Source: Pseudomonadota bacterium
GTDB taxonomy: Bacteria; Bdellovibrionota_F; JAHFAK01; JBDREC01
Direction of reading: 5' to 3'
NCBI GenBank assembly: GCA_043820105.1
Contig: JBDREC010000078.1
Location: 1 to 36,879 of the forward strand
Length of the DNA: 36,879 bases
Part shown: positions 1-36,879 of the stretch, one piece after another
Numbering within the stretch: position 1 is the first letter of the stretch
Layout: the number at the start of each line of letters is the position of its first letter
Notes under the pieces: model-generated
Told to the model about the DNA's origin: nothing
Database searches by the model: none
What the model saw: the letters and a program-made list of their open reading frames with translations, nothing else
Program-made: the position numbers and the translations under genes

Positions 1-89
1 AAATTTATTATAAATTTACTTCCCAAATATCCCTTTTATAAATACTTAATTTTGGCTTCCTTCAATATTTTATTATTTTTACTTTGGTA

Positions 90-141
90 GGTGGACCACT
101 TTTGCGTCCGATTACTGGACCAGTTTATCGTCCGATTTGCA
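90..141 (-). mobile_element. Probable IS21-family terminal repeat (one IS end; element or remnant would extend left out of the window)
   Basis: Reverse complement reads TGCAAATCGGACGATAAACTGGTCCAGTAATCGGACGCAAAAGTGGTCCACC. It starts with TG and holds two 22-bp direct repeats at a 24-bp period (aatcggacgataaactggtcca / aatcggacgcaaaagtggtcca), the usual IS21-family end architecture. GC-rich island in AT-rich DNA. No transposase in the window. Confidence 0.6.
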
Positions 142-196
142 AAATTGAGTATATTTTAAATATATTATGGAAAAATGGGAGATTCGGAATAGTTTT

Positions 197-1501
197 TCAA
201 GTTTTTGCTGTATTAGAATTTTTCTTGGTCCTTCGATACTTTAAAACTTCTCGAATAATTGCATATATTAATAGATAGAAAAAAAACTTTTTTAAATAGT
301 ATTTTGTTTGATAATAAATAGACCAGAAAGTCTGTTTTGTAAATGTCTGTTTAAGCTTAATTGGTTCATCAAGAATAATAAATGGAGTTTGGACTTTATT
401 TTGATCAATCTTAGCCATTTCGTATTCTTTTTGTAACATTTGGGCAATTTCTTTCTGAACGCTATACTCAAATTCAATCTTCCTGTATTCAAAATCTAAG
501 ATAGGAATTTTTGACATTGGAATAAAAGAGGTGTTTTTGTCATCAAATTTATAGCTTTCAAAAAGCTTTTCATATTTCGTTTCCAGGCTTTTAATATCTG
601 CTTCGATACCTGAAATGATATTAGAATCTTTGTTTTTAACTTTATAATTATTAAAAGTTTGAAGCTGAATGCTTTTTGCTGCTATTTCTGAGACAATATC
701 TGAAGCCTTACTAAGCAAGGCAGACATGTCATCAGATATTTCAATCACATCTCTTCCTTCAGCGAAAACCATAAGGTTTTTATTAAGCCTGTTAACCTCT
801 TTTGAAATCACTTTAATTCTTTCTGAAAGAAAATTAATAGTGTGACTAACATTCATCGCGTCTATTTCATTGATAAAATTAGACAATTCTTCTGTATAGG
901 CTTTTGCTATCTTTATAGCTAAATTTTGATCTTTATTTCTAACTGTTATCATCATAGTTGAGTTCTGATTTCTATTAAAGAAATTCTGAGATTTGCTGCT
1001 TTGCTTTGTTGAGTTTACCATACCCCTTAACATCATTGCCCCTTCTTCAATGCTAGGCTCAAAATTGTCTCCGAAAACCCTCCATTTTTTTCCCCATGAC
1101 TTTTTTTCAGGATTCCAGTATTTTTTATATAAAATGGGTAAGAGATCTAGCCTCTTAACAACTCTTTCAGCAAGGCTTCGGCTCTCTATTAGTATTTCAA
1201 GTGTAGTTTTTCTTGAGGAGGAGTTGCCTAACAAGCTTGAGATCATCGACTGGTCTTCCATTAAGGTCAGTCTCTTTGTTTGTTTTAGTGGTAAAATCGT
1301 TGTGGTGCATGTATAAGTTCGATGAGAATAACTTCTATATATCGAATATGAAAACGCTAGTACAATTACAAAAATGATCTCATATTTATATCTTTTTAAA
1401 GCTTTTAGAGCTATAGAAACAATTTCTTTATAATCGATATTTCTTATTATCTGTTTAATTTCTTTAACTTTAAGCTCTTTAATGTCTTTTAATTCTTTCA
1501 T
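197..1501 (-). CDS. Wzz/GumC-like polysaccharide co-polymerase (chain-length determinant), no kinase domain
   Basis: N-terminal TM (YEIIFVIVLAFSY), YTCTTTILP, EILIESRSLAERVV motif, long coiled coil, YEMAKIDQ...ILDEP, C-terminal hydrophobic segment. Paralog of 3115-4317. Confidence 0.8.
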   Translation of the reverse strand: MKELKDIKELKVKEIKQIIRNIDYKEIVSIALKALKRYKYEIIFVIVLAFSYSIYRSYSHRTYTCTTTILPLKQTKRLTLMEDQSMISSLLGNSSSRKTTLEILIESRSLAERVVKRLDLLPILYKKYWNPEKKSWGKKWRVFGDNFEPSIEEGAMMLRGMVNSTKQSSKSQNFFNRNQNSTMMITVRNKDQNLAIKIAKAYTEELSNFINEIDAMNVSHTINFLSERIKVISKEVNRLNKNLMVFAEGRDVIEISDDMSALLSKASDIVSEIAAKSIQLQTFNNYKVKNKDSNIISGIEADIKSLETKYEKLFESYKFDDKNTSFIPMSKIPILDFEYRKIEFEYSVQKEIAQMLQKEYEMAKIDQNKVQTPFIILDEPIKLKQTFTKQTFWSIYYQTKYYLKKFFFYLLIYAIIREVLKYRRTKKNSNTAKT

Positions 1502-1664
1502 TTAATCTTTTCATATTACGAAAATTAAAACGCATCAAAATAAAATCAATAAGAAAAGTCAAGGGGATCAATTATATTATCAACAAATATAACTTTAAAA
1601 CTTGTATTTTTTTTGTCAAAATGATAACACCCCAAGCTTTTCAATAGATTAGTTTAAAAAAGAA

Positions 1665-2864
1665 ATGGTCAATATTGAAATGAATGAAATATTAACATTT
1701 TACTATAATTCGCGGTTTGATGGTGTTTCAAAAAGGCTTCTTTTAAATTGTAGTGATGACTTTATTAAATATATTATATCAATTCTAATAGATAAACCTC
1801 TGCTGCCACCAAAAATTTCCCTAGAAACCTGGATGAATTATTTGTCTTATTTAGACATGAATCAACTAAGCCCTTATTTCCATCTAAAAGTGATGGATAA
1901 GGATCCTAAATTTCATCCACCCCAAAGGATAATGAAAAAAATCAAAGAACAGAGGCTTTGTTTTTCTGCAAACTCCATGTTGGCAAACAGGCAATTAACG
2001 GACCTATTTAAGATGTTTCAAGAAGAAAAAGGTTTGAAAGCTTTAGTATTTAAAGGGGCAATTTTTGACACTTGCCTTTATCCAAAACCAGGATTAAGAC
2101 CATTTTCAGATATAGATCTTTTGATTCACCCAAATGATTATGAGCAATTTAAAAAATGCATGTTTAGCCTAGGTTATACGGTAACAGGTGAATTAGCTAA
2201 CATTAGAGATATACAGCATGAAGAAACCTTTATAAATACTACAAAGAAAAATCAAAAGCCAATAGACCTCCACTGGAGATTAAATTATTATCCAGGTATT
2301 TTAAAGAATTATACAGTAGAAGATGCTTTTAGTAGCTCAGTCTCAATTGGGGATATGAGAACTTTTAATTTGCCCGACTCTTTTATACATATTGTAATTC
2401 ACACTCTTTTTACACATGAACAAGATATAAAAATGATAGCCTTAATTGACTCAATGTTGCTACTAGATAAAATACTATTGACAGGTGAATTTTCATGTTT
2501 GGTTAATAGAAGCAAAGACATTAATGCTTGGTTTTTAGTAAAAAAGATGATAAATCTTTTGTTTCACTGGGGTTTGCTAAACCTACCGCGAGATCTTATT
2601 GATGAATATGAAATCAATTTAGAAACAAAGGGTGAAAAAAAGAAACTAAAATATATAACACAAAGACATCGCAATCCATTTAATTGGTTATTTGTTAGAT
2701 TTCCGAGGTCTTTTGGTATTTTTAAAAGCTTCATTCTTTTAATAAGATATTCAATTTTTAGATATAAGCGGCTTATATTAAAGAAAAAGCTAAAAAAAAT
2801 TGATAAAAAAAGTACTGGCTCTATTAAAAAAATAAGAGAAAACCCGACATTTAATAGGTCTTGA
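1665..2864 (+). CDS. Uncharacterised nucleotidyltransferase family protein (NTP_transf_5-like), copy 1
   Basis: Motifs VFKG...LYPKPGLRPFSDIDLLI and IDLHW. Confidence 0.85.
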   Translation: MVNIEMNEILTFYYNSRFDGVSKRLLLNCSDDFIKYIISILIDKPLLPPKISLETWMNYLSYLDMNQLSPYFHLKVMDKDPKFHPPQRIMKKIKEQRLCFSANSMLANRQLTDLFKMFQEEKGLKALVFKGAIFDTCLYPKPGLRPFSDIDLLIHPNDYEQFKKCMFSLGYTVTGELANIRDIQHEETFINTTKKNQKPIDLHWRLNYYPGILKNYTVEDAFSSSVSIGDMRTFNLPDSFIHIVIHTLFTHEQDIKMIALIDSMLLLDKILLTGEFSCLVNRSKDINAWFLVKKMINLLFHWGLLNLPRDLIDEYEINLETKGEKKKLKYITQRHRNPFNWLFVRFPRSFGIFKSFILLIRYSIFRYKRLILKKKLKKIDKKSTGSIKKIRENPTFNRS

Positions 2865-3114
2865 CAATTAGTTTTTAAAATTGTGTATGTTCAAAATAAA
2901 AATAAATAGAATTAATTTCGAATTAACTAATTGTTTTAATGATGGTAGTTTGTTGATATAGAAAAAATAGGCGATATCTTTTTATTTTGATATAATATTG
3001 AGCTAAATATAATTATTATATTATATAAAGGATAAAAATACCTGGTTTACATTAATGTTGTAAACAATACTATCAATAATATTTAAATATGAGGACTAAT
3101 TTAGCTATTTTATT

Positions 3115-4317
3115 ATGGAAAATGAAAAAATTAACATATTAGTTTATTATAACATTTTAAAAAAAAAGAAAAAAACTCCCATTATATCGATTCTCATATC
3201 TTTGCTGGTTGGAATTATATATTATTTTTCTGCTACTCCAATTTATCAATCAGTTGCCACAATTTATCCAATCAGTGGTCAAAATAGCTCAATTCAATCA
3301 AAACTTAGTTTATTGTCAAATATGGGCATTTCTTCAAGTTTTTTAGGTTCAAATTATAGCTCTAGAGATGTATTTGAGATATTATTAAAAAGTCGCACCT
3401 TGGCTGAAAAGATAATAAAAAAAAATAATCTTCAACCCATAATTCACAGTAATATATGGGATAAGAAAAAAACACAATGGAAAAAGAAAAAATGGCTATT
3501 TTTTGATGTTCATCCACCGAACATATCAAGTTCTGCAACAACCTTTATAAATAGTTGCCTTACAATAGATAAAAATATGAGAACATCATTGATTTCTATT
3601 ATCATCAATCTAGATTGCAGCGAATGTACTGGCGAAATAGCTAACTTATATGTGACTGGCTTTCAAGAATACTTAAATGAAAGTATTGTATCAGATGTGA
3701 AAAGAACACGAGTTTTTATTGGAAAGCAACTAGAAGATGTTTTAAGCAACATAAAACATCTTGAAAAATCCTTGATTATCTTTTCAGAAGGTAAAGATAC
3801 AATATCTATTAATAGTTCAATCTCTTCTGTTTTAAATGAAGCATCTGAAACAATTGCAACCATTGCATCTAAAGAAGTTGAACTTTTAGTATTAGAAAAT
3901 ATATCAAAAGATCGAGAACAATATAATAAGTTAAAAAAAGAACTTGAAATGCAAAAAAACGAAATGTTAAATAAAATTAACAAAGCGACAATCGATGGCA
4001 GTGAACAAATCATTATTCCAATATCTAAGGTCCCTCTTTTGGCACTGGAATATGGCAGGCTTGACGCAGAACACAAGATTCAATCACAGATGTATTCAAT
4101 TCTTAAGCAAAAATATGAGCTTGCAAGAATAGATGAGTCTAAAGAGGAAATATCCTTTATTTCGATTGATCCGGCAGTTGGTACCGGTTCTAAACTTAAG
4201 CCAAAATTATATACAGTATTTTTATTAGTTTTGGTTGGATTGTTTATGGGGATAGTTCTTGTTTTTGCTCATGAATTTTATACAGGTGTTAAAAATGAAT
4301 TTAAGAAAATTTTATAA
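3115..4317 (+). CDS. wzz: Wzz/GumC-like polysaccharide co-polymerase
   Basis: Two terminal TM helices, TPIYQSVATIYP, EILLKSRTLAEKII, coiled coil, KYELARIDE...IDPAV...KP motif. First gene of the + strand glycan operon. Confidence 0.85.
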   Translation: MENEKINILVYYNILKKKKKTPIISILISLLVGIIYYFSATPIYQSVATIYPISGQNSSIQSKLSLLSNMGISSSFLGSNYSSRDVFEILLKSRTLAEKIIKKNNLQPIIHSNIWDKKKTQWKKKKWLFFDVHPPNISSSATTFINSCLTIDKNMRTSLISIIINLDCSECTGEIANLYVTGFQEYLNESIVSDVKRTRVFIGKQLEDVLSNIKHLEKSLIIFSEGKDTISINSSISSVLNEASETIATIASKEVELLVLENISKDREQYNKLKKELEMQKNEMLNKINKATIDGSEQIIIPISKVPLLALEYGRLDAEHKIQSQMYSILKQKYELARIDESKEEISFISIDPAVGTGSKLKPKLYTVFLLVLVGLFMGIVLVFAHEFYTGVKNEFKKIL

Positions 4318-4350
4318 TAAAACAATAATAACAATTATAATCTTCCCAAA

Positions 4351-5718
4351 ATGAGTATTTTATATTTTTTATTACTTACATTCTTTTTTATAATGGGTGT
4401 GTTGGTAATTATCAGGACTGCTACTTCACCTGGGTCATTTATAACTTTACTCTTATTTACTATGATTTCGAGTGGAGGAATAATGGTTTTTGGATATTGC
4501 TTAATGGATGAATTTATTTTGGTTTGTCTTTTAATGGGGGTATTATTATTTTTCTCTATAAAAAAAAGGGTGTCAAACAAGGAAGAAGGTATTAATAAAT
4601 CTAAACTTTCTACCATTCATTTTATTGTATTTTCTGTCTTTATGGTATATCTGATTATTGAAAGTTTTCGTGGATATTTTGTTTTGAATGATTTCAGAAT
4701 GATGAGATTTGTCATCTTTTTTTCAATGCTAGGATTTCTATCTTATGTTCTTCATTATAAATTATTTCCCTTACCTACTCAGAAGCAAATTCTTATTGTA
4801 GTAATTTTAGGCAGCTTATTATATTTTTCTTTATATCTCTTTCATGGGGTGTTTTCAGAGCTAGTTAGGGGATTTAATAGATTTACTGCTCAAGGTACTG
4901 AATGGGCAGGAAGTTCAGTAGCTATGTTTCCAGTAATTACCCTGATACCAGCTTTATATAGTGTTTTTGGAAAAGACTCAAAGTATATTTTTAGTGCGGA
5001 ATCAGAAAAAAAAATTAGTAGGATTACGTGGATTACTCTTTCTGTGATAATTGCCACCTCCTTTTATTATGATTCGCGGTTGTCCTGGATAGCCATCACC
5101 GTTTTTATTGTTTTTTCTGTTCCAAATCTAGGAATTAAAAAATCTTTAATTATTTTTGGTATTTTTTTATTGTGTTTTTCCTTTCTATCATATGGGTTTA
5201 TTTCACATGGCAATTTTTTTGAAAATATAAGAATTTTTTATGATGAGTTGTTTATTGCAGGGACCGGACAACAAGTTTCAGACCTAGACCGTAAACTACA
5301 AGTGCTAGCAGGCTTCAGATGTATTAGTAAAAATATTCATACATTTTTTTTTGGAACGGGTTTTTATACTGAAAGATATGCATTAATACCTTATTATATA
5401 GAGGTGTTTTCTGAAATAGGAATTCCAACTGGAGAAGTAGAAATTGTTCGACCTGCCACTTTTACTTCATTTCTAACAGGAACAGGGGTTGTTGGTGTTT
5501 TCTTTTTAGTTGCATGTTTTGTTTTATCAGGTTTTGAAATTCTATTTGCTACAATGAGGACAAATCCTATTAAAATGGTTATTATTTTATTAATGCTATT
5601 TATGGCAGCATTTTCTATTTTTATTTCGATTAACCTAGATATGGTACTTTTTTATTTATGTATTATGCCATCAGGGATATTTATTTTATTAAGTAGAGAA
5701 GAAAGAAGAAAAGAATGA
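4351..5718 (+). CDS. Wzy-like polysaccharide polymerase / O-antigen ligase family membrane protein
   Basis: About 11-12 hydrophobic segments, DSR motif, SDLDR loop and FFFGTG (Wzy_C-like). Lies between wzz and the GT/flippase genes. Confidence 0.7.
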   Translation: MSILYFLLLTFFFIMGVLVIIRTATSPGSFITLLLFTMISSGGIMVFGYCLMDEFILVCLLMGVLLFFSIKKRVSNKEEGINKSKLSTIHFIVFSVFMVYLIIESFRGYFVLNDFRMMRFVIFFSMLGFLSYVLHYKLFPLPTQKQILIVVILGSLLYFSLYLFHGVFSELVRGFNRFTAQGTEWAGSSVAMFPVITLIPALYSVFGKDSKYIFSAESEKKISRITWITLSVIIATSFYYDSRLSWIAITVFIVFSVPNLGIKKSLIIFGIFLLCFSFLSYGFISHGNFFENIRIFYDELFIAGTGQQVSDLDRKLQVLAGFRCISKNIHTFFFGTGFYTERYALIPYYIEVFSEIGIPTGEVEIVRPATFTSFLTGTGVVGVFFLVACFVLSGFEILFATMRTNPIKMVIILLMLFMAAFSIFISINLDMVLFYLCIMPSGIFILLSREERRKE

Positions 5719-6794
5719 AAATTTGTTTTTTCGCCGCGGCTAATTCTTTACATAGTCATAGGTGGGTTAATTATTTTGTTGATAAAGGGCATGATATTTC
5801 ATGGATTTCACTGTCAGAAACAAATGAAACATTGAAAAAAGTTGAGTTCTATGATATTGGTCCACTTTCTACAAAACCATTAACCTTTATTCGTCAAATT
5901 ATTCGATTTAGGAAATTAATAAAACAAATTAAACCAGATCTATTGCACATACACTCTGTTGGAACTTATGGTATTATTGGAGTTTTATCAGGATTTACTA
6001 ACATAGTTGCTACTGCATGGGGATCTGATGTTTTGTTTGCAAGCCAATTTTTTATTAAAAGGCAATTAATAAAATATACTTTAAAAAAGGCAAAGCTAAT
6101 TACCTGTGATGCTGATCATATGATAGTTGCTATGACTAAATTGGGAATTGGTCATGAAAAAATTAAGCTGATCTATTTTGGAATTGAACCAGAGAAGTTT
6201 AACCCTGGACCGAAGGACTCTAATATTCAAGAACAGTGGAATTCAAAAAATTCAGCAGTTATAATAAGTTTAAGGAATCTAGAATCCATTTATGATATTG
6301 AAACCCTAATAAAAAGTGTTCCAGCGGTGTTAAAAAAAATACAGAAGATAAAAGTAATTATTGCAGGTACAGGACCTCAAGAAGATTATTTAAAGAAAGT
6401 ATCTGCAAAGCTTGGACTTGAAAGATATATCAAGTTTATTGGAAGATATTCTCATCAGGATCTTCCCAGAATATTAAGGTCTTCTGATATCTATGTTTCT
6501 ACTTCTTTATCAGACGCAGGCATAGCTGCAAGTACAGCAGAAGCAATGGCTATTGGATTGCCTGTAATTATTACTGATTCAGGAGAAAACAGAAAATGGG
6601 TTAGTAACGAAATAAATGGATTAATTTTCCCGGTAAAAGATTCTGCTTTACTGGCAGAAAAAATTATAGATTTATGTTTAAACAATGAAAAAAGAGAAAA
6701 AATAGGTAGAGAGGGTCAAAAGAATATTAGGTTGAAAAATAATTATTATATTGAAATGGAAAAGATGATGAATCTTTATGAGTCATTAGGTTGA
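5715..6794 (+). CDS. Glycosyltransferase family 4 (GT-B)
   Basis: KPDLLHIH, TAWGSDV, DIYVSTSLSDAG...EAMAIGLPVI. ATGA overlap with the upstream gene. Confidence 0.9.
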   Translation: MKICFFAAANSLHSHRWVNYFVDKGHDISWISLSETNETLKKVEFYDIGPLSTKPLTFIRQIIRFRKLIKQIKPDLLHIHSVGTYGIIGVLSGFTNIVATAWGSDVLFASQFFIKRQLIKYTLKKAKLITCDADHMIVAMTKLGIGHEKIKLIYFGIEPEKFNPGPKDSNIQEQWNSKNSAVIISLRNLESIYDIETLIKSVPAVLKKIQKIKVIIAGTGPQEDYLKKVSAKLGLERYIKFIGRYSHQDLPRILRSSDIYVSTSLSDAGIAASTAEAMAIGLPVIITDSGENRKWVSNEINGLIFPVKDSALLAEKIIDLCLNNEKREKIGREGQKNIRLKNNYYIEMEKMMNLYESLG

Positions 6795-6803
6795 AAAAAG
6801 AAT

Positions 6804-8141
6804 ATGCTAATCATTCGTATAATTAATAAATATTTACAATATCTTTTGAGCCTTCTAAATCATAACGGGTTTAAGAGATATTTTACAAATACTTCATGGA
6901 TGTTAGGCGAGAATATATTAAGAATGATTGCTGGCTTGTTTGTAGGAATTTATGTTGCTCGTTATCTTGCTCCAGAAAAATATGGTATTCTTAGTTATGC
7001 GACTGCCTTCGCGAGTTTATTTAAAGCCCTATCTGATCTTGGTTTAGATTCAATTACAGTTAGGGAGTTGGTGAAATTTCCAGAAAAAAGAGATGATATT
7101 CTTGGGACAGTTTTTAGGCTAAGACTAATAAGTGGAATCTTTGTTTTGATTCTAATTGCTGTAGTTGTTCAATTAACTTCTAACAACCATATTGTTAATA
7201 TCTATATTTTTATCATCGCGAGTGGATTTATATTTCAATCTTCTCATGTAATAGACTATTATTTTCAGTCTAAAGTGCTTTCAAAATATGTATCTATCTG
7301 TAAAATGACACAGACATTTATTTCATCATTGATCAAACTTTATTTTATCTTTATTAGCGCTGACTTGTTTTGGTTTGTAATAGTAATTTTGGTGGATGAA
7401 ATTTTTTTAGCGATATCCCTTTGTTTTTCTTACTGGAAACAAAAAGTTGGATTGTTTTTTGGTAATTTTAGTTTTGACATTGCCAAACAGTTGCTTGAAT
7501 ACTCTTGGCCGCTTATTTTTTCGGGTGTTACCGTAATGGTTTATTTAAGAATTGATCAAATAATGATAAAGGAAATGCTCTGTGACGCTGATGTTGGAAT
7601 ATATTCTGCTGCAGTTAGATTGTCTGAAGTTTGGTACTTTTTTCCAGCCATTATCACAAATTCACTTTTTCCGGCGATTATTAATTCTAAGAAAAACGGA
7701 ATTGTTTTTTATAGAGATAGAATAAAAAAACTATACTCTCTATTGATTTGGATGGCTATTGGAATTTCTTTAATAACAACTTTTTTTAGTAATTGGATAG
7801 TTACAACTCTTTATGGAACTGCATATGAGCTAGCAGGTAATGTTTTGAAAATCTATATTTGGGGAAATGTTTTTGTCTATCTAAGTGCGGCTTTTGGTAA
7901 ATACTTAATTAATGAAAACATGATGAAGAAAAATTTTTATAGGGTTTTAGCTGGTGCTGTAACAAATGTAATCTTGAATTTAATATTAATAAAGGCATAT
8001 GGAATATTTGGTTCTGCAATAGCAAGTCTTATTTCTTTATTTGTTGCGAATTTTTTGTATGATTTTTTTGATAAAGATTTACATGATCAGCTAAAATTAA
8101 AAATACTAGCTTTAATAAATCCTTTTGGGGTGAAGCAATGA
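6804..8141 (+). CDS. wzx: Wzx flippase (polysaccharide biosynthesis protein)
   Basis: NTSWM...VARYLAPEKYG, RIDQIMI...VGIYSAAVRLSE, NVILNLILI..YGIFGSAIA, with many TM segments. Confidence 0.92.
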   Translation: MLIIRIINKYLQYLLSLLNHNGFKRYFTNTSWMLGENILRMIAGLFVGIYVARYLAPEKYGILSYATAFASLFKALSDLGLDSITVRELVKFPEKRDDILGTVFRLRLISGIFVLILIAVVVQLTSNNHIVNIYIFIIASGFIFQSSHVIDYYFQSKVLSKYVSICKMTQTFISSLIKLYFIFISADLFWFVIVILVDEIFLAISLCFSYWKQKVGLFFGNFSFDIAKQLLEYSWPLIFSGVTVMVYLRIDQIMIKEMLCDADVGIYSAAVRLSEVWYFFPAIITNSLFPAIINSKKNGIVFYRDRIKKLYSLLIWMAIGISLITTFFSNWIVTTLYGTAYELAGNVLKIYIWGNVFVYLSAAFGKYLINENMMKKNFYRVLAGAVTNVILNLILIKAYGIFGSAIASLISLFVANFLYDFFDKDLHDQLKLKILALINPFGVKQ

Positions 8142-9298
8142 TTAATATAAGAAAAATTTTAAGGAAATATCCTACATTTTATAATATCGTTAGGCTATTA
8201 AGATATTTTTTAATGGCTTCTGTATTAAGAATTAATGGATCAAAGAAAAAATATCCAAAAGTATTACAATTACCTATAACTTATCGGTGTAATTCAAAGT
8301 GTAAAATGTGTAACATTTGGAATGTTCCATCCACTAAAGGCATAAGCTCAAAAGAGTTTGGTAAAATTTTGAATGATCCAATATTCAAAGAGATTATTGC
8401 AGCTGGAATAAATGGCGGTGAGCCCTCTCTTATTCCTGATTTGCCTGATTATGTAGCTGAATTACTTAAATTACCCAAAATTCAGTCTTTTAATATTATT
8501 TCCAACGGATTTATTAAAGATCCTTTTTTGAATAATATTGAAAAGATTTATTTGAATTGTAGAAAAACTGGAGTAAGTTTTCATATTGCCATTTCTTTAG
8601 ATGGTGTAAATGATGTACATAACATTATAAGGGGAAAAAAAGATGCTTTTTCTAAAACAATGTCTACAATTGAGGAGATTTTAAAAAACCAAAATAAATA
8701 TTGTGATTCTTTTGATGTCGCTTGTACTGTGATTCGGCAAAATATTGATTATTTAATAGAACTGGATTCGTTTGCTGAAAAAAAGAATTTTCCAATTACT
8801 TATCGATTGGGTATTGAAAACAAGCGGATTGAAAGCGATCGGCTGAAGGAGGGCTTTAGCGTATTGATGGATTCCATGTCAAAACAGGCATCAAAAGAAT
8901 TTATGCATTATAAATTTTTTGCGTCGGGTAGTCTTTACGAAAAACTAAAATATTTTTCCATTTTTTATTGGTTAAACTCAGATAAACCCAGAAGACTTTT
9001 GGGATGTGCCTGGAAAGATGAGGGGGCTACTTTAGACGCAAAAGGCGATTTGTTTTATTGCGCTGTTGCCAGTGATAGAATTGGTAATTGTCTACAAGAA
9101 ACAGGTGAAAAGTTATTTTTTGGAGAACATAATATATTACATAGAAAAAATATTATTAAATATAACTGTCCTAATTGCATTCATGATTACGACGGAAAAC
9201 CAGAATTGAAAAATCTAATTATCTTTTTAAAAGAAATCTTTATGAATAGATATTCAATGAGAATATATAAATTAAAATGTAGGCTTGGTTTAATATGA
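8138..9298 (+). CDS. Radical SAM protein with C-terminal SPASM/twitch-type cysteines
   Basis: CNSKCKMC (CxxxCxxC), GGEP, ISLDG...HNIIRG, and C-terminal GC...GDLFYC...CPNC. Confidence 0.9.
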   Translation: MINIRKILRKYPTFYNIVRLLRYFLMASVLRINGSKKKYPKVLQLPITYRCNSKCKMCNIWNVPSTKGISSKEFGKILNDPIFKEIIAAGINGGEPSLIPDLPDYVAELLKLPKIQSFNIISNGFIKDPFLNNIEKIYLNCRKTGVSFHIAISLDGVNDVHNIIRGKKDAFSKTMSTIEEILKNQNKYCDSFDVACTVIRQNIDYLIELDSFAEKKNFPITYRLGIENKRIESDRLKEGFSVLMDSMSKQASKEFMHYKFFASGSLYEKLKYFSIFYWLNSDKPRRLLGCAWKDEGATLDAKGDLFYCAVASDRIGNCLQETGEKLFFGEHNILHRKNIIKYNCPNCIHDYDGKPELKNLIIFLKEIFMNRYSMRIYKLKCRLGLI

Positions 9299-10440
9299 AA
9301 ATTACAATTATAGGCTGGTATGGCACTGAAACTATTGGGGATAGGGCAATATTGTGCGGGTTATTATCTTTTTTTGCTAAAGTTTTTAATCACTTTGAAA
9401 TTAGTCTTGGTAGTTTATATCCCTTTTTTAGTGAAAGATTATTAAAAGAGGATTCTAAATTTTGGAAAGAAATAACAGGAAAAGACTTAGAGGTAAACAT
9501 ATTTAACAGCAAAAAATCCTCAGAACTTAATGAGAGTATACGAAAATCAGATTTAGTAGTTGTTGGAGGTGGACCTCTTATGCATATTGAAGAGCTTTTT
9601 ATGGTTGAATATGCATTTAAAAAAGCAAAAAAATTAAAGAAACAAACAGCACTTTTAGGTTGTGGAATCGGGCCATTGTTTTATAAAGAATTTACAAAAA
9701 GTGTTAATGAAATTGCATTAAAAGCTGATCTTATTGTTTTGAGGGATTCAAAATCTAAAGATACATTACTAGAAATCAACAAAAGTTATAAGATGCAATT
9801 AAATAAAGATAATATTTTTACTAGTATTGATCCCTCTATTGAATGTATACTAGAGTACAATAAAATCACCCCAAAAGCCAATGATAGTTATATTACAGCT
9901 AATTTACGAGAGTTTCCCTCAGATTATTCAAAAAAGAAAATAGATAAATATAAAGAGATGTTAATATTTATAAAAGCCTTAGCGGAAAAATACAATGATA
10001 ATAAAATAAAACTTACACCAATGCATTATTTTCACAGTGGAAATGATGACAGAGTGTTTTTAAATAAAATTGCATTTGAATTAGAGAAAGCCAATATTAG
10101 CGTTCAAAATAAAATTTTAACCTTAAAAGAAACCATTAATGTTTTTCAGAATGCATACTTTAATATTGGAATGAGATATCATTCCATTATTTTACAAACA
10201 ATAGCCAGCGGAAAAAACTATATTCTAGATTATACTCAACCACAAAAGGGAAAAATTAGTGGATTTGTCAGTGATATTGATGATCAAAATTTCTATAAAG
10301 ATAGATATGTTAATTTACAAAACGATAACATTTCAATGAAGATTATTAATAATGAAGAAAAAGTTTTTGTTTTTAATTCTTCATTAGTAGAGCGAAAAAA
10401 TAAAATTTATTTAGAAAAACTAAGAGAATTGAATTTATGA
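9295..10440 (+). CDS. Polysaccharide pyruvyl transferase family protein
   Basis: IIGWYGTETIGDRAI, DLVVVGGG, GCGIGPL, LRDSKS, IGMRYHS. Confidence 0.85.
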   Translation: MKITIIGWYGTETIGDRAILCGLLSFFAKVFNHFEISLGSLYPFFSERLLKEDSKFWKEITGKDLEVNIFNSKKSSELNESIRKSDLVVVGGGPLMHIEELFMVEYAFKKAKKLKKQTALLGCGIGPLFYKEFTKSVNEIALKADLIVLRDSKSKDTLLEINKSYKMQLNKDNIFTSIDPSIECILEYNKITPKANDSYITANLREFPSDYSKKKIDKYKEMLIFIKALAEKYNDNKIKLTPMHYFHSGNDDRVFLNKIAFELEKANISVQNKILTLKETINVFQNAYFNIGMRYHSIILQTIASGKNYILDYTQPQKGKISGFVSDIDDQNFYKDRYVNLQNDNISMKIINNEEKVFVFNSSLVERKNKIYLEKLRELNL

Positions 10441-11675
10441 AAGTATTAATCGTTAATTCCAATGATATTAAGGGGGGGGCTGCAAAGGCTGCATATAGGT
10501 TAAACAAGGGTTTGCAAAAAATTGGTGTAAGCTCACAAATGCTAGTTCAAGAAAAAACTAGTTCAGACTCATCTGTTTTAACATCTGAATCGAAGTGTTA
10601 TAAAATTATACCTAATACTAGACCTAGGTTTAATCAATTGCCAGTTCACTTTTATAAGAATCGCCTGACACTTCCATTTTCTCCAGCATGGCTGCCATTT
10701 TCGAATATTGTTAATAAAATTCATGAAATAAAACCAGATATAGTTCATTTACATTTCATCACAAATGGTATGATTCATCTCAAAGATTTATTAAAAATAA
10801 AATGCCCAATTGTTTGGTCATTGCATGATATGTGGGCTTTTACAGGAGGATGTCATTACGACAATTATTGCAACAAATTTCAAAGCCAATGTTTTGATTG
10901 TCCAATTCTTAATTCAAATAAAAAAAACGACCTTAGTAAAAGAATTTTTAAACAAAAAAATAAGATCTATAATAAATTAGACAATATTACAATTGTTGGC
11001 CTCAGTAAATGGATGGCAGATTGTGCTTCAAAAAGTGTTCTGTTAGGCAGGAAAGATATAAAAAACATTCCAAATCCCATAGATACAGACTTATATCAAC
11101 CTATAGAAAAGAAAATTGCTAGAAAAATTTTAAATCTACCCTTAGATAAAAAATTTGTTCTTTTTGGGGCTGATTGTATCAATGATTATCTAAAGGGATT
11201 TGATTTTTTAAGAAAAGCTCTTGAATGCATAGATCAAGACAATATTGAACTATTAATCTTAGGTTCCGTAGAAAAAACAACTTCAAGCTTATTTAGATTT
11301 CCTGCTCATTTTATCGGAAAATTAAATGATGAAATTTCTATGAAAATACTATATAATGCCGCAGATGTTACAGTGCTACCTTCTCTACAAGAGAATTTAT
11401 CTAATGTTGTTATAGAGTCTTTATCATGTGGAACCCCTGTTGTTGCTTTTAATATTGGGGGTAATGGTGATATGATTGAGCATAAGAAGAATGGGTATCT
11501 TGCTAATATGTCAAGTTCTGATGATGATTTGCTTAAAGGCATTAATTGGATTTTGAAAAATCCTGATTATGACAGTTTAAAGCATAATGCTAGGATGAAG
11601 GTTTTAAATGAATTTGAAATGATAAAAGTTGCACAGTGTTATAAAAACTTATATGAAACTATTTTATTTAACTAA
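10437..11675 (+). CDS. Glycosyltransferase family 4 (WcaC-like)
   Basis: GGAAKAAYRL, PIVWSLHDMWAFTGGCHY, PSLQENLSNVVIESLSCGTPVVAF. G8 tract at 10472-10479. Confidence 0.9.
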   Translation: MKVLIVNSNDIKGGAAKAAYRLNKGLQKIGVSSQMLVQEKTSSDSSVLTSESKCYKIIPNTRPRFNQLPVHFYKNRLTLPFSPAWLPFSNIVNKIHEIKPDIVHLHFITNGMIHLKDLLKIKCPIVWSLHDMWAFTGGCHYDNYCNKFQSQCFDCPILNSNKKNDLSKRIFKQKNKIYNKLDNITIVGLSKWMADCASKSVLLGRKDIKNIPNPIDTDLYQPIEKKIARKILNLPLDKKFVLFGADCINDYLKGFDFLRKALECIDQDNIELLILGSVEKTTSSLFRFPAHFIGKLNDEISMKILYNAADVTVLPSLQENLSNVVIESLSCGTPVVAFNIGGNGDMIEHKKNGYLANMSSSDDDLLKGINWILKNPDYDSLKHNARMKVLNEFEMIKVAQCYKNLYETILFN

Positions 11676-11740
11676 GCATAAGCAAAAAATAGACTATACA
11701 TTTTCTACTTATTTACAAAATAATTTGAAAGGGAAAGTTT

Positions 11741-12649
11741 TTGGATATTAACAGACACACTGAAGAAACAGAGAAAATAAATAAAAACAAAGTTAATTTT
11801 GATATGCACAATCCTCTTATAAGTATTGTTACAGTTGTTTATAATGGCGAAAAATATCTAGAGCGTTGTATTGAAAGTGTATTAAGGCAAGTCTATAAAA
11901 ATATAGAATTCATTGTCATCGATGGTGCTTCGACAGATGGGACTTTAGATATCATCAAAAAATATGAAGCTTGCATAAGCTATTGGAAAAGCGAACCAGA
12001 TATTGGGATATATGATGCTATGAACAAGGGAAGTAAGATTGCATCAGGAGATTATGCCTTATTTCTTAATTCAGATGATTATTTGTTTGATGAAAATTCT
12101 ATTAGCCAAACAATCAATTTAGGCTTAAAAGAAAAGGAATTACCCTTGTTGATTGCTGGAAAAATAGCTTTAGCTATAGATGATAAATTATTTGAAGATT
12201 GGATTTATCCTTCAAGTGAAAAACAGATGCATAATAGTAACCCTTCACATCCTGGCACACTCATCTCATCTGAAATTTATAAAAAAATTCCATACGGTGT
12301 TTTTTATAAGTTTGCCGGAGATTATGATCTTTGGGAAATGATTCGGCAAAGAAATTTATATAAAATAAAAAATGTTGATAATGTTGTTTCTGTTTTTAGG
12401 ATGGGCGGCACTTCTAATAATGGAAAACACGAATTTTTGGTTTCTATTGAGCTTGAAATTTCAAATTATATTCACTTTGGTAAATTTGATTTGAAAAAGA
12501 TAATAACAGGTGTAATAAGGACAAAATTAAAAAATTTATTAATAAAAATTATTGGCACAAATAGGTACTATACTTATATTCCATATGGCAAATATAGATT
12601 ACAAAAGAAAATATCCACTTTGTTCAATGGTTGTTTGATCAAAAAATGA
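11741..12649 (+). CDS. Glycosyltransferase family 2 (start may be ATG 11804)
   Basis: PLISIVTVVYN, IDGASTDGT, SEPDIGIYDAMNKG, FLNSDD, GDYD. Confidence 0.92.
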   Translation: MDINRHTEETEKINKNKVNFDMHNPLISIVTVVYNGEKYLERCIESVLRQVYKNIEFIVIDGASTDGTLDIIKKYEACISYWKSEPDIGIYDAMNKGSKIASGDYALFLNSDDYLFDENSISQTINLGLKEKELPLLIAGKIALAIDDKLFEDWIYPSSEKQMHNSNPSHPGTLISSEIYKKIPYGVFYKFAGDYDLWEMIRQRNLYKIKNVDNVVSVFRMGGTSNNGKHEFLVSIELEISNYIHFGKFDLKKIITGVIRTKLKNLLIKIIGTNRYYTYIPYGKYRLQKKISTLFNGCLIKK

Positions 12650-12736
12650 GTTTTCTCTAAATTGGTTTAAATGGAAGAATAAATTATATTGTATATCTAA
12701 ATCTAAAAAAAGCAGTAATTTTTTTTAAAGGATCAA

Positions 12737-14014
12737 ATGAATATTAATAATTCAACGTCTCTTCTAGTCTGGATTTTTCAGACAGGCGAACCATTGCAAA
12801 TTGATGATAAAAACGCACGACCAATGCGAGCTGTCAGCTTAAGTAATTCTCTGCTTGACGCTGGACATAAAGTTGTTTTGTGGAGCACGGATTTTTACCA
12901 TCAAGAAAAACGCCATCGCTATAATAAGTATAAAAGAATTAAGATGTCTGATAAATTTGAAATTCGTTTAATTCCAACTATGGGATATAAAAGAAATATA
13001 GGAATTGGGCGCTTATTAGATCATGCTCAGCTTGCTTTTAGGTTAAAAAAGCTGTTGTCTGAAGAAGAATCCTCACCAGATATTGCATTTATTGGCTTTC
13101 CTCCTATTGAAACTGCATATCTATTGGCAAAGTGGCTTAAAAAACGAGATATTCCATCTATTCTAGATGTAAAGGATCTTTGGCCAGTAATCTTTTTAGA
13201 CCCTCTGCCGAAGTTAATTAGACCTCTAGGAAAATTAGCTCTCTTTCCATATTTCTATCTAGCTAAAAAGGCAATCAAAGACGTCACTGGCGTGACTACA
13301 ATGGCAAATAAATTTCTTGATAGCACTCTGGGTTTTATCGGTCGCGAAAAAACAAATAAAGATGGTGTGTTTTTCCTTACATCCCCTAAATTTCGGGTAT
13401 CAGATTCTCAATTAAATGAAGCTAGAAAGTGGTGGGATAGTAAAGGTATTATAGATAATGGAAAACATCGATTATGTTTTATTGGTAGTCTTTCATATGC
13501 ATTTGACTTTCATCCTATATATAAAGCAGCAAAAATTGCCCTTGAAAAAAACAATAATATAGAAATAATTATATGTGGAGAAGGAAGTTGTTCTGAGAAA
13601 ATAAAAAAAATGATGTCCGGTCTTTCCAATGTGCATTTTCCCGGTTGGATAGATAGACCTAAAATTGAAACATTGGCCAAGAGATGCATAGGTTCTCTTG
13701 CTCCTTATATAAATATTGATAGTTTTATTAATAGTATTCCGAATAAAATAATTGATGCCTTATCATTAGGATTACCAATTCTTAGTCCACTAAAAGGAGA
13801 AGTTGCATCTATTATTAATCAACATAATGTTGGATTAAAATATGATAGTGATGGCGACGATAGCCTTTATAATTGCTTGAAAATTCTTCAAAAAGATAAT
13901 GAGTTAAGAAAAGCAATGGCAAAAAACGCGTTAAATCTTTATGAAGATCAATTTTCATTTGAAAAAACGTATGATAGTCTTGTAAAGCACCTTGAAACAC
14001 TTGCATCGTATTAG
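12737..14014 (+). CDS. Glycosyltransferase family 4 (WbuB-like)
   Basis: PDIAFIGFPP, LDVKDLWP, NVHFPGW, SIPNKIIDALSLGLPIL. Confidence 0.85.
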   Translation: MNINNSTSLLVWIFQTGEPLQIDDKNARPMRAVSLSNSLLDAGHKVVLWSTDFYHQEKRHRYNKYKRIKMSDKFEIRLIPTMGYKRNIGIGRLLDHAQLAFRLKKLLSEEESSPDIAFIGFPPIETAYLLAKWLKKRDIPSILDVKDLWPVIFLDPLPKLIRPLGKLALFPYFYLAKKAIKDVTGVTTMANKFLDSTLGFIGREKTNKDGVFFLTSPKFRVSDSQLNEARKWWDSKGIIDNGKHRLCFIGSLSYAFDFHPIYKAAKIALEKNNNIEIIICGEGSCSEKIKKMMSGLSNVHFPGWIDRPKIETLAKRCIGSLAPYINIDSFINSIPNKIIDALSLGLPILSPLKGEVASIINQHNVGLKYDSDGDDSLYNCLKILQKDNELRKAMAKNALNLYEDQFSFEKTYDSLVKHLETLASY

Positions 14015-14071
14015 TGTAAGCGTTTAGCTGTCTTTGCTTCAGAAGTCCTAGACATGTTTTAAACAAGAAAA

Positions 14072-14728
14072 TCAAAAAGCTCTTTTTTTGAATACCAATC
14101 TCTTGGCATTCTCGTCAAAAAACCGTTCTTTAGAAAGATGTTGGGATTTGTCAATGATAATGATATCAAATCCAAAATCATCAAATATCTTTTTGTAGTT
14201 TTTTGAGTGGTAAGCACCATTACTATCTACAAAAGATTCGTTATGAAAATCATCGACAATTACAAAAAGAAACAGATCAGCAAACTCCAATAAGTGTTTC
14301 CTTATTTCATCTTCAGTTAAAAGATATAAAATCCGATCATATATGGCTAAATCGAACTTCTTGTATCCAAAAACACGGAGTGACTCAAACACTTCACGTT
14401 TACGTAATTGAGCAACAAAAATAGAGGTGTTTTGATCAAATCTTTTCTTCGCGTATTTGATTGCACTAGGGTTTATATCATATCCAAAAAGAAAAATACC
14501 AGATTCACAATTTTCTCTAATATTCGCTAAATTTGGACCACTTGCACAGCCATACTCAAAAACAGATTTTATTTTATTCAAATTAGTGAATTCAGAATAG
14601 AAATTTCTTCTTTCGGAATTGAAATTATTATAGTAATTTTTCATTACTTTTCTATCTATTAAATGACGAAACCGCCAAAAAGTTTTAGATATTTTAACCT
14701 TATTCTTGATCCACTGCAATATTGACAT
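14072..14728 (-). CDS. Class I SAM-dependent methyltransferase
   Basis: SVFEYGCASGPNL (motif I), GYDINPSAI (motif II), KFDLAI. Confidence 0.8.
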   Translation of the reverse strand: MSILQWIKNKVKISKTFWRFRHLIDRKVMKNYYNNFNSERRNFYSEFTNLNKIKSVFEYGCASGPNLANIRENCESGIFLFGYDINPSAIKYAKKRFDQNTSIFVAQLRKREVFESLRVFGYKKFDLAIYDRILYLLTEDEIRKHLLEFADLFLFVIVDDFHNESFVDSNGAYHSKNYKKIFDDFGFDIIIIDKSQHLSKERFFDENAKRLVFKKRAF

Positions 14729-15018
14729 TAAAATCCCTTCATATTTGTATGGTATGTTTTCCTTTGAATATGTAATGTTTTTTTAACCTGAAATCTCGAA
14801 TAAAAACAATCTTTTTCTTAATAGACTGATCAACCCATAACAATATCATGAGCTTTTATTGAATGAAAGTGAGCATATAGCGAACCAGTGTTGATAGTGG
14901 TGTGATGTTTGTTTTCGGAAGAAAACATTACGTTTGAGGTTTGCTTCTATATTTTTTCTTGCTATTCAAATAAAACGAACTTAATAAAAGTCTAAAATTT
15001 TAAATAGGAGAATTGAAA

Positions 15019-15564
15019 ATGATTCATGAAACAGCCCAAGTTTCTCCTGATGCAAAAATCGGAGAAGGAACCAGTATTTGGAACTGGTGTCAAGTTCGAG
15101 AGAATTCTGTTATTGGAAAAAATTGTACCCTTTCAAAAGGTGTTTATGTAGATTTTGATGTTATTATTGGTGATAATGTAAAAATTCAGAACAATGTTTC
15201 TGTTTATCATGGGGTTGTGCTTGAAAACGGTGTTTTTGCTGGTCCACATGTTTGTTTTACAAATGATTTATTGCCAAGGTCAATTAATCCTGATGGCTCT
15301 TTAAAATCTAATGATGACTGGGTCTTATCTAAGACTTTAGTAAAAGAAGGAGCTTCAATTGGCGCTAATGCAACTATCGTGGCTGGCACGACAATTGGTA
15401 GATTTGCTTTAATAGGCTCAGGATCTGTTGTCACAAAAGATGTTCCAGACCATGGCCTAGCGTTTGGAAACCCTGCAAAATTAAGAGGTTACGTCTGTCA
15501 TTGTGGTCAAAAACTTGACAGTGAGAATGAATGTAAAAAATGTAATTTTAAGCTGGAATTGTAA
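15019..15564 (+). CDS. wbpD: Hexapeptide-repeat N-acetyltransferase, WbpD/WlbB-like
   Basis: IHETAQV, left-handed beta-helix repeats, VKIQNNVSVY, FTND..PR, GNPAK, C-terminal CHCG...CKKC. AGGAG at 15006-15010 favours ATG 15019. Confidence 0.85.
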   Translation: MIHETAQVSPDAKIGEGTSIWNWCQVRENSVIGKNCTLSKGVYVDFDVIIGDNVKIQNNVSVYHGVVLENGVFAGPHVCFTNDLLPRSINPDGSLKSNDDWVLSKTLVKEGASIGANATIVAGTTIGRFALIGSGSVVTKDVPDHGLAFGNPAKLRGYVCHCGQKLDSENECKKCNFKLEL

Positions 15565-15570
15565 GATTTG

Positions 15571-15668
15571 TTTTGCCACAGAGACACAGAGGTCACAGAG
15601 GAAGAAAATATTATTTCGAAGAAATAAAAAACCCAATTCTCTGTGCTCTCTGTGCCTCTGTGGCAAAA
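15571..15668. repeat. Palindromic REP-like element, copy 1
   Basis: ttttgc-CACAGAG-a-CACAGAG-gt-CACAGAG ... ttatttc-gaa-gaaataa ... CTCTGTG-ct-CTCTGTG-c-CTCTGTG-gcaaaa. Confidence 0.95.
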
Positions 15669-15769
15669 ATAAAATTTGGTTATCAGAGTATTTTCCTTGC
15701 CTTTTTTAGCTTTCAGGGCTAAAAGACGGCCGATTTTTAACAATAATCCTCAAATAAAGGAGATTAATA

Positions 15770-16870
15770 ATGATCGCTATTACTAAACCAATAGTTGGTG
15801 ATAGAGAAAAAGAACTTGTAGTTGAAGTGATGAATTCAGGAATGCTTGCTCAAGGTCCAAGAGTCAAAGAATTAGAAGAAAAATTTGCTGCTTTATGCGG
15901 TACAAAATATGCTGTTGCAACCAATTCAGGTACTGCAGCAATTCATGCCTCCTTAGCTGCTTTTGGTGTGGGAGCAGGAGACGAAGTCATAACAGTTCCA
16001 TTTACTTTTATAGCATCTGTTAATCCAATATTAATGCAAAATGCTACACCAGTTTTTGCAGACATTGATGAAAAAACTTTTAATTTAGATCCAGAAAAAT
16101 TAGAAGAAAAAATCACTAAAAAAACAAAAGCAATTATCCCTGTTTGTCTTTATGGTCAGATTTATAATTATGAAAAAATTAAAGAAATAGCGGATAAGCA
16201 TAATTTGTTTTTATTAGAAGATGCTTGCCAATCTGTTAATGCAAAACGTGGCGATCTAATGAGTGGAGCTTGTGGCGATATGGCTGCCTTTAGCTTATAT
16301 GCAACAAAAAACATTATGAGTGGCGAAGGCGGAATCGTAACAACAAATAGTGAAGAACTTGCTACTAAAGTCATGAGATTTAGGCATCATGGTCAAGGAC
16401 CAGATGTTAGATATTTTTATCATGAATTAGGTTACAATTATAGGACTACTGATTTATGTGCTTCTATAGCTCTTGCACAACTAGAAAGGCTAGAAGAAGT
16501 AACAAACAATAGAATTACTAATGCTAAATATCTTTCTGAATGCCTTGGTGGACTTGAAGGAATTACAATTCCACATATTGATGAAAACTGCAAACACGTT
16601 TTTCATCAATATACTATTAAAGTTGATTCAGAAAAAGTAAGTAGAGATGAATTCTTACAAAAACTTAGAGATGGTGGGATAGGCGCTGGAGTTTATTATC
16701 CAAAACCAATCCATCTTTTTCCATTATATGAAAAGTTTGGATACAAAGAAGGTGATTTTCCTGTTGCAGAAAAAATGTCACAGCAGGTGGTCTCACTTCC
16801 TTGTCATCCTTCATTAAGCAGAGAAGACTTGGATACTATTGTTAAGAGCGTAAAAGACGCTTTGAAATAA
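15770..16870 (+). CDS. wbpE: DegT/DnrJ/EryC1/StrS PLP aminotransferase, WbpE/WlbC-like
   Basis: NSGTAAIH, GDEVITVPFTFIAS, EDACQS, FSLYATKNIMSGEGG (PLP Lys), GYNYR. Lies between wbpD-like and wbpB-like genes. Confidence 0.85.
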   Translation: MIAITKPIVGDREKELVVEVMNSGMLAQGPRVKELEEKFAALCGTKYAVATNSGTAAIHASLAAFGVGAGDEVITVPFTFIASVNPILMQNATPVFADIDEKTFNLDPEKLEEKITKKTKAIIPVCLYGQIYNYEKIKEIADKHNLFLLEDACQSVNAKRGDLMSGACGDMAAFSLYATKNIMSGEGGIVTTNSEELATKVMRFRHHGQGPDVRYFYHELGYNYRTTDLCASIALAQLERLEEVTNNRITNAKYLSECLGGLEGITIPHIDENCKHVFHQYTIKVDSEKVSRDEFLQKLRDGGIGAGVYYPKPIHLFPLYEKFGYKEGDFPVAEKMSQQVVSLPCHPSLSREDLDTIVKSVKDALK

Positions 16871-16882
16871 CGAATTTAAAAA

Positions 16883-16974
16883 GCCACAGAGACACAGAGG
16901 TCACAGAGGAAGAAAATATTATTTCGAAGAAATAAAAAAAAACCAATTCTCTGTGCTCTCTGTGCCTCTGTGGC
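16883..16974. repeat. Palindromic REP-like element, copy 2
   Basis: Near-identical to copy 1, including the AT-rich spacer. Confidence 0.95.
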
Positions 16975-17038
16975 AAAAAAACCGTTGTATAATAAGGCTT
17001 AAGAGAACAATTAATTAGTGAGGGTAAAAGAGAATACA

Positions 17039-17132
17039 AGCCACAGAGACACAGAGGTCACAGAGGAATAGAAAATATTATTTCGAAGAAATAAAAAAAA
17101 TACTTCTCTGTGTTCTCTGTGCCTCTGTGGCT
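17039..17132. repeat. Palindromic REP-like element, copy 3
   Basis: Same arms and same inner ttatttc-gaa-gaaataa hairpin. Ends ~8 nt before the AGGAG of the next gene. Confidence 0.95.
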
Positions 17133-17152
17133 AAATAAAAAGGAGAATAAAA

Positions 17153-18148
17153 ATGAAAGTTGGAGTTATTGGTGTTGGATCTATGGGAAGAAATCATGCA
17201 AGAGTTTGTCATGATGTTGAAAATTTAGAATTAGTAGCAATTTCTGATGTAAATCAGGAAGCTGTTGATACATTAGCAAAAAAATATCGCTGTAAAGCTT
17301 ATACAGATTACGAGCAAATGATAAATGAAAATGAATTTGATATGGTGATTGTTGTTGTTCCTACTTCTTTGCATAAGGAAGTTTCTTTAAAGTGTATTGA
17401 AAAGGGAATTAATTTATTAATTGAAAAACCAATTGCCTCTACTGATGTTGAAGGTCAAGAGATCTTGAATTTTGCTGAAGAAAAAGGCGTGCAAGTAATG
17501 ATCGGTCACATTGAAAGATTTAATCCTGTTATTGCTGAACTTAGAAAAAGACTTAAAGAGGGCGAACTTGGTAAGATATTTAAAATAGCCATTGACAGAA
17601 TTGGACCTTTTCCAGCTAGAATCAGAGACGTTGGTGTTATAATTGATCTAGCTGTTCATGATCTTGATATTATCAGATTTTTAACAGATGCAAAAATTAC
17701 AAGATTATATGCAGAAACAGGAAATAAAATTAACACAGATAATGAAGACCTTCTAGAAGGTACTATTAGACTTGATAATGATATTATTTGCACACTAAAC
17801 ATTAACTGGCTTACACCAACCAAGATGAGAAAAATCTTTGTAACAGGAGCAAAAGGAATGTTTGTTGCTGACTATCTTTCACAAAATCTTTTATTTTTTG
17901 AAAACAAAGAAATAGATAAAGACTATTCCTATACTGACATGGTCAGAGGTGTTTCAGAAGGTGTTATGATTAGATATAATATTAACAAATATGAACCTCT
18001 AATGGCTGAAATAAAGCATTTTGCGGATTGTATTAAAAATGACACAAAACCTTTAATTACTGGCTATGACGGACTTACAGCTTTAAAGCTTGCGCAGGAT
18101 TTGAAAAAATCTGCTGAACTTGGTGAAGTTGTTAAGGTTAATTACTAG
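17153..18148 (+). CDS. wbpB: Gfo/Idh/MocA NAD-dependent oxidoreductase, WbpB/WlbA-like UDP-GlcNAcA 3-dehydrogenase
   Basis: GVIGVGSMGRNHAR, LIEKPIA, GHIERFNP, GVIIDLAVHDLD. Gene context supports the call. Confidence 0.8.
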   Translation: MKVGVIGVGSMGRNHARVCHDVENLELVAISDVNQEAVDTLAKKYRCKAYTDYEQMINENEFDMVIVVVPTSLHKEVSLKCIEKGINLLIEKPIASTDVEGQEILNFAEEKGVQVMIGHIERFNPVIAELRKRLKEGELGKIFKIAIDRIGPFPARIRDVGVIIDLAVHDLDIIRFLTDAKITRLYAETGNKINTDNEDLLEGTIRLDNDIICTLNINWLTPTKMRKIFVTGAKGMFVADYLSQNLLFFENKEIDKDYSYTDMVRGVSEGVMIRYNINKYEPLMAEIKHFADCIKNDTKPLITGYDGLTALKLAQDLKKSAELGEVVKVNY

Positions 18149-18184
18149 AAGAAAAGTACTTGCTAAAATGTAAGTGATAAAGAA

Positions 18185-18289
18185 ACCACAGGGACACAGA
18201 GACACAGAGAAATTAATATACATAAAAAAGAATTTTATTTTATAAAATTCTTTTTTATTTTTTTCTCTGTGTCTCTGTGCCTCTGTGGT
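18185..18289. repeat. Palindromic REP-like element, copy 4 (variant with different, self-complementary spacer)
   Basis: ac-cacaggg-a-cacagag-a-cacagag-aaa ... ataaaaaagaatttta / taaaattcttttttat ... ttt-ctctgtg-t-ctctgtg-c-ctctgtg-gt. Confidence 0.9.
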
Positions 18290-18307
18290 AAAAATAAGGA
18301 GTTTCGA

Positions 18308-19448
18308 ATGAACAAAATAGCCGTAATTGGACTTGGAAAGGCTGGAATACCTTTAGCTTGTGTAATTGCTGAACAAAATATTCCAGTAATTGGCTTAGAT
18401 GTTTCGACAAAAAGAGTTGAAGATATTAATAATAAGATCAATCCGATCCCAGAAGAACCAGGAGTTTCAGAAATATTTGACAAACATATTGGAGTTAACT
18501 TTGAAGCAACTACTTCTTATGAAAAAATCTTAAAAGAATGTAATGTTTTTATAGTTATTGTTCCATTGTTTATTGATGATAATAAGCAACCGGTTTTTGA
18601 TAATATTGATACTGTCATGAATGAACTTTCTAAAGGTTTAAAAGATGATGATTTAGTTGTTTTAGAAACAACAGTTCCAGTTGGTACAACTCGAAATCGT
18701 TTAAAACCTATTTTAGATAAAAGTGGTTCTGATTATATGTTAGCTTATTCACCAGAAAGAATCATGACAGGCTGGTCAATTTCACGATATAGAGAATTTC
18801 CAAAAGTTGTAGCAGGACTTGATGAAAAAGCTACAAACAAGGTTTTTGATGTTTATTCAAAATTTTGCACAAAAGCTGACAAGGTTGACACAACTGAAAC
18901 AGCTGAGATGATAAAAGTTTCAGAAGGCGTTTATAGAGATGTTAACATTGCCTTGGCCAATGAGCTTTTTAAATTATGCGAAAAATATGGAATTGACTTT
19001 AAACAAATGAGAGAAAAAGCAAATCATCAATTCGTAAATATTCATCAGCCGGGCATTGGCGTTGGCGGGCACTGTATTCCAGTTTATCCATGGTTTTTGA
19101 TAAATGATAATGATGTCCCACTCACAAAAACAGCTCGGCTCATGAATGATGATATGATTCATTATTGGAAAAATAAAGTTTTAAAAAAAATTAGATGGGA
19201 AAAAGAAAGTTGGTGTAATTGGAATTACATACAGAAAAGGTGTAAAAGAGCTAGCTTATACAAGATCTCTTCCTTTCATTAAAGAGCTTGAAAAGGCAGG
19301 CCTTGATGTTTATGTGGCGGATCCAATGTATAGTGAACAGGAGATACAAGAACTCGGTTTTAAATATCACGCTAATCATGAGAATGTGGACTTAAATATT
19401 GTTATTAATATGACTATGAATATAACTAACAATACTATGTACATTTAA
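18308..19448 (+). pseudogene. wbpA: UDP-GlcNAc/ManNAc 6-dehydrogenase, WbpA-like, frameshifted at A8 tract 19183-19190
   Basis: IAVIGLGKAG, ETTVPVGTT, YSPERI, GIGVGGHCIP. From 19191 another frame reads LDGKKKVGVIGITYRKGVKELAYTRS...VYVADP to TAA 19446-19448, the expected C-terminal domain. Removing one A restores a ~379 aa ORF. AGGAG RBS precedes ATG 18308. Confidence 0.85.
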
Positions 19449-19476
19449 GAAATTAATTATTAAACTTTTTTAGGAT

Positions 19477-20127
19477 ATGAAAACGATGAGTAAAAGATTA
19501 TTTGATATGTTTTTTTCTTTTATAGGACTCATATTTTTTAGTCCTTTTTTTCTTATTATATCTATTGCTATTAAATTAGAATCAGAAGGCCCTGTTTTCT
19601 ATCGAGGTGTTAGGGTTGGAAGGCATGGAAAACTGTTTAGGATATTTAAACTTAGAAGCATGGTTGCTGATGCTGAAAAACATGGTGTTGATTCAACAAG
19701 CACGATAGATTTCCGTTTAACAAGAATTGGTCATATTATTAGAAAATTCAAACTGGATGAGTTCTCTCAACTTATTAATGTTTTTATTGGAGATATGAGC
19801 CTAGTTGGGCCACGTCCAGAGGTTGAAAGATTTGTTAATAAATATACTAAAGAAGAAAAAAAGATATTATTATTAAGACCAGGAATTACAGATTGGTCCT
19901 CTATCAAGTTTCATAACGAGGGTGAAATAATTGAAAAGTCTGGAATTATTGATGCTGATGTGGCATATGAACAATTAATCCGTCCTGACAAGCTTAGACT
20001 ACAGCTTTTATATTTAGAAAAAAACAATATTTGGATTGATTTTATAATAATTATTTGCACAATTTTAACAATATGCAGTACAAGAAGTGGTGGACAACCA
20101 ATAGGAGTTCCCAGGATTACTAATTAA
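19477..20127 (+). CDS. Bacterial sugar transferase (monotopic phosphoglycosyl transferase, PglC/WcaJ C-terminal type; priming enzyme)
   Basis: KRLFD, FKLRSM, RKFKLDEFSQLINVFIGDMSLVGPRPE, RPGITDW. Confidence 0.92.
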   Translation: MKTMSKRLFDMFFSFIGLIFFSPFFLIISIAIKLESEGPVFYRGVRVGRHGKLFRIFKLRSMVADAEKHGVDSTSTIDFRLTRIGHIIRKFKLDEFSQLINVFIGDMSLVGPRPEVERFVNKYTKEEKKILLLRPGITDWSSIKFHNEGEIIEKSGIIDADVAYEQLIRPDKLRLQLLYLEKNNIWIDFIIIICTILTICSTRSGGQPIGVPRITN

Positions 20128-20144
20128 TACAAAAGGAGTAAACA

Positions 20145-21257
20145 ATGTCTGAAGTTAGGTCTGTTCCTTTTTTTGACTATCAAATATTCGAAAAAAGATA
20201 TGGTAAAAAATTAATTGATGTTATAAAAAACGTCGTTTCTAGAGGAGCTTTTATTCTTCAAAAAGATCTAGATAATTTTGAAAATAGAATCGCTAAATAT
20301 TTGGGTACTAAACATGCAATTGGAGTTGCAAATTGTACTGATGGACTTATTTTAGCCCTAGAAGCTAGCGGTCTAAAATCAGGCGATGAAGTTATTTTGC
20401 CTTCTCATACATTTATTGCAACTGCTTCAGCTGTTTATAGACTTGGTGGTATCCCTGTTCCAATTGAATGTGGAAAAGATCATATGATGGATGTTGATTG
20501 CATGGAAAAGGTAATATCTTCAAAAACAACCACAATTATGCCAGTACAATTAAATGGTAGGACTTGTCAGATGGATGCTGTATTGGATATTGCTAAAAAA
20601 CATGGTTTAAATGTTATCGAGGATGCTGCACAAGCGTTAGGATCTAAATATAAAGATAAGTTCGCAGGTACGTTTGGTAAAGCAGCAGCATTTAGTTTTT
20701 ATCCAGCAAAAATTCTTGGGTGTTTTGGCGATGGTGGAATTGTTGTTACAAATGATGATGATATTGCAGATAAAATATATCAACTGCACGAACATGGAAG
20801 AGATAAAAATGGTGAAATTAAATCTTGGGGTTATAATTCTAGATTAGATAATCTTCAAGCCGCAATATTAAATTTCATTTTTGATGAATACGATGAGATA
20901 ATTGCACGCAGAAGACATGTCGCATCATTATATCAAAAATATTTATTACCAGTTGAATCTCTATTGCTTCCTCCAGGACCAGATTGTTCTGATCATTTTG
21001 ATGTGTATCAAAATTATGAAATCGAAGCAGAAAATAGAGATGAGCTTCAAGATTACTTGAAAAGTGTTGGTATTGGTACTTTAAGACAATGGGGAGGGAT
21101 GGCTGTTCATCAGCATAAAGTTCTTGGATTTGATGTTGTATTGCCACAAACAGAACAAATGATTACTAAAGAATTGATGATCCCTATGAACATGTCTGTG
21201 ACAGATGATGATATTCTATATGTTTCAAATCATATTAAAAAATTCTATTCAAAATAA
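20145..21257 (+). CDS. DegT/DnrJ/EryC1/StrS PLP aminotransferase (second)
   Basis: ANCTDGL, GDEVILPSHTFIATA, EDAAQALG, FSFYPAKILGCFGDGG, GYNSRLDNLQAA. Confidence 0.92.
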   Translation: MSEVRSVPFFDYQIFEKRYGKKLIDVIKNVVSRGAFILQKDLDNFENRIAKYLGTKHAIGVANCTDGLILALEASGLKSGDEVILPSHTFIATASAVYRLGGIPVPIECGKDHMMDVDCMEKVISSKTTTIMPVQLNGRTCQMDAVLDIAKKHGLNVIEDAAQALGSKYKDKFAGTFGKAAAFSFYPAKILGCFGDGGIVVTNDDDIADKIYQLHEHGRDKNGEIKSWGYNSRLDNLQAAILNFIFDEYDEIIARRRHVASLYQKYLLPVESLLLPPGPDCSDHFDVYQNYEIEAENRDELQDYLKSVGIGTLRQWGGMAVHQHKVLGFDVVLPQTEQMITKELMIPMNMSVTDDDILYVSNHIKKFYSK

Positions 21258-21378
21258 GTTGTTTTTTTCATACACTAAATATATGGATATTTTACGAAAT
21301 AAATCTTGATTTCTTTTTTTCATTAAGCTTTATTGCCTGAAACCTAAAGGTTATAATTTTATTAATGTGGTGTTTAAT

Positions 21379-22356
21379 ATGGAATATTCAAAAGAATTGT
21401 TACTAAATCTATATAAGTCCATGCTAAAAATGAGGATTTGTGAAGAAAGCCTGGTTAATCCAATTATAGAGAGAGAAATTCAATGTCCTTGTCATTTGTA
21501 TAGTGGTGAAGAAGCAATTGCCGCTAGCTTTGGCGAGCTTCTGGAAAAAGAGGATTACGTTCTTGGAAACCATAGATCCCATGGACATTATCTGGCAAAG
21601 GGTGGAAACTTAAAGGAAATGATTGCGGAAATCTTTTGCAAAGATAGTGGTTGTTCAAGGGGAAAAGGTGGATCAATGCATTTGATTGATACCAGGGTTG
21701 GAATGTTAGGTTCAGCTCCAATTGTAGCTGGAACAATTTCTTTAGCCTTGGGCGTTGCTTTAGCTTCTAAAATAAGAAAAGACAATCGAGTTTCAGTTAG
21801 CTTTTTTGGTGATGGAGCAACAGGAGAAGGGGTTTTATATGAATCACTTAACTTTGCAGCTCTAAATAAACTACCAATCATTTTTGCATGTGAAAATAAT
21901 TTTTATTCTACTCATTTACACATTAAGGAAATTAGGGTTGAAAATGACATAAAGGACGTTGGGTCATCGCTTGGTATACAAAGCTATTTAGTAGATGGAA
22001 ATGATGTTTTAGAAACCTATAAAGTTATCAAGGAATCCGTTGATCTCATTAAAAATGGTAATGGACCTGTTTTTATTGAATTTCACACTTATAGGTTAAG
22101 AGGACATGTAGGCCCAGATGATAACCTTCAAGGAGAACATACTGATATTAGGCCAAAAGAAGAAATAGAAGCTTGGGTAAAGAAAGATCCTGTAATAAGG
22201 ATTGAAAAATATTTGTTAGAAAATAATTTGCTGGATGATAATGAAAAATTTGAAATAAAAAAACAAATTGAAATAGAAATAAATGAAGCAATTGATTTTG
22301 CGAAAAACAGTCCGTATCCAGACGTAAAGGAGTTATATTCAAATGTCTTCAAATGA
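21379..22356 (+). CDS. TPP-dependent dehydrogenase E1 alpha-like subunit
   Basis: HLYSGEEAIA, HRSHGH, GKGGSMH, FFGDGA...ENN TPP motif, YRLRGH. Alternative start GTG 21367. Confidence 0.9.
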   Translation: MEYSKELLLNLYKSMLKMRICEESLVNPIIEREIQCPCHLYSGEEAIAASFGELLEKEDYVLGNHRSHGHYLAKGGNLKEMIAEIFCKDSGCSRGKGGSMHLIDTRVGMLGSAPIVAGTISLALGVALASKIRKDNRVSVSFFGDGATGEGVLYESLNFAALNKLPIIFACENNFYSTHLHIKEIRVENDIKDVGSSLGIQSYLVDGNDVLETYKVIKESVDLIKNGNGPVFIEFHTYRLRGHVGPDDNLQGEHTDIRPKEEIEAWVKKDPVIRIEKYLLENNLLDDNEKFEIKKQIEIEINEAIDFAKNSPYPDVKELYSNVFK

Positions 22357-23338
22357 AAGAAAATTAAAATTTAGTCTTGCCATAAATGAAGCTCTTCATC
22401 AAATGATGGAAACTGATGATTCAGTGTTTGTATTGGGGCAAGGGGTTAAAAGTCCATGGTACGTTGGTAATACTGTTCAGGGATTGATTAAGAAATTTGG
22501 AGAGGAAAGGGTAATAGATACACCCATTTCTGAAAATGCCATGACAGGTGCCGCAGTGGGTGCCTCAATTGCCGGTATGCGAGCAGTAGTTGTTCATCCT
22601 AGAATGGATTTTATGTTATATGCATTTGATCCTATAATCAATCAAGCAGCAAACTGGTATTATATGAACGGTGGACAAGCCTCTGTTCCAGTAGTTGTAT
22701 GGTCAATTATCAACCGGGGGGGGGAGCAAGCAGCTCAGCATTCGCAAGCATTACAAAGTATTTTTGCGCATGTCCCGGGTCTTAAGGTTGTTACTCCATC
22801 TACTCCATATGATGCAAAGGGACTTATGATATCAGCTATCAAAGATGATAATCCTGTAGTTTTTATTGATGACAGATGGCTTTATAATATTGAAGATGTT
22901 GTTCCCACTGAAATTTATTCAATACCTATTGGAAAAGGCGAAATAAAAAAACATGGTAATGATGTAACAATAATTTCGAATTCATATTTAACACAAGAGT
23001 GCTTAAAATCTTTGAAAATTTTAAATGAAAAAAACATAGATGCTGAACTTATTGATTTACGTTCAATTAAGCCTTTAGATAAGGATTTAATTTTTGAATC
23101 TGTTAAGAAAACAGGAAAAGCAGTTATTGTGGATGGAACATGGAAAACATGTGGAATTTCTGCAGAAATATCAGCTCTTATTTCGGAAAATATTTTTGAA
23201 TACCTTAAGGCTCCGGTTTTTAGAATGGCTTTACCAGACACCCCAGCTCCTGCTAATAGGGTTTTAGAGAAAGAATACTATATTACCTCTGATAAAATAG
23301 CTTCTCAAGTGGAAGAATTTTGCCTTTCTTGTAAATAG
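22343..23338 (+). CDS. TPP-dependent dehydrogenase E1 beta-like subunit
   Basis: RVIDTPISEN, AAQHSQ, PGLKVVTPSTPYDAKGL, IDLRSIKPLD. Overlaps the alpha gene. G9 tract at 22716-22724. Confidence 0.9.
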   Translation: MSSNERKLKFSLAINEALHQMMETDDSVFVLGQGVKSPWYVGNTVQGLIKKFGEERVIDTPISENAMTGAAVGASIAGMRAVVVHPRMDFMLYAFDPIINQAANWYYMNGGQASVPVVVWSIINRGGEQAAQHSQALQSIFAHVPGLKVVTPSTPYDAKGLMISAIKDDNPVVFIDDRWLYNIEDVVPTEIYSIPIGKGEIKKHGNDVTIISNSYLTQECLKSLKILNEKNIDAELIDLRSIKPLDKDLIFESVKKTGKAVIVDGTWKTCGISAEISALISENIFEYLKAPVFRMALPDTPAPANRVLEKEYYITSDKIASQVEEFCLSCK

Positions 23339-23386
23339 ACCGATATCTTGGTGAAATTTGTGTACTATTATGAGTAATGTCTAGAA

Positions 23387-25462
23387 ATGTCTAAAAGATT
23401 TATCAAATTTCTTTTTTTATTGCTAGTCCTTAATTTTTTTTATTTTCCTGAGATTTATCCTTATTCATTAATAACAGATCTAAAAAAGCAGCTAACTTTT
23501 GATATTGGTTCTGATTCGCATAAGTTGATGCCCTTATTAACTTCAGAAGGTTATAGCGGTGCAATCTTTTCCCCAACAGGTGAAGTTTATCAAGATGGAC
23601 AACTTGGATTGGTTTTTAATACAGCTGTTGATACATTTGTAAATAGTAATGTCTCAAAACAATATAATTTTACTTTTGGGATTGGCTTTTTGCCAAGGCT
23701 TGAGCTGGGATTTCGTCTTGCTGATTCACAGACTCCAGCCGGATATGAACAGGATTTAGATTTACCAGAAAATCATGAAAGATATATTAGAGACCTATCA
23801 GCCAACTGCAAAATGAAGATAATAAAAGAGGGGTATTATCTTCCTGCTTTGGCTTTTGGAGTTCAGGATTTTGGAGGAGCATCTGAATTATTTAATTCAT
23901 ACTATTTAGCTATGTCTAAGACTTATTCTAATACGTTTAGATTTACATCCGGATATGGTTTTGGACCAGATCGTTTAAAAGGATTTTTTTCATCAATAGA
24001 AACATCTTTTTTAAAGTCTATTTATATTCAGGCAGAATATGATACAGAAAAGTTTAACGCAGGTCTTACTGTTTTCCCTTTCTTGAAATTTATTAAAGAA
24101 CATAGTTTTTTGGCTTATATTAATGGAAAATATATTCTTTCAGATATTTGGAATAACAACAATCATTATTGGGGAGTAGGCTTGGAAATTCCTCTTAATG
24201 AAAGACCAATTAGACATAAAAAAGAGATGGGATTACATGAAAAGACTTTGAAAAAAGATAAAAAAGAATTTTCAATTAATAGTCTTTTGAGCAAATTAAA
24301 AAATATTGGTTTTGAAAATTTATATTCAAGGATTGATGGAAATAGTATTTTAATTGAATATGAAAATCGCATTTATCCACGCTCCGAGCTTGATGCAATT
24401 GCCAGGATGTTAAGTGTTTTGTCTGAATATAAATATGAGAATAATTATGAAATTAACCTTATTATTAAGAAGCAAAAAATCGCTTTACTGAAACTTGCCT
24501 TTAAGATCAGAGACCTTTTGGCTTTTTCAAGTTATGAAATTTCTTCAGAAGATTTTGTGAATTTAGTTCATTTTTCATTTGTTGAACATGCTTATAAAGA
24601 TAAAAGCTCAGGGCTAATTAATTCTTCATTTTCAAAAAGTGATTTTTTCTTGTTACCAAAAAGGAAATATACAGTTGGCACAGATCTTGGTATTGCTGAC
24701 ATTAAGTTAGCCTTAATGCCGGAAATCAAAACACCTCTTTTTAAAGGCGGACTTTTAAGAACTTCATATTTAATACCCCTTGTAAATACCGAAGAATCAA
24801 TGCTTGGGCTTGATTATGATTATGGTTTTGAAAACTTAATGTATCATCAGGCTTTTTTATTGCCCTTTAGAGTCTTTAATCTAACATCTTTTGGGCAATT
24901 TGAGCAGTCTGCCTATTCAAATGATTTAGCTATATTCAATGAAACATCATGGTACTCTAGGGAGGGCGATTTAAAACTTGGAGGGATGTTTGGTTCAAGC
25001 TTTAATACAAGTTATTTTCTTTGGCTCAATAGGAAAATCACCAATGTTTTTGCAAGATACAGGGTTCAAAAATTGGATTTGGACCTTGGGCTTGAGGCAG
25101 GATATTATTATTATCGTGACTGGGGTTATAAAATATATTTTGATCGTTTTTATGGCAATACAAATGTTGGTTTATTCTACACTGGTAGTACTAGGGGAAA
25201 AGAGGCTGGTATTATGCTTTCATTCCCTCTTTGTTTTAAAAAGACAATACTGAAACCATGGTATATAAGGCCAAGGTTTCCTGATCAAATTAACTTGTCT
25301 CTAAGAAGTCAGATTTTTAATCCTGACATAATAAATAGTGTTGCTTCAAATGTGGCAAGATTGCCCGAAATGAGATATCGTACAGATTATTTATATTTTG
25401 ATAATGACAAGCTTACACCTTCTTATATAAAATCACATTTAAATGAAGCGATGGAGAGATAA
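23387..25462 (+). CDS. YjbH/GfcD/WbfB-family outer-membrane exopolysaccharide protein
   Basis: Signal peptide, GFLPRLELGFR, DLSANCK...LPALAFGVQDFGG, YLAMSK, AEYD, and amphipathic beta-strand pattern. Confidence 0.75.
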   Translation: MSKRFIKFLFLLLVLNFFYFPEIYPYSLITDLKKQLTFDIGSDSHKLMPLLTSEGYSGAIFSPTGEVYQDGQLGLVFNTAVDTFVNSNVSKQYNFTFGIGFLPRLELGFRLADSQTPAGYEQDLDLPENHERYIRDLSANCKMKIIKEGYYLPALAFGVQDFGGASELFNSYYLAMSKTYSNTFRFTSGYGFGPDRLKGFFSSIETSFLKSIYIQAEYDTEKFNAGLTVFPFLKFIKEHSFLAYINGKYILSDIWNNNNHYWGVGLEIPLNERPIRHKKEMGLHEKTLKKDKKEFSINSLLSKLKNIGFENLYSRIDGNSILIEYENRIYPRSELDAIARMLSVLSEYKYENNYEINLIIKKQKIALLKLAFKIRDLLAFSSYEISSEDFVNLVHFSFVEHAYKDKSSGLINSSFSKSDFFLLPKRKYTVGTDLGIADIKLALMPEIKTPLFKGGLLRTSYLIPLVNTEESMLGLDYDYGFENLMYHQAFLLPFRVFNLTSFGQFEQSAYSNDLAIFNETSWYSREGDLKLGGMFGSSFNTSYFLWLNRKITNVFARYRVQKLDLDLGLEAGYYYYRDWGYKIYFDRFYGNTNVGLFYTGSTRGKEAGIMLSFPLCFKKTILKPWYIRPRFPDQINLSLRSQIFNPDIINSVASNVARLPEMRYRTDYLYFDNDKLTPSYIKSHLNEAMER

Positions 25463-25464
25463 AA

Positions 25465-25566
25465 TTGAAAACTGTTTTAACAATAGCAGGGTCGGATCCA
25501 TGTAGTGGAGCGGGAATTCAAGCTGATTTACAAACATTTAAAGATTATGTAGTATATAAGGTTTGA
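25465..25566 (+). pseudogene. thiD: 5' remnant of a thiD homolog (33 codons)
   Basis: TTG-start frame reads (M)[32 protein letters not shown], matching the intact ThiD N-terminus [31 protein letters not shown]. Confidence 0.85.
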
Positions 25567-25638
25567 GTGTTTCCAAAGATGTCTTGAAAGCTTTAATTAA
25601 AAGTTTATTTGATAATAGTGAGGCTCAAATTAGTTTTT

Positions 25639-26781
25639 ATGAAAATAGCAATATTAAGCATTACGCAGAATGGTATAAGTGGTGGATATAAAAAATATTT
25701 AAATAATATTATTCCACTGATTAGCGGTAGCAAGGAAGTTGATGAAGTTCTATGTGTTTTTTCAAATTCTATTAAAAAATTATTTGTTGATCAAAAGATT
25801 GCAGGGGTTCAATATAAAAGTTGCAAAAATTTGACCTTATTGAATTATTTTTTTAACAAAGAATTATATAAATTTCTTGAAGAATTTGATCCTGATATTA
25901 TTTTTCTTACTGCTGAACGTCCTTTTAAATTCAAGAAGGTTCCCGTTGTTGTTTTATTTCAAGATATGAGGCCTTTTATTAAAAATGGCAGTGACTTTTC
26001 TTTTATAAACAAAATTAAATTACAACTCAAAAAAAGAATTAGTTTGATGTCTTTTCAGATGGCAGATAAAGTAATTACAGTTTCTGATAGCTGCAAATTT
26101 TATTTAAAAAAAGAATTAAAAATTAATTCAGACAAAATTAACTATATTTACTATGGTGTCAATCCTTGTGAACAATCTTTTAAGCCTACTATAGTTCCTG
26201 ATGATTGGAAAAACAAATTCATATTCACTGCAGGTAGTTTTGGATCCTATCGAGGTTTTGAAGATTTAATTAAAGCTTTTACACTTTTTGATTTTAATCA
26301 ACTTGGAATTAAGGGAATTGTAATTGCATCTAATTTAAATGATGTCGAAAAAAAATATAAAGCATATTTAGATAAACTAATAGCTAAACACAACCTTAAC
26401 TCAAAAGTTATTTGGACTGATGAAATTTCTGAACCAGAAATGACCTGGTGCTATTCTAATTCTCAGCTTTTCATAATGACCAGTAGAGTTGAGTCAATTG
26501 GAATGATTGCACTAGAAGCTTTAGCACATAAATGCAGAATAATTTCAGCCAGGAATTTTTGTTTGCCTGAGATTTTTGCTGAAGCAGCATTATACTACAC
26601 TCCCAAAGATTCTGAAATGCTTGCAAATGTTATTAAAGATGCTATTGCTATGACAAGGGTTGCAAAAGAAGAATTTGTTGAGAAAGTAGAAAAACAAGCA
26701 ATGATGTTTTCGTGGGATAAGTGTCTCATGGAAACGATTTCTAATTTTAATTCAATACTTCAAACAAAAACTTTTAAATAG
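25639..26781 (+). CDS. Glycosyltransferase family 4
   Basis: MKIAIL..., ADKVITVS, IYYGV, FIMTSRVESIGMIALEALA, LPEIFAEAALY. ORF is open from 25609. Confidence 0.85.
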   Translation: MKIAILSITQNGISGGYKKYLNNIIPLISGSKEVDEVLCVFSNSIKKLFVDQKIAGVQYKSCKNLTLLNYFFNKELYKFLEEFDPDIIFLTAERPFKFKKVPVVVLFQDMRPFIKNGSDFSFINKIKLQLKKRISLMSFQMADKVITVSDSCKFYLKKELKINSDKINYIYYGVNPCEQSFKPTIVPDDWKNKFIFTAGSFGSYRGFEDLIKAFTLFDFNQLGIKGIVIASNLNDVEKKYKAYLDKLIAKHNLNSKVIWTDEISEPEMTWCYSNSQLFIMTSRVESIGMIALEALAHKCRIISARNFCLPEIFAEAALYYTPKDSEMLANVIKDAIAMTRVAKEEFVEKVEKQAMMFSWDKCLMETISNFNSILQTKTFK

Positions 26782-26847
26782 CCGATGATTTTTATCGATT
26801 TTTAGTTTATAGTTTCTTTTTTAAAATTCGTTATTATAATATTTGTT

Positions 26848-26919
26848 GATAATGATAGGTTGACACAATCCTATATTCGTGAGCACCTTGAAAAGACAAC
26901 TAACATATTAGGCTTGTAG
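26848..26919 (+). pseudogene. 3' remnant of a YjbH-family gene
   Basis: Reads DNDRLTQSYIREHLEKTTNILGL*, against DNDKLTPSYIKSHLNEAMER* at the end of 23387-25462 (10 of 14 identical). Confidence 0.7.
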
Positions 26920-27007
26920 CTTATAGCTTGTGGCTTGTAGGGACTGTTGGGCAATGTGAATTAATAATTTATTTTCCTACTAGCTACTAGCTACCAACTA
27001 CCAGCTA
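26912..27007. repeat. Inverted pair of heptamer tandem arrays
   Basis: gcttgta-gcttata-gcttgtg-gcttgta-gg ... cctacta-gctacta-gctacca-actacca-gcta. The arms pair with roughly one mismatch per 7 bp. Confidence 0.85.
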
Positions 27008-27009
27008 TT

Positions 27010-27819
27010 ATGAAAGAAAAGCTAATGCTAACAGTGCTAACAATCGCCGGCTCTGATCCTTGTGGTGGCGCAGGTGTTCAAGCCGACTTATGGACATTTC
27101 GTGATCTGGGGGTATATGGCTTAAGTGCGATTACCGCTCTTACGGCTCAAAACACATCAGAGCTTAGGTCTTTGCATATAGTAAAAGCGAATGTTTTGAA
27201 AGATCAATTGGATTCCCTGATTGAGGATTTCGATATTTCTGCAGTGAAAATCGGTATGGTTGGGGATTTAAAATTAGCTGAACTTATAGAAAAATATATT
27301 ATAGTTAATGAAATGAAAAACATTGTAGTTGATCCTGTTTTAACTTCTACAACTGGTAAAAATTTAAGCGATGATGATCTTAAAAGCTTTTATTTGGAAA
27401 AGCTTTTCCCTTTGGCAAAAGTTATAACACCAAATATTCCAGAGGCAGAAACCTTAACTGGGATTAAAATTGATAGTGAAGAAAATCTTGAGAAAGTTTT
27501 ATCAAAGCTTAAAGGCACAAATTGTGAATATGTTGTTCTTAAGGGAGGACATCTTGAAAAAATAACAAATAACAAATACCAAATGCCAAATACTACTTCT
27601 GATTTTATTTATGATGGAAAAAAAATAGAAACGCTTTCTCTTAAGACTATTGACACTTGTCAAGTGCGTGGTACGGGTTGCCGCTTTTCTTCTGCTATCG
27701 CCGCTAATATGGCAAAAGGATTGGAACCTCTTGTGGCTATATCAAAAGCTAAAGAATATGTTCATTTTGGAATCAAAAATTCTATTAAAATAGGGCAAGG
27801 AGCTAATTTAATTTTATGA
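27010..27819 (+). CDS. thiD: Hydroxymethylpyrimidine/phosphomethylpyrimidine kinase (start may be ATG 27025)
   Basis: LTIAGSDPCGGAGVQADL, TALTAQNT, VKIGM, VVDPV, ITPNIPEAE, VLKGGH, RGTGCRFSSAIAA. Confidence 0.95.
   Translation: MKEKLMLTVLTIAGSDPCGGAGVQADLWTFRDLGVYGLSAITALTAQNTSELRSLHIVKANVLKDQLDSLIEDFDISAVKIGMVGDLKLAELIEKYIIVNEMKNIVVDPVLTSTTGKNLSDDDLKSFYLEKLFPLAKVITPNIPEAETLTGIKIDSEENLEKVLSKLKGTNCEYVVLKGGHLEKITNNKYQMPNTTSDFIYDGKKIETLSLKTIDTCQVRGTGCRFSSAIAANMAKGLEPLVAISKAKEYVHFGIKNSIKIGQGANLIL
27557..27591 (+). repeat. Heptamer tandem repeat inside thiD
   Basis: aaaaaat-aacaaat-aacaaat-accaaat-gccaaat, encoding ..KITNNKYQMPN.. just after GGHL. Confidence 0.7.
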
Positions 27820-28943
27820 TAAAAACACCAGAAGATATTAAAAAAACAATTAACTTTTATGAAGAATCAGGGTTTGATGGCTTTTCAAAAAAAATGCTTA
27901 TGGAGTGTGATGAAAAATTTTTATTTTATTTTTTTTCTGTGTTATTTGAAGAGGCTAGTATTTGTGAATGTGAGCTTTCTTTAGAAAAATGGAGAGAGAA
28001 CCTGGCTTTCACAAATAGAAATAATGCAAGCTTTGTATTTTATTACAAATTAAAAAAAAATAAGCCTCAATTTATGCCACCAGATGAGATCTTAGGGGAT
28101 TTGAGATCAAAGTATCTTTCTGCCTGTTGTGCAAGCCTTGCTTCTATTCGGCAACTAAATGAATTGTTTTCAAAGTTTAATGAAGAAAAATTGTCTGTTA
28201 TTGTTTTTAAAGGGCCTGCTTTAGATCAATTTTTATATCCACAACAAGGCTTAAGAGTTTTTTCAGATATCGATCTTTTAGTAAATCCAAAGCAGTATAA
28301 TTTGTTTCATAAAGCAATTGGAAGCCTGTCGTATTTTAGCAAATATGATTCTAAAATAATGAAAAAAATTCAAGAATTGCATATAGAAGAAACTTTTTAT
28401 AATAAAAAAAATAATTATAAAGCAATTGATTTGCATTGGTCTTTAAATGCTTACAAGGGAATATTCCCAAAATTAAAAACTAAAGTATTCTTTGAAAAAT
28501 CTGTAGAGCATAATAAAATAAGAATATTTGATTTAATAGATACTTTCATTAGCTTGTCAATTCACCTTTTATTGACTCATGAAAATGAGATTGTTTTTAT
28601 CAGAATTTATGATCTTTATTTGGCTTTGCAAAAGATAATTGCTTCTGGTGATGTCTCTGAATTATTCGAAAGGGCTGCGAAAAATGAAACAACGGTTCTA
28701 ATTAAAAAAGCAATAAGTCTTGTTTTATTATGGACAGATCTTGAAATATCGGAAGATATACAGAGAAATTATAACCTTAATGAGTACTCTAAAGAAGAAA
28801 TCAAAATACTTAAGTATATTAGCAAACGCCACAAAAATCCATTTTATTGGCTTAAGGTTAGATTGCCAAAGGATAAAAATATTTTATCATCTTTAATTAT
28901 GTTAATTAGGTATGCAATATGCAGGAAGAAATATAAGCTTTAA
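27816..28943 (+). CDS. Uncharacterised nucleotidyltransferase family protein (NTP_transf_5-like), copy 2
   Basis: VFKGPAL...LYPQQGLRVFSDIDLLV, IDLHW. Paralog of 1665-2864. ATGA overlap with thiD. Confidence 0.85.
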   Translation: MIKTPEDIKKTINFYEESGFDGFSKKMLMECDEKFLFYFFSVLFEEASICECELSLEKWRENLAFTNRNNASFVFYYKLKKNKPQFMPPDEILGDLRSKYLSACCASLASIRQLNELFSKFNEEKLSVIVFKGPALDQFLYPQQGLRVFSDIDLLVNPKQYNLFHKAIGSLSYFSKYDSKIMKKIQELHIEETFYNKKNNYKAIDLHWSLNAYKGIFPKLKTKVFFEKSVEHNKIRIFDLIDTFISLSIHLLLTHENEIVFIRIYDLYLALQKIIASGDVSELFERAAKNETTVLIKKAISLVLLWTDLEISEDIQRNYNLNEYSKEEIKILKYISKRHKNPFYWLKVRLPKDKNILSSLIMLIRYAICRKKYKL

Positions 28944-28960
28944 AGGCAGATAAATCGGAA

Positions 28961-31900
28961 TTACCAGCTTCCTGGCCCACCCCATCTTCCGCCAAAAGCT
29001 CCCATGTCTGTTGCAGTGTCTACAAATCCATCTTCATCGAAATCATCGCCTGTTCCGTCTTCATCCCAATCATCATAAGAGCCATCAGCATCAACATCGC
29101 AAGTTCCTGCATCTATTCCAGGAGAATAAGCCCTTATCAAGAACTGATTAAAGGCAACTTCATCATCTGGATCACTTGGCTCTAAAATGTCTGGAATGCC
29201 GTTTGCATCAATATCAATAGTAATGTCCATGACAGTATCACTGTCCCCATCATAGGTTTTAATGAAGAGTTCTGGATCAGACCCAAGTATATTGTTATAT
29301 GCTGATGAATCCGAATAGTCAGTTTCCAGGCACCAGTCATCAGAGTTATTATCGAACATCAAATTATAATGAAATAAGGCAGTGTAAGTTGGACTTCCAG
29401 AATGTTCCATCGCAACACCACAATCCAGACTTTTCGCGATAATATTGTTTGCAATGTAAACAGGGGCATCCAGACTTTCATCCTTATAAATAGAACCAAA
29501 TCCCTGACCATTATTAAAGTAAAAAATATTATTGACGATATGTATCGGGTCTTCAGAAGATTCATTCGCCAGATATACAACGCCTTCAGCTGTACCATTG
29601 TTACCATTAGCATAAAAAATGTTGTTAAAAAATTCCATGCCATATGTGTGCTTAGCATAAAATGCTGCTCCATTATCTGTGGCATTGTTTTTAGTAAAAA
29701 TATTATTATGAATTTCATTTTCACCGTTTACATAATTCATATAAATAGCGCCACCACTTTCTGCTGAATTGCTAATATATCTGTTGTTGGTAATAGTATA
29801 GGCAGCATTATTTAAGGAACTATATATTGCTCCACCATAATTCTGTGCACTATTTGAAATGAAATCATTGTCGGAAATAATAATGGGATCTGTTGCTGCT
29901 GAAAAGAATATTGCTCCACCACTTAAGCTGCTTCCTGAATCAGCCTGGGCAGTGTTGTTATTAAATTCATTTCCTGAAATAGTAAATTCACTGTTCATAG
30001 AATAAAATGCACCACCTTTTGCTGCTGTGTTATTTGAGATGCTATTATTATCCAAAAGGCCAGCCTCAACATTGTTAAAGGCAATGGCACCACCAGAATT
30101 CGCGATATTGTTACTAATGGTTGTATTATTATCAATTGACACCGAATTGCCACTATACACATAAATAGCACCACCGTACGATCCAGCGGTGTTATTTGAA
30201 ATACTGGTGTTAGAACTAATTGAGATATTGTCAGAATTTTTTACGTAAATAGCACCAAAGGAAGCAAATGATTCATTATAATCAATAGCTATATTATTAT
30301 CAATTGAGACATTATCTGAAGCATTAAGATAAATTGCACTTCCTGAGGTTTCGGCAAAATTGTGGGAAATTATATTTTCTTCAATCATGCTTCCTGGTGA
30401 GCTATCCACGGTAATTGCTCCTCCATTGATCTCTGAATAATTATATTGCAGTTCATTTCCACTAATGAGGGCTTCAGAATTGTCAAGATATATAGCTGCT
30501 CCGTAACTCGCGGTCTGATTGCAGTTAATTTTGTTGGAAGCAATGATTAAATCCTGACTTAAATCTTTTGCGTAAATTCCACCGCCATTACCATGTCTGA
30601 TAGTAAAGCCTTTGATATTGGTTTCTGTTTCAGAGCCAGAATAAGTGGATAAAGAGTAACTGATAGCAACATCTTCCATATTTCCATCTATAATTGTATC
30701 TTCACGTCCTTTTAAGCTTAAAAGCTTAAGTTTTTTATCATTAATTATAAGGTTTTCTTCATAAATACCTTCAGCAACAACAATGCATGCTCCATCTTCC
30801 ACCGAATCAATAGCATCTTGTATTGTATCAAAATCACCTGTTCCATCTAAAGCAACATAATAATCATATGCAAACATTGCGTCAGTATCATCACAATCTC
30901 CAGCTTCCTCTGAATAAATTGAGGTAATCATATCTCCAGGGTTTGAACAAGCCTCTATAGAATTTTCAAAAAGTCCATAACCATCATTATCTCTATCAGG
31001 ATACCATGTTATCATGACATCTTCATCAACAGCTCCATCACAATCATTGTCAATAGAGTCGCAAATTTCCGCGGCACCGGGATTGATTGTTGCATCGCTA
31101 TCATTGCAATCTCCCTCTGTCGGCGAATAACCATCACTGTCATCATCAAAGCCACTAATTTCAGCCTCATATCCTGAACAATCTTGATCTATTCCGTCAA
31201 ACATCATGGCGTCGTCCAGGGCTCCGGGATTTATTGATGCGTCTGAATCGTTGCAATCAGTGTTATCTGCAACATAATCTGTTGGCTCAGAACAGGCTTT
31301 TGTTGTATTATCCGGATTTCCATATCCATCTTCATCATTATCCTTATAATAAGTTGTTTTTACATATTCATCAACTACATCATCACAATCATTATCTTTA
31401 GCATCACAAACTTCAGAGGCGCTTGGATATCTTTCAGCATCAGTGTCATCACAATCATCACTTAACTCAGCGTAACCGTCTGGCAAAGCACAAGCTTCAG
31501 TTGTTGTGTCACTTACTCCGTGATTATCTCCATCATCATCAATATAATAAGTTGTAAGTCCTATTATGAGTGGATCCTCATCATCTGATAAACCATCACA
31601 GTTATTATCTATTCCATCACAGATTTCTGAAGCACCTGGATAGGCACTAGCTTCTGTATCATTGCAATCAGTATTGTCTGCAACATATCCAGGAGTCGCA
31701 GTACAGGCAAATATTCCACTTGAGCTATCTCCATAACCATCAATATCACTATCCAAATAGAATGTTGTCATATCAATAGCATCAGAGTCAGTTATTCCAT
31801 CACAGTTATTATCAACTCCATCACAAACTTCATCCATGTCTGGATTTATTGCCCCGTCAGTATCATCACAATCTTCATCATTTGAAACAAAACTACTTGG

Positions 31901-32830
31901 CCTTTCACAGGCATAATCAATTGAAGCTGCATTCCCATAGCCATCACCATCAAGATCATGATACCAGGTTAAGACATCAATAGCATCAGCTTCATCGGTG
32001 CTTCCATCACAATCATTATCATCTCCATCACAGAATTCATCAGCTCCTGGATTAATATCAGCATCAAAATCATTACAATCAAGGTCTACTAATGACATTA
32101 ATGCAGAGGCATCAACATAACCTGACATAGCTCCACATGATTCGTAAGTTACTCCTGTTGTGTAGCCATCAGAATCATCGTCCTGATAGTAGACTGTTGA
32201 AGGTGCTTCCTCTGTATCAACAAGCCCATTGCAATTATTATCAATTCCATCTAAGCAGTCTTCTGGCGCCTGTGGATTTATTGAAGCATCTGAGTCATCA
32301 CAATCTTCATCATTGCTTTCATAATCATCTGGCTGAGCACAGGCTTGAATACTTGTTTCACTGCTTCCGTACCCATCTGTGTCCTCATCTAAGTACCAGG
32401 TGGAGGCATCTAGGGCATCAGCTTCATCAATTTCATCATCACAATCATTGTCAACTCCATCACAATATTCATTGGCACCTGGATAAATGCTTGCATCAGT
32501 GTCATCACAGTCGCCTGCCTCGACAGTTGAACCATCTCCGTCAGAGTCTGTTTCAGCGTCTCCATCGCCGTCTCCATCACCATCACCGTCCCCATCACCA
32601 TCGCCATCCCCATCACCATCACCATCACCGTCCCCATCGCCGTCTCCATCACCATCACCATCTCCATCACCATCGCCGTCTCCATCTCCATCTCCTTCAC
32701 CAGTCTGTCCATAAATTCCAGAATCATCTGTATCTTCATCTGTATTTGAACATGCGATAAAAGATGTTAATAAGAATAATGAAATTAATAAAAGTATAGA
32801 AATGTTTTTTATTTTGCCACTAGAGCCCAT
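28961..32830 (-). CDS. Large acidic surface lipoprotein: (GD)n linker, 8 putative metal-binding (MopE-type) repeats, right-handed beta-helix with GGAI repeats
   Basis: Lipobox-like SFIA-C. Eight DCxDxDAxIxPGAxExCDGxDNxCDG units plus one partial. GDFDTIQDAID...GIYEENL beta-helix cap, repeated NxAxxGGAI, C-terminal SPGIDAG...DMGAFGG. GGGAGA RBS favours ATG 32830 (ORF open from 32848). Confidence 0.85.
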   Translation of the reverse strand: MGSSGKIKNISILLLISLFLLTSFIACSNTDEDTDDSGIYGQTGEGDGDGDGDGDGDGDGDGDGDGDGDGDGDGDGDGDGDGDGDGDGDGDAETDSDGDGSTVEAGDCDDTDASIYPGANEYCDGVDNDCDDEIDEADALDASTWYLDEDTDGYGSSETSIQACAQPDDYESNDEDCDDSDASINPQAPEDCLDGIDNNCNGLVDTEEAPSTVYYQDDDSDGYTTGVTYESCGAMSGYVDASALMSLVDLDCNDFDADINPGADEFCDGDDNDCDGSTDEADAIDVLTWYHDLDGDGYGNAASIDYACERPSSFVSNDEDCDDTDGAINPDMDEVCDGVDNNCDGITDSDAIDMTTFYLDSDIDGYGDSSSGIFACTATPGYVADNTDCNDTEASAYPGASEICDGIDNNCDGLSDDEDPLIIGLTTYYIDDDGDNHGVSDTTTEACALPDGYAELSDDCDDTDAERYPSASEVCDAKDNDCDDVVDEYVKTTYYKDNDEDGYGNPDNTTKACSEPTDYVADNTDCNDSDASINPGALDDAMMFDGIDQDCSGYEAEISGFDDDSDGYSPTEGDCNDSDATINPGAAEICDSIDNDCDGAVDEDVMITWYPDRDNDGYGLFENSIEACSNPGDMITSIYSEEAGDCDDTDAMFAYDYYVALDGTGDFDTIQDAIDSVEDGACIVVAEGIYEENLIINDKKLKLLSLKGREDTIIDGNMEDVAISYSLSTYSGSETETNIKGFTIRHGNGGGIYAKDLSQDLIIASNKINCNQTASYGAAIYLDNSEALISGNELQYNYSEINGGAITVDSSPGSMIEENIISHNFAETSGSAIYLNASDNVSIDNNIAIDYNESFASFGAIYVKNSDNISISSNTSISNNTAGSYGGAIYVYSGNSVSIDNNTTISNNIANSGGAIAFNNVEAGLLDNNSISNNTAAKGGAFYSMNSEFTISGNEFNNNTAQADSGSSLSGGAIFFSAATDPIIISDNDFISNSAQNYGGAIYSSLNNAAYTITNNRYISNSAESGGAIYMNYVNGENEIHNNIFTKNNATDNGAAFYAKHTYGMEFFNNIFYANGNNGTAEGVVYLANESSEDPIHIVNNIFYFNNGQGFGSIYKDESLDAPVYIANNIIAKSLDCGVAMEHSGSPTYTALFHYNLMFDNNSDDWCLETDYSDSSAYNNILGSDPELFIKTYDGDSDTVMDITIDIDANGIPDILEPSDPDDEVAFNQFLIRAYSPGIDAGTCDVDADGSYDDWDEDGTGDDFDEDGFVDTATDMGAFGGRWGGPGSW
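32558..32695 (-). repeat. (GD)23 coding repeat
   Basis: 138 bp of GGN-GAY codon pairs with mixed third positions. Confidence 0.95.
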
Positions 32831-33074
32831 ATCTTTCTCCCAATTCAAAAATTATGAAAATTGAACTGCTTCTTTTGCCCTAAAAATGGTAAAATGACTA
32901 TCTAACTATTATTAAACATTATAATAATAAGAAAGTTCCGAATAGCTTATTTAGCAAGAAATATATCAATATAGAAAATTACGCGACATGTCAACGGAAT
33001 TCGGGCTTATGGATAAACATTTAGTTTTAATGTAAAAGGAATTAAGTTATAGATTTAAGATACTGGTAAAATAT

Positions 33075-35441
33075 CTATAAAGCGTTACAATATGGTACCT
33101 TAATATACTGAAGATCTGAACTGCTGTTTTGAAAAACTATCATGGCGATATTATTTACTGAATCCAGTGCAAGATCTGATCTAATATCTCCACCAACTAA
33201 AGAAGTGCCTATTTCAATAAAGTTCAATATGCCATCTCCAAAATCATTTCCATACATCATTTTTCCATTGGTTGAATCAAAGTAGATTATGTGTCTTGAA
33301 TTATCGTTTTTATCAATTGCTAAATTTGGTCGTTTTATAGTTGCAACTGCTGGGTTAATTGTTTCAAACTCCCATAAACCATTTGATTTTTTTGCATAAT
33401 ATAACATGTTTTCATTTGAATCCAAATATACTGTATGTAAATTGTTGCCCAGGTCCATGACCATTGAAGGTCTTGTTCCGATCTCTGAGGCTCCGTATGG
33501 ATTGGGGTCTGGTACATCTTCAATTGTCCAGGCACCCCAAGGATCAAGCCCTCTATCAAGGAAGCCATGTTGAAGGTTGTTATTTGTGTCATTAAAAAAT
33601 ACTGAATGGATATTGTCATTTGCATCAATGTCACCAGAAATATAATTTGTTTGATCAGTACTTATATATCTCCAATTTCCATTACAGGAAAATTGCTCAC
33701 AATAATAAGCAGGATCTGAAGACTCTTCATTACCATTTACATCAAAGCCTATATTGCAAAGCATATGTGTGTTGCTTAAGCTATCAATTAACAGGTTGTA
33801 ATAGTTTCCCATGCTTCTTTCTACTTGTGTGCTGATTGTATTATTTGCAGGGTCAGACCAAAGCATTGAATCTGTGGGTTTGTAAAAAAGAATATGTGGC
33901 ATATTCGAATTATTTGGATCTGTTTTAATGTCTATAGATCTTGCGAAAGTGCATTGGGACTCTTGGTTTTTGGACCAGGCAGCAAGTGATCCAGTAGCAT
34001 ATTTAAGACAGTTTCCATTATTATATGCAATATGTGGTATGCCATCGGAGCCTACTGCAATGCTGTTATATTCACCGGCGTTTTCTTCAATAATTCCACT
34101 TTCGATTGTACATTCACCATCCCCATCACCGTCACCATCGCCATCACCATCACCGTCGCCGTCACCATCACCGTCACCATCACCATCACCATCGCCATCA
34201 CCATCACCTGGTTCAGGATTGTTTTGTCTTAGACTTCCTTTTAAATATTTTAAACCCCAGTCTACTTCATTTTCTTGGCTAAAAAAAGATGTAACTAGAT
34301 GAAAACCTCTATTATCTAATACAAAAGAATGCTGGCCACCAAGATAATTTTCCTCAAGCAAATCATAAGACCAAGTATTAGCGACTTTACGATAAAGTCT
34401 TAAGCCATCTCCATTTGATGATGTTATGATTGGATTTTCTTTTTTTAAATTTATATGTATTCCTCTCTGCCCGTGATATGGAAGTTCCCCGATTACTTCC
34501 TCAGAAAAATTATTAAACTCTCCGTGAGTATAAATAAATTCATCAGAATCATTAACAAATACAGCATGAATAATACCATTTCTGTCAATTGTCGCATCTA
34601 TGGAATAATCCAATGAAATTGATTCTGCATGACTATGCAGTGGAGCTACAATAATATTTTCACTATCAAATGTTTTCCAGGCTATACTGGCTTTTTGGTT
34701 TGTGGTATCATAGTAAACTAGGTATAAGTTATTTTGAAAAAATAAAGCTTTTAATGGAGTGTATTCCGCAGTGTGTTGTGTGATATTGCTTATTTCCCAA
34801 TCACCACCTGCCAAAGCTTGTCTTGCATATTTAATTTCTTGCTCAATATGATCTTTATAGAAAAAATGTTTTCTTTGTGTTGCAATAATTAAGTTAGATA
34901 CATTTCGTGCACTTGTTCCTTCAATGCTTGCTTCTTCCCTATTTGATGGATCAAGAGGATCTTGACCAGGATCAATTATTTTTAAATATGTAACTTGAGG
35001 GTCATCATAAATGTATGGCAAGGTTAATATGTGCAGTGAATTATTGCGATCAAGTAATGTTTTGCTATTATAACCAGATGTTCCTTGAGAGATTAAATCA
35101 AAAAGCTCCCAGTTATTTTCTTTTAACTTGCGCGCAAATTTCAATTTTTTATCATTTACTGCAAAACTTTCAGCGTATACAGCAAATAATAATCTGTTTT
35201 GTGCTATCAACTCTAATGATGGATAATAACCCAAATCGCCCTGTTCAACAAATTCCGAATTTAAATTTAAACTCGATTTTTCACTCATTCCCACCAAGAC
35301 ATTTGGATCATATTCAAGGGAATCAGATCCTTGAGTATCTACATCTTTACCTCCACAAAATCCTACAACTCCCAAGGATAATGCTAATAAAAATGTGGAA
35401 ATCGCGATTATAAGGGCTGGAATTTTAAGTTGTTTCTTCAT
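33075..35441 (-). CDS. Exported (possibly lipo-) protein with two predicted beta-propeller-like regions joined by a (GD)n linker
   Basis: Signal peptide ending VVGF-C. Repeated SIAVxSxGxPHIxY...LKYA...W units on both sides of the linker. GGGGG RBS upstream. Confidence 0.7.
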   Translation of the reverse strand: MKKQLKIPALIIAISTFLLALSLGVVGFCGGKDVDTQGSDSLEYDPNVLVGMSEKSSLNLNSEFVEQGDLGYYPSLELIAQNRLLFAVYAESFAVNDKKLKFARKLKENNWELFDLISQGTSGYNSKTLLDRNNSLHILTLPYIYDDPQVTYLKIIDPGQDPLDPSNREEASIEGTSARNVSNLIIATQRKHFFYKDHIEQEIKYARQALAGGDWEISNITQHTAEYTPLKALFFQNNLYLVYYDTTNQKASIAWKTFDSENIIVAPLHSHAESISLDYSIDATIDRNGIIHAVFVNDSDEFIYTHGEFNNFSEEVIGELPYHGQRGIHINLKKENPIITSSNGDGLRLYRKVANTWSYDLLEENYLGGQHSFVLDNRGFHLVTSFFSQENEVDWGLKYLKGSLRQNNPEPGDGDGDGDGDGDGDGDGDGDGDGDGDGDGDGECTIESGIIEENAGEYNSIAVGSDGIPHIAYNNGNCLKYATGSLAAWSKNQESQCTFARSIDIKTDPNNSNMPHILFYKPTDSMLWSDPANNTISTQVERSMGNYYNLLIDSLSNTHMLCNIGFDVNGNEESSDPAYYCEQFSCNGNWRYISTDQTNYISGDIDANDNIHSVFFNDTNNNLQHGFLDRGLDPWGAWTIEDVPDPNPYGASEIGTRPSMVMDLGNNLHTVYLDSNENMLYYAKKSNGLWEFETINPAVATIKRPNLAIDKNDNSRHIIYFDSTNGKMMYGNDFGDGILNFIEIGTSLVGGDIRSDLALDSVNNIAMIVFQNSSSDLQYIKVPYCNAL
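34119..34208 (-). repeat. (GD)15 coding repeat
   Basis: 90 bp of GGN-GAY codon pairs. Confidence 0.95.
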
Positions 35442-35597
35442 TATTGTTCCCCCTCTACTGTTATTTTGTGTGTGCTTGGCAATTTCTTTTCTATTTCAAT
35501 GACTTATTGGAAATTAGCACAACTATATTATTATAACATATATATAAGGGGAATTCAAATTTATTAGATTCTTGAGACACTGGGGAACAGTGAGAGG

Positions 35598-35702
35598 AAG
35601 GGGTAAGTGGTAAGGGGTAAGTGGTAAGTGGTAAGTGGTAAGGGGTAAGTGGTAAGTGGTAAGGGGTAAGGGGTAAGTGGTAAGTGGTAAGTAGTATGTG
35701 GT
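35598..35702. repeat. Intergenic heptamer tandem array, 15 x AAG(T/G)GGT
   Basis: 13 exact aagtggt/aaggggt units followed by aagtagt and atgtggt. Confidence 0.95.
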
Positions 35703-35821
35703 AACGTCTTTCCTGTTGATTATTGAAAAATTTAACTAGTTACCGAACTGGAAACTGGGTCAAGCCACGGGATGATAACACGGGATGTTATGTTTTTTTG
35801 TTTTTGCCTCTTTTTCTTCTT

Positions 35822-35938
35822 ATATCTTAACTCTTAAATCTTAATCTTAATCTTAAATCCTAAGTAGTAAATATAACATTCAACTTTTTTCGATTAGGAT
35901 TAAAGAACCAAGAATTGTGAAAAATTGTAATCCTAATC
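35822..35938. repeat. Degenerate tcttaa(a) array plus 11-bp inverted repeat
   Basis: tcttaac-tcttaaa-tcttaa-tcttaa-tcttaaa-tcctaa, then gattaggatta (35892-35902) / taatcctaatc (35928-35938). Confidence 0.7.
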
Positions 35939-36111
35939 ATGATTAATTATTATACTTATTTTTAGGGGTTTTTTATGTTTTTTTTTCTAAAAATCTTCCT
36001 TTTTTAGTTTTTTGAAAACAGCTTAATTATTGGATATTTTATTTCTTTAAATTGATCTCTGATTATTGAAAATTTAATTTTGCTGGATGAATTTGAAGGA
36101 TATTTATTCTT

Positions 36112-36879
36112 TTATTCTGATGAAGTAAGGGCCGTATCAGCTGCTGTAATAGCCTCTTTCGCTTTATCTTTTTTTGAGACTTTATGGGATTCATCAATGG
36201 CTGAAATTGCATCTTGTGCAATTTCATATTGTTCTTTAGCCTCTTTATATTTTTCTGCTATGGCTTCATATTTTGCAGCTTCATCGTTATTTCCTTGTTC
36301 TTTATAAGCTTTTGCAAGTTCTCTGTTCAGTGTTTCAATTTCTCCAGCTTTTTCTGCTGCATCACTTAGTTTTTGAGCTAATTCGTCTTTTTTGCTTAAA
36401 TCTAGATTAGTAATTTCAGTTTCTAAATTATCACTTAACTTTTCTAGTTCTTTCTCTTTTTCTTTTATCTTTTTTGGATTACCATCATCAGCCACTATCG
36501 CTTTATTTTTCTTCTCTTTCTCTTTTTTCTCTTTTGCTTCTCTTTCTTTCGCTTCTCTTTTTTCTTTCTCTCTTTGCTCTTTATTTGCTCTAGATGCACA
36601 TGCGTCTTCTATCACACTAATCCCAACAGCAGCAATATTCCACTTTCCAAGTTCTTTTGTGCAGTTACAGTCTGTTGGTTTCCAGGATGTTTTAAAACAT
36701 GCTTTGCAAATTTGATCCATATCATTTTCGCAGGGTATCTTTTTCTCAGCTGGCGCGCCTACTCTTCCGCCGCCTCCTGCCTGTATATAAGCAAGCGTAA
36801 CATCTCGATCAGCCATTAATTGGGCCATCGCTAAATCATGACCTGCTCCTGCTGCTGCTTGAGCTTGAGCTGCTTGTGC
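36112..36879 (-). CDS. Hypothetical protein, C-terminal part (start lies beyond the window); Ala/Gln-rich stretch, Cys-rich module, charged coiled coil
   Basis: Frame is open to the window edge (AQAAQAQAAAGAGHDLA precedes the listed Met). Six Cys lie within ~45 aa, followed by an E/K/A-rich helical region. Confidence 0.75.
   Translation of the reverse strand, partial: AQAAQAQAAAGAGHDLAMAQLMADRDVTLAYIQAGGGGRVGAPAEKKIPCENDMDQICKACFKTSWKPTDCNCTKELGKWNIAAVGISVIEDACASRANKEQREKEKREAKEREAKEKKEKEKKNKAIVADDGNPKKIKEKEKELEKLSDNLETEITNLDLSKKDELAQKLSDAAEKAGEIETLNRELAKAYKEQGNNDEAAKYEAIAEKYKEAKEQYEIAQDAISAIDESHKVSKKDKAKEAITAADTALTSSE

Follow-up and report, generated by a model that had tools for sequence, protein, structure and literature searches.

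[quoted passage not shown] On that partial account, the IVS resembles the intergenic hairpins reported here, four of which lie in the 36,879-nt contig analyzed (hereafter the window, meaning the whole of this stretch), in having a foldback stem of ∼28 bp with a mismatch or bulge and three heptamers per arm region. It also resembles the longer, gene-bearing cassettes to which we relate these hairpins, both carrying a small ORF of uncharacterized function in a host transcript and being regarded as selfish. The IVS occupies helix 45 of the 23S rRNA whereas the present elements occupy intergenic gaps in mRNA, the enclosed protein is S23p in the former and GxxExxY in the latter, and the IVS heptamers are directly tandem whereas those here have 1–2 nt spacers and a conserved head.

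Other described repeats share individual traits with these elements. REP and REPIN sequences are likewise short, imperfect, multicopy intergenic palindromes in operon gaps and 3' regions, with no target duplication and with the repeats on both sides of one small enzyme gene; their enzyme is of the HUH type, whereas here it is a PD-(D/E)XK protein, and the present elements have another head motif, arms of three repeated heptamers and a sequence shared across phyla. MITEs are similar in length (∼100 bp), in their ∼30-nt terminal inverted repeats, in lacking an ORF and in sharing arms with a longer gene-bearing relative. Unlike MITEs, the elements here have no target-site duplication, are palindromic throughout their arms and nest into hairpin loops, and their gene-bearing relative encodes a PD-(D/E)XK nuclease rather than a known transposase. 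The cyanobacterial STRR repeats are also heptamer based and intergenic but form open-ended tandem arrays, whereas the present arms have a head, an inverted partner and exactly three units in 138 of 152 cases (in a scan that required at least three). Free-standing homing endonuclease genes, such as the T4 seg and mob genes and, as a PD-(D/E)XK example, I-Ssp6803I, resemble the gene-bearing cassettes in being small, sporadically distributed nuclease genes between conserved host genes, co-oriented with them, with signs of horizontal transfer and decayed copies. Classical homing genes lack repeated-unit hairpin arms and abundant ORF-less hairpins, and homing by GxxExxY is putative.

Four Hairpins between the Genes of a Sugar Operon

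In the window, four hairpins occupy all three gaps between genes for WbpD-, WbpE-, WbpB- and WbpA-like proteins:

15013–15564, plus strand: WbpD-like hexapeptide sugar N-acetyltransferase gene, upstream of hairpin 1
15571–15668, no strand assigned: hairpin 1 (90-nt core 15575–15664; outer extension TTTT/AAAA)
15770–16870, plus strand: WbpE-like DegT/DnrJ/EryC1 aminotransferase gene
16883–16974, no strand assigned: hairpin 2, arms and loop near-identical to hairpin 1
16975–17038, no strand assigned: 64-nt spacer between tandem hairpins 2 and 3, without an ORF
17039–17132, no strand assigned: hairpin 3, near-identical to hairpins 1 and 2
17153–18148, plus strand: WbpB-like GFO/IDH/MocA oxidoreductase gene
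18185–18289, no strand assigned: hairpin 4, same arm build with 1-nt spacers; first 5' unit CACAGGG
18308–19445, plus strand: WbpA-like nucleotide-sugar dehydrogenase gene, read in two frames

An initial annotation of this DNA had placed hairpins at these four positions and named the module wbpD-E-B-A. All four are present and are far more stable than shuffled sequences (RNA folds of −45.5 to −58.8 kcal/mol, z-scores of −9.2 to −13.7, with 0 of 200 shuffles folding as well), and the naming fits the acetyltransferase, DegT-type aminotransferase, GFO oxidoreductase and nucleotide-sugar dehydrogenase encoded here. The top NCBIfam match of the oxidoreductase is UDP-GlcNAc 3-dehydrogenase, under the model cut-off, and the dehydrogenase gene is frameshifted near an A-run, 18308–19282 corresponding to model positions 2–308 and 19185–19445 to positions 313–383. 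The ThiD protein of the window has best non-self matches of 37–48% identity, so the collection searched holds no close relative.

Hairpin 1 starts 7 nt past the stop codon of the acetyltransferase gene and has the 5' arm GC-CACAGAG-A-CACAGAG-GT-CACAGAG and the 3' arm CTCTGTG-CT-CTCTGTG-C-CTCTGTG-GC around a 38-nt loop with an inner 7-bp hairpin. Hairpin 2 starts 13 nt past the stop codon of the aminotransferase gene, and, as had been annotated, hairpins 3 and 4 end 8 and 7 nt, respectively, before an AGGAG (17141–17145, of the oxidoreductase gene, and 18297–18301). In line with the fixed mismatches and the inner GAA hairpin annotated for them, copies 1–3 share an A·C mismatch after unit 1 (retained in copy 4), a GU/CU internal loop after unit 2 and a UUAUUUC-GAA-GAAAUAA inner hairpin; their near-identity, loop included, points to recent copying rather than to old conserved regulators. 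The 55-nt loop of hairpin 4 is unrelated to that of copies 1–3, yet it too is self-complementary, with an A/T-rich inner palindrome of 14–16 bp.

CACAGAG occurs 24 times on the two strands of the window against 1.74 expected, a count reached in 0 of 100 shuffles, and 23 of the 24 occurrences lie inside the four hairpins (the remaining one is at 7578). Seven of the eight arms match a generic three-unit pattern, the eighth being the one that begins with CACAGGG, and all four copies are intergenic with an inverted partner arm within 300 nt. The description of these palindromes as occurring nowhere else in the window stands only for the CACAGAG unit: a second inverted array, (GCTTGTA)x4 ... (TACNAGC)x4, is found at 26912–27007 and tandem arrays at 35598–35704 and 35818–35863. 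Plain heptamer tandem arrays are also present at several of the loci from other genomes described below. Rfam gave no match in the window at the gathering score and, across 20 loci, nothing but a tRNA, generic miRNA-precursor hairpins being the sole matches below threshold; no rRNA was detected in the window, where the hairpins lie between protein genes, unlike IVS in helix 25 or 45.

The alternation of genes and hairpins invites comparison with integrons, in which attC-like sites would turn the individual sugar genes into mobile cassettes. Sites of the attC type are imperfect hairpins of 60–140 nt that follow genes and consist of short paired boxes with unpaired bases between them, a description that suits the window hairpins (90–105 nt, n = 4, their 7-bp boxes set apart by small unpaired spacers), and two loci elsewhere have a hairpin-gene-hairpin layout (L057 and L125). 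We nonetheless regard this explanation, one of those offered in the initial annotation, as exceedingly improbable. The RYYYAAC/GTTRRRY cores are absent, the ends being GCCACAGAG...CTCTGTGGC and ACCACAGGG...CTCTGTGGT; none of the 27 window ORFs has an integrase domain and no attI is present on the 36.9-kb contig; hairpins elsewhere lie within conserved operons (nuoH/nuoJ, E1beta/E2, fabD/fabG); and sequence is conserved, not structure alone. To our knowledge, no attC site is composed of repeated heptamers.

A Foldback Family across Genomes

A scan of species-representative genomes for arms of at least three units returned at least 123 stretches against ∼4 expected under a uniform base model (our own estimate). 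None of the scan loci comes from the window's own genome, and 80 of them had 5-kb flanks. The arm build is common to elements across phyla: the matches listed include Planctomycetota, Acidobacteriota, Chloroflexota, Proteobacteria, Bacteroidota, Verrucomicrobiota, Nostoc, Sorangium, Streptomyces, Spirochaetes and two archaea, in genomes of 31–76% GC. The view of the window hairpins as part of a dispersed, noncoding MITE/REP-like family is thereby borne out. The consensus of the head is TT-M-R-C, with C at position −1 in 133, A or G at −2 in 150, T at −4 in 97 and T at −5 in 92 of the 152 arms among the matches listed, in which the spacers are mostly A, AA, G, GA or AG. In the window, the head supplies the outermost pairs of the palindrome, positions −2/−1 being GC or AC in 8/8 arms and −4/−5 being T in 5/8, and in an alignment (A2) the window arms group with scan arms and with arms flanking GxxExxY genes (L124, L126). 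An inverted partner arm lies at most 300 nt away at 78 of 122 loci among the matches listed. Two features emphasized initially did not extend to the family: the C-GAA-G triloop is private to copies 1–3, and in place of periodic mismatches the spacers of 25 two-armed elements agree between arms above chance.

The special link to the sugar module that had been proposed is not seen elsewhere, where Pfam assigned the 121 flanking ORFs mostly to unrelated housekeeping genes and elements are found between nuoH and nuoJ and between E1beta and E2, upstream of selB and beside gyrA. Enrichment near polysaccharide genes, suggested by tblastx neighbors (WbpD-like at L050, E1beta-like at L037 and L105, DegT-like at L009), was dropped because of these Pfam assignments. 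Hairpins also lie within other hairpins: one element is nested in the loop of another at about 5480–5660 of L136, and likewise at L055 and L052, and unrelated palindromes are nested inside hairpin loops as well. In 100 kb of the Gemmatirosa plasmid, which have 12 arms against 0 in shuffles, the arms of an ORF-less hairpin are identical to those of a hairpin flanking the GxxExxY pseudogene, so that both forms share arms within one replicon. A blastn search with hairpin 1 against plasmids gave no match. The literature searched contained no description of such an element, arm strings appearing only in unrelated primers and eukaryotic sequences, and yielded on STRR and heptamer repeats the Coxiella IVS paper and little else. 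Resemblances to DnaA boxes, parS half-sites, Chi, sigma-54 and V(D)J heptamers, all of them partial, lacked support and were rejected.

Short intergenic palindromes in many copies, often paired, might be REP/REPIN elements mobilized by a RAYT (HUH Y1 transposase), another of the links drawn initially. Target-site duplications were absent at offsets of 0–8 in 24 head-out arm pairings, except for a palindromic GC, an absence that fits single-strand HUH chemistry, and one locus has a Y1_Tnp gene (L002:272–718). That gene, the one Y1 transposase seen, is however flanked by a different, GCCCTGGGC-type palindrome, lies 4.3 kb from the CACAGAG arm and scores below the NCBIfam IS200 cut-off (48.7 vs 55), and a Y1 gene flanked by CACAGAG-type arms was found among 0 of 101 small ORFs. 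The TT-M-R-C head, GC or AC in the window, is not the GTAG/GTGG of REPs, and REP sequences are lineage-specific, unlike these arms common to many phyla. We therefore think mobilization by a RAYT very improbable.

Nonmobile intercistronic RNA elements benefiting the host, which would set the stability or processing of wbpD/E/B/A-like mRNA segments in the manner of REP stabilizers, are a further and, in our estimation, rather improbable explanation. Every internal junction of the module is occupied, two hairpins end 7–8 nt before a strong RBS, and the folds are very stable. No promoter-like or terminator-like sites are predicted at the window hairpins, and across the family 55 of 63 classifiable intergenic elements are co-directional or convergent, that is, downstream of at least one gene. 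An element acting in RNA might be expected to fold better on the sense strand; instead the antisense strand folds slightly better in 4/4 window hairpins, and the sense and antisense strands were favored in 17 and 12, respectively, of 29 elements between co-directional genes (Wilcoxon p = 0.22). Such a function also sits poorly with the occurrence of the same arms beside unrelated genes in many phyla, the nesting of hairpins in one another's loops, the association of arms with a nuclease gene and the recent copying indicated by copies 1–3.

Association with GxxExxY Genes

GxxExxY (TIGR04256/PF13366) is a small, uncharacterized PD-(D/E)XK nuclease family with a gene of ∼123 codons, for which the relevant entry of a published table gives function unknown and "multiple transfers, mixed clades" (PMC3424549). 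The initial annotation had suggested CACAGAG arms around such genes, and arms of the same build do enclose or flank them elsewhere. The gene at L057:1985–2356 (TIGR04256, E = 1.4e-43) has complete three-unit hairpins on either side. In a small opportunistic sample of 10 GxxExxY genes (one MAG locus and nine places on eight plasmid records), multi-unit CRCRRAK arms enclose or flank six (L057, L124, L125, L126, L127, L135); the four without them comprise one with a single-unit inverted repeat (L130) and three with other repeats (L128, L129, L131). The gene lies inside the hairpin loop at L124, L126 and L127 and between two complete, near-identical hairpins at L057 and L125, the latter copy being frameshifted. 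At L124, ttcac-CACAGAG-ga-CGCAGAG-ga-CACGGAG precedes the gene and CTCTGTG-ac-CTCTGTG-tc-CTCTGTG-gtgaa follows it, the layout of one Bacteroides cassette being TTCAC-CACAGAG...gene...CTCTGTG-GTGAA.

In all six annotated cases the GxxExxY gene has the same orientation as both neighbors. Gene-bearing cassettes are inserted where related species have empty junctions: Bacteroides finegoldii has a cassette between radA and an FAD gene where Parabacteroides has a 13-nt gap, and Sphingomonas parapaucimobilis has one between fabD and fabG where S. paeninsulae has a 30-nt gap. The proposed contrast of filled and empty sites is thus observed for gene-bearing cassettes, in comparisons between species only. 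Residues E27, D67, E77 and K79 are invariant in 32/32 sequences, and the structure model (pLDDT 94) has lambda exonuclease, Cas4 and Hjc as weak fold neighbors; a PDB sequence search gave no match. The family is very large (7997 of 8000 scored candidates at E ≤ 1e-10), its proteins are 67–80% identical across phyla, and many members sit on very short contigs. No match was found in phages.

The initial annotation had suggested checking the elements for small GxxExxY, four-helix-bundle or RAYT genes. GxxExxY accounts for one of 101 small ORFs near CACAGAG elements (among the matches listed) and the four-helix-bundle gene of the IVS (PF05635) for none. A motif for the latter (S23p) likewise found nothing, and the four-helix-bundle link comes from one paper. 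By tblastn, no GxxExxY gene was found near CACAGAG loci other than L057, nor any homolog in the 36.9-kb window with nine family members as queries and E up to 1. The window copies can consequently only be ORF-less relatives, and a GxxExxY copy acting in trans in this genome is assumed rather than seen. With gene-bearing forms present elsewhere, the window copies look ORF-less or empty, as had been supposed, and the 64-nt gap at 16975–17038 may be comparable to the position of the gene in the hairpin-gene-hairpin layout of L057 and L125.

The same cassettes could be read the other way around, with the hairpins as an independent palindromic family that spreads by other means and serves as a target, GxxExxY genes and other hairpins homing into or beside the loops. 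Genes located in loops or between complete hairpins would be expected of such targets, as would the other hairpins and unrelated palindromes nested in loops, and ORF-less copies far outnumber gene-bearing ones in our sample. IS110-type elements target REPs, and a fragment of an IS110-family transposase abuts one element (L053). Although the data fit both readings, we consider this one unlikely: it leaves the source of hairpin spread unexplained, and the conservation of heads and units across phyla is easier to explain with a conserved protein that reads them.

Proposed Nature of the Window Hairpins

We favor, as reasonably probable, the explanation that the window hairpins are ORF-less members of a widespread foldback family, either nonautonomous derivatives or empty landing sites of a GxxExxY cassette that is itself probably selfish. 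In this family an arm comprises the short TT-M-R-C head, three CRCRRAG-type heptamers with 1–2 purines between them and an A-rich tail, two arms being inverted around a variable loop. Full-length relatives carry the ∼123-codon gene in the loop or between two hairpins, encoding what its sequence suggests is a minimal PD-(D/E)XK nuclease with catalytic E, D and ExK intact, in cassettes co-oriented within host operons. The nuclease would work in trans, its target being either the arms or the extruded hairpin, and the window copies would have spread locally into three adjacent wbpD/E/B/A-like gaps, copies 1–3 as recent duplicates.

Because the genes around them are co-oriented and no promoter or terminator is predicted, the hairpins would be transcribed as part of the operon mRNA. 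There the ∼28-bp stem would offer RNase III a substrate and would hinder 3' exonucleases. The insertion would thereby be insulated, as happens in 23S rRNA intervening sequences, and by that analogy RNase III probably cuts the window hairpins. Effects on the tuning of the sugar pathway, if any, would be incidental.

More broadly, and only tentatively, these elements may constitute an undescribed class of mobile element across bacterial phyla and archaea, in which a minimal 123-residue GxxExxY nuclease recognizes hairpins or cruciforms with three-heptamer arms, homes or transposes into operon gaps and hairpin loops, and leaves many ORF-less hairpins that host RNase III trims from transcripts. 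The window would then hold four orphan copies in one sugar operon.

Implications

If correct, this would provide the first functional context for GxxExxY/PF13366, a very large and highly conserved family, and would account for intergenic hairpins whose 30-nt arm is almost the same wherever they recur, in genomes of 31% to 76% GC. Should the nuclease read the heptamers, it would be a compact enzyme specific for sequence or structure and would come in natural variants of that specificity, the units including CACAGAG, CGCAGAG, CACGGAG, CACGAAG and CGCGGAT. The repeats probably break metagenome assemblies, given the number of family members on very short contigs, and in annotation the hairpins could be mistaken for regulators or small ORFs. 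For the sugar operon itself, the hairpins are candidate RNase III sites that, by analogy, could uncouple the four enzyme genes.

Four hairpins in a wbp-like module

The window has a GC content of ~30% and carries a polysaccharide gene cluster encoding Wzz, glycosyltransferases, a flippase and sugar-modifying enzymes. Four co-oriented genes of the window match the WbpD/E/B/A pattern, and the three gaps of this module contain four hairpins.

Genes and hairpins of the wbp-like module
15013-15564: hexapeptide acetyltransferase, WbpD-like
15571-15668: hairpin 1
15770-16870: DegT aminotransferase, WbpE-like
16883-16974: hairpin 2
17039-17132: hairpin 3
17153-18148: GFO-family oxidoreductase, WbpB-like (best NCBIfam match UDP-GlcNAc 3-dehydrogenase, under the model cut-off)
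18185-18289: hairpin 4
18308-19445: nucleotide-sugar dehydrogenase, WbpA-like, in two frames

The WbpA-like gene is divided between the frames 18308-19282 (model positions 2-308) and 19185-19445 (model positions 313-383), with an A-run at about 19170-19200, and the split is either a genuine frameshift or a sequencing error.

Each hairpin pairs two inverted arms, an arm being a short head followed by three heptamers of the CACAGAG type. This heptamer occurs 24 times in the window against 1.74 expected, and 23 of the 24 occurrences lie inside the four hairpins. Copies 1-3 are nearly identical, loops included, and copy 4 has only the arms in common with them. Folded computationally as RNA, the four reach -45.5 to -58.8 kcal/mol (z-scores -9 to -14), and prediction across the window placed no promoter-like or terminator-like site at any of them. 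Three details of the initial annotation were all confirmed: mismatches at fixed positions, an inner GAA hairpin and an AGGAG motif 7-8 nt away. Its statement that such structures occur nowhere else in the window holds for CACAGAG hairpins, but other heptamer arrays are present at 26912-27007, 35598-35704 and 35818-35863; the genome has several heptamer-built repeats.

The arm family across genomes

Three-unit CACAGAG arms also occur outside this genome. When 185,579 species-representative genomes were scanned for runs of three CACAGAG units lying 0-3 nt apart, at least 123 stretches were returned, compared with ~4 expected by our estimate under a uniform base model. The stretches listed come from Planctomycetota, Acidobacteriota (many of them Pyrinomonadaceae), Chloroflexota, all proteobacterial classes, Bacteroidota and Verrucomicrobiota, with Nostoc, Sorangium, Streptomyces, Spirochaetes, Cloacimonadota and two archaea as further sources; local GC spans 0.31-0.76. 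Rfam contains no family for the arms or hairpins.

Among the matches listed, excluding the duplicate locus L051, 152 arms share a head with C at -1 (133 arms), a purine at -2 (150), and T at -4 (97) and -5 (92), as well as purine-rich spacers and an A-rich tail. Exactly three units are present in 138 of these arms, a count to be read against a search pattern that itself demanded at least three. Sister units with the same layout (CACGGAG, CGCAGAG, CGCGGAG, CACGAAG, CGCAAAG, CACAGAT and CACGGAT) occur in adjoining sequence. An inverted partner arm of at least two CRCRRAK units lies no more than 300 nt away at 78/122 loci among the matches listed. The 25 listed elements with two perfect arms have their heads pointing outward, as in the window, in 19 cases and inward in six. 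Because between-arm spacers are identical in 18 and 13 of these 25 elements, against 5.2 and 3.3 expected, the periodic mismatches stressed in the initial annotation are a feature of the window rather than a family trait.

Genomic placement of 82 elements in flank-bearing loci was assessed from crude ORF calls. Almost half (39) lie between co-directional genes, 16 between convergent and eight between divergent genes, 16 inside a long ORF call (mostly in high-GC loci) and three at contig edges. Pfam searches of 121 flanking ORFs revealed no shared theme, the neighbours including nuoH/nuoJ, selB, gyrA, nusA, PEP carboxykinase, accA, sucC and E1beta/E2. An early hint of a shared sugar-gene neighbourhood was not upheld, and the proposed special link to the wbp module is local to the window and not a property of the family. 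Two Desulfobacterota-like MAGs (L003 and L017) each have a CACAGAG arm immediately upstream of selB, a placement that could be conserved or coincidental.

Association with GxxExxY genes

Among 101 small ORFs near elements, none encodes a four-helix-bundle protein, one encodes an IS200-like Y1 protein flanked by unrelated palindromes, and one encodes a GxxExxY protein (L057:1985-2356; TIGR04256, E 1.4e-43; PF13366) with a complete three-unit CACGAAG-type hairpin on each side. A tblastn search with the latter as query located the family on eight plasmid records and in no phage record.

Multi-unit family arms were found at six of the ten GxxExxY genes examined (L057, L124, L125, L126, L127 and L135). 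In Bacteroides finegoldii (L124) the gene lies between ttcac-CACAGAG-ga-CGCAGAG-ga-CACGGAG and CTCTGTG-ac-CTCTGTG-tc-CTCTGTG-gtgaa; in Bernardetia (L126) it is enclosed by CACAGAG-type arms, and in Sphingomonas (L127) the arms are of the CGCGAAG type. Full hairpins adjoin the gene at both Gemmatirosa loci (L125 and L135), the L125 gene being frameshifted. The suggestion in the initial annotation that similar arms surround small GxxExxY genes is borne out, since the window arms can be aligned with these gene-flanking arms. A Treponema gene (L130) has a single-unit inverted repeat, and other repeats accompany L128, L129 and L131. Those at L129 (Fusobacteria plasmid) and L131 (Prevotella plasmid) are long direct repeats of ~45 nt and ~100 nt, respectively, with no three-unit inverted arms, and the cassette, a GxxExxY gene with its flanking arms, may have additional flank types of this kind.

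Comparison of relatives gives signs of cassette insertion. In B. finegoldii the cassette separates radA from a gene for an FAD-dependent protein, where Parabacteroides distasonis has a 13-nt gap and Phocaeicola a different gene. Similarly, fabD and fabG flank the cassette of Sphingomonas parapaucimobilis, and in S. paeninsulae 30 nt separate these two genes. The GxxExxY gene is co-oriented with both neighbours in 6/6 annotated cases, and no target-site duplication was found. Two 50-kb stretches of a Gemmatirosa plasmid contain 12 arms against none in shuffles, including an ORF-less hairpin with arms identical to those of a hairpin beside a GxxExxY pseudogene 8 kb away. Long loops frequently contain additional palindromes, and hairpins nested in the loops of others occur in L136 (at about 5480-5660), L055 and L052. 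In a Methanotrichaceae archaeon, an IS110-family transposase fragment (PF02371; L053:4656-5027) ends in or beside a CACAGAG hairpin and may represent an insertion aimed at it.

The GxxExxY protein

The family is very large, with 7997 of 8000 scored candidates at E ≤ 1e-10. The best 120 of these 8000 have 67-80% identity to the query and source names from several phyla, which fits a published table that gives the family the entry 'multiple transfers, mixed clades' and lists its function as unknown (PMC3424549). In the listed papers that name the family, judged partly by title, it comes up incidentally. Residues E27, D67, E77 and K79 and the GxxExxY motif are invariant in 32/32 aligned sequences. 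No sequence relative is present in the PDB; the AlphaFold model (pLDDT 94) has weak fold matches (best E 1.3e-3) to lambda exonuclease, Cas4 and the Holliday-junction resolvase Hjc, the last being of similar size. We regard the protein as a probable minimal, active PD-(D/E)XK nuclease.

Other repeats and features of the window

The inverted array at 26912-27007, (GCTTGTA)x4 and (TACNAGC)x4 around a 36-nt spacer, stops 3 nt short of thiD, which starts at 27010; every unit pair has a central mismatch and the array folds weakly (-32 kcal/mol, z -2.4). In the protein collection searched, the genome lacks a close relative, the best matches to its ThiD having 37-48% identity. At 25465-25565, upstream of a glycosyltransferase gene (25609-26781), lies a remnant of the 5' end of a thiD gene whose DNA is ~75% identical to the beginning of the intact copy, and the segment between remnant and intact thiD may be an old insertion.

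About 15 tandem GGTAAGT/GGTAAGG heptamers without an inverted partner occupy 35598-35704 within a 671-nt intergenic region, resembling a GGTCAGT/GGTTAGT array that adjoins a CACAGAG arm in a low-GC Planctomycetaceae MAG (L025). At 35818-35863 there are ~7 TCTTAA(A) copies, followed at about 35890-35905 by a short stretch that is partly their inverse (GATTAGGATTAAAG); the fold is no better than that of shuffles (z -0.8). Two very large ORFs lie on the minus strand. The first (28961-32848) encodes eight MopE-type metal-binding repeats, a beta-helix and long Asp/Gly-rich tracts, the tracts coded by CCATCA-type hexamer repeats (32562-32702), and the second (33075-35441) has a comparable hexamer tract at 34114-34208. 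A 24-nt unit (TGGACCACTTTAGCGTCCGATTAC) is repeated 1.9 times at the left contig edge (92-137).

Relation to known systems

The hairpins had been proposed as kin of REP/RAYT elements or integron attC sites, and each of these assignments, like that to classical MITEs, fails on at least one defining feature. A pair that looks like classical REP/RAYT does occur on a Gemmataceae contig with a CACAGAG arm, where an IS200-like Y1 gene (L002:1-1000, at 272-718) lies between palindromes of another family (GCCCTGGGC-type, CAGCCTTTCAGGCTGG core). None of the open-access literature covered was found to describe the arms or to connect them with GxxExxY genes.

On the RNA side, the nearest documented case is an intervening sequence in the 23S rRNA of Coxiella, which encloses a small ORF, carries three tandem heptamers and has a terminal stem of 28 bp, interrupted by a single mismatch and a single bulge, within which RNase III cuts at mid-stem (PMC4990558). 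The window stems match it in size, and RNase III could plausibly process the operon transcript at the hairpins. Selection for folding of the sense strand was not detected across 29 elements (sense better in 17, antisense in 12; p = 0.22), and all four window copies fold slightly better as the antisense strand.

For this organism, the analysis of hairpins and GxxExxY genes covered one 36.9-kb contig. We read the window hairpins as copies of the GxxExxY cassette that lack its ORF, or as its empty landing sites. From the association of arms and genes we infer that the nuclease would mobilise the hairpins, and local spread would have taken them into three adjacent gaps of the wbp module.
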